In this document: positions 1 through 19,015 of the stretch, piece after piece
Layout of the letters: the number at the start of each line of letters is the position of its first letter
Numbering within the stretch: position 1 is the first letter of the stretch
DNA from: a virus
Taxonomy: Duplodnaviria; Heunggongvirae; Uroviricota; Caudoviricetes
Direction: 5' to 3' (one strand)
Virus record (IMG/VR): IMGVR_UViG_2703718841_000004
DNA: 19,015 bases
Notes under the pieces: model-generated
What the model was told of the DNA's origin: nothing
The model's input: only the letters and a program-made list of their open reading frames with translations
Databases searched by the model: none
Made by a program: the position numbers and the translations under genes

Positions 1-582
1 CGTGTGAACGATAACGTTCCGGGGCCTCTTACGCCGCCACAGCGCCATCTGCAGGGCATCGCAGGCCAGTTGCGCCGTCATGCGTGGCGACATTGACCAG
101 CCAATAACGGCACGTGACCACAGGTCAATGACCACTGCCAGATACAGCCAGCCTTCATCTGTACGTAAGTACGTGATGTCTCCTGCCCACTTCTGGTTCG
201 GGCCACTGGCGTAAAAATCCTGCTCCAACAGATTTTCTGACACAGGCAGGCCGTGTGCGCGGTAGCTGACCGGGCTGAACTTCCGGGAGGCCTTTGCCCT
301 CAGTCCCTGACGGCGCAGGCTTGCCGCCACGGTTTTTACGTTAAAGGGGTAACCCTGAGCACGCAGTTCATCCGTCAGGCGTGGGGCACCGTAACGCTGT
401 TTTGACCGGGTAAAAGCCGCGAGGACAACGCTGTCGCAGTGTTGGCGGAACTGCTGACGCGTGCTTATCCTTGTCCGCCGCTGACACCACGTATACCAGC
501 CGCTGCGGGCCACCCGGAGCACGCGGCACATTGCTTTGATGCTGAACTCAGCCTGATGTTTTTCAATAAAGACATACTTCAT
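1..582 (-). CDS. insF: IS3 transposase OrfB (InsF), 5' part only, truncated by the window edge; normally expressed as an OrfAB fusion by -1 frameshift
   Basis: The reverse complement of 565-582 gives ATG AAG TAT GTC TTT ATT GAA (MKYVFIE) and that of 1-60 gives [20 protein letters not shown], both matching IS3 InsF from memory. It is absent from the ORF track because its stop lies outside the window. Confidence 0.85.
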
Positions 583-887
583 TTCAGGCGCTTCGCGAAG
601 TATGTCGCGGCCTTTTGGAGGATAGCCAGCTCTTCATCCCGTTCTGCCAGCTGGCGTTTGAGACGTGCAATCTCGGTAGACATCTCCAGTTCACGTTCAG
701 AAGACGTCTGCTGATTTTGCTGTTTACTGCGCCAGTTGTAGAGCTGTGATTCATACAGGCTGAGTTCACGGGCTGCGGCAGTAACACCGATGCGTTCAGC
801 AAGCTTCAGGGCTTCACTGCGAAATTCAGGCGAATGCTGTTTACGGGGTTTTTTACTGGTTGATACTGTTTTTGTCATGTGAGTCAC
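579..887 (-). CDS. insE: IS3 transposase OrfA (InsE), HTH DNA-binding subunit
   Basis: The 102-aa translation [35 protein letters not shown]...[17 protein letters not shown] is recognised as IS3 OrfA. Its TGA stop overlaps the orfB ATG (ATGA), as in IS3. Confidence 0.9.
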
Positions 888-1040
888 CTCTGACTGAGAG
901 TTTACTCACTTAGCCGCGTGTCCACTATTGCTGGGTAAGATCAATTATCATCCACACAGGATAAAGACATCTGACCAGATTGCAGTATTAAAAGCTCTCA
1001 TGCAGACTACGCACCCCATATCATATACAAGGTTATACTG

Positions 1041-1451
1041 ATGGCTCAGGTTGCCCTTTTTAAAGAAATATTTGATCAAGTGCGGAAAGATTTAAACTGT
1101 GACCGATTTTACTCTGAACTAAAACGTCACAATGTCTCACATTACATTTACTATTTAGCCACAGGTAATATTCACGTTGTATTGAAAAATGATAACGCAG
1201 TGTTAATAAAAGGACTTGAGGAGGTTGTGAATGTTAAATTTCGCAGAGACACGCGACTTATAGAAACTTACTCTCATAAGTTGAAATCAAGAGAAATCAC
1301 ATTTCATGAATACAGGGAAAATCTGGCTAAGGCTGGAGTTTTCCGATGGGTTACAAATGTCCATGAACACAAAAGGTATTACTATACCTTTGACAACTCA
1401 TTATTGTTTACCGAAAGCATTCAGAACACGACACAATTTTTTCCACGCTAA
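1041..1451 (+). CDS. DUF1398 family prophage protein (YbcV/YdfO-like)
   Basis: 136-aa ORF; the translation resembles the YdfO/YbcV proteins found next to bor in DLP12/Qin-type prophages (recalled, not searched). Confidence 0.65.
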
Positions 1452-1675
1452 ACCATATCGCCCGGTTTAATCCCCCTCACTATCCGGCACTCCCACACAG
1501 GAGTTACCAGTCGGTACTGAGGACATAGTTAATCCGGGAATACAATGAAAATACAGCACATCTGGCATACTTTAATAAACATTAAAAATATGAGATTTCA
1601 ACTCATTGTTTAGGTTTTGTTTAAATTTCTACAAATACGATTCAACAACCTTAAAAACACAACGGGAATAACACT

Positions 1676-1969
1676 ATGAAAAAAACGCTACTCACTTTCA
1701 CGCTGGCCCTGCTTATCTCTGGATGTGCTCAACAGACGTTTACTGTTGAAAACCAACCGACAACAGTAACACCGAAGGAAACCATCACTCATCATTTCTT
1801 CGTTTCTGGAATTGGTCAGAAGAAAACTGTCGATGCAGCCAAAATTTGTGGTGGCGCAGAAAAAGTTGTTAAGACTGAAACCCAGCAAACATTCGTAAAT
1901 GGATTGCTCGGTTTTATCACTTTCGGCATTTATACTCCGCTGGAAGCTCGGGTATATTGCTCACAATAA
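1676..1969 (+). CDS. bor: Bor outer-membrane lipoprotein (serum resistance, lambda Bor family)
   Basis: 97 aa with a lipoprotein signal peptide and lipobox LISGC (MKKTLLTFTLALLISGCAQQ...), recognised as the Bor family. It is oriented opposite to the lysis genes, as in lambda. Confidence 0.85.
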   Translation: MKKTLLTFTLALLISGCAQQTFTVENQPTTVTPKETITHHFFVSGIGQKKTVDAAKICGGAEKVVKTETQQTFVNGLLGFITFGIYTPLEARVYCSQ

Positions 1970-1977
1970 TATCATAA

Positions 1978-2006
1978 GTTGCCCATCTCGATGGGCAACT
2001 CTATCT
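1978..2006 (+). terminator. Candidate intrinsic terminator downstream of bor (possibly bidirectional)
   Basis: Perfect 9-bp stem GTTGCCCAT/ATGGGCAAC (1978-1986 / 1991-1999) with loop CTCG, followed by the T-rich tract TCTATCT; it starts 9 nt after the bor stop. Confidence 0.4.
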
Positions 2007-2286
2007 GCACTTGATGCGCAAATAACAACCTCCAAAAGAAAAATAGCAAAAGCAGACCGTGTCACATAAAGACGTGCAGTTACTTTCTTTTCTATTCCTT
2101 TCATAACGGACGGCTTTAAAAGAAGATTTATACGATCTGCCGAGGATTTTTCTCTGTACTCACTGATTCATATTCTCCTCTTTGTTTGGTATAAAAACCG
2201 AACTCTTTCTCCAGTCGTTTTTCTTGTTCGGTAAGTCTAATAACAAGCTAACCGCAGGTTGGATTTACTGGCCTCATTAATGCCAA

Positions 2287-2832
2287 CTACACCACCACGC
2301 GCTCTTTCATCCAGCCATACACGAACGATTCATTAGCCTCACGTTTTTCTGCCAGTTCAAGGTAGCGATCTCCCTGCGTACAGTTTAGCGCTGTCAGAAT
2401 CACCAACTCACCATCCCTGCCACGTTTTGACAAATAGGCGCGTAACGCATTAATGGTACGTGGGCCGATACAACCATCTGCATCAATGTCCGGATACAAC
2501 TCTCCTTTCTGGTTAAATACATTAAGCCAGCGCTGAAGCATTCTGGATGCCACTGACGGCCCCATGTTTACGCCGGTATCACACAATTCAGCAGCGATCT
2601 CCGGAGACAGGCTCGCAACCTTGTGAAAACGTGGCCCGTACCAGTAGTCCGCTTCAAGAATTTCGAGGGCCTGCCCACGCGTCAGGTCACGAATATCCCC
2701 CTGATAACCGTGTGCACGGGCAACTTTTCCAGTAATGCCCCATTTAGTCGGACCACCTTTATCATCAGGGTGGTTGACGTAGCCGCCCTCTTTGCCAAGA
2801 ACAGCATCAAAAATTTCATCTTTCGACTTCAT
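2287..2832 (-). CDS. Endolysin, glycoside hydrolase family 108 N-acetylmuramidase with C-terminal peptidoglycan-binding domain
   Basis: Start taken at the internal ATG (MKSKDEIF...) whose ATG overlaps the stop of the upstream membrane-protein gene. The GH108 signature DAVLGKEGGYVNHPDDKGGPTKWGIT is present. TAG stop at 2287-2289. Confidence 0.75.
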   Translation of the reverse strand: MKSKDEIFDAVLGKEGGYVNHPDDKGGPTKWGITGKVARAHGYQGDIRDLTRGQALEILEADYWYGPRFHKVASLSPEIAAELCDTGVNMGPSVASRMLQRWLNVFNQKGELYPDIDADGCIGPRTINALRAYLSKRGRDGELVILTALNCTQGDRYLELAEKREANESFVYGWMKERVVV

Positions 2833-2833
2833 C

Positions 2834-3112
2834 TCAGCGCCTTCGTAATACAAAGATTTTTGAAACGTTCCCACGAGCACGAACCACCAGCACGCAGAAC
2901 AGCAGGTTAAAAAACACTTCCAGCCAGCCCGTTGCTAACGGGCGACCACACAGATAGCTGAGGGGCGCAAAGGCATACAGCAGCATCAGCAACCAGGCCA
3001 GCCATGACATCAGCGGTTTATGTCTGGAATCACGACGACGATAAAAAAAGAGCGTCAGCACAATAACCGTGCATAACGCCACATTCAGCAATCCGGGAAG
3101 GTTACTTAACAT
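2834..3112 (-). CDS. Small membrane protein of the lysis cassette (antiholin or second holin candidate)
   Basis: 92 aa from the first ATG (MLSNLPGLLNVALCTVIVLTLFF...), preceded by a GGAGG RBS. It has two or three hydrophobic helices and a basic C-terminus (RRR). The ATG overlaps the 3' end of the upstream holin ORF and its stop abuts the endolysin start. Confidence 0.5.
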   Translation of the reverse strand: MLSNLPGLLNVALCTVIVLTLFFYRRRDSRHKPLMSWLAWLLMLLYAFAPLSYLCGRPLATGWLEVFFNLLFCVLVVRARGNVSKIFVLRRR

Positions 3113-3494
3113 TGCCGCCTCCTCCACCCCGCAGGCGGGAGAACAGGCCGGACACCAGCGATGCAATATCCTGCTGGTGGATGAACGAGAGAATCTTCAC
3201 CGACACCACCGCCACCAGCACCGCACACAGAGCATCCGCCGATGTACCGTCATAACCTGTTTTTGATGCAATCCAGGCTGACAGCACATGCGCACCCAGC
3301 ACGCCAACGATAAACGACACCAGAAAATGCGCTGCCACACGCCAGGCAGATAGTGCCTGCGGCATTGTGGCCACAAACAGCGCCCCGGCAAATGCGCCAA
3401 ACACAATCCCGAAATCCGTTCCGGTAAACAGCCCGAATACCGTCGCCCCGCCGAGCGCCGCAGCCGTGCCGGAACCGGATAAGGGTTCAGACAT
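3102..3494 (-). CDS. Putative holin (multi-pass membrane protein, Gly/Ala-rich TM helices)
   Basis: 131 aa from ATG 3494 (MSEPLSGSGTAAALGGATVFGLF...), with an RBS GGAG 7 nt upstream. The ORF-track start further upstream is not an ATG. It is the first gene of a holin/membrane-protein/endolysin arrangement. Confidence 0.55.
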   Translation of the reverse strand: MSEPLSGSGTAAALGGATVFGLFTGTDFGIVFGAFAGALFVATMPQALSAWRVAAHFLVSFIVGVLGAHVLSAWIASKTGYDGTSADALCAVLVAVVSVKILSFIHQQDIASLVSGLFSRLRGGGGGNVK

Positions 3495-3510
3495 ACTTTT
3501 TCTCCTGTAA

Positions 3511-3534
3511 ATAAAAAAGGGCCACTGTCGGCCC
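3511..3534 (-). terminator. Candidate intrinsic terminator immediately upstream of the holin RBS (minus strand)
   Basis: GC stem GGGCC/GGCCC (3519-3523 / 3530-3534) with loop ACTGTC; on the minus strand it is followed by TTTTTTAT (complement of 3511-3518). Confidence 0.4.
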
Positions 3535-3621
3535 GTAAAAAAACAACACCCCGTCAAAGGCACCCGCAGATACCTTTTGTGTGGTGTTATCTGATGTGAT
3601 GTGCGCCGGACGTGGCGCGGA

Positions 3622-3648
3622 TATAAAAAAGGCCCGCCGCAGCGAGCC
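3622..3648 (-). terminator. Candidate intrinsic terminator downstream of the AraC-family gene (minus strand)
   Basis: Imperfect stem GGCCCGC/GCGAGCC with loop CGCA (3631-3648); on the minus strand it is followed by TTTTTTATAT (complement of 3621-3630). Confidence 0.4.
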
Positions 3649-3673
3649 TGTTTTCAATGAGTGCAAAATTCAA

Positions 3674-4417
3674 TTATTCTTGAGTAACACTTAAACTCAT
3701 CTCATTGAATGCAGCCATCCTGTAACCTGCCGGTGTAACACCAAAATAACTCCTGAATACGCTGATAAAATAAGATGTAAAATTATAGCCACACTGAGCA
3801 GCGATTCTGTTGATGGCGCAACGAGATTGATTCAACAGCATTGCTGCCATTCTCATTCTCTCTGTAAGCAACAACTCACTGAAACAGGTGCCTTCTTCTT
3901 TCAGTCTTTTTTTTAACAAACTTTCACTGATACATAACCGCGAAGACACATCTCTCAGAGTCCAGTTTGCTGCAATGTCCGTACGAAACAATGCACTAAG
4001 CCTGTCACTAATATTGCCAATACACGCGGTCAGAAACGACGAAAACATTTTCTCTGATGAGAAAAACGCCAGACACGAAAAGGAAAGCATTTCCGCTAAA
4101 TTGTCCGTATGAATCTTTTCCTCACAAAGATAATCAATCAGGATGCCCATCAATTCTGCCTTGGGAAAACTCACGCAAAGATATCGTGGTATTTGCCGGA
4201 CTAAAACTACATCCTGTTTTTCGTCTCCACACAACAGGTAACGGATAATTGTCGATTCACTGAGACTTATTCGCCGAAAACATTCCGAAAAGGGCAATAA
4301 CGATCCAGCTCCCCCCCTGACAAGAAGTGCACTACCACTTTCCAGAGAGAGCTCTTTTCCTTCAAAGAGCACAACAAACGGGGAATGAACAAAAACAACA
4401 GAACAAGCTTCATTCAT
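3674..4417 (-). CDS. AraC/XylS-family transcriptional regulator, AppY/GadX-like (prophage cargo)
   Basis: 247 aa from the first ATG (MNEACSVVFVH...). The C-terminal dual HTH ...ISESLLKKRLKEEGTCFSELLLTERMRMAAMLLNQSRCAINRIAAQCGYNFTSYFISVFRSYFGVTPAGYR is typical of AraC-family proteins, and the N-terminal CSVVF and overall layout resemble AppY of DLP12 as I recall it. The gene looks AT-rich by eye. Confidence 0.8.
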   Translation of the reverse strand: MNEACSVVFVHSPFVVLFEGKELSLESGSALLVRGGAGSLLPFSECFRRISLSESTIIRYLLCGDEKQDVVLVRQIPRYLCVSFPKAELMGILIDYLCEEKIHTDNLAEMLSFSCLAFFSSEKMFSSFLTACIGNISDRLSALFRTDIAANWTLRDVSSRLCISESLLKKRLKEEGTCFSELLLTERMRMAAMLLNQSRCAINRIAAQCGYNFTSYFISVFRSYFGVTPAGYRMAAFNEMSLSVTQE

Positions 4418-4537
4418 ATCAATTGCCCTGACATTACTGGTCACAAGATAAGTATATATCGATTTACAAAAATACAAGCCGAAAGACCAGTATTAGCAAC
4501 CACCAGCGCGTTTAACGTCCTGTACCGTTTTTCAGGC

Positions 4538-4563
4538 ATAAAAAACCCGCTCAGTGGCGGGTT
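4538..4563 (-). terminator. Intrinsic terminator downstream of the ORF6N gene (minus strand)
   Basis: Stem AACCCGC/GCGGGTT (4544-4550 / 4557-4563) with loop TCAGTG; on the minus strand it is followed by TTTTTAT. Confidence 0.5.
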
Positions 4564-4639
4564 TAAGCTGTTTGGCGTAGTAACCACTCTTAACAGGATA
4601 TTCAACTTTTTACGATCGTAAAGCGTTCGGGGAAAATTT

Positions 4640-5128
4640 TTAAAACCGTTCCAGAGTGCATACCATCGCATCGGCGGGTAGTTTTTCCGTGAAGTCGACC
4701 TGACCGTGTTTATCGAAGTGGATCAGTAATGCGCATCCATCATTTTGGGTTGGGGTGTTTTGTGCTGCTGGTGGTTGTTTTTGGCTGAAATAACAGTCTT
4801 CCAGTTTTTCGAACACTTCCCACGCCTGATCGGTTTCCAGCATTTTGGTGTGACGGGCTGCTCCGCGTTCTGTCCAGAGGATGAGGTGCTTTGTACGCGG
4901 TGCAACTAAGTTACTTTGAGTAACCTTGTTCTTAAATTCCCGCAACTCAGCCCCTTCCAATTTGAAGTAGTGTTTCCCACAAACAAAACGCTCGGCATTG
5001 CGTGTATAGTTCACTTTGATGTTATTAGTTTCGGTGCCATAAAGTTGTGCCAAAAGCTCGGTAGTAATGACAGGGATTTGGTTATGGGTGATCGGGGAAA
5101 GAGTTTCAACTGAGATTTGAATAGCCAT
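4640..5128 (-). CDS. ORF6N-domain (KilA-N/antirepressor-like N-terminal domain) phage protein
   Basis: 162 aa with ATG at 5128 and an RBS AAGGA. The segment ITTELLAQLYGTETNNIKVNYTRNAERFVCGKHYFKLEGAELREFKNK...HLILWTERGAARHTKMLETDQAWEVFEKLED matches the ORF6N pattern from memory. Confidence 0.6.
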   Translation of the reverse strand: MAIQISVETLSPITHNQIPVITTELLAQLYGTETNNIKVNYTRNAERFVCGKHYFKLEGAELREFKNKVTQSNLVAPRTKHLILWTERGAARHTKMLETDQAWEVFEKLEDCYFSQKQPPAAQNTPTQNDGCALLIHFDKHGQVDFTEKLPADAMVCTLERF

Positions 5129-5284
5129 AGGATGATCCTTTTTCTATGTGAATCATCACCACTGCTGACGCCAATCAGTATGGTGGTGAACTGTGCAGGG
5201 TTGGCGTAACCGGGAAAAAGGAACCGGCGCGGATCGCTCCGCCCCCACACAGCCCACCATTGAGATGTGACAGTGCAAACGACA

Positions 5285-5307
5285 ATAAAAAAGACGCTGG
5301 CGCGTCT
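5285..5307 (-). terminator. Candidate tR' (intrinsic terminator downstream of Q and of the putative late promoter)
   Basis: Perfect stem AGACGC/GCGTCT (5292-5297 / 5302-5307) with loop TGGC; on the minus strand it is followed by TTTTTATT. It lies about 95 bp downstream of the Q stop. Confidence 0.5.
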
Positions 5308-5367
5308 GTTGTCGCCTTTTTCATCCGGGACGCCAATCCCGACGCCAGATTTTGCTGGCGCGTGAGG

Positions 5368-5397
5368 AATATAGCCCCGGACAATGTGTCTGGTCAA
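5368..5397 (-). promoter_or_regulatory. Candidate late promoter PR' (sigma70-like -35 TTGACC, 18-bp spacer, -10 TATATT) just downstream of Q
   Basis: The reverse complement of 5392-5397 is TTGACC and that of 5368-5373 is TATATT. The position (5 nt after the Q stop, about 70 nt upstream of the candidate tR') mirrors the lambda PR'-qut-tR' layout. Confidence 0.35.
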
Positions 5398-5401
5398 GCT
5401 C

Positions 5402-5788
5402 CTACATGATTCGTTCTACGTATCTGTCCATCTCCAGTCGGATATCAAGCATCATCAACATGCCATCAATAACCCCTTCCGCTTTCTGCAGGCGCTTGCC
5501 AATACAGGTATCCGAACACCCATGCTTTCGTGCCAACCCCATAAAAGTCATTCCACCTACGTAATAATCCACCAACAAATCGTGCAAATCCTGATTTTTC
5601 TTGTTCAACCGGGCCATACAGCCACAAATTATCATTGCATCATCATCAGAACACTGAGGGCGTGATTTCACTTTCGGCGGGATTAATCCTTTAAAACCAG
5701 CAGCGATTGACGCCCATGACACATCTTCGTGATTGTTCGCAGCCCATGCTCCCCACCGCTCCATAACCTGCTGAATATCACGCACCAT
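5402..5788 (-). CDS. Late-gene antiterminator Q (QuuD/phage 21-82 type)
   Basis: 128 aa from ATG 5788 ([34 protein letters not shown]...), RBS AGGTG, with the zinc-binding segment [16 protein letters not shown]. It resembles DLP12 QuuD as recalled. The start overlaps the rusA stop. Confidence 0.8.
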
Positions 5789-6155
5789 CGTTATCACCTG
5801 TAATTTCGTAAATCTTCACGCCCAACCGCCCACCAGGAACAGGCAGTCCGCGCACAATATTGATTTCATCAAACTGCTCGTCGTCTATAAGTAGTCCGGC
5901 ATGCGTCAGCGCATCCAGTGGTGCCTTCAGGATATTGTCCAGGTCGCGGCGGCGCTTATCCGGTGGCTCTGCAATAATTTTTATTGCCAGCCTTCCGGAC
6001 AGGTTTAATTTCAGTCGCTGCTGGCGAACAATAAGCGCCACATCACGGCGATAACGCTCACCGGCTTTTGATACAAAATATGTGCTGCCACGACGTCGCC
6101 AGTAGGTATTCACCGTCGGCGGGTAAGGCAAAACAAATTCTATGCGTTCAGTCAT
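5778..6155 (-). CDS. rusA: Holliday-junction resolvase RusA
   Basis: 125 aa; the RusA family pattern ...[14 protein letters not shown]...[30 protein letters not shown] is recognised. The ATG at 6155 abuts the upstream stop (TGAATG). Confidence 0.85.
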
Positions 6156-7211
6156 TCATGCTTTCCACTTCAGGACACCCGAATTTCTCGCGTGCATTAA
6201 AAAACGAATCAGCAACAACAGCTGGCTGCCGTGTTTTTCTTCAAAATCTTTTACCCCGGCGTGCAGTTCGTTATGACATTTACGGCACAGCGGAATAACA
6301 AACAAATCATCAGCCTTTGTTCCCATCCCTCCCAGTCCATGACCAATGATGTGATGCGGATCATCTGCCTGATTACCGCACGTCATGCATTTCTGCGTTT
6401 TTACCCAGCGCGTGTATACAGGCATCTCTTCCCGTTGTGGTTTCTGGCGCAGGAGATACTGAGCCGGTGACTCCGGATCAACGGCAATGCTGACCACCGT
6501 CTTTTCCTGTGGCGGGTTTTGCTGGTGGGCGTGAGGCAGCGGCGCAAGATTTTTTGTGCGCTGTTTCAGTATGCTGGTGGCGGTCTGTTCTCCCGGTACG
6601 ATGTCGCTTTCGCGGTACACTGAGCGGATGTTTTCACCCGGAAGTTTCAGGATTCGACGCGCCATATTTTCGGTCATGGCATCCACCACATTATTTACAA
6701 CAGCCCAGCAGTACAGTTCAGCCAGTGATAATTCACGCCCCTGCGTGCCATTCATTGCGTGACGGATGACGTCAATCATCCAGGCTGCCAGGTTTTGTTG
6801 AGCCAGATGCTCCAATGATTCGGAGGTCTGGTCACGCAGCTGGTTGTCACAGTGCCAGCACAACACCATCGCGCCGGTACCATAACGGTGAATGACGGTT
6901 TCACTGTGATGATAATCGCCGTGTGGCCACTGGCAGGATTTAATATGGCGCAACAGCCAGTCAGACAATGCACCAGCACCACCGGCAGCACGAATTACCC
7001 GCTCATCGCTGAAAAATGGCAGTAATGATTTATCTTCCGCCAGCGGCTGGCGAACGGCAGGAACGACTCCGGACGGCAGACCGCGCATACTTTTCGGTTC
7101 CGGTTCCACCAGTACTCTGCCGTTATGGAATACCTGCATGGATTCACGGCCAGGCTTAACGATAACCAGTCCGAGTTCCGGTACCAGAACAGGTCGAAGC
7201 AATACCCGCAT
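6156..7211 (-). CDS. DUF968-family prophage protein (YdfU-like) with C-terminal HNH/zinc-finger-like motif
   Basis: 351 aa with a strong RBS GGAGG before ATG 7211. The C-terminus CMTCGNQADDPHHIIGHGLGGMGTKADDLFVIPLCRKCHNELH carries Cys/His spacing of HNH-like zinc fingers. It sits next to rusA, as in Qin and DLP12. Confidence 0.65.
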   Translation of the reverse strand: MRVLLRPVLVPELGLVIVKPGRESMQVFHNGRVLVEPEPKSMRGLPSGVVPAVRQPLAEDKSLLPFFSDERVIRAAGGAGALSDWLLRHIKSCQWPHGDYHHSETVIHRYGTGAMVLCWHCDNQLRDQTSESLEHLAQQNLAAWMIDVIRHAMNGTQGRELSLAELYCWAVVNNVVDAMTENMARRILKLPGENIRSVYRESDIVPGEQTATSILKQRTKNLAPLPHAHQQNPPQEKTVVSIAVDPESPAQYLLRQKPQREEMPVYTRWVKTQKCMTCGNQADDPHHIIGHGLGGMGTKADDLFVIPLCRKCHNELHAGVKDFEEKHGSQLLLLIRFLMHARNSGVLKWKA

Positions 7212-7212
7212 G

Positions 7213-7491
7213 TTACCTCCAGATGCGTTGCTGGAATGTGCGGGATGGACGTGGTGGGCGTTCGGAATAAGGAAGCCTGACGGAAATTATCCAGTGTCGT
7301 AAGTCAAGACTGAGGTCTTTCCTGACCTCGCGTCCGCGCCTGCGATAACACTGAATCAGCCATTCGGCCTGTTCTTCAGTGCACGGATCATGCTGGTACC
7401 AGTCAGTTTTAAAGACGTGTGAACGCCGCCCGTACCGGATGGCAGGGTCGGCTGAGTTATCAGAATTGTGAAATTTGGTCTTGTGCGCCAT
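7213..7491 (-). CDS. Hypothetical nin-region protein (positionally equivalent to rem of Qin)
   Basis: 92 aa from the first ATG (MAHKTKFHNSDNS...). The longer 119-aa ORF-track version starts at TTG and would run through the hok terminator hairpin, so the shorter form is preferred. Its stop is 1 nt from the downstream gene start. Confidence 0.4.
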   Translation of the reverse strand: MAHKTKFHNSDNSADPAIRYGRRSHVFKTDWYQHDPCTEEQAEWLIQCYRRRGREVRKDLSLDLRHWIISVRLPYSERPPRPSRTFQQRIWR

Positions 7492-7561
7492 CTGTTTTCT
7501 CTGCTGGCGCAGCAGGTGCCAGTTGTTCAGGCTGGCGTGCGAATTGTAAACCAGAATGCCA

Positions 7562-7590
7562 GGAAAAAACAAAACCCGCCGAAACGGGTT
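7562..7590 (-). terminator. Intrinsic terminator at the 3' end of the hok mRNA (minus strand)
   Basis: Stem AACCCG/CGGGTT (7573-7578 / 7585-7590) with loop CCGAAA; on the minus strand it is followed by TTTTGTTTTTT. Confidence 0.55.
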
Positions 7591-7658
7591 AAGCGCGGGT
7601 GCATTGAGGATGCCTGACTCATCAGAGGTGGCGAGGGATTTCTCCCCCGCCTAGTCTC

Positions 7659-7814
7659 TTACTCCTCAGGTTCGTAAGCTGTGAAGACAGCGACCTCCGT
7701 CTGGCCGGTTCGGATTCGTACCTCGCAGAGGTCTTTCCTCGTTACCAGTGCCGTCACTATGACGGTTAAACAGATGACGATCAGGGCGATTAACATCGCC
7801 TTTTGCTGCTTCAT
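7659..7814 (-). CDS. hokD: Hok/Gef-family type I toxin (HokD/RelF-like small membrane toxin)
   Basis: 51 aa, MKQQKAMLIALIVICLTVIVTALVTRKDLCEVRIRTGQTEVAVFTAYEPEE, recognised as HokD/RelF. RBS AAGGAG upstream of ATG 7814. Confidence 0.85.
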   Translation of the reverse strand: MKQQKAMLIALIVICLTVIVTALVTRKDLCEVRIRTGQTEVAVFTAYEPEE

Positions 7815-7871
7815 AGCCTGCTTCTCCTTGCCTTCCGGCACGTAAGAGGCTAACCTACATGTGTCTAGCAT
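7659..7871 (-). CDS. mok: mok (overlapping reading frame whose translation is coupled to hok)
   Basis: 70-aa frame starting at ATG 7871, running in frame into and ending with hok; this is the canonical mok/hok overlap. Confidence 0.5.
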   Translation of the reverse strand: MLDTCRLASYVPEGKEKQAMKQQKAMLIALIVICLTVIVTALVTRKDLCEVRIRTGQTEVAVFTAYEPEE

Positions 7872-7930
7872 GAAATTGGCCTCAGATTAATGTTAAGCGT
7901 CTTGCAGGACGCGTAATGTTAACTGGGGCT
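7863..7930 (+). ncRNA. sok: Candidate Sok antisense RNA (antitoxin) of the hok/sok module
   Basis: Inferred from hok/sok architecture. On the plus strand a possible -35 TTGCCT (7828-7833) and -10 TAACCT (7851-7856) precede the region antisense to the mok start and RBS, with a stem-loop GCGTC-TTGCAG-GACGC at 7907-7922. The boundaries are not established. Confidence 0.25.
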
Positions 7931-8392
7931 TTTCTCTATCTGCCGTTGGTGTTCATGCCCGAGGCAGATAGCCTCAAGCACCCACAGCCATTCTACTTAA
8001 CTACCGTTACCTCGCCAACATGAAATCAATCAGAAAGGCGAACCATAAGAACAATAACAACAATTAAATTCATTTTCTCAAATCCTGTTAACGACGCCCA
8101 TCCGACACTAACAACTTTCATTTATTATACTATTTCCCCATCGACGCTCTGCGTTGGCATAACACAAATCTGTCTGTCCGTTTGGGTAAAGAGCGGATAT
8201 CTGCAGTTTCAAAGAAACTGCGCATGCACACGAACTATCAAAGATAGTGATAACTGAGATAAAAACATATGGAAGCCTTCGGCATTTAAAAATAACAGCA
8301 AATCATATAAAAGGAAAGAGATAAGCAACATTTACATAACATGTATCACGATACGCCCCAGTGTTAATAAAAAGACTATCACTTTATTCTTT

Positions 8393-8398
8393 TATAAT
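8393..8398 (+). promoter_or_regulatory. Candidate -10 hexamer (TATAAT) of a promoter for the OLD-family gene
   Basis: Consensus TATAAT lies about 50 nt upstream of ATG 8449 in an AT-rich 590-bp intergenic region. No convincing -35 was found. Confidence 0.2.
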
Positions 8399-8448
8399 GT
8401 TAGTTTGCACTAGCAAGTGCCACTCCGAACAGAAAAAGGATACATGTA

Positions 8449-10260
8449 ATGAAGCTACAGCAATTTAATATTAAAAATTACAAGTCGATAAAAGATGAAA
8501 TAGAAGTATATATCGATGATATAGTTGTGCTAATTGGTCCAAATAACTCTGGAAAGTCAACAATATTAGATGCGTATGAAAAGTTTGCATCTTTAGGATC
8601 AGCAAAAGGCCTGACTGCTCATGATTTTTATAACTCAGATATATCTATACCAATTGAAATGTGCGGAATTTTCACTGATATCACTGATGATGATATTCGT
8701 ACATTAGGGGGAGAGAAATGGTTTTATAAAGATGATGCTCTTGACAGAAGAAATATGGCAAGAAAGTATGGGGGAGATTGGGAGAAAAATAATACCCCAT
8801 TGGAAAGCAAACTCTATTATTGTGTTAAATGGGTTTGGTCACATCCAGAAAAAGCAGCCCAAAAACAATCCTATGGCCTTGATGATGCCTCTGGCAAACG
8901 CATATTTATTGATGGGGGCTCTGGGGGACTTGACACACTACTACAAAGTCGAGTTCCTCAACCAATAAGAATAAGCCCAGATAAATCCATGGATGAAACT
9001 AAAAAAATTATCATAAGTTTCTTAAAGGAAGATGCAAAAGATGAGTTACTGAAAACAGGGGAAAGTAAAGCTGATATAATACAGAAAATACAAGAGTTGA
9101 CAGACACTCTTATGAAAGATTCCAAATCAAAAATCGATGATCTTCTACAGCAGGTCTCCAAATCATCATCATCTGTTTTTCCTGGGCTAGAACTGGAATT
9201 AAACATACTTTCCAAGGATCCCGTAGATGCGGATGTTATGGTTTCAGAATCTAACCTTACAGTGAAAATGGATGGGATAAATAGCTCTCTTCTCGAGAAC
9301 CAAGGTCACGGTGTTCGCCGCTCCGTTTTATGGTCTGCTTTGCAAATTTTGACTCACGAATCTCATGCACGAGATAAAATAAAAAAAGCGAAAGGTAAGC
9401 CTATCTCTGTTGAGAAAAAACAATATATTTTATTGATTGATGAGCCTGAATCATTTCTTCACCCTCCTATAATTAGAAGTGCGAGGGACTCGCTTTATGA
9501 TTTTGCAGCAAACAATGATAACTGGCAGGTGATGGCTACAACACACTCCCCTGTATTCATAGACTTATCCAAGAAGCACACGACTATAATTAGGATAGAA
9601 AAAGACAAATCGCTAAATAAAACAATATCTACAGATGAACTATCTTTTTCTGAAGAGGAAAAAGATAATATGAAAATGATAAGATTATGCAACCCAATGG
9701 TTAATGAGTTTTTCTTTTACGACAATATAATATTAGTTGAAGGCCCAACTGAAAAAATCGTCATTAACAAAATATGTGATATTGTCGGAGTTGATTATCA
9801 TATCATTGACTGTTTAGGAAAAGGGAATATAAAAACATTTGCTAAAATATTAAATCAATTTAACGTTGAGTATATAGCAGTACATGACTCCGACATTCCA
9901 AAATGCTTAAAGCAAGGAAGCGTTTCAGGTAATGGGGCATGGGGTTCAAATGTATCCATAATGAACGAATGCTCTAAAAGTAAAAAACCAATGGTATTTA
10001 TTCAAATACCTCATTTCGAAGGACTGTTTTTTAAAAATTTCAATCCATCAAACAAAGTTGAGACAGTAACATCAGTTCTATCTAATAATTTAACACCAGA
10101 ATACAAAGCAATATTTGATACATATAGCAGAATTTTAAACAAAGATCCATCTGTTTTTATCAGCTCCAACGAAAAAATGATAGACATGTATCATGCATTT
10201 TATGCCAGTAATAAAAACCAAATTGAGACGCTAAAGAATCCTGAAATCTGGATCCTTTAA
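8449..10260 (+). CDS. OLD-family nuclease-type protein: N-terminal ABC/SMC-like ATPase with coiled-coil insert plus C-terminal Toprim domain (class 1 OLD-like or fused PARIS-like); candidate anti-phage defence gene
   Basis: 603 aa. Walker A GPNNSGKST (aa 30-38, nt 8536-8562), coiled-coil insert about aa 180-240, Walker B ILLIDEPE (aa 327-334, nt 9427-9450), H-loop ATTHSP (aa 363-368), Toprim glutamate in ILVEGPTE (E431, nt 9739-9741), conserved Gly in CLGKG, and DxD in VHDSDIP (aa 480-482, nt 9886-9894). RBS AAGGA 8 nt upstream and a clean terminator downstream. It is plus-strand in a minus-strand neighbourhood and visibly AT-rich. Confidence 0.75.
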   Translation: MKLQQFNIKNYKSIKDEIEVYIDDIVVLIGPNNSGKSTILDAYEKFASLGSAKGLTAHDFYNSDISIPIEMCGIFTDITDDDIRTLGGEKWFYKDDALDRRNMARKYGGDWEKNNTPLESKLYYCVKWVWSHPEKAAQKQSYGLDDASGKRIFIDGGSGGLDTLLQSRVPQPIRISPDKSMDETKKIIISFLKEDAKDELLKTGESKADIIQKIQELTDTLMKDSKSKIDDLLQQVSKSSSSVFPGLELELNILSKDPVDADVMVSESNLTVKMDGINSSLLENQGHGVRRSVLWSALQILTHESHARDKIKKAKGKPISVEKKQYILLIDEPESFLHPPIIRSARDSLYDFAANNDNWQVMATTHSPVFIDLSKKHTTIIRIEKDKSLNKTISTDELSFSEEEKDNMKMIRLCNPMVNEFFFYDNIILVEGPTEKIVINKICDIVGVDYHIIDCLGKGNIKTFAKILNQFNVEYIAVHDSDIPKCLKQGSVSGNGAWGSNVSIMNECSKSKKPMVFIQIPHFEGLFFKNFNPSNKVETVTSVLSNNLTPEYKAIFDTYSRILNKDPSVFISSNEKMIDMYHAFYASNKNQIETLKNPEIWIL

Positions 10261-10290
10261 TTTTTAATGTTGTAATAAATATTATTTAGT

Positions 10291-10317
10291 AACAACCCTC
10301 TATTGAGGGTTGTTTTT
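10291..10317 (+). terminator. Intrinsic terminator of the OLD-family gene
   Basis: Perfect 10-bp stem AACAACCCTC/GAGGGTTGTT (10291-10300 / 10305-10314) with loop TATT, followed by TTTTAAT; it lies 31 nt after the stop codon. Confidence 0.7.
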
Positions 10318-10580
10318 AATCATAAGAAATCTGACACACTCTATCATACTAAAAATAACACAACATGCATACAAAGTGTTTATATGCATAGACATATTAC
10401 CTCACATCTGAGTCAATACACTTTAATTTCATTTACCGAACCAATTTCTTATTACTGGTATGATAAAAGTTCAACACACGCCGCATAACTTCGCTCTTCC
10501 GGCACTCGCGACGGATTATGTTTAGACGCCTGTCATAGTGACGTATTTCTCCGTCTGGTAATGACCAGATAAGGTCCGGA

Positions 10581-10856
10581 TCAACCACAGATGGTTTCTT
10601 CAGCTTTGCCCTCGAGAGTTTTTTTGCGGGCGTTTTGCCAGTCCTTACGAGCCTGTTCAGACGGGAATAACCCGTAGCCAGAGTTGTATACATCACCGCT
10701 CGCAACCAGCTCTCTGGCAAGAACGCTCATCAGATATCTTGTCGCACCTGTTTTAGCTTCCAGTTGCCGTAGCGTCTCTCGCCCACTCTGGCGTACTAGC
10801 TTAACAACCTGCCCTTTAATTTTTTCCCGCTCTTCTTGTGTAAAAACTTTTGCCAC
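10581..10856 (-). CDS. Hypothetical protein downstream of the replication gene (GTG start); possibly the N-terminal part of a frameshifted gene
   Basis: 91 aa (MAKVFTQEEREKIKGQVVKLVRQSGRETLRQLEAKTGATRYL...) with GTG start at 10856 and a strong RBS AGGAGG 4-5 nt upstream. It overlaps a second ORF (10433..10720) in another frame at an A7/T7 homopolymer. Confidence 0.45.
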   Translation of the reverse strand: MAKVFTQEEREKIKGQVVKLVRQSGRETLRQLEAKTGATRYLMSVLARELVASGDVYNSGYGLFPSEQARKDWQNARKKTLEGKAEETICG

Positions 10857-10896
10857 AAGCCCTCCTGAAAATTACCTCATGACCAGAAATTAACAC

Positions 10897-11979
10897 TTAC
10901 CCCCTGAAGCCCGGCGGAATTTCGTTATCCGGTTCAGAAATATGATTCACACAACGCTGGTTGTTCGTGCCGCTTACCGGGAGCAACCAAGGGTTCTCAA
11001 AATTCCGGTCCGGTCCCAAAAACGTCGTCGCTCGCTGAACAAATTCCGTTCCCGTTTTCCCGGTAGCCGCCAGGTATCTTGCGTAACGCCTCACACCATC
11101 CAGCATGGCCTCTGGTGGCACCCCCTCGCGTAATCTGGCTTTCCAGGCACTGAAAGCGGATTTCTTCGGGTTTGCCCCGGCACGCAACGGGTATTCCCGC
11201 CAGACCTGTTCGAACACATCAGGATAATCCACTCGTCCCACAGGCTGCCCGGTGTTTTCCGGGACTACCCGATCGGCTTCCCGCTGAATGGCGGAATCGG
11301 CTTCAGGCTGCTGAAGTTGGTGTGATTGCTCCTGCCTTGCGGTCATCACCTGCTGCACAGCGCCCGAATCGGCTTTCAGCGCATACGCTGAATCGGCTTC
11401 CGGTGTCGTGCCTGCTGGCTGACCAAGATTGACGGTCTGAACATCCCCTGCCTGGTTCGTGGCGTTTTTTACGCCATGGACCATAGTGTTTTGATCTTCT
11501 TGATCTGTATCTTTATCTGTATCTTTATCTGTATCTTTATCTGTCGTGACTCGTCGTGACATGTGCGTGACATTTCGTGACTCGCCGTGACAATCGCCAT
11601 TTTGTTCCCGCTTTCTTTCCCTCTCTCGCTGCGCCCTCTTGCGCTCTGCCGGAGATTTTGCGGTTTGCGAAATATTGCCGTTGTCCTCTTTCAGCACCTG
11701 GCGTTTTTCCCATCCAGTGATTAAATCACCATCAAGTACCCGCCCCTGCATCGTCTGCAAAATTGAATCAATTACCTCTTCTGTCACGTCGAGCGCACTT
11801 GCCAAATCTTCTGTCGTGACATCAATGTGACCTCGCGTGACATTTCGTGACGCGCTCACCAGGAGGTGGATATACACTGCCATCACTGTTGCAATTGGCT
11901 GCCCTGACACCCTGGCAATTGTTCGCCACTTAGGGTCATTTGGCATGTCATGCCATAATCTGAGCCAGGCGTTAGCCAT
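10897..11979 (-). CDS. Putative phage replication initiation protein (O-like) containing the origin iterons within its coding sequence
   Basis: About 360 aa from ATG 11979 (MANAWLRLWHDMPNDPKW...), RBS AGAGG. It lies downstream of the Cro-like and CII-like genes, where lambdoid phages place O. Iteron arrays and an AT-rich tandem repeat sit inside the ORF. The family assignment is not confirmed. Confidence 0.6.
   Translation of the reverse strand: MANAWLRLWHDMPNDPKWRTIARVSGQPIATVMAVYIHLLVSASRNVTRGHIDVTTEDLASALDVTEEVIDSILQTMQGRVLDGDLITGWEKRQVLKEDNGNISQTAKSPAERKRAQRERERKREQNGDCHGESRNVTHMSRRVTTDKDTDKDTDKDTDQEDQNTMVHGVKNATNQAGDVQTVNLGQPAGTTPEADSAYALKADSGAVQQVMTARQEQSHQLQQPEADSAIQREADRVVPENTGQPVGRVDYPDVFEQVWREYPLRAGANPKKSAFSAWKARLREGVPPEAMLDGVRRYARYLAATGKTGTEFVQRATTFLGPDRNFENPWLLPVSGTNNQRCVNHISEPDNEIPPGFRG
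11503..11544. repeat. AT-rich 12-bp tandem repeat (ATCTGTATCTTT x 3.5); candidate DNA-unwinding element of the origin, encoding a (TDKD)n segment
   Basis: Exact tandem copies at 11503-11514, 11515-11526 and 11527-11538, plus a partial copy at 11539-11544. Translated on the minus strand this gives TDKDTDKDTDKDTD. Confidence 0.6.
11545..11591. repeat. Iteron array 1: five direct CGTGAC hexamers at about 10-11 bp phasing (candidate initiator binding sites of ori)
   Basis: CGTGAC at 11545, 11555, 11566, 11576 and 11586, with spacings 10, 11, 10 and 10 bp, directly adjacent to the AT-rich tandem repeat. Confidence 0.55.
11815..11851. repeat. Iteron array 2: four direct (C/T)GTGAC hexamers at 10-11 bp phasing; shares an exact 17-bp repeat with array 1
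   Basis: Hexamers at 11815, 11826, 11836 and 11846. GCGTGACATTTCGTGAC is identical at 11565-11581 and 11835-11851. An inverted copy GTCACG lies at 11784-11789. Confidence 0.5.
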
Positions 11980-12050
11980 ACTCACCTCTTCTGATACCGA
12001 ATCTTTTTACTCACGAGTTGCCGGAAGCGATTCGATATGACTATTGTCAG

Positions 12051-12476
12051 TCAATGTACTGCCACAGCATTTCCTTCCGGGCCACCACGGTTCATCTGAT
12101 TGAAACCGGCGATTGCCACTGCGACAAAATCATCAGCGTCTCTCACCAGTCGCTCCCGCGTCTCCACCAGCTCCCGAAAATAAGCTGAACTGTGGCTGCG
12201 CATTCTGGCCACCAGCAAAGGTGGCATTGCCTTTTCGATCGCTGGTAACAACGCCTGAATTTTTTCAACTGCATCAGGGGTGTCTTTCTCTATCCAGCGG
12301 AAAATTTTCTGGGTATTGCGAGCCAGGGCTTCCGGATGGCTGTCGTCGTACAGTTCAGGAAACGTCATACCCAACTCAAAATAAGCCTGGGTTATTCCAG
12401 CTGCCGGAACTTTTTCGCCATCAGGACGCGCCCAGGCATTCATCGCCATGCGGATGTGTTCATGCTTGATTTTCAT
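12051..12476 (-). CDS. YdaT-like protein (CII-like regulator domain)
   Basis: 141 aa starting MKIKHEHI..., as recalled for Rac YdaT. Its ATG overlaps the upstream gene's stop (ATGA), and it follows the Cro-like gene. Confidence 0.7.
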   Translation of the reverse strand: MKIKHEHIRMAMNAWARPDGEKVPAAGITQAYFELGMTFPELYDDSHPEALARNTQKIFRWIEKDTPDAVEKIQALLPAIEKAMPPLLVARMRSHSSAYFRELVETRERLVRDADDFVAVAIAGFNQMNRGGPEGNAVAVH

Positions 12477-12727
12477 GAATCAACTCCCATCAGCTTTTTC
12501 GTAGTAGTTTTATTCCTGCCAATAGTTAAAATTGCATCGGCAGAAAATAATCCGTTTGATGCAAGAGCGATTTTTTCAGCGTAATTTGTTTCGCCGGTAT
12601 ATTCTGTGCGAGGCAATTTTCCGTTATCCATCCATTTATAGATTGCTCTTTGGCTGACACCACAAACGTCGGCCACAACAGCAACGCGAACAGTTTTGAT
12701 TACATCTTCAAGTGTTTTCTGGTTCAT
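12473..12727 (-). CDS. Cro-like HTH regulator (YdaS-type)
   Basis: 84 aa from ATG 12727 (MNQKTLEDVIKTVRVAVVADVCGVSQRAIYKWMDNGKLP...), RBS GAGGGTG. It is divergent from the repressor gene. Confidence 0.65.
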   Translation of the reverse strand: MNQKTLEDVIKTVRVAVVADVCGVSQRAIYKWMDNGKLPRTEYTGETNYAEKIALASNGLFSADAILTIGRNKTTTKKLMGVDS

Positions 12728-12806
12728 ATCACCCTCACAATGTGAACTTTGAGTACATGCTATAACAGAACTGACAGTACATTCAAGAGCGAATATCATT
12801 GAACTT
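12728..12806. promoter_or_regulatory. Divergent operator/promoter region between the Cro-like gene and the repressor (OR-like)
   Basis: 79-bp intergenic region with two direct AGTACAT motifs (12752-12758, 12776-12782) and the palindrome TCACA-A-TGTGA (12735-12745) over the Cro-like gene RBS region. The repressor ATG has no obvious RBS. Confidence 0.45.
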
Positions 12807-13226
12807 ATGGTTCATGAAGATAAAGCGCGTAAAGAGTTCGCCAGTAGGCTTGCGCTAGCCTGTGAAAACGCTGGTTATGAACAACATGGAAGGCAGGCAG
12901 AAATTGCCCGTCGAATGAAATTAACACCAAAAGCGGTTAGCAAATGGTTTAATGGCGAAACAATTCCTCGCCGGGAGAAATTAAGGGAATTAGCAACACT
13001 AATAGGAACAACACCAACCTATCTTTTGGGAGAGGATACAGAAGAAAGTGGACAGGTACGTTTCTATCAGGAGTTAAATCCAAGACAAAAAATCATCATT
13101 GACCTTCTGGACGAGCTCCCTGACAGTGAGACAGATGAACTTTTAAAAACTCTTGAAGAGAAAAAACAGAAGTACAATGCAATTTACGAAGAGTTAGCAC
13201 GAAAGAAAAAACAAAAAGCCTCTTAA
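12807..13226 (+). CDS. Prophage repressor, XRE-family HTH (DicA/RacR/CI-like)
   Basis: 139 aa; N-terminal HTH (...FASRLALACENAGYEQHGRQAEIARRMKLTPKAVSKWFNGETIP...) and an acidic/helical C-terminus. It is divergent from the Cro-like gene. Confidence 0.8.
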   Translation: MVHEDKARKEFASRLALACENAGYEQHGRQAEIARRMKLTPKAVSKWFNGETIPRREKLRELATLIGTTPTYLLGEDTEESGQVRFYQELNPRQKIIIDLLDELPDSETDELLKTLEEKKQKYNAIYEELARKKKQKAS

Positions 13227-13299
13227 ACCAGCATAAATCCGGTAGCGCCTTCCTCCGGGTTTGTGCTTCACTTTATCCCATCTCATTTTTTTACACACA

Positions 13300-13350
13300 A
13301 AATGTACTAAAAGTACTTTACAACAATGAACGCAAAGTACATTATATACC
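13300..13350 (+). promoter_or_regulatory. OL/PL-like operator-promoter region for the early-left operon
   Basis: ATGTACT (13302-13308), the 10-bp palindrome AAAGTACTTT (13310-13319) and AGTACAT (13336-13342) share the motif found in the divergent region. A candidate -35 TTACAA (13318-13323) and -10 ATTATA (13341-13346) overlap them. Confidence 0.4.
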
Positions 13351-13523
13351 TGCCACCCACCCCGCCCCACAGAATGCAGGGCAATACTTCGAGTTACCAG
13401 GCAGTGGTCAGGGGTTAAGTAGCCAGCCCGAGGCGTAAGAACATGACGGCAGGGTTCAACTTTAATAACTATGCAGCAGGTTTTTGTTCCGCTACCCCGG
13501 CGTTAAGGGGAAATGAGGTCAAC

Positions 13524-13679
13524 ATGGATACTATCGATCTTGGCAACAACGAATCTCTGGTGTACGGCGTGTTTCCCAACCAGGACGGCACATTCACCGC
13601 GATGACGTATACCAAAAGCAAAACGTTTAAAACCGAAAATGGTGCCCGTCGCTGGCTGGAAAGAAACTCAGGTGAGTGA
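13524..13679 (+). CDS. ydfA: DUF1391 small protein (YdfA-like)
   Basis: 51 aa from ATG 13524 (MDTIDLGNNESLVYGVFPNQDGTFTAMTYTKSKTFKTENGARRWLERNSGE), RBS GAGGT. It is the first gene of the early-left operon, as in Qin (recalled). Confidence 0.65.
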   Translation: MDTIDLGNNESLVYGVFPNQDGTFTAMTYTKSKTFKTENGARRWLERNSGE

Positions 13680-13680
13680 T

Positions 13681-13809
13681 ATGGATTTCGACACAATCAT
13701 GAAAAAGGCTTACGAAGAGTACTTCGAAGGCCTTGCCGAAGGCGAAGAGGCTCTCAGCTTCAGTGAGTTTAAACAGGCGCTTTCCAGTTCGACAAAATCT
13801 ATCGACTAA
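13681..13809 (+). CDS. Small hypothetical protein (42 aa; position and length match ydfB of Qin)
   Basis: ATG 13681 lies 1 nt after the ydfA stop; translation MDFDTIMKKAYEEYFEGLAEGEEALSFSEFKQALSSSTKSID. It is below the ORF-track size cutoff. Confidence 0.5.
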   Translation: MDFDTIMKKAYEEYFEGLAEGEEALSFSEFKQALSSSTKSID

Positions 13810-13820
13810 CGGGGTTAAAG

Positions 13821-13979
13821 ATGGAATTTAAAGATTTACCTCCAGACACTCAGAAAATCGCCGCAGAAACACTGAAATCTCTCATTTTGAACGGGGAGAC
13901 AGAAAAGGTAGATCCAGCTAAAAAACTGGCTCAAGAAATCAGAGAAGCCTTTATTGCTCTTTATCAGTCTTCTCCATAG
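13821..13979 (+). CDS. Small hypothetical protein (52 aa)
   Basis: ATG 13821; translation MEFKDLPPDTQKIAAETLKSLILNGETEKVDPAKKLAQEIREAFIALYQSSP; colinear with the operon. Confidence 0.45.
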   Translation: MEFKDLPPDTQKIAAETLKSLILNGETEKVDPAKKLAQEIREAFIALYQSSP

Positions 13980-14136
13980 CGGCTTGTTTTTCTTCTTTTA
14001 ATATATTGCGAATTGTAATAACTGAATTAGCCGCCTCTGAAGGGGATGACATTTTGCCAGCCCGAATTAACTCAACTGTTAAGTTCAAAGCTGCAACAGA
14101 TGGATAGGTAAATGGGTTAATTAACTTGTCTGACAT
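13951..14136 (-). CDS. Small hypothetical protein encoded antisense to the early-left operon (61 aa)
   Basis: ATG 14136 is preceded by a near-ideal RBS GGAGGA with 4-nt spacing (MSDKLINPFTYPSVAALNLTVELIRAGK...). Its 3' end overlaps the plus-strand ORF 13821..13979 by 29 nt. Confidence 0.35.
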   Translation of the reverse strand: MSDKLINPFTYPSVAALNLTVELIRAGKMSSPSEAANSVITIRNILKEEKQAAMEKTDKEQ

Positions 14137-14620
14137 TTTATCCTCCATTGAGGTTCTGGGTTAAAAATGGAGACCAACATGCTGCCACATGTGGTCGTGC
14201 GCCGGACACGGATAAGAATCCGGCACTGACAGTTTACTGAAAGGATATATCCCTGAAAAGTCAGGGCATAACGCGAAAGCGCACGGCGAAGTTCGTCTCA
14301 CTGTACGGTGTCGTTAAATTTAATTCGACCGTGCGCTTCCGGTTGTGGCACTCCGCGAAATGGCGCGGCGGTACGTATGGCGGGGTTATTCCTTCCCCCT
14401 GTTGAGGACACCGGGTTGTCAGGTTGACCATACGCCTGAGTGACAACCCCGCTGCAACACCCCATGTTGATTACCTTTTCATTGCTGGCTGATGTCCGTC
14501 CTTTTTAAAGTGAATTTTGTGATGCGGTGAATGCGGCTCAGCGCACGCGGAACAGTTAAAAAGGCCAGTTGACTTCCGTATTGGTTCTTATGGGTGGGTT
14601 CTCTGTATCCGGCGTTAATT

Positions 14621-14634
14621 GTTAACTAGTTAAC
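14621..14634. promoter_or_regulatory. Perfect 14-bp palindrome GTTAACTAGTTAAC upstream of dicB (candidate protein-binding site)
   Basis: Exact reverse-complement symmetry, 56 bp upstream of the dicB ATG, followed by the tandem 7-mers AGGCACC AGGCACC (14644-14657). Confidence 0.3.
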
Positions 14635-14689
14635 GTCACCTGGAGGCACCAGGCACCGCATCACAAAATTCATTGTTGAGGACGCGATA

Positions 14690-14872
14690 ATGGAAACGTT
14701 ATTACCAAACGTCAATACGTCTGAAGGTTGTTTTGAAATTGGTGTCAGAATCAGTAACCCTGTATTTACTGAAGATGCCATTAATAAGAGAAAACACGAA
14801 CGGGAGCTATTAAATCAAATATGCATTGTTTCAATGCTGGCCCGTTTACGCCTGATGCAAAAAGGACGCTGA
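14690..14872 (+). CDS. dicB: Cell-division inhibitor DicB
   Basis: 60 aa, METLLPNVNTSEGCFEIGVRISNPVFTEDAINKRKHERELLNQICIVSMLARLRLMQKGR, near-identical to K-12 DicB as recalled. RBS GAGGA. Confidence 0.85.
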   Translation: METLLPNVNTSEGCFEIGVRISNPVFTEDAINKRKHERELLNQICIVSMLARLRLMQKGR

Positions 14873-14874
14873 CA

Positions 14875-15078
14875 ATGAATACAGCATTTGCACTCGTTCT
14901 GACAGTTTTTCTTAATACAGGCGAACCAGTCGATCTTGTTATTGGTATACATGACTCAATGAAAGAATGCATGGCTGCCGCAGCGGAACAGAAAATTCCC
15001 GGCAACTGTTATCCGGTTGATAAAGTTATTCGCATGGACAATAACGAAATCCCGGCAGGACTTAAAACAGCACCGTAA
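14875..15078 (+). CDS. ydfD: YdfD-like small membrane lysis/toxic protein (DUF1482)
   Basis: 67 aa from ATG 14875 (MNTAFALVLTVFLNTGEPVDLVIGIHDSMKECMAAAAEQKIPGNCYPVDKVIRMDNNEIPAGLKTAP), starting 2 nt after the dicB stop; RBS AAGGA. Confidence 0.7.
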   Translation: MNTAFALVLTVFLNTGEPVDLVIGIHDSMKECMAAAAEQKIPGNCYPVDKVIRMDNNEIPAGLKTAP

Positions 15079-15158
15079 TTAATATCCGGTTTCATTTTTA
15101 TATGCCAGCAATGGCAGGGATTTGTTCACCCTTAAATCTGTAATGAGGTTAAAACAAA

Positions 15159-17597
15159 ATGAGTAAAGTCTTTATTTGCGCCGCCATTCCGGACGAACAG
15201 GCAATAAAGGAAGAAGGTGCAGTCGCTGTAGCCACTGCCATTGAAGCCGGCGACGAACGCCGCGCCCGTGCCAAATTTACCTGGCAATTCCTGGAGCAAT
15301 ATCCGGCTGCTCAGGACTGCGCTTATAAATTTCTTGTTTGCGAGGATAAACCCGGCATGCCCCGCCCTGCCATCGACTCCTGGGATACCGAATATATGCT
15401 GGAAAACCGCTGGGATGAAGAGTCAGCCTCTTTTGTCCCGATCGAACCAGAATCCGATCCGATGAACGTCAATTTTGACAAGCTGTCCCTTGAAGTACAG
15501 AACGCGGTCCTGGTTAAGTTCGGTACATGTGAAAACATCACCGTTGATATGGTGATTAGTGCACAGGAATTGTTGCAGGAGGACATGGCAACATTCGACG
15601 GGCATATCGTTGAGGCATTGATGAAAATGCCTGAAGTTAACGTCATGTATTCAGAACTAAAGCTGTTCGCCATCGGGTGGGTTAAACATAAATGTAAGCC
15701 GGGTGCAAAATGGCCTGAGATCCAGACAGAATTACGCACCTGGAAAAAACGTCGCGAAGCCGAACGCAAAGAAACCGGGAAATACACGTCTGTTGTTGAT
15801 CTTGCCCGCGCCAGAGTCAACCGGCAGCACACTGAAAACTCAGCAGGAAAAATCAACCCCGCCACTGCCGCCATTCGTCGCGAATACAAGCAGACATGGA
15901 AAACGCTGGATGAAGAACTGGCCTACGCTCTGTGGCCTGGCGATATTAATGCCGGAAACATTGACGGCAGCATCCATCGCTGGGCAAAAAATGAAGTTAT
16001 CGACAAAGATCGCGAAGACTGGAAGCGCATTTCCGCATCAATGCGCAAACAACCCGATGCCGTCCGCTACGACCGTCAGACTATTTTTGGCCTTGTCCGT
16101 GAGCGTCCGATCGACATTCACAAAGATCCCGTGGCACTGAACAAATACATCACTGAATACCTGGCGACAAAGGGCGTGTTTGAGGATGAAGAAACAGACC
16201 AGAACACTGCTGATATTCTCCAGCCGTCAGCAGCACAAACTGATGCAGTGGAAACTGAAGTATCTGATACCCAAAAAAATGAAAGCACGCTGGAAACTGA
16301 ACCATCTGTAGAGCGTGAGGGGCCGTTCTACTTCCTTTTCACCGATAAGGATGGCGAAAAATATGGTCGTGCAAACAAACTTTCTGGTCTGAATAAGGCG
16401 CTGGCTGCAGGGGCTACTGAAATCACGAAAGAAGAATATTTTGCCCGCAAAAACGGCACATACTCAGGTTCACAACAAAATACTGGTGCATCTGACACGA
16501 TCGCACAACCAGAGCCGGTAAAAGTTACCGCTGACGAAGTAAACAAAATTATGCAGGCAGCCAATATCAGCCAGCCTGACGCCAATAAGTTGCTTGCTGT
16601 ATCACGTGGCGAATTTGTTGCAGGGATTAGCGACCCGAATGATCCGAAATGGGTGAAGGGGATTGAAACCCGCGATTCAGTGAATCAGAACCAGAAAGAA
16701 ACGGAACAGAACGACCAGAAAGCGGAACAAAACAGCCCAAATGCGCAACAGGAGCCGGAAAAAGCCTGCACCGCCTGCGGTCAGACCAGCGGCGGCAACT
16801 GCCCTGATTGTGGTGCGGTGATGGGCGACGCAACGTATCAGGAAACCTTTAATGAAGAAAATCTGGATGAATCTCAGGAAAAAGATCCGGAGGAAATGGA
16901 AGGCGCTGAACATCCACACAAGGAGAATGCTGGCAGCTATCAGGACCACGCCAGCGATAGCGAAACTGGCGAGACGGCAGATCCCTTAATTGCGGTGAAC
17001 GGTCATCACGTTATCACATCCACCAGCAGAGTGTGGTACCACCTGATGATCGACCTTGAAACGATGGGTAAAAAAAGTAATGCCCCCATCGTGGTTATTG
17101 GTGCTGTGTTCTTCGATCCGCAGACCGGGGAAATCGGGCCAACATTTTATATCGTTATCAGCCTGGTTGACGCTATGGACACGGGTGCTGTTCCTGATGG
17201 TTCCACCATCGAATGGTGGCTTGCTCAGTCCAGCGAAGCCAGATCTGCAATTTTAGTTGATCAGGTAAAACTGGTTGACGCTCTTATTCAATTTCGGGAA
17301 TTCATCAATGAGTACTCGGATGAAGAATTCGTTCAGGTATGGGGCAATGGTGCAACTTTCGACAACACTATTTTACGAACCTCGTACGAACGCCTGAACA
17401 TCCCCTGCCCGTGGCGTTACTACAACGATCGCGATGTACGTACAATCGTTGAACTGGGAAAAACTATCGGCTTCGATGCCAGAACAGTTATTCTATTTGA
17501 AGGCGTGCGCCACCATGCGCTGGATGATGCCCGTCACCAGGCGAAATACGTTACAGCCACGATACAAAAACTGATCCCGAATCAGGCTGATTTTTAA
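15159..17597 (+). CDS. Large early-left exonuclease: RecE-like N-terminal/central region fused to a C-terminal DnaQ-like DEDDh 3'-5' exonuclease domain, with an internal Cys4 zinc ribbon
   Basis: 812 aa, RBS GAGGT. The C-terminus has Exo I MIDLETMG, Exo II WGNGATFDNTIL and Exo III HHALDDARHQAKY. A CxxC...CxxC motif (CTACGQTSGGNCPDCG) and acidic low-complexity linkers are present. The segment LLAVSRGEFVAGISDPNDPKWVKGIETRD resembles the RecE central region as recalled. Confidence 0.8.
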   Translation: MSKVFICAAIPDEQAIKEEGAVAVATAIEAGDERRARAKFTWQFLEQYPAAQDCAYKFLVCEDKPGMPRPAIDSWDTEYMLENRWDEESASFVPIEPESDPMNVNFDKLSLEVQNAVLVKFGTCENITVDMVISAQELLQEDMATFDGHIVEALMKMPEVNVMYSELKLFAIGWVKHKCKPGAKWPEIQTELRTWKKRREAERKETGKYTSVVDLARARVNRQHTENSAGKINPATAAIRREYKQTWKTLDEELAYALWPGDINAGNIDGSIHRWAKNEVIDKDREDWKRISASMRKQPDAVRYDRQTIFGLVRERPIDIHKDPVALNKYITEYLATKGVFEDEETDQNTADILQPSAAQTDAVETEVSDTQKNESTLETEPSVEREGPFYFLFTDKDGEKYGRANKLSGLNKALAAGATEITKEEYFARKNGTYSGSQQNTGASDTIAQPEPVKVTADEVNKIMQAANISQPDANKLLAVSRGEFVAGISDPNDPKWVKGIETRDSVNQNQKETEQNDQKAEQNSPNAQQEPEKACTACGQTSGGNCPDCGAVMGDATYQETFNEENLDESQEKDPEEMEGAEHPHKENAGSYQDHASDSETGETADPLIAVNGHHVITSTSRVWYHLMIDLETMGKKSNAPIVVIGAVFFDPQTGEIGPTFYIVISLVDAMDTGAVPDGSTIEWWLAQSSEARSAILVDQVKLVDALIQFREFINEYSDEEFVQVWGNGATFDNTILRTSYERLNIPCPWRYYNDRDVRTIVELGKTIGFDARTVILFEGVRHHALDDARHQAKYVTATIQKLIPNQADF

Positions 17598-17658
17598 TGT
17601 TCAACCGTCGCCAGTTGTAGTTGGTATTCTGCAACTGGCGCGTTCCGGAGTGATAACC

Positions 17659-17928
17659 ATGAGCGAACAGTACCTGATAACGCTCGATGAGTGGAAACCC
17701 AAACGGTTCAGTCTCCCAATAACAAACACTACCCTGGTGAAATACGGAAAACTTGGATACATCGTACCAAGACCACAAAAAATTCGTGGACGTTGGCTGA
17801 TAGATCGCCGGGCAGTATTTGTTGGACCTGGTGAAACGGGAATTGCGCCGGAAATTCATACTGGCGATGATGATGCACTGAAGGAGATTTTAACTCATGT
17901 CACCGAGGCCACGAAAAAACAGCACTGA
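17659..17928 (+). CDS. xis: Excisionase-like protein (Xis, DUF1233-type)
   Basis: About 90 aa from ATG 17659 (MSEQYLITLDEWKPKRFSLPITNTTLVKYGKLGYIVPRPQKIRGRWLIDRRAV...), RBS GGAG. It lies immediately upstream of the integrase and overlaps it by 32 nt. Confidence 0.55.
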   Translation: MSEQYLITLDEWKPKRFSLPITNTTLVKYGKLGYIVPRPQKIRGRWLIDRRAVFVGPGETGIAPEIHTGDDDALKEILTHVTEATKKQH

Positions 17929-19015
17929 CGTAGCCGGTCTTTACGAAAAGTTTGATCGCAGAACTGGCAGAGTTTACTACCAGTATAAAAACCCTGTGAC
18001 TGGAAAATTTCACGGACTCGGAACAGACAAAGGCAAAGCTGAAAGAATCGCTTCCACAGCCAATCAGCGAATAGCTGCAGCAGAAGCCGAATATTTCATG
18101 CGCAAAATTGATGAAAGTCCATCAGCAACAAAACGTCGGGGTATCAGATTAAAGGCATGGGTTGATCGATATCTGAAAATACAGGACACGCGACTGAAAA
18201 ATGGAGATATTGCAGCTACAACTCACAAAGAAAAAACTCGAATGGCTGCATACCTGGTTTCCCGTCTGGGAAACCACCCATTGAAAGAACTGGAAGTAAG
18301 AGACTTTGCATTAATACTGGATGAGTGGCTGGATAAAGACATGGTCAGCACAGCGAGAGTAAATCGTGGATTATGGGTTGATATTTATAAAGAAGCACAG
18401 CATGCAGGGGAAGTTCCTCCTGGATGGAATCCTCCGGAGGCTACCCGTAAACCGATCCCTAAAGTAACCAGAGCCAGACTCACCCTGGAAGACTGGCAAA
18501 AAATTTACAACGCAACGCCTGAAAAACACTTTATCCGTAACGCAATGCTTCTTGCGATTGTTACTGGTCAGCGCCGTGATGACATTTGCCATATGCGTTT
18601 TTCAGATGTGTGGAACGAACACCTGCATATTACCCAGGGAAAAACTGGAATGCGTCTGGCGTTACCGCTGACGCTACGCTGTGATGCCATTGGGATATCG
18701 CTAAAAGAAGTGATTGATGGATGCAGGGACAGAATATTGAGTCCATACCTGATTCATAGTCGGCACCAAAAACAACCAAAACCAATGAGTAAAGACAACC
18801 TGAGCGATTACTTTGCCAAAGCGCGGGAGCTGGCTGGAATAATTCCACCAGCAGGAAAAACTCCGCCAACATTTCATGAACAACGTTCTCTATCAGAACG
18901 GCTGTACCGTGCACAGGGTATCGATACAAAAACATTACTGGGACATAAAGTCCAGGCAACCACCGATCGTTATAACGATACTCGTGGTCAGGAATGGGTT
19001 AAATTGGTTGTTTGA
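17897..19015 (+). CDS. int: Site-specific tyrosine integrase (lambda Int family)
   Basis: 372 aa, RBS AAGGAG. It shows the lambda-Int-like layout, with the catalytic-region motifs ...AIVTGQRRDDICHMRFSDV... and ...LLGHKVQATTDRYNDTRG... The TGA stop is the last codon of the window. Confidence 0.9.
   Translation: MSPRPRKNSTDVAGLYEKFDRRTGRVYYQYKNPVTGKFHGLGTDKGKAERIASTANQRIAAAEAEYFMRKIDESPSATKRRGIRLKAWVDRYLKIQDTRLKNGDIAATTHKEKTRMAAYLVSRLGNHPLKELEVRDFALILDEWLDKDMVSTARVNRGLWVDIYKEAQHAGEVPPGWNPPEATRKPIPKVTRARLTLEDWQKIYNATPEKHFIRNAMLLAIVTGQRRDDICHMRFSDVWNEHLHITQGKTGMRLALPLTLRCDAIGISLKEVIDGCRDRILSPYLIHSRHQKQPKPMSKDNLSDYFAKARELAGIIPPAGKTPPTFHEQRSLSERLYRAQGIDTKTLLGHKVQATTDRYNDTRGQEWVKLVV

Follow-up and report, generated by a model that had tools for sequence, protein, structure and literature searches.

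The question raised by this locus is what a transcription factor of the AraC type does, for a phage or for the bacterium that carries it, when its gene is lodged between the antiterminator gene Q and the genes for lysis. The window, that is, the whole stretch of 19,015 nucleotides analysed here (IMG/VR record IMGVR_UViG_2703718841_000004), holds an open reading frame on the minus strand that runs from an ATG at 4417 to a stop codon at 3674-3676 and encodes a protein of 247 amino acid residues. The 744-bp coding sequence is that of WP_001345622.1, listed in RefSeq as a 'helix-turn-helix domain-containing protein', and identical copies are present in other strains; a literature search for this accession found no mention of it. 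A mechanical ORF call begins the gene further upstream, at a TTG at 4477, and this start was rejected, as the 20 residues it adds are unmatched in any homologue. Because the extra residues are unmatched, the relatives begin with the motif M-x3-CSV, and RefSeq gives the same CDS, we place the start at 4417. The M-x3-CSV start motif is common to the regulator and all its aligned relatives.

The protein matches the Pfam family HTH_18 with 51.6 bits (cut-off 33.6), over profile positions 2-78 of 80, and the family HTH_AraC, in two stretches, with 49.9 bits (cut-off 26.6). Both matches fall in residues 158-233. By Pfam, then, the regulator has the C-terminal segment of about 100 residues with two HTH motifs by which the AraC/XylS family is recognized. 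Neither truncation nor a disrupted HTH, the two defects that the original prediction had named as fatal to it, is seen in the 247-residue protein; both HTH motifs are intact by Pfam, by the structural model and by alignment. The gene is intact and encodes an AraC/XylS-family transcription factor. Membership of a defence system was also considered and was rejected, as PADLOC gave no defence-system match to the regulator. The features of the locus are collected in Table 1.

Table 1. Features of the region from Q to the endolysin gene, listed in the direction of transcription.
Feature	Position	Strand	Evidence
Q antiterminator (Phage_antitermQ)	5402-5797	minus	Pfam, E 2.5e-52
Promoter-like site TTGACC-18-TATATT, presumed PisrK/late promoter	5368..5397	minus	consensus scan
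c4-a1b1 RNA	5322-5374	minus	Rfam, over gathering score
IsrK sRNA	5287-5361	minus	Rfam, over gathering score; ends in terminator 5307..5292
C4 antisense RNA	5179-5264	minus	Rfam, over gathering score
ORF6N-domain gene (antirepressor-like, AnrP-type)	4640..5128	minus	Pfam ORF6N, E 3.2e-21
Upstream hairpin terminator, AAACCCGC-CACTGA-GCGGGTTT + T run	4538..4564	minus	fold -15.7 kcal/mol
5' region of the cassette	4418..4539	minus	conserved in four different upstream contexts
AraC/XylS-family regulator CDS, 247 aa	3674..4417	minus	ORF, Pfam, identical RefSeq entry
Downstream hairpin terminator, AGGCTCGC-TGCG-GCGGGCCT + TTTTTTAT	3620..3649	minus	scan and fold
Second terminator-like hairpin, GGGCCG-ACAG-TGGCCC + TTTTTT	3513..3534	minus	scan
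Holin (Phage_holin_8), first lysis gene; RefSeq 'putative holin'	3102..3494	minus	Pfam, E 8.2e-23
Second holin (Phage_holin_3_7)	2834..3112	minus	Pfam, E 3.2e-21
GH108 / PG_binding_3 endolysin	2287..2832	minus	Pfam

To which members of this large family is the regulator related? The comparison that had been proposed, with AppY, GadX, GadW, YdeO and the prophage-borne regulators of EHEC, was made by BLASTP against reference proteins taken from the MG1655 and O157:H7 Sakai genomes, and it found homology at identities of 30-40%. The alignments to GadW (36% over 242 aa, E 4.5e-48), YdeO (36.5% over 230 aa, E 4e-46), ECs_0287 (39% over 234 aa), PsrA (ecs1087, read from its likely true start; 35% over 232 aa) and AppY (30.5% over 233 aa, E 2e-36) cover residues 1-232 and so include the N-terminal domain. 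The matches to GadX (40%) and EnvY (39%) are confined to the C-terminal half, and that to YbcM (32%) to the HTH region. The Sakai prophage Sp1 (OI-8) has a single AraC-like gene, ECs_0287, which we presume to be PatE (z0321, OI-8). Identity is uneven along the protein: the DNA-binding domain has 42-50% and the N-terminal domain 15-32%. The best-conserved segments are the two recognition helices, which are 54-85% identical to those of eight aligned relatives, SESLLKKRLKEEG and TSYFISVFRSYFG being examples.

The NCBIfam models set a limit on how closely the regulator can be tied to any named protein. The top match is the YdeO model, NF007407, with 146.9 bits against a cut-off of 348 (model positions 2-228 of 253), followed by the GadX model, NF007432, with 98.1 bits against a cut-off of 500 and in the C-terminal half only. 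With identities of 30-40% and with YdeO and GadX scores far under the cut-offs, assignment of the regulator as an orthologue of AppY, YdeO or GadX was rejected. By sequence, the regulator is a member of the enterobacterial YdeO/GadW/GadX/AppY/PsrA/PatE clade and the orthologue of none of these. The AppY/GadX type proposed in the original prediction is right at the level of the clade, given the full-length BLASTP alignments and the two HTH matches above cut-off. The resemblance to AppY extends over the full length, but at 30.5% AppY stands furthest from the regulator among the full-length relatives, with YdeO, GadW, PsrA and the presumed PatE all nearer. The regulator's lineage is a distinct one, confined to E. 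coli and made up of a few clusters at 75-86% identity; beyond these, identity drops to about 40% for the next relatives. A profile search found next to no members of the wider clade outside E. coli and its close relatives, and those it did find had only generic names.

The predicted structure has the layout expected of a two-domain AraC/XylS protein. The AlphaFold model, for which the input was a 45-sequence alignment, has a pLDDT of 88.3 and a pTM of 0.70. A β-rich N-terminal domain (about residues 1-85), with strands at residues 3-53 and 79-83, is followed by a helical linker (residues 87-131) and by the double-HTH domain (about residues 136-235); the N-terminal companion domain of the two-domain members is, that is, present in the model. 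The C-terminal domain has seven helices, within residues 136-245, at a pLDDT of about 90-98. It superposes on the crystal structure of the GadX DNA-binding domain, 3mkl, with a TM of 0.90-0.92 and an rmsd of 0.9-1.1 Å, and it also matches the DNA-binding domains of MarA, SoxS and AraC. For the full-length model, the top Foldseek matches are Rns, CsvR and ToxT (E 8e-12 to 5e-8). These proteins have the same two-domain plan, β-rich N-terminal domain plus double HTH, and match the regulator in sequence at E of about 2e-17, but the identity is about 20%, and in the model the relative orientation of the domains is either different or uncertain (overall rmsd of about 16 Å, TM 0.42). Rns and ToxT have fatty acids as ligands.

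Along the minus strand, the gene order is hok/sok, DUF968, RusA, Q, the promoter-like site, IsrK, C4, the ORF6N gene and a hairpin, and continues with a 122-nt 5' region, the AraC gene, two hairpins, the holin, the second holin and the GH108 endolysin. The regulator gene has the orientation of the late genes and lies between Q and the holins. It had been described as cargo in the Q-to-holin slot. Both the slot and the cargo nature of the gene are upheld, by AraC-less relatives and by GC content, but the gene is not next to Q: the isrK/C4/ORF6N cassette at 4640-5374 and a further terminator stand between them. The stretch from Q to ORF6N repeats the layout of Gifsy-1, which is antQ-isrK-orf45-anrP(-isrJ)-lysis, and in which transcription from the isrK promoter yields, besides a 77-nt sRNA, an mRNA of about 900 nt by read-through (PMC4825925). 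The TTGACC-18-TATATT site, directly after Q, is the sole consensus promoter match in the interval 2800-5900; it is 7 nt before the 5' end of IsrK, a position that fits the start of the isrK model at 5361. An IsrJ homologue, expected at 4540-4640 from Gifsy-1, had no Rfam match there even at E up to 1, and weak matches to rsmX, TarB, STnc100 and the Trp leader in the same interval were set aside as chance matches driven by the terminator. No tRNA genes, such as are found in the slot in Sp4, O139 and E24377A, were found in the whole window. In the near-identical strain EC11, the ORF6N gene carries the PGAP flag 'C-terminally incomplete'.

That the regulator gene is a unit of its own can be seen both in its composition and in its mobility. 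Its GC content is 41.7% (GC3 39.5%), against 46-59% for the neighbouring phage genes (Q 47.0%, holins 50-59%, endolysin 50.7%, DUF968 52.7%), so that the comparison with the flanking genes turned out as the cargo proposal would have it. In EC11, CEA224S, C5 and O139:H1 W13-16, the AraC cassette is always directly upstream of the same holin pair and is preceded by four different Q proteins. The genes between Q and the cassette vary as well across the four backbones, being ORF6N, nothing, a MazF toxin and DUF6731. Homology between these contexts begins at the 4564-4540 hairpin and runs past the 3649 hairpin into the holin. The reciprocal arrangement is found in the AraC-less prophages of E24377A and E9, which have the same holins and the same leader through the 3649-3630 hairpin. 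Upstream of that hairpin, their slot contains tRNA genes and a DNA methyltransferase, with no AraC gene, and in E9 the hairpin has a compensatory change in its stem. From the homology breakpoints at the two hairpins and the leader of the AraC-less relatives, we set the bounds of the cassette at about 3650-4566 (about 0.92 kb), a segment bracketed by two hairpin terminators. The gene is dispensable, since some genomes have truncated or split copies of it (P0006-P0011; strains C7 and C3). The regulator is exchangeable cargo, a 'moron', in the Q-to-lysis slot of a lambdoid E. coli prophage: it has the position between Q and the holin, the dispensability, the divergent base composition and the following terminator, the last being common to the AraC-less prophages too. 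Different cargoes have been swapped behind the terminator hairpin of the lysis leader.

The conserved AraC cassette begins at the upstream hairpin, which also closes the isrK-ORF6N unit and was scored as a terminator in strain CEA224S. The downstream hairpin is 24 nt past the stop codon of the regulator gene. Its stem, 3649..3630, has eight pairs, six of them G-C, and is followed by TTTTTTAT; the fold energy of -19.2 kcal/mol stands out from shuffled sequences to a modest degree (z -1.78). The conserved leader of the lysis cassette opens with this hairpin. The regulator had been credited with a terminator of its own at 3622-3648. The hairpin is real, at 3649-3620, but it is not private to the regulator, and ownership in the strict sense was rejected, as the AraC-less prophages of E24377A and E9 keep it. 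The second terminator-like hairpin lies just before the SD and ATG (3494) of the holin gene and is conserved across all aligned prophages; its fold energy showed no difference from shuffles (z +0.21).

The regulator's own promoter is presumed to lie within the 5' region of the cassette, and an SD-like AGGG is found 9-12 nt ahead of the ATG. A scan of 4418-4564 gave no match to a consensus sigma-70 promoter. A relaxed scan of 4418-4539 picked up TTGTAT-15-TATACT (4477..4451) and TTGCTA-19-TATTTT (4499..4469), both weak and of non-optimal spacing. The 60 nt upstream of the gene are about 90.5% identical between alleles, as counted on the alignment, compared with 90.7% for the CDS. Since there is no consensus match and these 60 nt are no better conserved than the CDS, we put forward no promoter here. 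Between the regulator and the holins, the scan found no promoter either. It follows that transcription of the lysis genes would come from upstream, which would make the regulator a late gene de facto.

Of 5426 complete E. coli genomes, 65 (about 1%) carry the regulator gene; E. coli 1303 and EC11 are among the carriers. Two alleles can be told apart, one of ruminants, farms and STEC and one of pigs. Alleles of at least 98% identity are found in 42 genomes, mostly from cattle, buffalo, sheep meat and farm environments and from non-O157 STEC, with a few from humans and wildlife. The 91.6% allele is found in 23 genomes, all of them from pigs (ETEC/O139), feral pigs or wild boar. These host associations are as read off the sample labels. 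Comparison of the 100% and 91% alleles gives a dN/dS of 0.30 overall, 0.22 for the DNA-binding domain and 0.43 for the N-terminal domain. The regulator is under purifying selection.

Several relatives of the regulator have known targets. PatE and PsrB activate gadE and hdeA directly, and PsrA acts by way of GadE in repressing type III secretion (review PMC10877973). AppY activates gadE directly and has pleiotropic targets beyond acid resistance as well (PMC10057817). PsrA and PsrB belong to EHEC O157:H7 (ecs1087 in Sakai Sp4; z1789 and z2104 in EDL933). Like the present regulator, PsrA is a prophage-borne AraC/XylS protein, of 237 residues from its likely true start, with homology over the full length and the CSV motif, and in Sakai Sp4 its gene occupies the same slot, after the DUF968-RusA-Q trio and before the lysis genes. 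The two differ in surroundings and in sequence: the whole proteins are 35% identical, their DNA-binding domains 47% and their N-terminal domains 27%. psrA is followed by tRNA genes, is distant from the holin and is part of a prophage with effectors and pch, whereas the present gene abuts the holin leader and is found mostly in non-O157 livestock strains. The functions of PsrA and PsrB come from experiment, whereas that of the regulator is predicted from homology.

The presumed PatE is also prophage-borne and also has 247 residues, and its identity to the regulator is the highest among the named relatives, at 39% overall and 47% in the DNA-binding domain. It differs in that its gene follows the tail-fibre genes at one end of a degraded prophage, outside the Q-lysis slot, and in that it belongs to another lineage, the P0012 and mEp332 group, at 55%. 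PatE, like PsrB, binds an element of hdeA from -132 to -45. AppY, of the cryptic prophage DLP12, is a prophage-borne AraC/XylS protein of 249 residues with the same N-terminal motif, but its gene is at the far end of DLP12, after tail-fibre remnants, and is likewise outside the Q-lysis slot. The K-12 acid-resistance regulators YdeO, GadW and GadX are homologous to the regulator, YdeO and GadW over the full length; they are encoded by chromosomal core or island genes under EvgA, RpoS and GadY control.

Taking architecture and homology together, we consider it probable that this intact cargo AraC regulator is transcribed late and de-silences or activates host promoters, likely those of gadE and hdeA. 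Q-modified polymerase, moving from the promoter past Q to the holins, would transcribe the regulator gene en route, and the protein would be made during lytic growth. In a lysogen, the flanking terminators would insulate the gene, and expression would depend on a weak, probably H-NS-silenced promoter in the 122-nt region or on read-through from the isrK-ORF6N unit. As judged from its homologues, the protein would use its two HTH motifs to bind AT-rich sites and would activate or de-silence host promoters silenced by H-NS, the likeliest being those of gadE and hdeA in the acid-fitness island. The signal or partner to which it responds would be its own and would be set by the N-terminal domain, whose sequence divergence suggests a different input. 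gadE and hdeA are our best guess by analogy, since a transfer of targets from relatives at 30-39% identity (15-32% in the N-terminal domain), with the YdeO and GadX cut-offs widely missed, amounts to a guess. A role in lysogenic conversion and a coupling to the late promoter, both put forward in the original prediction, are what we infer from the architecture of the locus and from homology.

It is possible, if rather doubtful, that the regulator is active in the host on a regulon other than the acid-fitness island. Such a regulon might comprise genes of anaerobic or energy metabolism, as for AppY, adhesins and virulence genes, as for Rns, CsvR and ToxT, or H-NS-silenced acquired loci. This would fit an N-terminal domain just 15-32% identical to those of the Gad-circuit regulators, the virulence activators Rns, CsvR and ToxT as top full-length structural matches, and carriers that are mostly LEE-independent livestock isolates. 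The pleiotropy of AppY beyond acid resistance (PMC10057817) points the same way. Yet the nearest relatives by sequence, YdeO, GadW, the presumed PatE and PsrA, all converge on gadE/hdeA, and nowhere is the protein better conserved than in its DNA-contacting helices.

The rarity of the gene (65 of 5426 genomes), its truncated forms in some genomes, the terminators on both sides and the failure of the scan to find a consensus promoter could alternatively be read as the marks of a silent passenger, H-NS-silenced, insulated by terminators, lacking a current role and drifting to loss. We regard this as unlikely: the ORF is intact and is identical among many unrelated strains, dN/dS stands at 0.30 for the whole gene and at 0.22 for its DNA-binding domain, and the cassette is retained on at least four prophage backbones and in two host-associated alleles. 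Less credible still is a regulator in the service of the phage, tuning lysis and late genes or controlling superinfection. The gene does lie within the late transcription unit and keeps a constant place before the same holin pair whatever the type of Q, but such linkage is expected of any insertion at the holin junction. The AraC-less prophages with the same holin cassette and leader show that lysis is independent of the regulator, and no characterised member of the clade regulates phage genes.

A further proposal about the lysogen can be made, which we offer as a long shot. Expression of the gene in the lysogen might be controlled by read-through from a constitutively active isrK promoter rather than by a dedicated promoter. 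A phage sRNA switch would then be connected, through this livestock-associated regulator lineage, to a host stress or acid-resistance regulon, pre-adapting or reprogramming cells near induction. Such gating is possible because the cassette comes after the isrK-C4-antirepressor switch and forms part of the late operon. In Gifsy-1, isrK read-through turns on the antirepressor and Q.

PsrA, PsrB, PatE and AppY are established cases of phages entering the acid-resistance and virulence circuitry of the host. The regulator described here represents a new and uncharacterised lineage of a kind of prophage cargo that is already well known. It could aid gut passage or persistence in livestock reservoirs, and the locus is a clear example of cargo exchange in the Q-to-holin slot at fixed terminator hairpins; neither point alters current understanding. 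The phage collection contained no record above about 40% identity to the regulator, so that this allele is unrepresented in sequenced free phages. The AraC-like genes of functional lambdoid phages (1H12 gp67, the Lambda_ev series, mEp332, PhiR70_1, ev099 and phiSTEC1575-Stx2k) are 31-40% identical to it and belong to other lineages. That of mEp332 differs in position, at the genome end on the tail-fibre side. 1H12 gp67, which is 37% identical, resembles the present gene in position: Q and other cargo precede it, and the holin follows directly.

Directly downstream of the Q antiterminator gene, the window carries a promoter-like site and a series of RNA elements (5179–5397, minus strand), followed by a gene for an antirepressor-like ORF6N-domain protein. 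This arrangement copies the antQ-isrK-anrP switch of Gifsy-1 and is similar to a P1 immI-like module. IsrK appears to lie where the short pR′-tR′ transcript would be found. The ORF6N protein gives weak PADLOC matches to PDC-S05 (E about 1e-9), and its equivalent in strain EC11 is annotated by PGAP as a pseudogene lacking the C-terminus.

Features of the window outside the regulator, Q, holin and endolysin genes
Feature	Position	Strand	Remarks
DUF1398/YbcV-like gene	1041–1451	opposite	after endolysin
Bor	1676–1969	opposite	after endolysin
ORF6N-domain protein	4640–5128	−	antirepressor-like, 162 aa
C4 antisense RNA	5179–5264	−	74 bits
IsrK sRNA with terminator	5287–5361	−	79 bits
c4-a1b1 element	5322–5374	−	downstream of Q
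Promoter-like site	5397..5368	−	directly downstream of Q
Hok-family ORF	7659–7871	−	Hok sequence begins at internal Met
sok antitoxin RNA	7809–7983	−	Rfam, 114 bits
OLD-family ATP-dependent nuclease	8449–10260	+	603 aa; PADLOC ‘Old’, E 3.4e-73

On the lysis side of the AraC-family regulator gene, the holin leader spans 155 nt (3495–3649, minus strand) and has terminator-like hairpins at 3649–3630 and 3534–3519. Several hundred E. coli prophages keep this leader irrespective of the cargo upstream, and homology breakpoints within it cluster at about 3590, 3621 and 3643–3648. For the placement of paired terminators just 5′ of a lysis-gene start codon, strict dependence on Q is one possible explanation.

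In the pig-associated 91% allele of O139:H1 W13-16 (L010, 4051–5000, compared with window 3650–3673), a 770-bp insert lies between the regulator stop codon and the holin-leader hairpin and contains a tRNA-Gly and its own terminator. The E24377A prophage, which has no AraC-family gene, carries the same tRNA-side sequence, and this sharing shows modular shuffling at the regulator-holin junction.

RefSeq annotation of the regulator gene is inconsistent between genomes. Some genomes, strain C5 and O139:H1 W13-16 among them, have a CDS annotation with a long N-terminal extension ahead of the ATG that corresponds to window 4417 (852 and 921 bp; in protein cluster P0002, 308 aa). These extended annotations arise because the upstream frame remains open. 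The copies in strains C7 and C3 are broken into fragments.

The interval between the endolysin gene and bor has no annotated or obvious spanin gene of the Rz/Rz1 type. A partial IS3-family element occupies the left end of the window (1–900), with an orfA-like ORF at 579–887; in EC11, this element separates the DUF1398 gene from the terminase genes.

Further genes lie on the far side of Q. A hok/sok type I toxin-antitoxin pair is found at 7659–7983 (minus strand). The OLD-family nuclease, which PADLOC also matches, more weakly, to AriA and GajA, is encoded within an island of 28–39% GC and reads in the opposite direction to the phage genes. In related prophages, EC11 for example, other genes take its place, and the nuclease is probably anti-phage defence cargo.

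What the first reader, a model, noticed from the sequence alone, without database searches (positions are those of the whole stretch)
7562..7990. Complete hok/mok module with candidate sok immediately upstream of the OLD-family gene
A Hok toxin ORF identical in character to HokD/RelF is nested in a longer mok frame, with a terminator hairpin at its 3' end and a plausible antisense promoter (TTGCCT-17-TAACCT) on the other strand. In K-12 hokD is the last gene of relB-relE-hokD, as I recall; here there is no relBE-sized ORF upstream, so hok appears to stand alone with its own antisense control. Hok/sok loci can act as phage-exclusion modules, so a type I toxin-antitoxin beside an OLD-family nuclease looks like a small defence island inside the prophage.
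Basis: partly seen in the sequence, partly recalled or inferred. Interest (0 to 1): 0.5.

Follow-up and report, generated by a model that had tools for sequence, protein, structure and literature searches.

The report
Intact hokD-type hok/mok/sok toxin-antitoxin module
This is a complete copy of a well-known RNA-controlled toxin-antitoxin module (hok/sok) in an E. coli lambdoid prophage; it is common and already annotated, and the OLD nuclease gene beside it is unrelated cargo in a variable slot.

Summary
[quoted passage not shown] The hok CDS is nucleotide-identical to K-12 hokD. Rfam (114 bits) and Pfam (1e-23) both hit.

K-12 hokD is the relBE-truncated form, and this locus is the intact one; no relBE is present.

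One correction: "mok" is not a separate overlapping frame as in plasmid R1. It is an in-frame 19-codon N-terminal extension of hok, as in K-12 mokC/hokC.

The module occurs in 4739 of 5426 complete E. coli genomes, where PGAP calls it hokD. It is 93% identical to hokW-sokW of prophage Sp5, which has been characterised experimentally. It is therefore already known.

The "defence island" reading is only partly supported. hok is a conserved backbone anchor. The low-GC OLD gene sits in a hypervariable cargo slot (8071-10460) between hok and a DUF977 gene. In related prophages that slot carries Kiwa, PD-Lambda-2 and other defence systems. The hok-OLD pairing occurs in only 4 genomes.

The parts
7990..8018 (-). 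hok promoter: -35 TTGGCG (8018-8013), 17-nt spacer, -10 TAGAAT (7995-7990)
   Evidence: Consensus scan, 9 of 12 matches. The -10 sits 7 nt upstream of the first base of the Rfam model match at 7983. TAGAAT is conserved in relatives.
7566..7983 (-). Full-length hok mRNA, about 418 nt. The 5' end is inferred from the promoter and the start of the Rfam model; the 3' end lies in the T-run after the terminator.
   Evidence: MFE -171.9 kcal/mol, z=-6.4 against shuffles, with the 5' end paired to the 3' end.
7972..7983 (-). tac element, GGGUGCUUGAGG (5' end of the mRNA)
   Evidence: Pairs with fbi in the full-length fold and with ucb in the 3'-truncated fold. All 82 leaders analysed carry this 12-mer; it was also the search anchor that defined them, so the count is a selection criterion, not independent evidence. 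In the 72 unique leaders, columns 7979-7970 show zero variation.
7923..7933 (-). ucb / anti-SD box, AAAAGCCCCAG
   Evidence: In the full-length fold it lies in the long hairpin that covers the mok SD. In the truncated fold it pairs with tac. The same pairing is in the Rfam consensus structure.
7846..7883 (-). mok SD/dcb hairpin, the Sok target. It holds the mok SD GAGG (7883-7880), the mok AUG (7871-7869), a 7-nt loop CUAGACA and dcb GCCUC (7850-7846).
   Evidence: Forms in the truncated-mRNA fold. All 16 sequence variants found in relatives keep the GAGGC/GCCUC stem, the AUG at hairpin position 13 and a stability of -10 to -14 kcal/mol. Element coordinates.
7659..7871 (-). mok reading frame: a 70-codon ORF in frame with hok, encoding MLDTCRLASYVPEGKEKQA followed by Hok
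   Evidence: It has the same 57-nt offset and shared stop codon as annotated mokC/hokC in K-12 and as the 70-aa 'MokC' CDS in Sakai prophage Sp5. The extended ORF is open in 70 of 70 relatives that have the 57-nt spacing.
7659..7814 (-). hok CDS, 51 aa, MKQQKAMLIALIVICLTVIVTALVTRKDLCEVRIRTGQTEVAVFTAYEPEE. Its SD AAGGAG lies within 7829-7821.
   Evidence: Pfam HOK_GEF 1.2e-23. Nucleotide-identical to K-12 hokD. PGAP annotates it as hokD, WP_000813254.1.
7597..7609 (-). fbi (fold-back inhibition) element, CCUCAAUGCACCC, complementary to tac with one bulged base
   Evidence: CCTCAA[C/T]GCACCC is present in 76 of 82 relatives.
7563..7590 (-). Intrinsic terminator of the hok mRNA: 7-bp stem AACCCGU/GCGGGUU at 7590-7573, followed by a T-run
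   Evidence: Terminator scan.
7828..7856 (+). Sok promoter: -35 TTGCCT (7828-7833), 17-nt spacer, -10 TAACCT (7851-7856)
   Evidence: Read from the sequence. The same hexamers occur in 62 of 82 relatives. It differs by one spacer base from the Sp5 sokW locus, where mutation of the sokW promoter abolished antitoxin activity (PMC8621323).
7863..7936 (+). Sok antisense RNA, about 74 nt. It has a single-stranded 5' tail (7863-7877) that overlaps the mok AUG, a long hairpin (7878-7929) and a U-tail.
   Evidence: The start is inferred from its spacing to the -10 and from annotated sokC, which starts 8 nt inside mokC. The fold is -30.3 kcal/mol, z=-5.3, ending in a hairpin plus UUUUCUC. sokW is reported to have 71 nt of complementarity to the hokW leader (PMC8621323). 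Transcription was not tested here.
8071..10460 (.). Context, not part of the TA module: a low-GC (about 34%) cargo insert between the hok promoter and the 3' end of the DUF977 gene
   Evidence: GC profile. Homology to 85 related loci stops at about 8000-8070 and resumes at 10461. The slot shows 38 types among 59 loci.
8449..10260 (+). Context: single-gene OLD-family ATP-dependent nuclease (603 aa), divergent from hok
   Evidence: Pfam AAA_15 8.5e-30 and OLD-like TOPRIM 2.3e-14. PADLOC 'Old' 3.4e-73. No partner ORF on either side. Only 30% identity over 33% of its length to P2 Old.

Best explanation
The locus is an intact hok/mok/sok type I toxin-antitoxin module of the HokD/HokW lineage. It sits in the nin-type region of a Qin/Rac-like lambdoid prophage of E. 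coli.

Mechanism (the anatomy is shown here; the dynamics are inferred from the R1 and hokW-sokW systems):
1. A constitutive promoter (8018-7990) makes a stable mRNA of about 418 nt.
2. The 5' tac element of this mRNA pairs with the 3' fbi element. This locks the mok Shine-Dalgarno into a hairpin with ucb, so the full-length RNA is neither translated nor bound by Sok.
3. Slow 3' trimming removes fbi. tac then pairs with ucb, and the mok initiation region refolds into the SD/dcb hairpin.
4. That hairpin is the target of Sok, a short-lived antisense RNA of about 74 nt made from TTGCCT-17-TAACCT on the opposite strand. Sok overlaps the mok start codon. Pairing blocks mok translation and leads to RNase III cleavage.
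5. When Sok supply stops, ribosomes start at the mok AUG and read through the hok ribosome-binding site. Plausible causes are loss of the prophage, transcription shut-off by an infecting phage, or SOS/prophage induction as shown for hokW-sokW.
6. The products are Hok, and here also a 70-aa in-frame extended form. Hok depolarises the inner membrane.

The adjacent OLD-family gene is independent horizontally acquired cargo in a hypervariable slot. It is not a partner of hok.
For: - Family identity: Rfam RF01794 at 114 bits, E=9.7e-26, full model length. Pfam HOK_GEF 1.2e-23.
- Promoter and terminator are at the expected positions.
- RNA switch: the full-length fold pairs the 5' GGGUGCUUGAGG with the 3' CCUCAAUGCACCC, z=-6.4. 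The fold of the 3'-truncated RNA switches to tac/ucb plus an SD/dcb hairpin. This is exactly the two-state model described for R1 (PMC9841398).
- Sok: a hairpin plus U-tail, -30.3 kcal/mol, z=-5.3. Its promoter hexamers are conserved in 62 of 82 relatives. Its start maps onto annotated sokC of K-12.
- Toxin: the CDS is nucleotide-identical to K-12 hokD, and HokD was used as a toxic positive control (bioRxiv 10.1101/2025.08.07.668861).
- Experimental relative: the module is 93% identical to the Sp5 hokW-sokW locus, with identical Sok promoter hexamers. That locus was shown to be a type I TA whose antitoxin needs the sokW promoter, and it is activated on mitomycin C induction (PMC8621323).
- mok: the in-frame form matches the annotated K-12 mokC/hokC. 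The ORF is open in 70 of 70 relatives with 57-nt spacing.
- Independence of OLD: a low-GC insert, unique among 85 loci, with the junction present in 4 of 5426 genomes.
Against: - No expression data exist for this locus. Sok transcription, mRNA processing and toxicity are all inferred.
- The Sok -10 (TAACCT) is a weak consensus match and was not called by the generic scan.
[quoted passage not shown] - The biological role is unresolved even for hokW-sokW. Candidates are prophage addiction, abortive infection and lysis or phage-release timing.
- Whether the 70-aa extended Hok is made, and whether it is toxic, is unknown.
Confidence: 0.85

Rival explanations
1. The locus looks intact but is functionally silent. 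It would be a selfish or decaying relic that is never activated, as proposed for other chromosomal hok/sok loci.
For: Chromosomal hokA (E. coli C), hokB (K-12) and hokC (ECOR24) could not mediate post-segregational killing and were not rifampicin-activated (Pedersen & Gerdes 1999, as summarised). The K-12 copy of this same gene is truncated by relBE, which shows the module is dispensable.
Against: Every regulatory element is intact and conserved across 82 relatives while the flanks vary. Across three different mok configurations, the mok ORF always stays open at least as far as the hok start codon. The hairpin architecture is kept in 16 sequence variants. The 93%-identical hokW-sokW is active and affects phage release (PMC8621323).
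Confidence: 0.12
2. hok/sok and the OLD nuclease form one functional unit, a two-component defence island.
For: They are adjacent and divergently oriented. hok/sok of R1 has been reported to exclude T4 (cited in PMC8621323). OLD-family proteins are defence nucleases (PADLOC Old 3.4e-73). The slot next to hok often holds defence systems.
Against: The hok-OLD junction is present in 4 of 5426 genomes, while hok alone is in 4739. The OLD insert has 34% GC against about 52% for hok and is unique among 85 loci. The same hok module borders 38 different cargo types. It also occurs at a different position, near att, in Sp5/933W-type phages. hok is not enriched near defence systems globally.
Confidence: 0.04
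3. The module's main role is anti-phage abortive infection, with Sok decay after host transcription shut-off by a lytic phage. On this view it is not mainly a prophage addiction module or a lysis and release helper.
For: hok/sok of R1 is reported to defend against T4 (references cited). hok is enriched in prophages, 23% against 5% expected, and prophages commonly carry defence genes. The module borders a defence-cargo slot.
Against: The only experiment on a near-identical prophage locus, hokW-sokW, found a role in lysis and phage release after induction. Phage defence has not been tested for this lineage. There is no global association of hok with defence systems.
Confidence: 0.25

Closest known systems
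hokW-sokW of Sakai prophage Sp5 / 933W-type Stx2 phages (PMC8621323)
   Same: The module is 93% identical in nucleotide sequence. It has the same promoter -10, tac, ucb, Sok hairpin and Sok promoter hexamers, and the same in-frame 70-codon Mok-Hok ORF. It has been shown experimentally to be a type I TA that depends on the sokW promoter.
   Different: Hok differs at 4 C-terminal residues, FTAYEPEE here against FVDYESEK in HokW. The Sok 5' tail and target loop differ at about 6 positions, and the terminator region differs. In Sp5/933W the module lies near the att end of the prophage, not between the replication genes and the Q region.
K-12 relB-relE-hokD (Qin prophage)
   Same: The hok CDS is nucleotide-identical and the 3' UTR with fbi and terminator is nearly identical. 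The prophage backbone is the same type: Q, DUF968/ydfU, hokD, then further along ydfA, ydfB, dicB and ydfD.
   Different: In K-12, homology starts about 15 nt upstream of the hok ATG. The promoter, tac, ucb, mok start and the whole sok gene are replaced by relBE. The window has all of these elements and no relBE.
hokC/mokC/sokC (gef) of E. coli K-12
   Same: The architecture is the same. mok is in frame with hok, with a 57-nt offset and a shared stop codon. sok starts 8 nt inside mok on the opposite strand. tac and ucb are nearly identical.
   Different: It is a different Hok paralogue. SokC has a shorter hairpin, 59 nt annotated against about 74 nt here, because of a 16- to 18-nt insertion in the hairpin of the window locus. 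The K-12 copy is flanked by IS186.
hok/mok/sok (parB) of plasmid R1
   Same: The set of elements is the same: tac, fbi, ucb, dcb, mok SD, antisense Sok and translational coupling through mok. The predicted two-state mRNA switch is also the same (model in PMC9841398).
   Different: R1 mok is described as a separate 70-aa leader peptide CDS overlapping hok; that it lies out of frame with hok is my own recollection, not tested here. An out-of-frame state is seen in this clade only in the Rac record, which has a 58-nt offset. HokW shares only 44% identity with R1 Hok. R1 is a plasmid context, not a prophage.
P2 old and the P2/P4 defence hotspots (PMC9122126)
   Same: The neighbouring gene is a single-gene ATPase+TOPRIM OLD-family protein carried by a prophage in a variable cargo site.
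   Different: It shares only 30% identity over 33% of its length with P2 Old, and its best phage relatives are Rhizobium phages at 41.6%. The host element is lambdoid, not P2-like. The slot is bounded by hok and a DUF977 gene.

Membership tests
[quoted passage not shown] | Small (about 50 aa) hydrophobic Hok/Gef toxin ORF | tested here: met
   51 aa, HOK_GEF 1.2e-23, covering profile positions 1-42 of 42. Identical to K-12 HokD.
[quoted passage not shown] | Conserved hok mRNA leader in both sequence and structure (tac/ucb stem, Sok-target region) | tested here: met
   The covariance model matches over its full length, positions 1-157 of 157, at 114 bits against a gathering score of 59. The hit is on the hok-sense strand.
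[quoted passage not shown] | Long-range 5' tac / 3' fbi pairing that closes the full-length mRNA, with a switch to tac/ucb after 3' truncation | tested here: met
   Predicted by thermodynamic folding of the full-length RNA and the truncated RNA. Complementary 12- and 13-mers are at 7983-7972 and 7609-7597. There is no covariation support, because tac is invariant in the relatives sampled.
[quoted passage not shown] | mok leader reading frame that starts in the Sok-target region and is translated across the hok ribosome-binding site | tested here: met
   ATG 7871 has the SD GAGG 8 nt upstream, and the ORF stays open through hok. It is the in-frame variant, as in the annotated mokC/hokC pair.
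[quoted passage not shown] | cis-encoded antisense Sok RNA with its own promoter and terminator, overlapping the mok initiation region | tested here: inconclusive
   The sequence features are all present and conserved. Actual transcription cannot be tested with these tools.
[quoted passage not shown] | Toxicity of Hok and neutralisation by Sok | not testable with these tools
   Known only by proxy. HokD peptide is toxic, and hokW-sokW is functional.
relBE-hokD operon (K-12 arrangement) | relB and relE immediately upstream of hokD and co-transcribed with it | tested here: not met
   No ORF longer than 40 aa lies upstream. tblastn with RelB and RelE gives no hit better than E=1.5 anywhere in the window. 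Homology to the K-12 locus ends 15 nt before the hok ATG.
OLD-family nuclease, single-gene (P2 Old-like) type | N-terminal ABC-type ATPase plus C-terminal TOPRIM nuclease domain in one protein | tested here: met
   AAA_15 at residues 1-371 and OLD-like TOPRIM at residues 422-482. PADLOC Old 3.4e-73.
OLD-family nuclease, single-gene (P2 Old-like) type | No adjacent partner gene such as GajB/UvrD-like helicase or AriB | tested here: met
   No co-oriented ORF of 100 aa or more lies between 8071 and 10460 apart from the OLD CDS itself.
Defence island (functionally or evolutionarily linked neighbouring defence genes) | Recurrent co-occurrence of the two components | tested here: not met
   The hok-OLD junction is in 4 of 5426 genomes, against 4739 genomes with the hok module. 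The OLD insert is unique among 85 related loci.
Prophage cargo/defence hotspot | A fixed position between conserved anchors holding many unrelated gene sets, including known defence systems | tested here: met
   59 loci with both anchors give 38 slot types. PADLOC hits in 12 of the 59 loci (8 of the 38 types): Old, Kiwa, Hp1-3, PDC-S15, PD-Lambda-2_C, Aga_REase-like and PDC-S39. Septu and PD-T4-6 occur upstream of hok in two loci where the far (DUF977) anchor lies beyond the sequence held.

The most novel reading that the evidence does not exclude
Two things about the surroundings of this ordinary module may be undescribed.

1. The interval between the hok/sok module and the DUF977 gene of Qin/Rac-type lambdoid prophages is a dedicated cargo hotspot. 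It shows 38 slot types in 59 loci and carries Old, Kiwa, PD-Lambda-2, PDC-S15, PDC-S39 and other systems. Two further loci, whose far anchor lies beyond the sequence held, carry Septu and PD-T4-6 upstream of hok. hok/sok is its fixed left anchor.

2. Among copies that encode the identical toxin, sequence change is concentrated in the 20 nt that form the 5' tail of Sok and its target loop. There are 16 variants, all of which keep the hairpin architecture. The mok frame exists in three interchangeable forms. This pattern is what would be expected if co-resident hok/sok copies were selected to keep their Sok RNAs from cross-reacting.
Probability: 0.3. Interest if true: 0.45.

Novelty: already known. 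Interest (0 to 1): 0.2.

Why it matters
For the hok/sok finding itself, little changes. The locus is already annotated as hokD in RefSeq, is matched by Rfam and Pfam, and has a near-identical relative that was characterised experimentally.

Its use is as a reference. It shows what K-12 hokD looked like before relBE replaced its control region.

Two by-products could be useful:
- The hok and DUF977 anchors give a simple way to harvest defence and other cargo genes from lambdoid prophages, much as has been done for the P2/P4 hotspots.
- The set of natural variants with the same toxin, 16 different Sok-target sequences and three mok configurations forms a ready-made series. It could be used to test what determines Sok specificity and whether the Mok product matters.

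Tried and rejected
- **relBE remnants.** The ORF list and tblastn with K-12 RelB and RelE against the whole window found none.
- **Out-of-frame mok as in R1.** In the window the +1 frame has only ATG-TAG at 7860 and no usable start. I rejected it in favour of the in-frame MokC-type reading.
- **Generic sigma-70 scan for the Sok promoter.** It was not called. I relied instead on homology to sokC and sokW and on conservation among relatives.
- **Covariation support for tac-fbi.** This was impossible in the clade, because the tac 12-mer was the anchor used to select the leaders and fbi varies only at the bulged base.
- **Do co-resident copies differ in the Sok-target patch?** Only two same-genome pairs were available. 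One pair differed and one was identical, so the result is inconclusive.
- **Literature on a hok-adjacent hotspot.** No paper in the searchable library holds hokD, hotspot and defense together. Pedersen & Gerdes 1999 and Steif & Meyer 2012 are not in the library, so I could not rule out prior description of mok-frame variation.
- **DicF in this Qin-like prophage.** Not found; there is only a sub-threshold STnc100-like hit.
- **Terminator after the OLD gene.** None was detected.
Full report
**1. Observation**

- A 51-codon ORF on the minus strand (7659..7814) is a Hok/Gef toxin, Pfam HOK_GEF E=1.2e-23.
- It lies inside a 70-codon ORF that starts at ATG 7871.
- A terminator hairpin and T-run follow at 7590..7563.
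- On the plus strand, TTGCCT (7828-7833), a 17-nt spacer and TAACCT (7851-7856) can be read directly.
- The Rfam model RF01794 ('sok') matches 7983..7809 over its full length at 114 bits, E=9.7e-26.
- A sigma-70-like promoter, TTGGCG-17-TAGAAT at 8018..7990 on the minus strand, ends 7 nt before the first base of that match.

One technical point: the Rfam hit is on the hok-sense strand, and its last model positions align to the hok start region. The model therefore describes the hok mRNA leader. The Sok RNA itself is the reverse complement of part of it.

**2. Element map**

On the hok mRNA, with +1 at 7983:

| Element | Coordinates |
|---|---|
| tac, GGGUGCUUGAGG | 7983-7972 |
| ucb / anti-SD | 7933-7923 |
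| mok SD, GAGG | 7883-7880 |
| mok AUG | 7871 |
| dcb, GCCUC | 7850-7846 |
| hok SD, AAGGAG | within 7829-7821 |
| hok AUG | 7814 |
| stop | 7661-7659 |
| fbi, CCUCAAUGCACCC | 7609-7597 |
| terminator | 7590-7573 |

- The full-length RNA folds with tac paired to fbi and with the mok SD buried against ucb. The MFE is -171.9 kcal/mol, z=-6.4.
- When the last 46 nt of that RNA (7611-7566, containing fbi and the terminator) are removed, the predicted fold switches. tac pairs with ucb, and the mok initiation region forms an SD/dcb hairpin with a 7-nt loop.
- This is the two-state model established for plasmid R1 (PMC9841398).
- On the plus strand, a start about 7 nt after the -10 (G7863) gives an RNA of about 74 nt. 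It has a free 5' tail, a long hairpin and a U-tail, at -30.3 kcal/mol and z=-5.3.
- Annotated sokC of K-12 starts 8 nt inside mokC, which maps exactly to 7863 here.

**3. Relatives**

*Origin.* The window is a Qin/Rac-like lambdoid prophage of E. coli. It is 99.85% identical over window positions 1-12481 to strain VG48B2, where PGAP annotates this CDS as hokD.

*K-12 hokD.*
- The K-12 hok CDS is nucleotide-identical to the window's. Homology begins only about 15 nt before the hok ATG.
- K-12 has therefore lost the promoter, tac, ucb, mok start and sok. The window holds the intact form.
- No relBE is present.

*Sp5 hokW-sokW.*
- The module is 93% identical to the hok locus of Sakai prophage Sp5, with the same Sok promoter hexamers.
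- That locus, hokW-sokW, was shown to be a type I TA. HokW is toxic, sokW expressed from its own promoter neutralises it, and a sokW promoter mutant does not.
- sokW has 71 nt of complementarity to the leader.
- After mitomycin C, sokW falls and HokW rises. Phage release halves without the locus (PMC8621323).

*Abundance.* The module is extremely common, found in 4739 of 5426 complete E. coli genomes with a median of 2 copies and up to 10.

**4. The mok frame**

- In the window the upstream ATG is 57 nt from the hok ATG, so it is in frame. 'Mok' here is a Hok with 19 extra N-terminal residues.
- This is not an oddity. K-12's annotated mokC and hokC share a stop codon and differ by 57 nt. Sp5's 70-aa CDS is annotated as MokC.
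- Among 86 copies of hok (85 of them encoding the same Hok protein; the other is K-12 hokC), the spacing is distributed as follows:

| Spacing | Copies | Reading |
|---|---|---|
| 57 nt | 70 | In frame; the extended ORF is always open |
| 56 nt | 11 | 19-codon leader ORF whose UGA overlaps the hok AUG (AUGA) |
| 58 nt | 1 (phage Rac) | Out-of-frame 68-codon mok |
| no leader | 4 | Three have the K-12 relE-type upstream sequence; one has a different one |

- The product varies freely, but translation into the hok ribosome-binding site is preserved. This fits the R1 result that mok translation, not the Mok protein, is what matters.

**5. Neighbourhood and the 'defence island' idea**

*The OLD gene is independent cargo.*
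- The neighbouring 603-aa protein has AAA_15 and OLD-TOPRIM domains and matches PADLOC 'Old' at 3.4e-73.
- It has no partner gene. It is only distantly related to P2 Old, 30% identity over 33% of its length.
- It lies in a 34% GC insert, while hok and the other flanking DNA are about 52% GC.
- Against 85 related loci, homology stops at about 8000-8070 and resumes at 10461, the 3' end of a DUF977 gene. Nothing between these points matches.
- The hok-OLD junction occurs in only 4 genomes.
- hok is backbone, OLD is cargo, and they are not a unit. A large survey likewise found no enrichment of hok near defence systems, 12% against 9.4% expected, although hok is enriched in prophages, 23% against 5%.

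*The slot itself is a hotspot.*
- 59 loci that have both anchors fall into 38 slot types of 0.9-3.7 kb.
- PADLOC recognises defence proteins in 12 of these loci:
  - Old (the window)
  - Kiwa KwaA/KwaB (L016, L077)
  - a three-gene Hp1-3 set (L006)
  - PDC-S15 (L055)
  - PD-Lambda-2_C (L018, L043)
  - an Aga_REase-like protein (4 loci)
  - PDC-S39 (L065)
- Septu PtuA/PtuB (L057) and a PD-T4-6 kinase (L011) occur upstream of hok in loci where the far anchor lies beyond the sequence held.
- Other cargo includes QueH, DUF5677 and DUF551 proteins, a KAP NTPase and, in K-12, relBE.
- I found no paper that links hokD to a hotspot. Prophage hotspots are an established concept for P2/P4 (PMC9122126).

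**6. A variable patch inside a conserved RNA**

- Among 72 unique relatives, column entropy within the transcript peaks at 7879-7860, at 0.65-0.82. Elsewhere in the leader it is 0.46 or less, with a secondary maximum at the Sok hairpin loop (7909-7900), and in the CDS it is near zero.
- These 20 nt are the mok start, the 5' tail of Sok and the target loop.
- Sixteen distinct SD-to-dcb hairpins exist. All keep the GAGGC/GCCUC stem, the AUG at hairpin position 13 and a stability of -10 to -14 kcal/mol.
- This would be expected if co-resident copies were kept orthogonal. The only two same-genome pairs available gave one differing pair and one identical pair, so the idea remains untested.

**7. 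Verdict**

- Two corrections apply. mok is in frame with hok, and the OLD gene is independent cargo rather than a partner.
- The module is already known and annotated, so interest is low.
- The mechanism is inferred with high confidence from its anatomy and from near-identical characterised relatives. The biological role remains open between addiction, abortive infection and help with lysis or release.
- One caveat stands: other intact chromosomal hok loci were reported to be inactive in killing assays.

Noticed in passing
window 8071-10460; loci L003-L085: The interval between the hok promoter and the 3' end of the DUF977 gene is a hypervariable cargo slot, with 38 types in 59 loci. It carries Old, Kiwa, PD-Lambda-2_C, PDC-S15, PDC-S39 and Hp1-3, plus QueH, relBE (K-12) and many unknowns. 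Septu and PD-T4-6 occur upstream of hok in two loci where the far anchor lies beyond the sequence held.
   Followed up: partly
window 7860-7879 (both strands): Sequence variation among relatives that encode the identical Hok is concentrated in the mok start, Sok 5' tail and target-loop patch. There are 16 hairpin variants, all with conserved architecture. This may reflect diversification of Sok specificity. The within-genome test was inconclusive, n=2.
   Followed up: partly
window 7815-7871; L002 (Rac), L062 and 10 other loci: Three interchangeable mok configurations occur upstream of the same hok: in frame with a 57-nt offset (70 copies), a 19-codon leader ORF ending in AUGA at the hok start with a 56-nt offset (11 copies), and an out-of-frame 68-codon mok with a 58-nt offset (1 copy).
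   Followed up: yes
window 7809-7983 (-): The Rfam family named 'sok antitoxin' (RF01794) matches the hok-sense strand and ends at the hok start region. It therefore models the hok mRNA leader, not the Sok RNA, and automated annotation from it would place 'sok' on the wrong strand.
   Followed up: yes
window 5179-5374 (-): Rfam hits to isrK (79 bits), C4 antisense RNA (74 bits) and its a1/b1 targets (52 bits) lie just downstream of the Q antiterminator gene and upstream of an ORF6N-domain (antirepressor-like) gene at 4640-5128. This resembles a P1/P7 immI-type or IsrK/anti-Q-type regulatory module.
   Followed up: no
window ~10625 (DUF977 gene, 10433-10856, -): Relative to strain VG48B2, the window has a 1-nt indel that splits the DUF977 gene into two overlapping ORFs (10581-10856 and 10433-10720). 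This is either a frameshift or a sequencing error.
   Followed up: partly
window 12482-19015: Identity to VG48B2 is 99.85% up to 12481 and then drops to 84-97% with gaps. The immunity and early-left region is mosaic, and the window comes from a different strain.
   Followed up: no
window 13400-15200: Unlike K-12 Qin, no DicF sRNA is detected between ydfB' and dicB. There is only a sub-threshold STnc100-like match at 14513-14667 (+), 33 bits against a gathering score of 47.
   Followed up: partly
window 7676-7679 (-), hok codon Tyr47: The Tyr47 codon lies in a UACG motif (GCUUACGAA). This is the type of site at which TadA A-to-I editing is reported to recode Tyr to Cys in hokB, and similarly in hokC, hokD and hokE (bioRxiv 10.1101/2025.08.07.668861). 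No convincing local hairpin was predicted.
   Followed up: partly
L005 and L088 (Stx2 phage I; Sakai Sp5): In 933W/Sp5-type phages the same hok/sok module sits near the att end of the prophage, not between the replication genes and Q. The module has therefore moved between positions in lambdoid genomes.
   Followed up: no
window 8449-10260 (+): Among phage records, the closest relatives of the OLD-family protein are Rhizobium phages (41.6% identity), not P2 Old (30% over a third of its length). With 34% GC, this points to recent acquisition from a distant source.
   Followed up: partly

Follow-up and report, generated by a model that had tools for sequence, protein, structure and literature searches.

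A lambdoid (Qin-like) prophage very probably carries its replication origin inside its own initiator gene. The origin would consist of iterons and a DNA-unwinding element, both read by the protein that the gene encodes. The gene lies in a window of 19,015 nucleotides, the whole stretch of DNA that was analysed. It contains more than three direct repeats in helical phase (at least three being expected of an iteron origin of this kind), an adjoining AT-rich segment, and repeats that co-vary with the initiator's DNA-binding domain and bear the marks of selection as DNA. The layout of an origin within an initiator gene is itself already known and appears analogous to lambda ori/O and SPP1 oriL/G38P. 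Nothing was found in the literature on the origin or iterons of this protein family, and an embedded origin does not seem to have been described for it, widespread as the family is.

Two phased arrays and an AT-rich tract

Five direct copies of CGTGAC begin at 11545, 11555, 11566, 11576 and 11586 on the + strand, with GTGAC spacings of 10, 11, 10 and 10 bp. This is array 1, and it agrees with an earlier note on this DNA, which had reported five copies at 10-11 bp spacing between 11545 and 11591. The same note described a second array of four copies 265 bp away. Four GTGAC are present in array 2, at 11816, 11827, 11837 and 11847 (spacings 11, 10 and 10), but CGTGAC occurs in only three of them, the copy at 11826 being TGTGAC, and the distance between arrays is 260 bp in register or 270 bp when measured between their first copies. 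An exact 17-mer, GCGTGACATTTCGTGAC, is shared by array 1 (11565-11581) and array 2 (11835-11851) as claimed. A single inverted GTCACG at 11783, absent from the earlier note, has a counterpart at the equivalent place of the gene in most homologues of the GTCAC class; with a third-position entropy of 0.88 bits it is less constrained. Read along the gene, array 2 comes first, then the inverted copy, array 1 and the AT-rich tract (Table 1).

Table 1. Features of the initiator gene and its candidate origin, in window coordinates
Feature	Position	Strand	Details
Replication initiator gene	10897..11979	minus	360 aa, ATG at 11979, stop codon 10897-10899 (ORF list and translation)
N-terminal winged-helix domain code, presumed origin-binding	11686..11979	minus	aa 1-98
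Array 2	11815..11851	minus	four GTCAC(G) iterons inside N-domain code, loop aa 43-56; gene nt 129, 139, 149, 160
Inverted single iteron	11783..11788	plus	GTCACG on + strand, GTGAC in gene orientation at gene nt 193
Array 1 (core iteron array)	11545..11591	minus	five GTCACG in disordered interdomain linker; gene nt 389, 399, 409, 420, 430
AT-rich tract, presumed DNA-unwinding element	11490..11544	minus	12-bp unit x3.9, then GATCAAGAAGATCAAA with two GATC sites
C-terminal helical domain code, presumed helicase-recruitment module	10900..11370	minus	aa 204-360; PHROG 1701, PHROG 18526

Both arrays are far beyond chance. Together they hold 9/18 GTGAC of the whole 19-kb window. First-order Markov simulation of 19 kb, repeated 200 times, gave at most 2 successive copies (190 simulations) or 3 (10 simulations) of any 5-mer phased at 10/11 bp, compared with observed runs of 5 and 4. 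In the complete genome of phage Tritos the two arrays are the only GTCAC clusters of at least three copies.

The AT-rich tract adjoins array 1 directly. An AT-rich 12-bp repeat in this place had been noted as 3.5 copies; the repeat is present, but Tandem Repeats Finder assigns it 3.9 copies (11498-11544, period 12, 97% matches). The tract is 71% A+T and 75% purine on the coding strand, and its GC content is 30-34% compared with ~55-60% for the gene. In duplex stability it ranks lowest among 50-bp segments, both within the gene (-55.3 kcal/mol, where the mean is -73.2 +/- 4.6) and within the 10897-12799 operon. At 42 loci the linker array is followed by a comparable tract (66% AT, 73% purine), and every core class has one. 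The tract marks a boundary beyond which the C-terminal modules diverge. The lambda AT-rich region is likewise purine-skewed (PMC5043065).

Part of the purine and AT richness would be encoded by a D/K/E-rich linker alone, since 29 loci read AGATAA in one frame and only 3 in another. The same counts make it doubtful that the AGATAA tract is kept independently of frame, and this idea was set aside. Kinship of the 12-bp unit with the oriC 13-mer was also rejected, as the one 2-mismatch match at 11502 is among 18 such matches in the window, which is chance level. No DnaA boxes were found in the replication region, and the three 1-mismatch matches in the window are below chance expectation.

Constraint on the repeats among homologues

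The nine cores span all three reading frames (2, 0, 1 and 0 in array 2; 1, 2, 0, 2 and 0 in array 1), and they encode CH, SR, VT and GH. The peptide repeats which the earlier note attributed to the DNA repeats, SRNVT twice and TDKDTDKDTDKDTD, are present in the translation. Among 19 species with 71% mean nucleotide identity, third-codon-position entropy is 0.148 bits in the cores and 1.319 bits elsewhere (p=3e-4). Indels in the arrays are 7 codons long, or 21 bp, the length of two iterons. Because the cores use three reading frames, have near-invariant third positions and are common to both arrays, the comparison argues that the GTCACG repeats are selected as DNA and not as protein. For annotation this means that the conserved CH.ESRNVT.DKDKD peptide mirrors DNA constraint, not protein constraint.

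The core sequence depends on the lineage and is GTCACG, GTAACG or CGAACGC. A 6-mer screen of the linker zone was confounded by AGATAA repeats, and a per-core count was used in its place. Both arrays carry the identical core in 43/43 genes from different species with a dominant core in both arrays (23 GTCAC, 6 GTAAC, 14 RAACG). The two arrays thus switch together with the lineage of the N-terminal domain, and the three core classes track N-domain divergence. Spacers drift, while 125/136 intervals of the GTCAC class are 10 or 11 bp; a lack of phasing across homologues had been named in the earlier note as grounds for doubt. A linker array of at least three copies is found in 42/53 homologous genes from different species, and the positions of array 1 are invariant across 80 close relatives. 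Array 2 is missing in 7 homologues that retain the linker array, suggesting that it is probably accessory.

Exchange of domains between phages points in the same direction. The arrays are retained in Pseudomonas phage 5399 and Aeromonas phage pAEv1818, where an N domain of 70% identity is joined to other C domains. In PhiR5_2 and 75/02 Stx, where the C domain of the window protein is combined with another N domain, GTCACG arrays are missing. The arrays therefore appear to track the N domain, not the C domain. Since the arrays overlap or abut the N-domain code, co-inheritance with this domain is partly trivial linkage. The argument for co-evolution would stand on the identity of the core in the two arrays and on the synonymous-site constraint. 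The three iteron specificities, with their diverging winged-helix domains, offer a natural series for the study of initiator-origin co-evolution and for orthogonal replicons.

We wondered whether array 2 might be both a site and the code for part of its reader, with loop aa 43-56 contributing to iteron recognition. The loop directly precedes the helix-turn-helix of the presumed origin-binding domain, and its peptide varies with the iteron class (ASRNVTRGH with GTCACG, ASNATERGRTQ with CGAACGC). We regard this idea as doubtful. If it were true, a change of origin specificity would be a coupled event, with one stretch of DNA serving as site and reader, and this would account for three specificities arising without loss of function.

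The encoded initiator and a proposed mechanism

The earlier note had taken the gene product for a replication initiator, and profile searches bear this out. PHROG 3729, 'replication initiation protein', matches the full-length 360-aa protein with E=5e-255. Copies that are 96-98% identical in phages and E. coli are named 'DNA replication protein O', 'primosomal protein I' or 'phage replisome organizer'. No Pfam family matches the 360-aa protein at E<=0.01, and the Pfam model of lambda O (Phage_rep_O) does not match it even at E<=10. When SPP1 G38P was compared with an alignment of 24 N-domain sequences by hhalign, the probability was 0.1, so that no kinship in sequence was detectable. Judged by sequence, the initiator is not a member of the lambda O or the SPP1 G38P family. 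It is the sole replication gene of its module; the complete 46-kb genome of phage Tritos contains no other.

An AF2 model built on an alignment of database proteins predicts with high confidence that the N domain is a winged helix, like the N-terminal domain of DnaD and a plasmid initiator. The N-domain profile gave chance matches only when searched against PDB sequences. PHROG families named 'replisome organizer', possible intermediates in a remote homology to the G38P type, match aa 4-168 (E=1.9e-7 and 9.4e-6). PF09681 (12.8 bits against a cut-off of 23.3, E=0.12) and TIGR01714 (15.4 against 49.8) scored below their curated cut-offs. Both of these weak matches span the whole domain (aa 5-122). 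The interdomain linker is modelled with low confidence (pLDDT <50 at aa 137-140 and 151-203, mean ~51 over aa 131-150).

The C-terminal domain matches PHROG 1701, 'DnaD-like helicase loader' (E=5e-61), and also PHROG 18526. The last ~23 residues (window 10900-10968), ...VNHISEPDNEIPPGFRG, match the C-terminal tail of DnaT. Phmmer aligned this tail with the last 22-25 residues of each of the DnaT PDB chains 6aep, 2ru8 and 9zbt_D (E=5e-4 to 0.01). The tail also matches positions 156-179 of the NCBIfam DnaT model and has the conserved pattern …SEPD..IPPGFRG. A second repeat in the gene, AAGCCGAT x4 at 11272-11399, lies wholly in one frame and so may be a protein repeat.

We propose the following mechanism. 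Early transcription of the rightward type from the cro-side promoter would yield the 360-aa initiator. Its winged-helix N domain would bind the GTCACG cores on nearly one helix face, probably as monomers, as suggested by 6-7-bp direct cores at 10-11-bp spacing. The bound cores would be the five in the linker array and the four located 260 bp upstream, one further core being inverted. The resulting nucleoprotein complex would strain and open the adjoining AT-rich, purine-skewed tract. The C-terminal domain with its DnaT-like tail may then recruit the host DnaB-DnaC helicase complex with no phage-encoded loader. Array 2 probably stabilises the complex by looping, or serves in copy control, and would be dispensable in some lineages. 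The lack of a loader gene together with the DnaT-like tail points to a mode of host-helicase recruitment differing from that of lambda P.

Comparison with known origins and alternative explanations

The earlier note had likened the arrangement to lambda ori within O. Every comparative test that was run supports this likeness of layout, but the initiator is no homologue of lambda O, and SPP1 is closer. The gene has the same genomic position as lambda O, behind cro and a cII-like gene in a lambdoid prophage's early operon. Also as in lambda, the iterons sit midway along the initiator gene, the AT-rich tract that comes next in the direction of transcription has its purines very unevenly divided between the two strands, and the N-terminal domain together with ori behaves as one exchangeable specificity module. 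In lambda, O dimers bind to four nearly palindromic iterons of 19 bp (PMC5043065). In contrast, the cores in the window are 6-7 bp, direct and asymmetric with a period of 10-11 bp, the module has no P-type loader gene, and a second array lies in the code for the DNA-binding domain.

Since the cores are short and direct, at ~10.3-bp spacing, and not palindromic like the lambda iterons, SPP1 oriL is the closer precedent. SPP1 gene 38 holds the experimentally proven oriL; G38P binds oriL, which suffices for replication in vitro. In both initiator genes the origin, a candidate one in the window, occupies the part coding for the linker that joins a DNA-binding N-terminal domain to a DnaD-like C-terminal domain. 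In both, short direct repeats with ~11-bp spacing are directly followed by an AT-rich tandem repeat, which acts in SPP1, and presumably in the window, as the unwinding element. The likeness extends to the name 'phage replisome organizer', which PGAP and several phage annotations give to the window protein. The two differ in that SPP1 encodes its own loader and helicase, G39P and G40P, neither of which is encoded by the window module. The second binding region of SPP1, oriR, is 13 kb away, whereas array 2 is 260 bp upstream in the same gene, and the iteron sequences are unrelated.

Iteron plasmid origins (RK2, F, P1, R6K, pPS10) have helix-phased direct repeats bound by winged-helix monomers and an adjoining AT-rich element (PMC5043065). 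The window likewise has direct helix-phased repeats next to an AT-rich, presumed unwinding element. It differs from the plasmids, whose iterons are usually 17-22 bp and outside the rep gene and whose origins usually contain DnaA boxes, and there is no sequence homology. With E. coli DnaT the window protein shares the last ~23 residues, …SEPDNEIPPGFRG, which are nearly identical to the DnaT C-terminal tail. PF17948, the DnaT ssDNA-binding domain, is present in relatives that share the N domain (in pAEv1818, for instance, with E=1.6e-16), and it has no match in the window protein. DnaT differs in being recruited to forks by PriA/PriB, not to a sequence-specific origin. The contact partner of the extreme C-terminal tail of DnaT was not found in the accessible text of the literature. 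Rac oriJ was considered as a relative and rejected; an active oriJ in Rac is confirmed by the literature, which does not connect it with this family.

The arrays might instead bind the initiator for autoregulation or copy control, by handcuffing or as an intragenic transcriptional roadblock, with the true origin elsewhere in the prophage. Plasmid replicons and SPP1 do have second iteron clusters that do not fire, G38P also binds oriR, and the absence of array 2 from 7 lineages makes at least this array accessory. This explanation is nonetheless unlikely, as the complete Tritos genome has no other GTCAC cluster and the layout is the same as that of the proven SPP1 oriL. Furthermore, the linker array invariably adjoins the AT-rich tract of lowest stability, which is the signature of an origin and not of an operator. 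Binding of another protein to the arrays (a host factor, a cII/YdaT-like protein or a repressor), for control of transcription or for recombination, is less probable still. The neighbouring YdaT-like and Cro-like genes encode DNA-binding proteins, though nothing direct connects them with the arrays. The arrays persist with the N domain in prophages of Pseudomonas, Aeromonas, Bordetella, Acidovorax and others, in which neighbours and hosts differ, and the core switches with the N-domain lineage.

A further alternative, that a repetitive or low-complexity protein linker, slippage or gene conversion produced the repeats and that they have no function as DNA, is hardly credible and has already been largely refuted. 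The 12-bp AT unit does vary from 1 to 5 copies among close relatives, like a slippage-prone microsatellite, and is translated into a simple TDKD repeat within the disordered linker; the four copies of AAGCCGAT share one frame. The cores, by contrast, occur in all three frames and are frozen at synonymous positions. Arrays 230 bp apart have the same core in 43/43 genes despite spacer drift, and one of them lies within a well-folded domain. An origin read by the encoded initiator remains the preferred explanation.

Distribution of the replication module

The earlier note had contrasted this prophage with K-12 Qin. Indeed, no initiator gene is annotated behind dicC in the Qin prophage of MG1655, and blastn shows no similarity between that prophage and window 10300-13300. 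In this window the DUF977 gene downstream carries a frameshift, so the prophage itself is perhaps not wholly intact. Of 5426 complete E. coli genomes, 328 contain at least 80% of the 2.9-kb replication/immunity region. The arrays provide a concrete candidate origin for the replication module of hundreds of E. coli and Shigella genomes. Related forms are found in prophages of gamma-, beta- and alphaproteobacteria and of Acidobacteria.

Phased repeats inside the initiator gene

The minus-strand ORF that encloses the repeats was matched from end to end by PHROG 3729 ('replication initiation protein', E=5e-255), which upholds its designation as a putative replication initiator in an earlier note. 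The remaining PHROG families matched only its N-terminal or its C-terminal half. A Pfam search of the protein returned nothing significant, and by sequence the protein is outside the lambda O family. Residues 5–122 gave a match spanning the full length of Phage_rep_org_N that scored under the curated thresholds. The last 24 residues matched DnaT.

The earlier note had described two phased repeat (iteron) arrays in this gene, and the five CGTGAC copies of array 1, which lies in the linker between the two domains, were confirmed. Array 2, in the part encoding the N domain, does contain four GTGAC copies, but CGTGAC is not universal, as the copies of both arrays comprise 8/9 CGTGAC and 1/9 TGTGAC. 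An exact 17-mer said to be common to both arrays was located at 11565–11581 and 11835–11851, and the AT-rich 12-bp tandem repeat was recovered with Tandem Repeats Finder. Together the arrays account for 9/18 GTGAC copies in the 19-kb window. In the gene direction the order is array 2, the inverted copy, a 229-bp spacer, array 1 and the AT-rich tandem repeat. Chance expectation was determined by simulating the window 200 times with a first-order Markov model. Per simulation, 5-mers spaced 10/11 bp apart formed runs of at most 2 or 3 copies, versus the 5 and 4 observed, demonstrating that the repeats are real and non-random.

Positions of the initiator gene, its repeats and its neighbors in the window
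Feature	Position	Strand	Remarks
Initiator ORF	10897-11979	minus	360 aa from ATG at 11979; encloses the repeats
Array 1 GTGAC copies	11546, 11556, 11567, 11577, 11587	read on +	gene nt 389-435
Array 2 GTGAC copies	11816, 11827, 11837, 11847	read on +	gene nt 129-165
Single inverted iteron copy	11783		gene nt 193
12-bp tandem unit	11498-11544		3.9 copies, 97% matches
cI-like repressor	12807-13226	+	
Cro-like and YdaT-like genes		minus	upstream of initiator gene
RusA, Q, holin, endolysin			farther downstream of initiator gene
dicB/dicF-type region, RecE-like exonuclease, integrase			other side

Conservation of the arrays among homologues

Many C-terminal domains, unrelated to one another, occur in fusion with the N domain. 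In Pseudomonas phage 5399 and Aeromonas phage pAEv1818 the N domain is 70% identical to that of the window, and the C domains and partner genes differ (the gene after the initiator encodes a primase-helicase in 5399 and a DnaC-like loader in pAEv1818). Both possess the same two GTCACG arrays, 259–260 bp apart, followed by AGATAAAGATA... Conversely, PhiR5_2 and 75/02 Stx carry the C domain of the window (62% identity) after a different N domain, and the GTCACG arrays are absent from both. A family scan at one genome per species yielded 59 loci from gamma-, beta- and alphaproteobacteria and Acidobacteria. GTCAC is retained at the same two places where the N domain is at least about 58% identical, and more distant homologues have a GTAACG or CGAACGC core there. 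In the GTCAC class 125/136 intervals are 10 or 11 bp; the cores are fixed and the spacers vary. The three cores have a common 3' half, ACG, and a 5' half of GTC, GTA or CGA, a series that looks like stepwise drift in specificity. Two loci with a conserved N domain, L132 and L141 (Serratia and Pantoea), lack iteron arrays and have at gene nt ~330–520 an insertion with ACTACG/TAGTA repeats, whose peptide resembles a small nuclease-like domain (…YVYYVATTDGDVVRVGISR…).

The arrays might be a by-product of coding or of slippage. Every reading frame is represented among the cores (2, 0, 1, 0 in array 2 and 1, 2, 0, 2, 0 in array 1), which are translated as SR, VT, GH and CH. Array lengths differ among homologues by seven codons (21 bp, the length of two iterons); examples are the KCHGVSL insertion of an O157-type relative and the window's HMSRRVT. 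Among 19 same-register homologues from different species (mean nucleotide identity 71% over nt 1–231), mean entropy at third codon positions was 0.148 bits inside the cores, whereas the 66 third positions outside them averaged 1.319 bits (Mann-Whitney p=3e-4). Iteron positions do not vary among 80 near-identical relatives, in which the 12-bp AT repeat ranges from 1 to 5 copies. These patterns indicate that the arrays are a DNA signal rather than a protein repeat, and a coding or slippage by-product is hardly credible.

Both zones have the same core in 43/43 genes with a dominant core in each (23 GTCAC, 6 GTAAC and 14 RAACG); among all 53 scorable genes, 7 have the linker array alone and 3 have no array. 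Because arrays 230 bp apart are identical to each other, yet differ between lineages, linkage by itself is an insufficient explanation. A common lineage-specific binding protein selecting both arrays can explain the concerted cores. For this role the initiator, encoded in cis, is the obvious candidate, and binding by some other protein appears very unlikely. In phage Tritos, whose 46,360-bp genome is complete from terminase through lysis genes, the initiator gene is the only replication gene, and the same two arrays are the only clusters of at least 3 GTCAC/GTGAC copies genome-wide. That the sites serve autoregulation or copy control, with the origin elsewhere, is improbable. The comparative evidence supports in essence the origin-like architecture proposed from the correctly observed repeats: the region is probably an iteron plus unwinding-element origin, read by the winged helix predicted at the N terminus of the encoded initiator.

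A second repeat, AAGCCGAT(T/C), is present in four copies at 11272–11399 (minus-strand gene nt 581–708) spaced by 24/72/24 bp. All copies are in one reading frame (peptide E/K-A-D-S/R), and the repeat also occurs in PhiR5_2 and 75/02 Stx, which have the same C domain. In contrast to the iterons, it could simply be a protein repeat.

The AT-rich tract and known origins

The AT-rich tract has a GC content of 30–34%, compared with about 55–60% in the rest of the initiator gene. Within the gene, and within the entire 10897–12799 operon, no other 50-bp stretch is as unstable (nearest-neighbor free energy −55.3 kcal/mol; gene −73.2 ± 4.6). Weaker DNA occurs only in the low-GC island surrounding the OLD-type nuclease gene. 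Across 42 loci carrying a linker array, the 50 nt past the last iteron average 66% A+T (gene mean 45%) and 73% purine on the coding strand (vs 57%), and in 31/42 an AGATAA or related AGAGAA/AGAGGA motif starts 2–5 nt from the last iteron. Since a D/K/E-rich linker would entail purine- and AT-rich codons anyway, and an AGATAA-type motif occurs in a second reading frame at 3 loci only, frame independence is excluded from the case for a putative unwinding tract, which rests on position, composition and stability. The tract is also a recombination boundary, directly after which PhiR5_2 homology begins. In many homologues (within loci L086–L144, for example L087, L091, L092, L098, L101 and L128) it ends in a proline-encoding C run (AAACCCCAC, ATACCCCCCT, GATCCCCCCT). 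In the window tract this C run is missing, and two GATC sites (GATCAAGAAGATC) take its place.

The closest anatomical precedent is SPP1, and the closest in genomic setting is the lambda origin within O. As in the window gene, the interdomain linker of SPP1 gene 38 contains repeats at 11-bp spacing and then an AT-rich 9-bp tandem repeat. This is the oriL that G38P binds, and theta replication is supported in vitro by a 356-bp fragment (PMC6316719, PMC5737612). Profile comparison of the window protein with G38P revealed no similarity. Lambda iterons are 19-bp palindromes, whereas those of the window are short direct cores. The 40-bp AT-rich region beside the lambda iterons has nearly all its purines on one strand (PMC5043065), an asymmetry that the window tract resembles. 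By analogy, the window origin would work like those of lambda and SPP1, with an initiator in a family of its own. A literature search that covered older phage work only in part found no description of this origin, and an earlier one is possible.

Initiator domains and genomic setting

The structure was predicted with AlphaFold2 from a 67-sequence alignment. The N domain (aa 1–98) is confident (pLDDT mostly >90), with a predicted helix-turn-helix at aa 56–77 and a beta wing at 78–88; array 2 encodes the loop directly before the helix-turn-helix. The linker holding array 1 and the AT repeat has low confidence (mean pLDDT about 51 over aa 131–150, <50 at aa 137–140 and 151–203), and the C-terminal domain is helical with moderate confidence. 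The last ~23 residues, VNHISEPDNEIPPGFRG (aa 338–360; 10900–10968, minus), match the extreme C-terminus of host DnaT almost exactly (PDB 6aep, 2ru8, 9zbt_D). This tail may mimic a DnaT interaction peptide and recruit host replication proteins. Recruitment of DnaB/DnaC by DnaT is itself suspected but unproven (PMC13377028). The DnaT-like tail and the lack of a loader gene in the module suggest that the initiator uses the host DnaB-DnaC system directly. This loader-less, DnaT-tailed architecture, the clean three-way specificity series and an iteron array inside the coding sequence of a DNA-binding domain give the system moderate interest.

The initiator gene has neighbors characteristic of lambdoid early regions. 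Seven sequenced Escherichia phages have a replication gene 96–98% identical to that of the window, and 328/5426 complete E. coli genomes contain the 2.9-kb replication/immunity region over at least 80% of its length. K-12 Qin and the window have dicB/dicF, ydfU and hokD segments in common; Qin contains nothing similar to 10300–13300 and no initiator annotated after dicC, consistent with the earlier remark that Qin, unlike this prophage, does not keep an intact replication origin.

Downstream of the initiator gene, a DUF977 (YdaW-like) gene (10433–10856, minus) is split into two overlapping ORFs by one extra A in the A7 run at 10619–10625, relative to the intact 140-aa Tritos gene. A frameshift pseudogene, a slippery site or an error in sequencing could each account for the split. 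A 603-aa OLD-family protein (8449–10260, +) with an AAA_15 ATPase and an OLD-like TOPRIM nuclease is encoded within an AT-rich island (~8000–10400). Its gene is oppositely oriented, with the replication gene on one side and the nin/Q region on the other. A different gene occupies this position in Tritos, and the OLD-family gene looks like anti-phage defence cargo in a variable slot. When taken as their longest ORFs, the divergent cI-like and Cro-like genes begin only 7 bp apart (12799–12807), as in the Tritos annotation; the operators, promoters and actual starts must therefore be inside the called ORFs.

Follow-up and report, generated by a model that had tools for sequence, protein, structure and literature searches.

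The stretch of DNA analysed here, referred to as the window throughout (19,015 nucleotides), belongs to a lambdoid E. coli prophage. Positions 12300-13700 share 99.9% identity with a chromosomal prophage adjoining ompW, and the identity of the window to Tritos, a plaque-forming phage of E. coli strain LF82, is ~98%. At least 80% of the 1.4-kb stretch carrying the switch is present in 530 of 5426 complete E. coli genomes (~10%). Near the switch, the minus-strand gene order is replisome organiser, ydaT and cro-like, and the plus strand carries, in this order, the repressor gene, ydfA, ydfB, dicB, ydfD and genes for an exonuclease, xis and int. Domain matches to HTH_3 and HTH_17 were obtained for the divergent gene pair. 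Homology to the DNA of the K-12 prophage Qin resumes at 13486, upstream of ydfA. Coordinates of genes, predicted operators and promoter elements are collected in Table 1.

Table 1 Genes and predicted control elements of the immunity region. Positions refer to the window; bit scores are those of the matrix built from HK022 operators only.
Feature	Position	Strand	Remarks
ydaT, CII-like regulator, second gene of the rightward (lambda-sense) early operon	12051..12476	-	Pfam YdaT_toxin, 6e-10; PHROG 163 'CII-like transcriptional activator', 3.8e-45
YdaT recognition site TTGATT-N6-AATCAA, PRE-type control point	12466..12483		Junction of cro-like stop and ydaT start
cro-like gene, 84 aa	12473..12727	-	HK022 Cro homology; RefSeq start identical
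TCACAATGTGA palindrome over the cro-like ribosome binding site	12735..12745		Found in the window and near-identical copies
OR1, predicted operator GTGAACTTTGAGTACAT (GTGAACT-TTG-AGTACAT)	12742..12758		Over PR start region; 0 mismatches to dyad; 16.7 bits
PR -10, TATAGC, TGT just before	12759..12764	-	Placed by homology to HK022 pR -10 CATAAT
OR2, predicted operator CAGAACTGACAGTACAT (CAGAACT-GAC-AGTACAT)	12766..12782		Over PR spacer/-35, includes PRM -35; 14.6 bits
PRM -35, CTGACA	12771..12776	+	Promoter scan; equivalent of putative 933W pM -35
PR -35, TTGAAT	12781..12786	-	Position as HK022 pR -35 TTGACT; 16-bp spacer in both
PRM -10, TATCAT	12794..12799	+	Promoter scan; 7 nt upstream of repressor ATG
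OR3, predicted operator TTGAACTTATGGTTCAT (TTGAACT-TAT-GGTTCAT)	12799..12815		Putative autorepression site; top matrix match, 20.3 bits
Immunity repressor gene, 139 aa	12807..13226	+	HK022-type helix-turn-helix domain 1-77, flexible linker 78-86, DicA-type helical C-terminal domain 92-138
Stable hairpin just 3' of repressor stop codon	13230..13267	+	-19.2 kcal/mol, z -4.1
OL2, predicted operator ATGTACTAAAAGTACTT (ATGTACT-AAA-AGTACTT)	13302..13318		Abuts/overlaps PL -35; 18.3 bits
PL, TTTACA-17-CATTAT	13317..13345	+	Promoter scan; HK022 pL homology; would drive ydfA-ydfB-...-dicB-ydfD-exonuclease-xis-int
OL1, predicted operator ATGAACGCAAAGTACAT (ATGAACG-CAA-AGTACAT)	13326..13342		Over PL spacer and -10; 14.1 bits
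ydfA (DUF1391), first PL-operon gene	13525..13679	+	Annotation/domain match

Over 73 aa, 60% of residues are identical between HK022 Cro and the Cro-like protein (E 1e-33). The start of the latter at 12727 was chosen because this alignment begins at Met1 of the 84-aa form, and a 108-aa version starting at ATG 12799, as given in the Tritos record, was dropped. A Shine-Dalgarno sequence, CACCCTC, precedes the cro-like gene at 12730-36. At the opposite end of this gene, TTGATT-N6-AATCAA finds its sole zero-mismatch match in the window; the same motif has been footprinted in prophage CP-933P, where its position is the end of ydaS (PMC9986795). Downstream of the repressor stop codon, the hairpin has a stability equalled by none of 200 shuffles and a poor U tract, and is possibly a terminator or a 3'-end stabiliser. 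An Rfam scan of 12000-15200 at gathering thresholds returned no match, and a permissive scan of 13350-15200 returned only STnc100 at sub-threshold score, so that the repeats described below are not explained by structured RNA.

A 17-bp dyad at five predicted operators

The exact heptamer AGTACAT occurs six times in the 19-kb window, against 1.49 copies expected, and a count of six was reached in 1 of 200 shuffles. Four of the six copies fall inside the 623-bp region under study. An initial annotation of this DNA had described divergent Cro-like and repressor genes across a 79-bp region with two direct AGTACAT copies 24 bp apart, and both observations hold: the start codons at 12727 (minus strand) and 12807 enclose positions 12728-12806, and the copies lie at 12752-58 and 12776-82. 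The heptamer is, however, not the full unit it had been taken for. Every AGTACAT has a partner half-site 10 bp leftward, resulting in 17-bp dyads, and the left half-sites GTGAACT, CAGAACT and ATGAACG had been overlooked. AGTACAT is thus the right half of a dyad of the form RTGWACT-N3-AGTWCAY. In agreement with this, a repeat finder returned a repeated unit of 20-22 nt, not 7 nt, with a spacing of 24 bp.

The same pairing applies 3' of the repressor stop (13226), where ATGTACT (13302-08), AAAGTACTTT (13310-19) and AGTACAT (13336-42) are present as initially reported. Given that the AGTACAT copies have left partner half-sites, ATGTACT and AAAGTACTTT belong together and are the two halves of one operator, OL2, not separate elements. 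Half-sites on both sides of the repressor gene are real, but the earlier inventory had missed OR3, a dyad centred on the A of the repressor start codon. A dyad scan allowing 0-2 mismatches found the five sites and one other match in 19 kb. A dyad-like match at 12054-70 (3 mismatches) has only one good half-site and was taken as chance. Predicted operators are spaced by 24 bp (OR1-OR2), 33 bp (OR2-OR3) and 24 bp (OL2-OL1); OR1-3 overlap PRM and the homology-placed PR, and OL2 and OL1 overlie PL.

An independent view of these sites comes from phage HK022, whose operator and promoter annotation was taken from GenBank X16093. A scoring matrix was built from just the five operators annotated there, and its top five matches in the window are exactly OR1-3 and OL1-2, at 14.1-20.3 bits, followed by a next match of 10.3 bits. 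Five window sites score at least 12 bits where 0.37 would be expected; the OR3 score is inflated because HK022 oR3 differs by only 1 nt. The operator sequence, initially described as different from that of lambda, is hence not new. It is the HK022 operator sequence.

Related loci point in the same direction. Repressors with N-terminal domains 62-72% identical to that of the window repressor include 138-aa forms in Salmonella and 235-240-aa forms with an S24 peptidase domain in Klebsiella and Raoultella, and in their loci the same sites recur as a set of three, at -65, -41 and -8 relative to the repressor ATG. An OR1-type site at -65 is found in most relatives. In these loci the downstream pair with 24-bp spacing has been pushed behind inserted genes, which encode HigBA (Salmonella) or an AAA ATPase (Raoultella). 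A genome-wide scan recovered 32 loci, from Shigella to Haemophilus, Gallibacterium and Pseudomonas. The motif search in related prophages proposed in the initial annotation found the OR1-24-OR2-(32 to 34)-OR3 layout, as judged by inter-site spacings, kept in 25 of 31 evaluable loci from Enterobacterales, Pasteurellaceae and Pseudomonas, and, in 29 of 35 sequences, two OL sites spaced by 24 bp around a -35 of TTTACA/TTGACT and a -10 of CAT(T/A)AT; the loci have a common ancestry, so this conservation is not fully independent evidence. The OL pair of relatives lies 480-3100 bp from the repressor start, behind differing inserted genes.

A gap-free alignment of 20 OR regions showed conserved half-sites and promoter hexamers, while the OR1 central triplet, the inter-site spacers and the stretch from OR2 to the PRM -10 vary. 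The OR1 central triplet is also the sole OR-region difference between the window and Tritos, and the OR2 central bases CTGAnA are conserved in relatives. The operator sites go with repressors that have an HK022-type DNA-binding domain, irrespective of which C-terminal domain or Cro partner accompanies it. The two shorter palindromes behave differently. In relatives, AAAGTACTTT is replaced by TTGGTACTTT, TAGGTACTTT or TTTGTACTTT, so that the 10-bp palindrome is lost but the 17-bp dyad retained. The TCACA-A-TGTGA palindrome, TCACAATGTGA, does lie over the cro-like ribosome binding site as initially stated, but it is not conserved in diverged relatives, being missing from HK022, 933W and all 17 others aligned, and is probably incidental.

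Candidate promoters and the repressor protein

A promoter scan reported CTGACA-17-TATCAT at 12771-12799, the candidate promoter PRM of the repressor gene, as well as the PL hexamers. The latter correspond to the HK022 pL homologue, and the -35/-10 pair initially assigned to the early-left operon was thus correctly picked out. PR was not reported by the scan and its position is taken from HK022 homology only; its -10 is weak by consensus, with the final T missing. The number of promoter-scan matches was not above that of shuffles. Homology supports both PL and a leaderless PRM as candidates.

The absence of an obvious ribosome binding site at the repressor ATG, noted initially, was confirmed in that no Shine-Dalgarno-like purine run is found 5' of it. 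With TATCAT only 7 nt before the ATG, a leaderless mRNA is implied, and the repressor mRNA is probably leaderless. The earlier suggestion of such a transcript is well founded, as the -10-like hexamer at this distance is kept in the alignment of enteric relatives. In Pasteurellaceae relatives, OR3 directly follows the -10 and is in turn followed by a normal leader with a Shine-Dalgarno sequence. 5' RACE has revealed leaderless starts for lambda cI and the CP-933P repressor PaaR2 (PMC8630535). Because OR2 fully covers the PRM -35, OR2-bound repressor may either activate or repress PRM. For 933W, PRM activation by OR2-bound repressor has been reported (PMC5977221).

The DNA-binding domain of the repressor is 47-58% identical to that of HK022 CI and 51% identical to that of 933W CI. 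Its recognition helix, TPKAVSKWFNGE, is near-identical to that of HK022, TPKAISKWFNGE, and retains K42 and K46. In the 933W repressor, specific DNA binding is lost on substitution K46A, and K42 has been modelled as contacting a base. The alignment to HK022 CI stops near residue 100, and a domain search gave no Peptidase_S24 match in the 139-aa protein. Residues 81-139 resemble the C-terminal domain of DicA: BLASTP against DicA gave 29% identity over the full length (E 5e-15), and the C-terminal domain alone is 32% identical (E 8e-7). PHROG 5736 matches the repressor across its full length. The protein also has the features of DicA-type short, non-cleavable prophage repressors, i.e. a length in the range of ~135-150 aa, an HTH_3 domain, a helical C-terminal domain and the motif LSPxE..LLELF..LP..E. 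When the C-terminal 59 aa were searched against a database, near-identical fragments alone were recovered, and the DicA link therefore draws on the pairwise and PHROG comparisons.

In the AlphaFold model (mean pLDDT 83.5), a disordered linker (residues 78-86) joins the helix-turn-helix domain to a helical hairpin formed by residues 92-138. Solved structures, searched by sequence, gave only weak matches to the N-domains of P22 C2 and 434 repressor and no close relative. The same DicA-type C-terminal domain is found on 933W-like DNA-binding domains in Xenorhabdus and Arsenophonus. We tentatively suggest, while regarding it as somewhat doubtful, that the repressor is a natural chimera of a DNA-binding domain with HK022 specificity and a DicA-type helical oligomerisation domain, giving an SOS-blind switch that retains the full HK022 operator layout.

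Proposed switch and alternative explanations

Taken together, the region is very probably the immunity switch of a lambdoid E. coli prophage, with operators of the HK022/933W type built on the 17-bp dyad. Homology to experimentally studied switches and the roughly 30 related loci support the divergent switch, the shared operators, PL and the leaderless reading, and the lambda-like OR/OL logic proposed initially is correct by homology and conservation. Repressor dimers at OR1 and OR2 would shut PR and with it the cro-like gene, ydaT and the replication genes, and repressor at OL2 and OL1 would shut PL, from which ydfA through dicB, ydfD, exonuclease, xis and int would be transcribed. PRM would transcribe the repressor gene with the A of the ATG as start point, a coincidence from which the leaderless mRNA would follow. 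At high repressor levels, OR3, centred on the ATG, would turn PRM down. The Cro-like protein presumably competes for the same operators, and YdaT, acting at 12466-83, would take the CII role.

It appears very improbable that the 7-bp AGTACAT direct repeats are themselves the unit, with TCACAATGTGA as a Cro-specific operator and AAAGTACTTT as a separate palindromic operator. All three elements are indeed present and AGTACAT is enriched, but every relative, like the HK022 operators as annotated, has the left half-sites at a constant distance, and the 20-22 nt unit of the repeat finder contradicts one of 7 bp. The fate of the palindromes also argues against it, since relatives lose that of AAAGTACTTT yet keep the dyad, and diverged relatives lack TCACAATGTGA. 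We consider it highly improbable that the operators, though real, mainly serve the Cro-like protein or another regulator while the 139-aa protein acts elsewhere or, like DicA, on another target. Such a scheme would fit the DicA-like C-terminal domain of the repressor and the fact that lambdoid Cro proteins bind the same operators as the repressor. However, the 139-aa protein has the HK022 CI recognition helix and the sites follow this DNA-binding domain regardless of C-terminal domain or Cro partner. Further, the DicA operators TGTTAG...CTAACA are absent, with no counterpart in the control regions of the window.

Finally, the recurrence of the motif might be a chance likeness among AT-rich promoter sequences with no operator function, given that the sites overlap promoter hexamers and that the promoter-scan count does not exceed that of shuffles. 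The excess of high-scoring sites under the independent HK022 matrix, spacings identical to those of HK022 and conservation across three bacterial orders leave this with almost negligible probability.

Within the immunity switch favoured here, the repressor has no LexA-like peptidase domain, and thus the switch should not respond to RecA/SOS and would be SOS-insensitive. No LexA box of the form CTGT-N8-ACAG, a possible link between an antirepressor and SOS, matched in the window. Tritos is produced spontaneously, is able to form plaques and transcribes its CI gene in the lysogenic state; neither ciprofloxacin nor trimethoprim induced it, the latter slightly lowering production (PMC9928086). The non-induction of Tritos by ciprofloxacin is consistent with a repressor that has no RecA-sensitive peptidase domain.

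The feature is real but, apart from a repressor with a DicA-type C-terminal domain, an ordinary member of the HK022/933W immunity family, and the current understanding of lambdoid switches is unaltered. The analysis places operators and promoters to the base in a type of immunity common among E. coli prophages, including Tritos, an active phage of the Crohn's-associated strain LF82. Tritos-type immunity is now linked to the well-studied HK022 and 933W switches, with cross-immunity towards HK022-like phages and insensitivity to SOS-inducing antibiotics as predictions. If the chimera reading is true, prophages of this kind would confer HK022-type superinfection immunity and hold a division inhibitor of the DicB type under a control that does not yield to DNA damage. 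C-terminal domains of both S24 and DicA type occur with the 24/33/24 spacing, and it would then follow that promoter geometry, not domain-specific contacts, sets the spacing. The locus would serve as an example of a modular swap of the repressor C-terminal domain over an unchanged operator layout.

Relation to known immunity regions

The closest comparison is with HK022. At the DNA level, the window matches HK022 with 72% identity over cro-OR-cI(N) (12632-12967) and 80% over OL/PL (13286-13346). The HK022 operators GTGAACTTATGGTTCAT, CGGAACTGATAGTACAG, TTGAACTTATGGTTCAA, ATGTACTATTGGTACTT and ATGAACTTTAAGTACAT are each the positional counterpart of one window site, with ATGTACTATTGGTACTT corresponding to OL2 and oR3 differing from OR3 by a single nucleotide. 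In X16093, the oR sites are spaced by 33 and 24 bp with the third over the cI ATG, and two oL sites 24 bp apart flank pL; both arrangements recur in the window. OR1 lies 14 bp from the cro ATG in both. HK022 pL (TTTACA-17-CATCAT) and window PL share -35 and spacer at a homologous place, whereas pR (TTGACT-16-CATAAT) and window PR (TTGAAT-16-TATAGC) agree in spacer but differ in the -10. From the near-identical recognition helix and the operator consensus, the same immunity as HK022, that is cross-repression, is predicted.

The two regions differ in several other respects. HK022 CI contains an S24 autocleavage domain, in place of which the window repressor has a 55-aa helical DicA-type module. 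A third OL site of HK022, OL3, lies 53 bp upstream of its OL pair, and an additional operator lies 300 bp beyond OR; equivalents of OL3 and of the distal operator (~300 bp beyond OR) were sought in the window and neither was found. HK022 uses CII and pE where the window has YdaT and its site, and its PL drives nun, whereas window PL would drive ydfABC/dicB-type genes. Strong pairwise cooperativity of HK022 CI and OL-OR looping over about 560 bp are described in PMC8053113, which cites Carlson and Little 1993 for the HK022 immunity region. The C-terminal domain of the window repressor is unlike that of HK022 CI, so these two properties are not simply transferable.

The Shiga-toxin phage 933W, which has three OR and two OL operators, has a DNA-binding domain of the same family with K42 and K46 kept, although position 41 is Ser in 933W and Pro in the window repressor. 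The operator core G(A/T)AC is common to both, whereas the 933W half-sites are CGTACT-like and unlike those of the window. Operator spacings are 24 and 32 bp in 933W compared with 24 and 33 bp here, and in both cases the third OR site overlaps the repressor ATG. The putative pM of the 933W record has its -35, CTGAAA, inside oR2 and a -10 ending 7 nt before the cI ATG, the same arrangement as in the window. Like the window, 933W has two OL sites and no OL3 (PMC5977221). Its CI carries an S24 domain, which the window repressor does not have, and is reported to be non-cooperative.

The repressor of CP-933P, a cryptic prophage of E. coli O157:H7 (PaaR2/YdaS/YdaT), is CI-like, short and non-cleavable, and its mRNA is leaderless (PMC8630535); the window repressor is probably alike in these respects. 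In both prophages the repressor gene is flanked by operators and the logic is of the PRM/PR/PL kind, and YdaT, the CII equivalent of CP-933P, recognises TTGATT-N6-AATCAA where the cro-like gene ends (PMC9986795), the same position as in the window. However, the CP-933P operators are 18-bp palindromes of the GTTTAGTAA type, four of them in 97 bp, and are unlike the sites described here. The Cro-like proteins are also different, and the CP-933P repressor gene is followed by a paaA2-parE2 toxin-antitoxin pair, another difference from the window.

The remaining relationship is to Qin of K-12, whose DicA shares the C-terminal domain type of the window repressor at the full-length identity given above. 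The downstream operon of ydfA, ydfB, dicB and ydfD is the same, and Qin has the layout seen in the window, with operators between the divergent genes and again after the repressor gene, ahead of ydfA. In contrast, the DicA operators are of the TGTTAG...CTAACA type and differ from those of the window, and DicC is unrelated to the window's Cro-like protein.

Overlap of a predicted operator with the repressor start

OR3, the operator predicted at the start of the repressor gene, extends into the coding sequence itself, with its central triplet corresponding to the repressor ATG. All repressor homologues of the enteric relatives start with MVQ or MVH, whereas in the Pasteurellaceae relatives OR3 is found upstream of a normal leader and the repressors start with MITEEK. 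Based on this comparison of sequences, the N-terminal residues of the enteric repressors may be constrained by the operator. One related locus is found on a short contig labelled Streptomyces (NZ_JBEOWA010000103.1, 1026 bp) that carries an enterobacterial HK022-like immunity region, which is probably an assembly contamination.

A stable hairpin is located immediately 3' of the repressor stop codon (-19.2 kcal/mol, z -4.1). The U tract after it is poor, with a T7 run about 20 nt beyond. This hairpin may terminate the transcript of the repressor gene ahead of PL, or stabilise it.

Features of the window discussed in this section, with coordinates
Feature	Coordinates	Strand	Description
162-aa ORF	4640-5128	-	ORF6N (KilA-N/antirepressor-type) domain
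603-aa ORF	8449-10260	+	AAA_15/AAA_21 ATPase and OLD-like TOPRIM domains
YdaT (CII-like) recognition site	12466-12483		exact match to TTGATT-N6-AATCAA; across cro-like stop and ydaT start
PR -10	12759-12767	-	TATAGC, TGT just before
OR3 (predicted)	12799-12815		central triplet = repressor ATG; right half-site = codons 2-3 (GTT CAT)
Repressor 3' hairpin	13230-13267		
DicF small RNA position	14459-14499		
STnc100 match	14513-14667		Rfam, sub-threshold

Accessory genes and the DicF position

The 603-aa ORF is oriented opposite to its neighbouring genes, and no blastn match to this stretch was detected in the near-identical prophage copy. Its combination of ATPase and TOPRIM domains makes its product a likely defence nuclease. 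The 162-aa ORF6N protein, whose ORF is flanked by the Q antiterminator and a gene of the AraC family, could be the antirepressor acting on the repressor, which is predicted to be uncleavable; no LexA box was identified near this ORF.

Where the DicF small RNA would be expected, the flanking sequence agrees with that of K-12 and of the most similar E. coli copy. The DicF core has been swapped for a shorter divergent sequence with about 25 nt missing. Rfam gives no DicF match; its only match is a sub-threshold one to STnc100, located nearby.

Comparison with known immunity regions

In the Salmonella and Raoultella relatives, inserted genes separate the repressor gene from the OL/PL pair, specifically, a HigB/HigA pair in Salmonella (3553-4220 of that locus) and a 480-aa AAA ATPase in Raoultella (3808-5250 of that locus). 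The corresponding slot in lambda is filled by rexAB. HK022 and nearly all relatives carry CATAAT without a TG as the PR -10, in contrast to the window, where TATAGC together with the preceding TGT looks like an extended -10. The YdaT recognition site has a direct counterpart in CP-933P, the cryptic prophage of E. coli O157:H7, where the footprinted YdaT site OM is found in the same position.

Follow-up and report, generated by a model that had tools for sequence, protein, structure and literature searches.

A dicBF-type operon leader with a probably degraded, non-canonical dicF allele in a lambdoid prophage

The dicBF leader of K-12 Qin and its counterpart in the window

DicF is a discrete, Hfq-binding RNA of 53 nt that acts as a division inhibitor. 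In K-12, the 53-nt form is generated by a terminator, and it is accompanied by a 190-nt species with an RNase III-dependent 5' end and a 72-nt species with an RNase III-dependent 3' end (PMC10448788, PMC5069750, PMC9438474), the latter ending 19 nt beyond the end of the 53-nt form (PMC5069750, PMC9438474). A terminated ydfABC-dicF transcript is found in the wild type, read-through accumulates only when RNase E is inactivated, and no evidence for a promoter inside the operon was obtained by Ragunathan et al. (PMC10448788). Regulation of xylR requires the 5' region of DicF and regulation of ftsZ the 3' region (PMC5069750). The K-12 leader serves as a processing scaffold, in which RNase III cuts, probably at a long hairpin upstream of dicF and a long-range duplex downstream, RNase E trims the 5' end, and a Rho-independent terminator hairpin supplies DicF with its body as well as its 3' end. 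A second system of relevance is STnc100, a prophage sRNA known from Salmonella and Stx phages, with PasD reported as a relative.

As judged from its sequence, segment 14137-14689 of the window (the whole 19,015-nt stretch of viral DNA analysed here) is the non-coding leader of an early-left, dicBF-type operon in a lambdoid prophage similar to Qin, Tritos and mEp460. The operon order is ydfA, ydfB, orf52, leader, dicB, ydfD, exo, xis, int, and dicB and ydfD follow the leader in matching orientation (Table 1), so that the dicB-ydfD module noticed in an earlier note on this DNA is indeed present. From about position 14195 to dicB the leader is homologous to that of K-12 Qin, as revealed by pairwise and three-way alignments, with identities of 86.6% (14195-14460), 96.7% (14501-14561) and 97.0% (14591-14689). 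The sole differing part is the dicF slot, which is 34.8% identical; homology on both sides of this slot places the region at the dicF position of Qin, as had been proposed. The two leaders are thus alike in operon position, in their 87-97% identical flanks, in the spacer hairpins, in the downstream dicB and ydfD genes, and in both long duplexes, which lie where the RNase III-dependent ends map in K-12. They differ in that the ydfC position of the window is taken by an unrelated 52-aa gene and a minus-strand ORF, and in a variable patch of the spacer (14562-14590) that is 14 nt longer than in K-12; in addition, the prophage in the window appears to be more complete than Qin, with exo, xis and int beyond dicB-ydfD. 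The 52-aa gene is no ydfC homologue, as K-12 ydfC does not align to it. The start of the 61-aa minus-strand ORF, which had been overlooked previously, adjoins the left end (the first ~60 nt) of 14137-14689.

In a set of 5,426 complete E. coli genomes, the region has matches at 11,243 places, distributed over 4,719 of the genomes. Close relatives include strain EC11, which is 98.2% identical to the window over 13950-14900, and two loci (L043, L002) with 99.1-99.4% identity over about 5.5-6.2 kb. The part 5' of the slot, 14195-14458, is conserved to at least 90% across 60 distinct leaders, except for cassette-like variable patches, and is the counterpart of the K-12 190-nt pre-DicF body plus the hairpin ahead of that body. 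No ORF of at least 30 aa is common to all 60 distinct homologous leaders, the best being present in 36, and a 2-nt indel at 14399-14400, which sets the window apart from most of its relatives, breaks the frames. A coding role is therefore ruled out, in agreement with the earlier description of the stretch as non-coding. Neither a promoter-like nor a terminator-like site was found on the plus strand of 13800-14900.

The earlier note had also called the stretch rich in structure. Accordingly, the RNA of 14190-14700 folds at -194.3 kcal/mol compared to -164.4 +/- 7.0 for shuffled sequences (z = -4.26), and none of 100 shuffles folds equally well. Nearly all of the listed signals also occur in K-12 Qin and are thus ordinary features of the leader. 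By homology, then, the region upstream of dicB is the known RNase III-processed dicBF leader and not a new element.

Table 1. Features of the dicBF-type operon in the window and the evidence for each
Feature	Position	Strand	Evidence or remark
ydfA-like gene (DUF1391), upstream, same operon	13524..13679	+	Pfam PF07151, 98.5 bits; EC11 annotation agrees
ydfB-like small gene	13681..13809	+	phrog_2061, E = 6.9e-25; ydfB in EC11 annotation
52-aa gene in K-12 ydfC position	13821..13979	+	phrog_9419, E = 5.8e-21
61-aa ORF with GGAGG ribosome-binding site	13951..14136	-	phrog_17494, E = 1.1e-7; hypothetical in EC11
Conserved non-coding leader 5' of dicF slot	14195..14458	+	86.6% identity to K-12 Qin
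Long hairpin with variable apical part	14274..14341	+	Basal arms 14274-14286 / 14329-14341
Hairpin GGGTTGTCA / TGACAACCC	14413..14449	+	Perfect 9-bp inverted repeat; helices 6 and 7 conserved
dicF slot, putative remnant of non-canonical C' dicF-type allele	14459..14506	+	EC11/K-12 alignment, slot survey, folding
5' arm of 19-bp long-range duplex	14511..14529	+	Putative RNase III site; repeat search
Structured dicF-dicB spacer	14513..14667	+	Sub-threshold RF02076 (STnc100), 33.0 bits
Hairpin GGCGUUAAUUG-UUAAC-UAGUUAACGUC, includes palindrome	14611..14637	+	Helix 12, 11 pairs
Hairpin CCUGG-AGGCA-CCAGG	14639..14653	+	Helix 13, nearly invariant; matches STnc100 consensus hairpin
3' arm of 19-bp long-range duplex	14654..14672	+	About 18 nt upstream of dicB start codon
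dicB Shine-Dalgarno region GAGGACG	14678..14684	+	Predicted pairing with CGUCCUU 14497-14503 at base of long duplex
dicB	14690..14872	+	Pfam PF05358, 127.5 bits; 91.8% nucleotide identity to K-12 dicB
ydfD homologue (DUF1482)	14875..15078	+	Pfam PF07358, 80.9 bits; 73% identical to K-12 YdfD

Long duplexes and hairpins of the leader

Direct reading confirmed the hairpins GCCGGA 14201-14206 / TCCGGC 14219-14224 and CCCTGA-AAAG-TCAGGG 14251-14266, both of which had been given with correct letters and positions. The 10-bp long-range inverted repeat described together with them is real, while its coordinates had been placed 1-2 nt off: the arms are AAGCGCACGG at 14277-14286 and CCGTGCGCTT at 14329-14338, and a repeat search extends them to 13 nt (14274-14286 with 14329-14341, 92% complementary). 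The basal stem of the resulting hairpin is kept in seven variants that differ in their apical sequences, and two of its pairs (helix 1) show compensatory changes. Because counting 190 nt back from the 3' end of K-12 DicF leads into its 3' arm, we infer by analogy that RNase III cuts in this hairpin to generate the 190-nt species' 5' end.

The strongest structural feature, which had escaped the earlier reading, is a perfect 19-bp inverted repeat (14511-14529 / 14654-14672), forming helix 9 with 21 pairs and 99.6% of cells paired. Since the end of the K-12 72-nt species aligns to position 14520 of the window, the RNase III cut for the 3' end maps into 14511-14529, and this arm is probably the corresponding site in the window. 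Both cut positions were transferred from K-12 via the published RNA lengths and are hence putative. The two arm pairs are present in the window and conserved in 37 leaders, and cleavage at them would presumably take place as in K-12. Thus, among the roles that had been suggested for the region, that of processing sites is retained: the inverted repeat and the 19-bp duplex are both kept in K-12, and the 190-nt and 72-nt ends are likely to fall within them. Across the 37 leaders, 99.5% of the cells in the duplexes pair compared to 34-46% in slid controls, a percentage that is inflated because this alignment had also served to derive the structure. Covariation across the leader structure amounts to 3 pairs and 8 cells with double changes, with 9 of 500 shuffles reaching 3 pairs; this signal is weak because the leader sequences are nearly invariant. 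All other conserved hairpins are likewise intact in the window.

Within the spacer, segment 14513-14667 was matched by the covariance model of STnc100 (RF02076) at 33.0 bits (E = 2.7e-5 with 901 nt searched; positions 21-154 of the model's 206), and the same match, with 31-38 bits, recurred in K-12 and in all nine other loci tested. Membership of the spacer in the STnc100 family was rejected, as 33 bits falls short of the gathering score (47). The match takes in the long outer stem of STnc100, its inner hairpins and the hairpin CACC-GG-AGGCACC-GG-CACC. In contrast, their locations differ: a copy of STnc100 is situated downstream of stx2, and PasD near Q (PMC12370729; bioRxiv 10.64898/2026.05.13.724894), whereas the spacer lies upstream of dicB in the early-left operon. 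The tandem AGGCACC 7-mers (14644-14650 and 14651-14657) had been read correctly; they are not repeats in their own right, being part of the hairpin of helix 13.

The dicF slot and its 14-nt deletion

The dicF slot is located between the gene in the ydfC position and dicB, with conserved leader on both sides, and has the same bounding anchors, GTGACAACCCCGCTGCAAC and AAAGTGAATTTTGTGATG, as its K-12 counterpart. Where K-12 carries the 53-nt DicF, the window has a hairpin-less slot of 48 nt. The Rfam DicF model (RF00039) gave no match in the window at the gathering score of 48 bits and none in 13900-14800 even at E<=10, with K-12 dicF scoring 76.7 bits as a positive control in the same search. 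Similarly, no match was obtained in a locus with the same deletion as the window (L030). In the alignment, the canonical DicF 5' region (UUUCUGGUGACG) and the loop plus 3' region (UUUUACUCCGUGACUG) are replaced or deleted, while the remnant of a 3' arm, CUGAUGUCCGUCC, and the adjoining U-run align with the DicF end in the same slot. The covariance search and K-12 alignment that had been recommended thus yielded no clear DicF, and the earlier failure to recognize a canonical one is borne out.

Comparison with close relatives accounts for this. EC11, L043 and L002 carry the same slot with 14 extra nucleotides, which form a hairpin abutting the U-run; the sequence absent from the window compared to EC11, TTTGGCGGCATCAG, is the 5' arm of this terminator hairpin. 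The window retains the loop, at 14477-14488, together with the 3' arm CTGATGTCCGTCC, at 14489-14501, and the U-run, at 14502-14506, and the junction falls within TTTT 14476-14479. From the aligned letters, the 14-nt loss is a deletion between TTT microhomologies. DicF is therefore unrecognizable because the slot holds a rare non-canonical allele, here termed C', which has in addition lost the 14-base 5' terminator arm. Folding is in line with this, as the slot of the window reaches only -3.3 to -5.3 kcal/mol (z = -0.18) with no hairpin beside the U-run, compared to -10.7 to -25.4 kcal/mol for each of the intact slot alleles; the intact C' slot of the EC11 type folds at -18.3 kcal/mol alone and at -21.5 kcal/mol in a longer segment (z = -3.84). 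Likewise, the EC11 slot was detected as terminator-like and that of the window was not.

The identical deletion junction is present in two IMG/VR contigs besides the window, one of them 99.97% identical to it and the other 98.3% identical over 4.1 kb (55 substitutions) and part of a differently mosaic prophage. As the exact junction recurs in these contigs, the deletion is heritable and no read error. The deletion allele was found in none of the 5,426 complete E. coli genomes, and a scan of metagenome contigs gave 0 matches to the junction. Persistence across about 1.7% flanking divergence indicates that the deletion is at least tolerated; it may have been selected rather than reflecting simple decay.

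Taken together, it is highly probable that the window holds a conserved dicBF leader with a degraded copy of the rare C' dicF, in which a 14-nt deletion has removed the 5' arm of the terminator. From the lost hairpin it would be predicted that intrinsic termination at the slot and the terminator/Hfq module are both gone, and that therefore no stable DicF-type sRNA would accumulate from the slot. Transcripts initiated at the early-left promoter would extend without hindrance into dicB, ydfD, exo, xis and int, both duplexes would, by analogy to K-12, still be cut by RNase III, and dicB translation would stay governed by the modelled spacer structure sequestering the ribosome-binding site. A terminator-less fragment with ends cut by RNase III and by RNase E could be stable or active. 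With exo, xis and int located past the terminator, a processive, put-like antiterminator RNA 5' of the slot was also considered but is not supported: nothing of this kind was detected with Rfam, and in K-12 the terminated transcript is present in the wild type, whereas read-through builds up only upon RNase E inactivation (PMC10448788).

Several other readings have to be weighed. The divergent regulatory RNA envisaged in the earlier note would have to act without a terminator hairpin. That both flanking duplexes are intact, that a 190-nt species whose 5' end is due to RNase III builds up in K-12 (PMC10448788), and that the deletion allele occurs in three assemblies differing by up to 1.7% nearby, and so is not rapidly purged, would be compatible with a working trans-acting RNA. 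However, the slot has no stable structure and no terminator-like site, it has lost the U-run hairpin that every other allele possesses, the canonical regions needed for xylR (5') and ftsZ (3') are absent (PMC5069750; alignment), and the allele is very rare in the collections searched, which renders this reading improbable. It is even harder to credit that the 14-nt gap is an artefact of assembly or sequencing and that the prophage in truth carries an intact C' allele. The closest complete genomes do all have the 14 nt, and the deletion does lie beside a T-run. Nevertheless, the two contigs sharing the junction are independent and stem from different genome projects, one of them with the substitutions mentioned above, and a clean 14-nt loss at a TTT microhomology is typical of replication slippage and not of base-calling error.

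Two further readings concern the spacer. The structured stretch might be mainly a cis-acting switch of dicB translation or stability, with DicF production being secondary: the spacer would hide, at the foot of the 19-21-bp duplex, the ribosome-binding site of dicB, which a cut by RNase III would then free. Consistent with such a switch, the predicted pairing partner of GAGGACG (14678-14684) in both the window and EC11 is CGUCCUU (14497-14503), with a probability of being unpaired of about 0 in the thermodynamic prediction, 98% of cells retain helix 8, the spacer flanks are 97% identical to K-12 and hence more conserved than dicB itself (91.8%), and the duplex stops some 18 nt short of the start codon. 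On the other hand, the pairing is a thermodynamic prediction, the helix-8 columns barely vary and thus yield no covariation evidence, the predicted partner of the ribosome-binding site varies by construct in K-12, and RNase III-dependent dicB translation was not found in the literature searched. We regard this as possible and, as the main role, rather unlikely; loss of the terminator arm would then matter for read-through only, so that the switch would complement the degraded C' allele rather than compete with it. By comparison, a role of the palindrome and repeats as DNA sites for a protein controlling dicB transcription, such as a repressor or a restriction or partition factor, appears very improbable. 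The palindrome GTTAACTAGTTAAC (14621-14634), reported correctly in the earlier note and proposed there as a protein-binding site, is a perfect 14-bp one, and the bases around it hardly vary among 37 leaders. Its perfection, however, is due to the central A14628, which is lineage-specific, a G occupying this base in 35 of the 37 leaders; the palindrome is the 3' half of a conserved 11-bp RNA hairpin (helix 12) whose variation is compatible with pairing, and there is neither evidence for a promoter inside the K-12 operon (PMC10448788) nor a promoter-like site on the plus strand of 13800-14900.

Slot alleles in related prophages

Interpreted as a degraded C' allele, the window represents an ordinary case of decay in a system already known: a rare allele and a 14-nt deletion in an otherwise textbook leader explain the missing DicF without recourse to anything categorically new. 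Of more interest is a by-product, the set of unannotated slot alleles. A survey of about 83 slots in 91 sequences revealed at least four families (canonical, B, C/C' and D) along with short and hybrid forms. O55:H7 RM12579 provides an instance of allele B and SE11 one of allele C. Their 5' single-stranded regions and loops are unrelated, and the GGCGG/CCGCC terminator base and the U-run are common to them; the GGCGG...CCGCC hairpin with its U-run is kept in every allele family and missing only in the window and L030. The C' allele is rare, and intact copies of it occur in prophages that share 99% identity with the window. Alleles B, C and D either score under the Rfam DicF threshold or go undetected, the C and D alleles scoring 34-45 bits, and even the intact C' parent allele reaches only 28.6 bits against the gathering score of 48.

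Thus, it might tentatively be hypothesized, at somewhat less than even weight, that the dicF position is a swappable sRNA cassette between two nearly invariant RNase III duplexes, and that its alleles are functional and directed at other targets. If so, the window would hold a decayed C' copy in which terminator loss raises read-through into dicB, exo, xis and int. RNAduplex predictions of the slot alleles against ftsZ (-60..+45, with shuffled controls) had no discriminating power, as even experimentally validated canonical DicF was not significant (p = 0.18). The intact alleles resemble 3'-UTR-derived and intra-operonic sRNAs built around a Rho-independent terminator, such as SroC and CpxQ, in having an operon-internal terminator hairpin with a U-tail and a processed 5' end; the window copy differs by its missing terminator hairpin, and a stable Hfq-binding RNA would not be expected from it.

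Annotation pipelines based on the Rfam DicF model will miss the non-canonical alleles, and DicF copy counts in pathogenic strains may therefore be incomplete. These alleles, of which no description was found in the literature searched (an earlier description of dicF-like variants is possible), may have regulatory targets besides ftsZ, xylR and pykA. The window and its 99%-identical relatives constitute a natural near-isogenic pair with the terminator hairpin absent or present, which could show how far the dicF terminator limits the toxic dicB and the downstream recombination and excision genes, and could also be used to probe RNase III processing of the spacer as a control of dicB translation. 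Among the 5,426 complete E. coli genomes, 3,975 have the canonical slot, at least 139 a slot of type B and at least 108 one of type C.

The dicB leader and its conserved structure

Direct alignment to the Qin prophage of E. coli K-12 reveals unbroken homology from about 14195 up to dicB, and according to the block identities (see the feature table) the non-coding flanks of the dicF slot, the position of dicF between two invariant anchors, are better conserved than dicB itself. Of 5,426 complete E. coli genomes, 4,719 contain matches to the leader region, at 11,243 places in all, and 56 phage records match it too, those of Tritos, mEp460 and Stx2 phages among them; a 2-nt indel sets the window apart from most relatives' leaders. 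The leader is non-coding, and no ORF of at least 30 aa is common to all 60 distinct leaders. As an earlier note had proposed, dicB and a ydfD-like gene lie directly downstream, which is borne out by Pfam and by comparison to K-12 YdfD, and a canonical DicF is absent: Rfam gave no match at the gathering threshold in the window and none at E<=10 in 13900-14800, the same permissive search scoring K-12 dicF at 76.7 bits as a positive control. Homology, the duplexes and the order of genes place the element in the dicBF leader family, whereas it agrees with DicF itself in none of the sequence and structure criteria. What the window holds here is a known system in decayed form, which is nothing unusual.

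The structural richness of the region, likewise remarked upon earlier, is reflected in the RNA 14190-14700, whose folding surpasses that of shuffles by 4.3 standard deviations. Reading of the sequence and a repeat search recovered both short hairpins and the 14-bp palindrome at their proposed positions, and also the two AGGCACC copies, which form a hairpin (CCUGG-AGGCA-CCAGG) rather than tandem 7-mers. The long-range inverted repeat exists as well, but had been placed 1-2 nt off and is longer than the 10 bp described. The repeat search also turned up an inverted repeat of 19 bp without a mismatch, which is the strongest signal and had been missed. Across 37 representative leaders both long duplexes are preserved, and 99.5% of cells pair overall, compared to 34-46% with slid partners, the structure being derived from the same alignment. 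In the 5' hairpin, the basal stem is retained while at least five unrelated sequences occupy the apex. Covariation is weak (3 pairs, 8 cells with double changes), given near-invariant sequences and a structure taken from the same alignment.

Features of the window
Feature	Position	Strand	Remarks
C4 antisense RNA, its a1/b1 target sites, isrK	5179-5374	-	74, 52 and 79 bits, side by side
70-aa ORF	7659-7871	-	
sok antitoxin RNA (Rfam)	7809-7983	-	114 bits, full length
61-aa ORF	about 13951-14136	-	GGAGG ribosome-binding site; weak PHROG matches phrog_17494, phrog_27767
Leader	14195-14460		86.6% identity to K-12; block upstream of slot
GCCGGA/TCCGGC	14201-14206 / 14219-14224		hairpin arms
CCCTGA-AAAG-TCAGGG	14251-14266		hairpin
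Long-range inverted repeat	14274-14286 / 14329-14341		5' hairpin
Slot remnant	14459-14506		loop, 3' arm, U-run
Most of slot	14461-14500		34.8% identity to K-12
CGUCCUU	14497-14503		
Slot flank	14501-14561		96.7% identity to K-12
Inverted repeat	14511-14529 / 14654-14672		perfect, 19 bp
STnc100 match	14513-14667		sub-threshold; also L001 (related locus) 2933-3142 and same position in 9 other loci
Variable spacer patch	14562-14590		24% identity to K-12
Slot flank	14591-14689		97.0% identity to K-12
Hairpin	14611-14637		conserved, 11 bp
Palindrome	14621-14634		14 bp
AGGCACC x2	14644-14657		
GAGGACG	14678-14684		dicB ribosome-binding site
dicB	14690-14872	+	Pfam DicB, 127.5 bits; 91.8% identity to K-12
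ydfD homologue	14875-15078	+	DUF1482; 73% identity to K-12 YdfD
812-aa gene	15159-17597	+	C-terminal Rv2179c-like 3'-5' exonuclease domain

Polymorphism of the dicF slot

The sequence between the two anchors was surveyed in 91 sequences (the window, K-12, E. coli strain EC11, one further E. coli locus, seven genome loci and 80 IMG/VR loci reached via DicB). The slot, located about 190-250 nt upstream of dicB in other loci, is polymorphic across this sample. Folding places a hairpin abutting a U-run in every intact allele (-10.7 to -25.4 kcal/mol); alleles B, C, D, short and hybrid keep the GGCGG/CCGCC terminator hairpin and the U-run, while their 5' regions and loops are unrelated. Loci in which this polymorphism is seen include L011, L013, L014, L049, L054, L006 and L010. 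That intact non-canonical alleles are missed by Rfam is a by-product deserving attention; we found no account of them in the searchable literature. It might tentatively be speculated, at somewhat less than even confidence, that the slot serves as an exchangeable sRNA cassette, with targets that differ between its alleles.

Alleles of the dicF slot (Rfam DicF gathering score, 48 bits; genomes out of 5,426 complete E. coli genomes)
Allele	Slot	Rfam DicF (bits)	Genomes	Places
Canonical	74 nt, contains DicF		3,975	6,700
B	stem GGCGGGUAUC...GAUACCCGCC	no match	139	146
C	GGCGGCAUCAG-UUUCAUUGCUGG-CUGAUGUCCGCC	34.1 and 38.7 (two loci tested)	108	144
C'	type C with CCGTCC replacing CCGCCC	28.6		
D	hairpin of type C save one loop base; longer 5' part	45.4		
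Hybrid	L006	43.5		
Short	L010, L060	no match		

Loss of the window's terminator hairpin

Allele C' occurs in two prophages, L043 and L002 (the latter from strain EC11), which share 99.1-99.4% identity with the window. Its C-to-T change replaces a G-C pair in the terminator stem with G.U and also renders CGUCCUU complementary to the GAGGACG of the dicB ribosome-binding region. By alignment, the slot of the window is exactly C' minus TTTGGCGGCATCAG, 14 nt with TTT microhomology at the bounds, which constitute the 5' arm of the hairpin. Folding of the remnant yields only -3.3 to -5.3 kcal/mol (z = -0.18) and leaves the U-run without an adjoining hairpin, and a terminator scan found no plus-strand terminator-like site in 13800-14900 of the window; EC11 has one. 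The leader scaffold is conserved and the terminator hairpin is gone.

In K-12, dicF is excised from the ydfABC-dicF-dicB-ydfD transcript, and both a terminated ydfABC-dicF and a read-through transcript exist; the 53-nt DicF receives its 5' end by RNase E and its 3' end from a Rho-independent terminator, whereas RNase III generates the 5' end of a 190-nt form and the 3' end of a 72-nt form, 19 nt past that of the 53-nt RNA (PMC10448788, PMC5069750, PMC9438474). Counting the published lengths on K-12 and carrying them over by alignment, the 190-nt 5' end would fall into the hairpin at 14274-14341, on its 3' arm, and the 72-nt 3' end at about 14520, within the 19-bp duplex, on its 5' arm. RNase III would still be expected to cleave at these two duplexes in the window. 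A slot devoid of its hairpin would provide no intrinsic termination and, as the terminator/Hfq-binding module is missing, no stable DicF-type sRNA would accumulate, and nothing would hinder transcription from continuing into dicB, ydfD, the gene for the 812-aa exonuclease, xis and int. This 812-aa gene is intact in the window and annotated as frameshifted in the 98%-identical EC11 prophage.

The deletion junction does not occur in any of the 5,426 complete genomes or in the metagenome collection, but is present in two IMG/VR contigs. Since one of these is 99.97% identical to the window and the other only 98.3% over 4.1 kb, with a mosaic differing elsewhere, the deletion is real and inherited, though rare, and an assembly artefact is hardly credible. 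A residual processed RNA from the loop, 3' arm and U-run might still be active, which the poor folding of the remnant renders improbable. Almost equally hard to credit as the artefact is a protein-binding role of the palindrome: perfect as a sequence, it forms the 3' half of a conserved hairpin, and its perfection depends on A14628, where 35 of the 37 leaders carry G. Distinctly more plausible, albeit still unlikely, is that the region mainly acts in cis as a switch for dicB, which is compatible with loss of the terminator. In both the window and EC11, thermodynamic prediction pairs GAGGACG with CGUCCUU at the base of the long duplex, and in read-through RNA GAGGACG is predicted to be fully paired; thus, it might be speculated that RNase III cleavage is needed to release the dicB ribosome-binding site.

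Spacer, joints and further RNA elements

In the window, K-12 and every other locus tested, the dicF-dicB spacer scores 31-38 bits with STnc100 (RF02076). Membership was rejected, as this is below the gathering score of 47, and the match suggests a distant relationship to STnc100/PasD elements, for which positions downstream of stx2 and close to Q have been reported in Stx phages and related prophages, whereas the spacer lies upstream of dicB.

Homology with other prophages begins at a few sharp joints, at about 14120-14127, 14195 and 14256, and three variable patches of the leader (14290-14325, 14385-14410, 14562-14590) are cassette-like, being swapped among a handful of alternatives between invariant flanks. 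The first, common joint runs through the first codons of the minus-strand 61-aa ORF, which adjoins the left 60 nt or so of the interval 14137-14689 and shares with the 3' end of a 52-aa gene on the plus strand an overlap of 26 nt (29 nt with its stop codon). Elsewhere in the window, the sok match overlaps the 70-aa ORF, the pair looking like a hok/sok-type toxin-antitoxin module, and the cluster of C4 and isrK matches is reminiscent of an antirepressor region under RNA control of the P1/P7 immI type, here within a lambdoid prophage.

Follow-up and report, generated by a model that had tools for sequence, protein, structure and literature searches.

A predicted DEDDh exonuclease head on a RecE-type scaffold in the intact form of the Escherichia coli prophage gene ydfE

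What would a lambdoid prophage do with an 812-residue protein in which a RecE-like body ends in a nuclease domain of another class, when no annealing protein is encoded at its side? The question arises from a 19,015-nt stretch of viral DNA (the window), in which a first-pass annotation made from the letters alone had picked out such an open reading frame. The frame proved to be real, and it lies in the following setting:

12807..13226, + strand: gene of a DicA-like HTH repressor, first in the operon (Pfam HTH_3; layout as in K-12 Qin, dicA-ydfABC-dicB-ydfD-ydfE)
13317..13345, + strand: candidate operon promoter, the sole promoter-like site upstream on this strand (consensus scan; weak, the count of such sites being not above chance)
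14690..15078, + strand: dicB and DUF1482 (ydfD-like) gene, directly upstream (Pfam DicB, E=1.5e-37; DUF1482, E=1.2e-22)
15159..17597, + strand: the whole gene for the 812-aa modular exonuclease (ATG start; ORF list and translation)
17650..19015, + strand: excisionase and integrase genes, directly downstream (Pfam Exc, Arm-DNA-bind_1 and Phage_integrase; EC11 annotation)

The exonuclease gene occupies the genomic slot of recET, just upstream of xis-int, and the dicB/DUF1482 gene order ahead of it is repeated in strain EC11, in phage Tritos, and in other assemblies. The consensus scan placed no promoter-like site directly before the exonuclease gene. The distal place of this gene in a lytic operon under repressor control means that its expression in lysogens is not expected. 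DicF, which lies upstream in Qin and Tritos, was sought here as well and was found neither at the gathering threshold nor at E<=1. The prophage also carries an OLD-family defence nuclease.

The gene at 15159..17597 is the intact form of the K-12 pseudogene ydfE. The Qin copy of K-12 belongs to the same operon (dicA-ydfABC-dicF-dicB-ydfD-ydfE) and is 87% identical over the first 256 residues, a value that also holds for aa 1-204 taken alone; IS2 cuts it short after ~256 codons, and YdfE_C, the middle region, and the nuclease, which it lacks, are all present in the window gene. The 812-aa protein matches phrog_2082 end to end (residues 1-812 against positions 1-823 of 823), and its exact sequence was found in 237 assembly blocks. 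We are highly confident of its molecular identity as a modular phage enzyme in which a DEDDh head of the DnaQ/DexA/Rv2179c type is mounted on a RecE-type scaffold. The modules follow one another in the order YdfE_N, linker, YdfE_C, acidic linker, 50-aa mini-domain, RecE-type middle with a Cys4 ribbon, acidic linker, and DEDDh head, and the principal features are these:

15159..15770, + strand: YdfE_N domain (aa 1-204), an alpha/beta unit followed by helices
15771..15890, + strand: basic disordered linker (aa 205-244; composition; pLDDT <50 at aa 205-237; dN/dS 0.35)
15891..16178, + strand: YdfE_C helical domain (aa 245-340), common with RecE ~251-350 (Pfam PF27432, hhalign, and BLASTP; dN/dS 0.11)
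16314..16463, + strand: mini-domain (aa 386-435), GPFYFLFTD...GRANK...EITKEEY (dN/dS 0.055; near-invariant in 55 sequences)
16585..16990, + strand: segment homologous at the DNA level to Rac recE (aa 476-610, equivalent to RecE 456-590; blastn and BLASTP), its 3' limit being the head-swap joint
16767..16811, + strand: zinc ribbon C537-x2-C540-x7-C548-x2-C551, with acidic linkers on both sides (sequence, Cys invariance; dN/dS 0.15)
17020..17027, - strand: Chi octamer inside the gene, one of 11 (pattern search)
17040..17558, + strand: predicted DEDDh 3'-5' exonuclease head (aa 628-800), Rv2179c/DexA family (Pfam PF16473, PDB 8KEL match, and alignment)

Pfam YdfE_N (PF27430) and YdfE_C (PF27432) fall in this order on the exact 812-aa protein; both hits are precomputed Pfam results, the models being newer than the Pfam copy used for the other scans. 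The AF2 model likewise has two folded domains at aa 1-204 and 245-340.

Judged by alignment, aa ~237-610 share homology with Rac RecE outside its catalytic part. The comparison with RecE proposed in the first-pass annotation gave a BLASTP alignment of aa 279-611 with RecE 294-591 (E=4e-59), to which hhalign added aa 237-335 with RecE 251-350 (95.6% probability, E=1.3e-8). At the DNA level, blastn against Rac recE found 80.5% identity over 411 nt (aa 476-610), stopping at aa 610, or RecE 590. The NCBIfam RecE/ExoVIII model (PRK09709, equivalog NF007259) scored 260.9 bits against a cutoff of 1269, and aa 219-612 alone were matched. The RecE-like body described earlier therefore stands for the centre of the protein, aa ~237-611, and gives way at aa 1-204 to YdfE_N. 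A RecE-like N terminus was rejected, Pfam Exonuc_VIII being absent and hhalign finding nothing for aa 1-236, and fold searches with the N terminus returned no informative solved relative. The zinc ribbon is also real, its four cysteines (C537, C540, C548, and C551) being invariant in 55 sequences and conserved in RecE, but the spacer between the CxxC pairs is 7 residues long and not the 11 first reported; the acidic low-complexity linkers said to surround it are present in the sequence.

RecE (exonuclease VIII of Rac) resembles the window protein in its slot, in the early-left operon just ahead of xis-int, and in its design, a long non-catalytic scaffold followed by a C-terminal nuclease head, with the ribbon and the acidic linkers in common. 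It differs in its N terminus, which is Exonuc_VIII (Pfam PF06630) at residues 2-178 instead of YdfE_N, in its head, which is PD-(D/E)XK (5'-3') instead of DEDDh (expected 3'-5'), and in its neighbor, an adjacent recT, whereas the window gene has xis directly after it. At aa 610, according to these alignments, the DEDDh head stands in place of the PD-(D/E)XK 5'-3' head of RecE; the location of this head-swap joint with Rac recE is new in this analysis. The first-pass annotation had suspected a fold different from that of the RecE nuclease, and residues 615-850 of K-12 RecE, which match the PDDEXK-like Pfam family DUF3799, indeed have no counterpart in the window protein, which has no DUF3799 match and no BLASTP similarity to RecE 595-866. 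The N-terminal two-thirds of RecE are required for efficient linear-linear recombineering. The nuclease of RecE is formed by its last ~260 aa, the N-terminal part having no known function (PMC11610958).

The C-terminal DEDDh domain and its three motifs, as first read from the letters, are firmly supported. In the HMM search suggested at that stage, in which Exonuc_VIII was absent, the Pfam Rv2179c-like family (PF16473) matched aa 628-800 over positions 2-175 of a 177-position profile, at a score of 223.5 bits (E=1.9e-66), the cutoff being 27. The three Exo motifs lie at aa 630-637, 728-739, and 785-797. The catalytic set of T4 DexA (taken from PMC12153337) has its aligned equivalents in D632, E634, D735, H785, and D790, all invariant in 55 homologues, and the protein matched the T4 DexA structure, PDB 8KEL, at E=1.1e-9. 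The head would strip nucleotides off free 3'-OH ends via two-metal catalysis, with D632, E634, D735, and D790 as putative metal ligands and H785 as the probable general base. Its polarity would be 3'-5', and its substrate would be DNA rather than RNA.

DexA and EcD ("HREX"; PDB 8KEL/8KEN), described in PMC12153337, belong to the same Rv2179c-like DEDDh subfamily as the window head, and all five catalytic residues align. Both are stand-alone proteins of about 190-227 aa, whereas the window head makes up the C-terminal quarter of an 812-aa protein. T4 DexA is ~29-31% identical to the window head. The N terminus of EcD (MIDTET, known from a published primer) corresponds to M630 of the window head (MIDLET), both beginning exactly there. 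EcD (GenBank HAK9828821.1) was absent among the 120 closest homologues, and its published reverse-primer 20-mer matched once by chance among viral contigs and eight times among metagenome contigs, never with the forward primer upstream. The two DexA residues of 5hmC recognition are not conserved: W152 corresponds to Y755, where 55 sequences have Y, H, or C, and T769, the counterpart of D169, is A or T, with some uncertainty because the alignment is gapped there and an invariant aspartate, D773, lies four residues off. As for tetramerisation, DexA D90 is equivalent to D707, invariant in the 55 sequences, where EcD has Ala, and DexA S87 is equivalent to a nonconserved K or P. Rv2179c of Mycobacterium tuberculosis, the name-giver of PF16473, is of the same Pfam family, whose profile the window head matches almost end to end, but Pfam describes it as a bacterial exoribonuclease, small and stand-alone, whereas the window head sits in an 812-aa protein. 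A phmmer search of PDB sequences did not recover Rv2179c at E<=1, so that this relationship is visible at the profile level only.

The reported absence of a RecT/Bet partner was confirmed for the 19-kb window by ORF sizes, Pfam, PHROGs, and six-frame phmmer, which together also rule out an annealase hidden in small ORFs. The ORFs that separate the exonuclease from the dicA-like repressor gene are at most 85 aa long, and neither Pfam nor PHROGs gave an annealase match for any of them; a six-frame phmmer search of the window with RecT, Redbeta, Erf, and Rad52-like seeds returned nothing; and there is no space for an annealase gene between the exonuclease and xis/int. A RecT, Redbeta, Erf, or Rad52-like gene was found at none of 80 DEDDh loci and at all 80 RecE loci, although the former come from E. 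coli prophages that are close relatives (75-99% identity) and do not amount to 80 independent observations. Lambda Gam was likewise absent from all 80 DEDDh loci, and a seed search of the window for it was empty. Family scans of all sizeable window ORFs detected no SAP, SSB, or anti-RecBCD gene, the exclusion of Abc2, GamL, and MuGam resting on Pfam and PHROG scans of the window ORFs.

The Chi octamer GCTGGTGG, in turn, occurs 11 times in 19 kb against an expectation of 0.42, and none of 200 shuffles reached 11. Seven of the 11 sites are in the orientation equivalent to the lambda-map top strand, in a window that covers part of the prophage. Both the annealase contrast between the two sets of loci and the 11 Chi sites are new here. 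With no Gam, no annealase, and dense Chi, recombination would be left to the host RecBCD-Chi-RecA pathway.

This gene content is that of a known type of module. In PMC12315714 (Genome Res 2025), lambdoid Rec modules are reported to include DnaQ-like 3'-5' nucleases, and Tritos is presented as the prototype of a module that has a nuclease, lacks SAP, SSB, and anti-RecBCD functions, and is rich in Chi. Judging from Table 1 of that paper, the window shares with the Tritos-type module the presence of a nuclease, the absence of SAP, SSB, and Gam, and the many Chi sites. The Tritos copy of the gene is 85% identical at the nucleotide level across the full gene, including all four modules, and no annealase is annotated in Tritos. 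The main text of PMC12315714 does not describe the architecture of the Tritos nuclease, its RecE-derived scaffold, or the head swap.

A sister family, phrog_2489, annotated "exodeoxyribonuclease VIII," provides a further view of the scaffold. Its members have the same YdfE_N, YdfE_C, and mini-domain scaffold as the window protein, occur in Enterobacter, Klebsiella, Citrobacter, Pantoea, and Salmonella, and sit in the same slot, ahead of int. Their C-terminal head, however, is not a nuclease by any test run, whereas that of the window protein is DEDDh. It has no Pfam match, and its model matches the RAD52 and Mgm101 annealases in a structure search; since the family profile found nothing at E<=1 among PDB sequences, the Rad52 link comes from structure alone. 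The mini-domain (aa 386-435), the most constrained segment of the protein, is also nearly invariant in these annealase-headed proteins. One scaffold carries three alternative heads, the PD-(D/E)XK nuclease of RecE, the DEDDh exonuclease, and a Rad52-like annealase, an arrangement newly recognized here that offers a direct route to asking what the scaffold does.

Among the roles suggested by the first-pass annotation (recombination, nucleic-acid processing, or host interference), the evidence favours DNA-end processing linked to recombination, and we propose with moderate confidence that the protein acts as a DNA-end exonuclease serving recombination. The best explanation overall, with a probability of about 0.45, is that of a tethered exonuclease, acting 3'-5' on DNA ends in the service of the host's RecBCD/Chi/RecA recombination. 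The exonuclease would be the sole recombination-type gene of a Qin/Tritos-type lambdoid prophage, placed distally in an early-left operon of the dicB type under repressor control. Once the prophage is induced or a cell infected, the scaffold may tether the 3'-5' nuclease to the same partner or DNA-end substrate as that of RecE and of the sister proteins with Rad52-like annealase heads, and the trimming of 3' overhangs or 3' flaps would then make phage ends and intermediates usable by RecBCD-Chi-RecA. The domain identities, the catalytic residues, the recE joint, the absence of annealase and lambda Gam, and the Chi enrichment are observed; the tethering and the cooperation with RecBCD we infer. 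If the DEDDh version aids RecBCD/Chi-dependent phage growth, this would explain the nuclease-only lambdoid class.

Several points speak against this role. According to PMC12315714, 3'-5' exonucleases usually inhibit homologous recombination, and DnaQ-type genes adjoining int may not be true members of the Rec module. EcD, the characterised stand-alone E. coli homologue, is an anti-T4 defence nuclease and not a recombination protein (PMC12153337), and Rv2179c, after which the family is named, is an exoribonuclease as described by Pfam, so that the substrate might be RNA. A more tentative extension of the preferred reading is that the RecE/YdfE scaffold is a common delivery platform bringing interchangeable DNA-end heads to one target, the DEDDh version being a one-gene strategy that prepares phage ends for the host RecBCD-Chi-RecA pathway rather than replacing it. 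If true, this would give a pro-recombination role to an enzyme class that normally antagonises recombination.

We consider it doubtful, although the family relationship invites the idea, that the protein is an HREX-like nuclease of inter-phage defence or exclusion, whose head degrades superinfecting-phage DNA (5hmC DNA of T-even phages or the exposed 3' ends of competitor recombination intermediates) while the scaffold merely regulates or localises it. The head shares its family with T4 DexA and with EcD, whose start corresponds to M630. EcD cleaves 5hmC DNA in vitro and, when carried on a plasmid, protects E. coli from T4 (PMC12153337). Stand-alone homologues of 180-190 aa are abundant in Enterobacteriaceae prophages, and the present prophage, with DicB in the same operon and its OLD-family nuclease, is therefore rich in exclusion functions. 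However, the 5hmC-cleavage residues of DexA, W152 and D169, are not conserved in the 55 sequences, and the loss of the D90 equivalent that defines EcD is absent, D707 being invariant. A distal place in a lytic operon, with no promoter-like site directly upstream, also fits poorly with defence, which moreover leaves unexplained why the head sits on a scaffold common to RecE and an annealase. Membership in a known defence system was rejected, PADLOC giving a generic DEDDh match only (E=0.002). Were the role nonetheless like that of EcD, this would be a very common prophage-borne immunity gene.

An Rv2179c-like exoribonuclease trimming RNA 3' ends of host or phage transcripts, such as those of the sRNA-rich dicB-type operon, seems unlikely. 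DicF is known to arise by RNA processing in operons of the dicB type, the best-matching Pfam family takes its name from a 3'-5' exoribonuclease, and many copies are named "3'-5' exoribonuclease domain-containing protein" by NCBI; yet DNA is the substrate of both DexA and EcD, the phage and E. coli members for which assays exist, the scaffold is common to two DNA-recombination enzymes, and DicF was not detected in the window. Somewhat less likely still is a takeover nuclease of the kind suggested for T4 DexA, which would supply phage replication by breaking down fragments of host DNA. The homology to DexA and the early lytic expression expected from the operon position would suit it, but the DexA tetramer residue S87 is not conserved (K or P), bulk scavenging has no need of a big conserved tethering scaffold, and temperate lambdoid phages are not known to break down host DNA. 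Finally, a domain-shuffled, functionless relic decaying in defective prophages is disfavoured and very improbable, even though K-12 ydfE is truncated by IS2 and the 99.9%-identical copy of strain EC11 is annotated as frameshifted. Every folded module is under purifying selection (dN/dS 0.05-0.22, with 0.22 overall and ~0.67 in the acidic linkers), the catalytic residues and zinc ligands are invariant in 55 sequences, 72 of 80 viral-contig homologues are intact at >=766 aa, and the gene is present in the plaque-forming phages Tritos, Evi, mEp460, and HannyBb.

How unusual, then, is this architecture? The rarity implied by the first-pass annotation was not upheld, given the isolated phages, the full-length PHROG, and the combination of YdfE_N, YdfE_C, and Rv2179c-like domains already listed by Pfam; the architecture is real but already catalogued and is not a discovery. 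The annotation had also reckoned with a common, already characterised prophage exonuclease of exactly this build. The protein is indeed common and its architecture on record, whereas our literature search turned up no work on the full-length protein by biochemistry or genetics. Of 5,426 complete E. coli genomes, 3,221 (~59%) contain at least 80% of the gene, and often several copies of it, an abundance that places it among the most widespread uncharacterised prophage genes of E. coli.

The gene at hand almost certainly encodes an intact, selected and very common lambdoid prophage enzyme in which, to judge by its sequence, a RecE-derived scaffold is capped by YdfE_N and carries an exonuclease head of the DEDDh 3'-5' type. 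Compared with RecE, exonuclease VIII of Rac, the 5'-3' head is replaced by the DEDDh 3'-5' head, and the annealase partner is absent here. The reading frame and the repressor gene referred to below are:

15159-17597, +, exonuclease ORF (ATG start, 812 aa)
12807-13226, dicA-like repressor gene

A Pfam search placed an Rv2179c-like DEDDh domain at aa 628-800, far above the model's cutoff (223.5 versus 27 bits, E=1.9e-66), while the generic RNase_T model scored under its own threshold on the 812-aa protein. The three motifs lie at aa 630-637, 728-739 and 785-797, and D632, E634, D735, H785 and D790 are invariant both when the protein is aligned to T4 DexA and to homologues that stand alone and across 55 full-length homologues. 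The first-pass annotation, which had proposed DEDDh motifs in the C-terminal part and a nuclease head differing in fold from that of RecE on a RecE-like body, was right on both counts. It had also read a CxxC-x11-CxxC zinc ribbon; the four-cysteine ribbon is there, all four cysteines being invariant, but its central spacer is seven residues long (C537-x2-C540-x7-C548-x2-C551). The only solved sequence relatives are 8KEL and 8KEN (E=1.1e-9), structures of T4 DexA (PMC12153337). The head family comprises 3,076 homologues, of which many are free-standing proteins of 180-190 aa, as well as 1,395 phage records. In phage vB_EcoM-720R4, a stand-alone 190-aa homologue of the head (5989-6561 of locus L007, about 60% identity) closes the early-left operon behind yfdP/yfdQ/HD-hydrolase genes; the slot beside the left end of the operon seems to be preferred by the DEDDh nuclease, fused or not.

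By megablast, 3,221 of the 5,426 complete E. coli genomes contain at least 80% of the gene; among genomes with any match, the median number of places is two. The identical 812-aa sequence occurs in 237 indexed assembly blocks, phrog_2082 matches the protein end to end, and isolated phages with the gene include Evi, Tritos, mEp460_ev081, HannyBb, PhiR42_1 and the PPompW group. The order dicB - DUF1482 - exonuclease - xis - int, beside potCD, recurs among all matches listed. The N-terminal module is a small family (176 clusters among 1.84 billion representatives). Since the architecture and the nuclease-only class already appear in public resources, this is no new kind of system: the protein is common and its architecture catalogued, and the interest left lies in its function and in a scaffold with three heads.

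Comparison with 54 distinct full-length homologues gave dN/dS values of 0.16 in YdfE_N, 0.11 in YdfE_C, 0.13 in RecE-mid, 0.15 in the zinc ribbon and 0.22 in the DEDDh domain, whereas both acidic linkers reach about 0.67; the low values in the modules indicate that the entire multi-module protein is maintained. That the gene is a relic is opposed by the range of 0.055-0.22 across modules. Single copies do decay, yet the family overall is under purifying selection. The nearest complete-genome copy, in E. coli EC11 (17001-19438 of L001), is 99.9% identical, one base shorter and annotated as a frameshifted pseudogene, and the K-12 copy is truncated by IS2. The most constrained segment (dN/dS 0.055) is a 50-residue mini-domain at aa 386-435 (window 16314-16463; GPFYFLFTD..GRANK..EITKEEY), which matched no known family, is absent from Rac RecE and is a candidate partner-binding element.

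The mini-domain is common to a sister family in which the YdfE scaffold carries a Rad52/Mgm101-like annealase head with no recognisable nuclease. This large family, with P0254 (8001-10226 of L012) and about 1,700 relatives, spans Enterobacter, Klebsiella, Citrobacter, Pantoea and Salmonella and is annotated 'exodeoxyribonuclease VIII', a label that is probably wrong; next after its gene come a Sipho_Gp157 gene and int. It may correspond to the 'RecE-2' proteins, said to be without a nuclease domain (PMC12315714). [quoted passage not shown] Among loci L023-L102, 14 of 80 encode DEDDh-headed proteins whose N-terminus is of the RecE (Exonuc_VIII) type and not YdfE_N, so the two ends of the scaffold have been swapped independently.

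The lack of a RecT/Bet partner, proposed earlier, was borne out, including in the nearby small ORFs. Between the repressor and exonuclease genes no ORF exceeds 85 aa, and the stretch is occupied by DUF1391, DicB and DUF1482 together with small unknowns; elsewhere the window has CII-like, replication, Ren-like, OLD-family, hok/sok, DUF968/HNH, RusA, Q, antirepressor and lysis genes. Six-frame phmmer searches with RecT, Redbeta, Erf, the Rad52-like head, lambda Exo and Gam found no match in the window or in 80 DEDDh-encoding viral contigs, while the positive control recovered RecT in 80/80 contigs encoding the RecE head, a contrast that is only qualitative because the loci are closely related. 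No annealase is found among the annotated genes of the Tritos early regions.

A survey of 325 lambdoid phages (Genome Res 2025) reported DnaQ-like 3'-5' nucleases, enzymes that usually inhibit recombination, in Rec modules, with Tritos as prototype of a nuclease+, SAP-, SSB-, anti-RecBCD-, Chi-rich class, and argued that Gam-less, Chi-rich lambdoid phages depend on host RecBCD (PMC12315714). The window fits the Tritos-type class. The Chi octamer GCTGGTGG occurs 11 times in 19 kb against 0.42 expected, about 26-fold over shuffled sequence, a count reached in 0 of 200 shuffles. Of these sites (2884, 3173, 3212, 4500, 4767, 6521, 6573, 12164, 12209, 17020 and 18845), seven are on the minus strand, which corresponds to the top strand of lambda, and four on the plus strand; the early regions of the related Tritos and Evi have the same Chi bias. 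We favour, at a confidence of roughly 0.45, a role in which the enzyme would trim DNA ends or 3' flaps in aid of host RecBCD-Chi-RecA recombination.

A defence nuclease is an unlikely alternative, brought to mind by EcD; this E. coli homologue of DexA, which stands alone and starts MIDTET, degrades 5hmC DNA and confers protection from T4 (PMC12153337). Against it, the DexA residues for 5hmC cleavage are changed here (W152 to Y/H/C, D169 to A/T), and the equivalent of D90, missing in EcD, is invariant. PADLOC gave no convincing defence match for the exonuclease. Its gene, with no promoter-like site directly upstream, is distal in a dicB-type operon, and the K-12 operon of that type is repressed by DicA. 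The E. coli copies are named 'exonuclease', '3'-5' exonuclease' or '3'-5' exoribonuclease domain-containing protein'; that the enzyme acts as an exoribonuclease seems improbable, and that it is a scavenging nuclease slightly more so.

Although dicB is present, the DicF sRNA, which precedes dicB in K-12 Qin and Tritos, was not detected at window 13900-14690; only a sub-threshold STnc100 match lies there, at 14513-14667 (33 bits versus a gathering score of 47). A 603-aa OLD-family ATPase with a TOPRIM nuclease (8449-10260, +; PADLOC Old, E=3.4e-73; Pfam AAA_15 and OLD-like_TOPRIM) is a probable defence moron; its gene runs counter to the early-right operon and lies between hok/sok and the Ren-like/replication genes, in a slot holding other cargo, such as AbiH, in related prophages. 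P2 Old is triggered upon RecBCD inhibition, which would suit a prophage leaving RecBCD active. The region 4640-5400 (-) is an antirepressor control module within a lambdoid prophage, and the hok/sok-type locus adjoins the OLD-family gene:

4640-5128, -, anti-repressor gene, with the next three elements upstream
5179-5264, -, P1/P7-type C4 antisense RNA
5287-5361, -, isrK
5322-5374, -, a1/b1 target of the C4 antisense RNA
7659-7983, -, hok/sok-type toxin-antitoxin locus (sok RNA, 114 bits)
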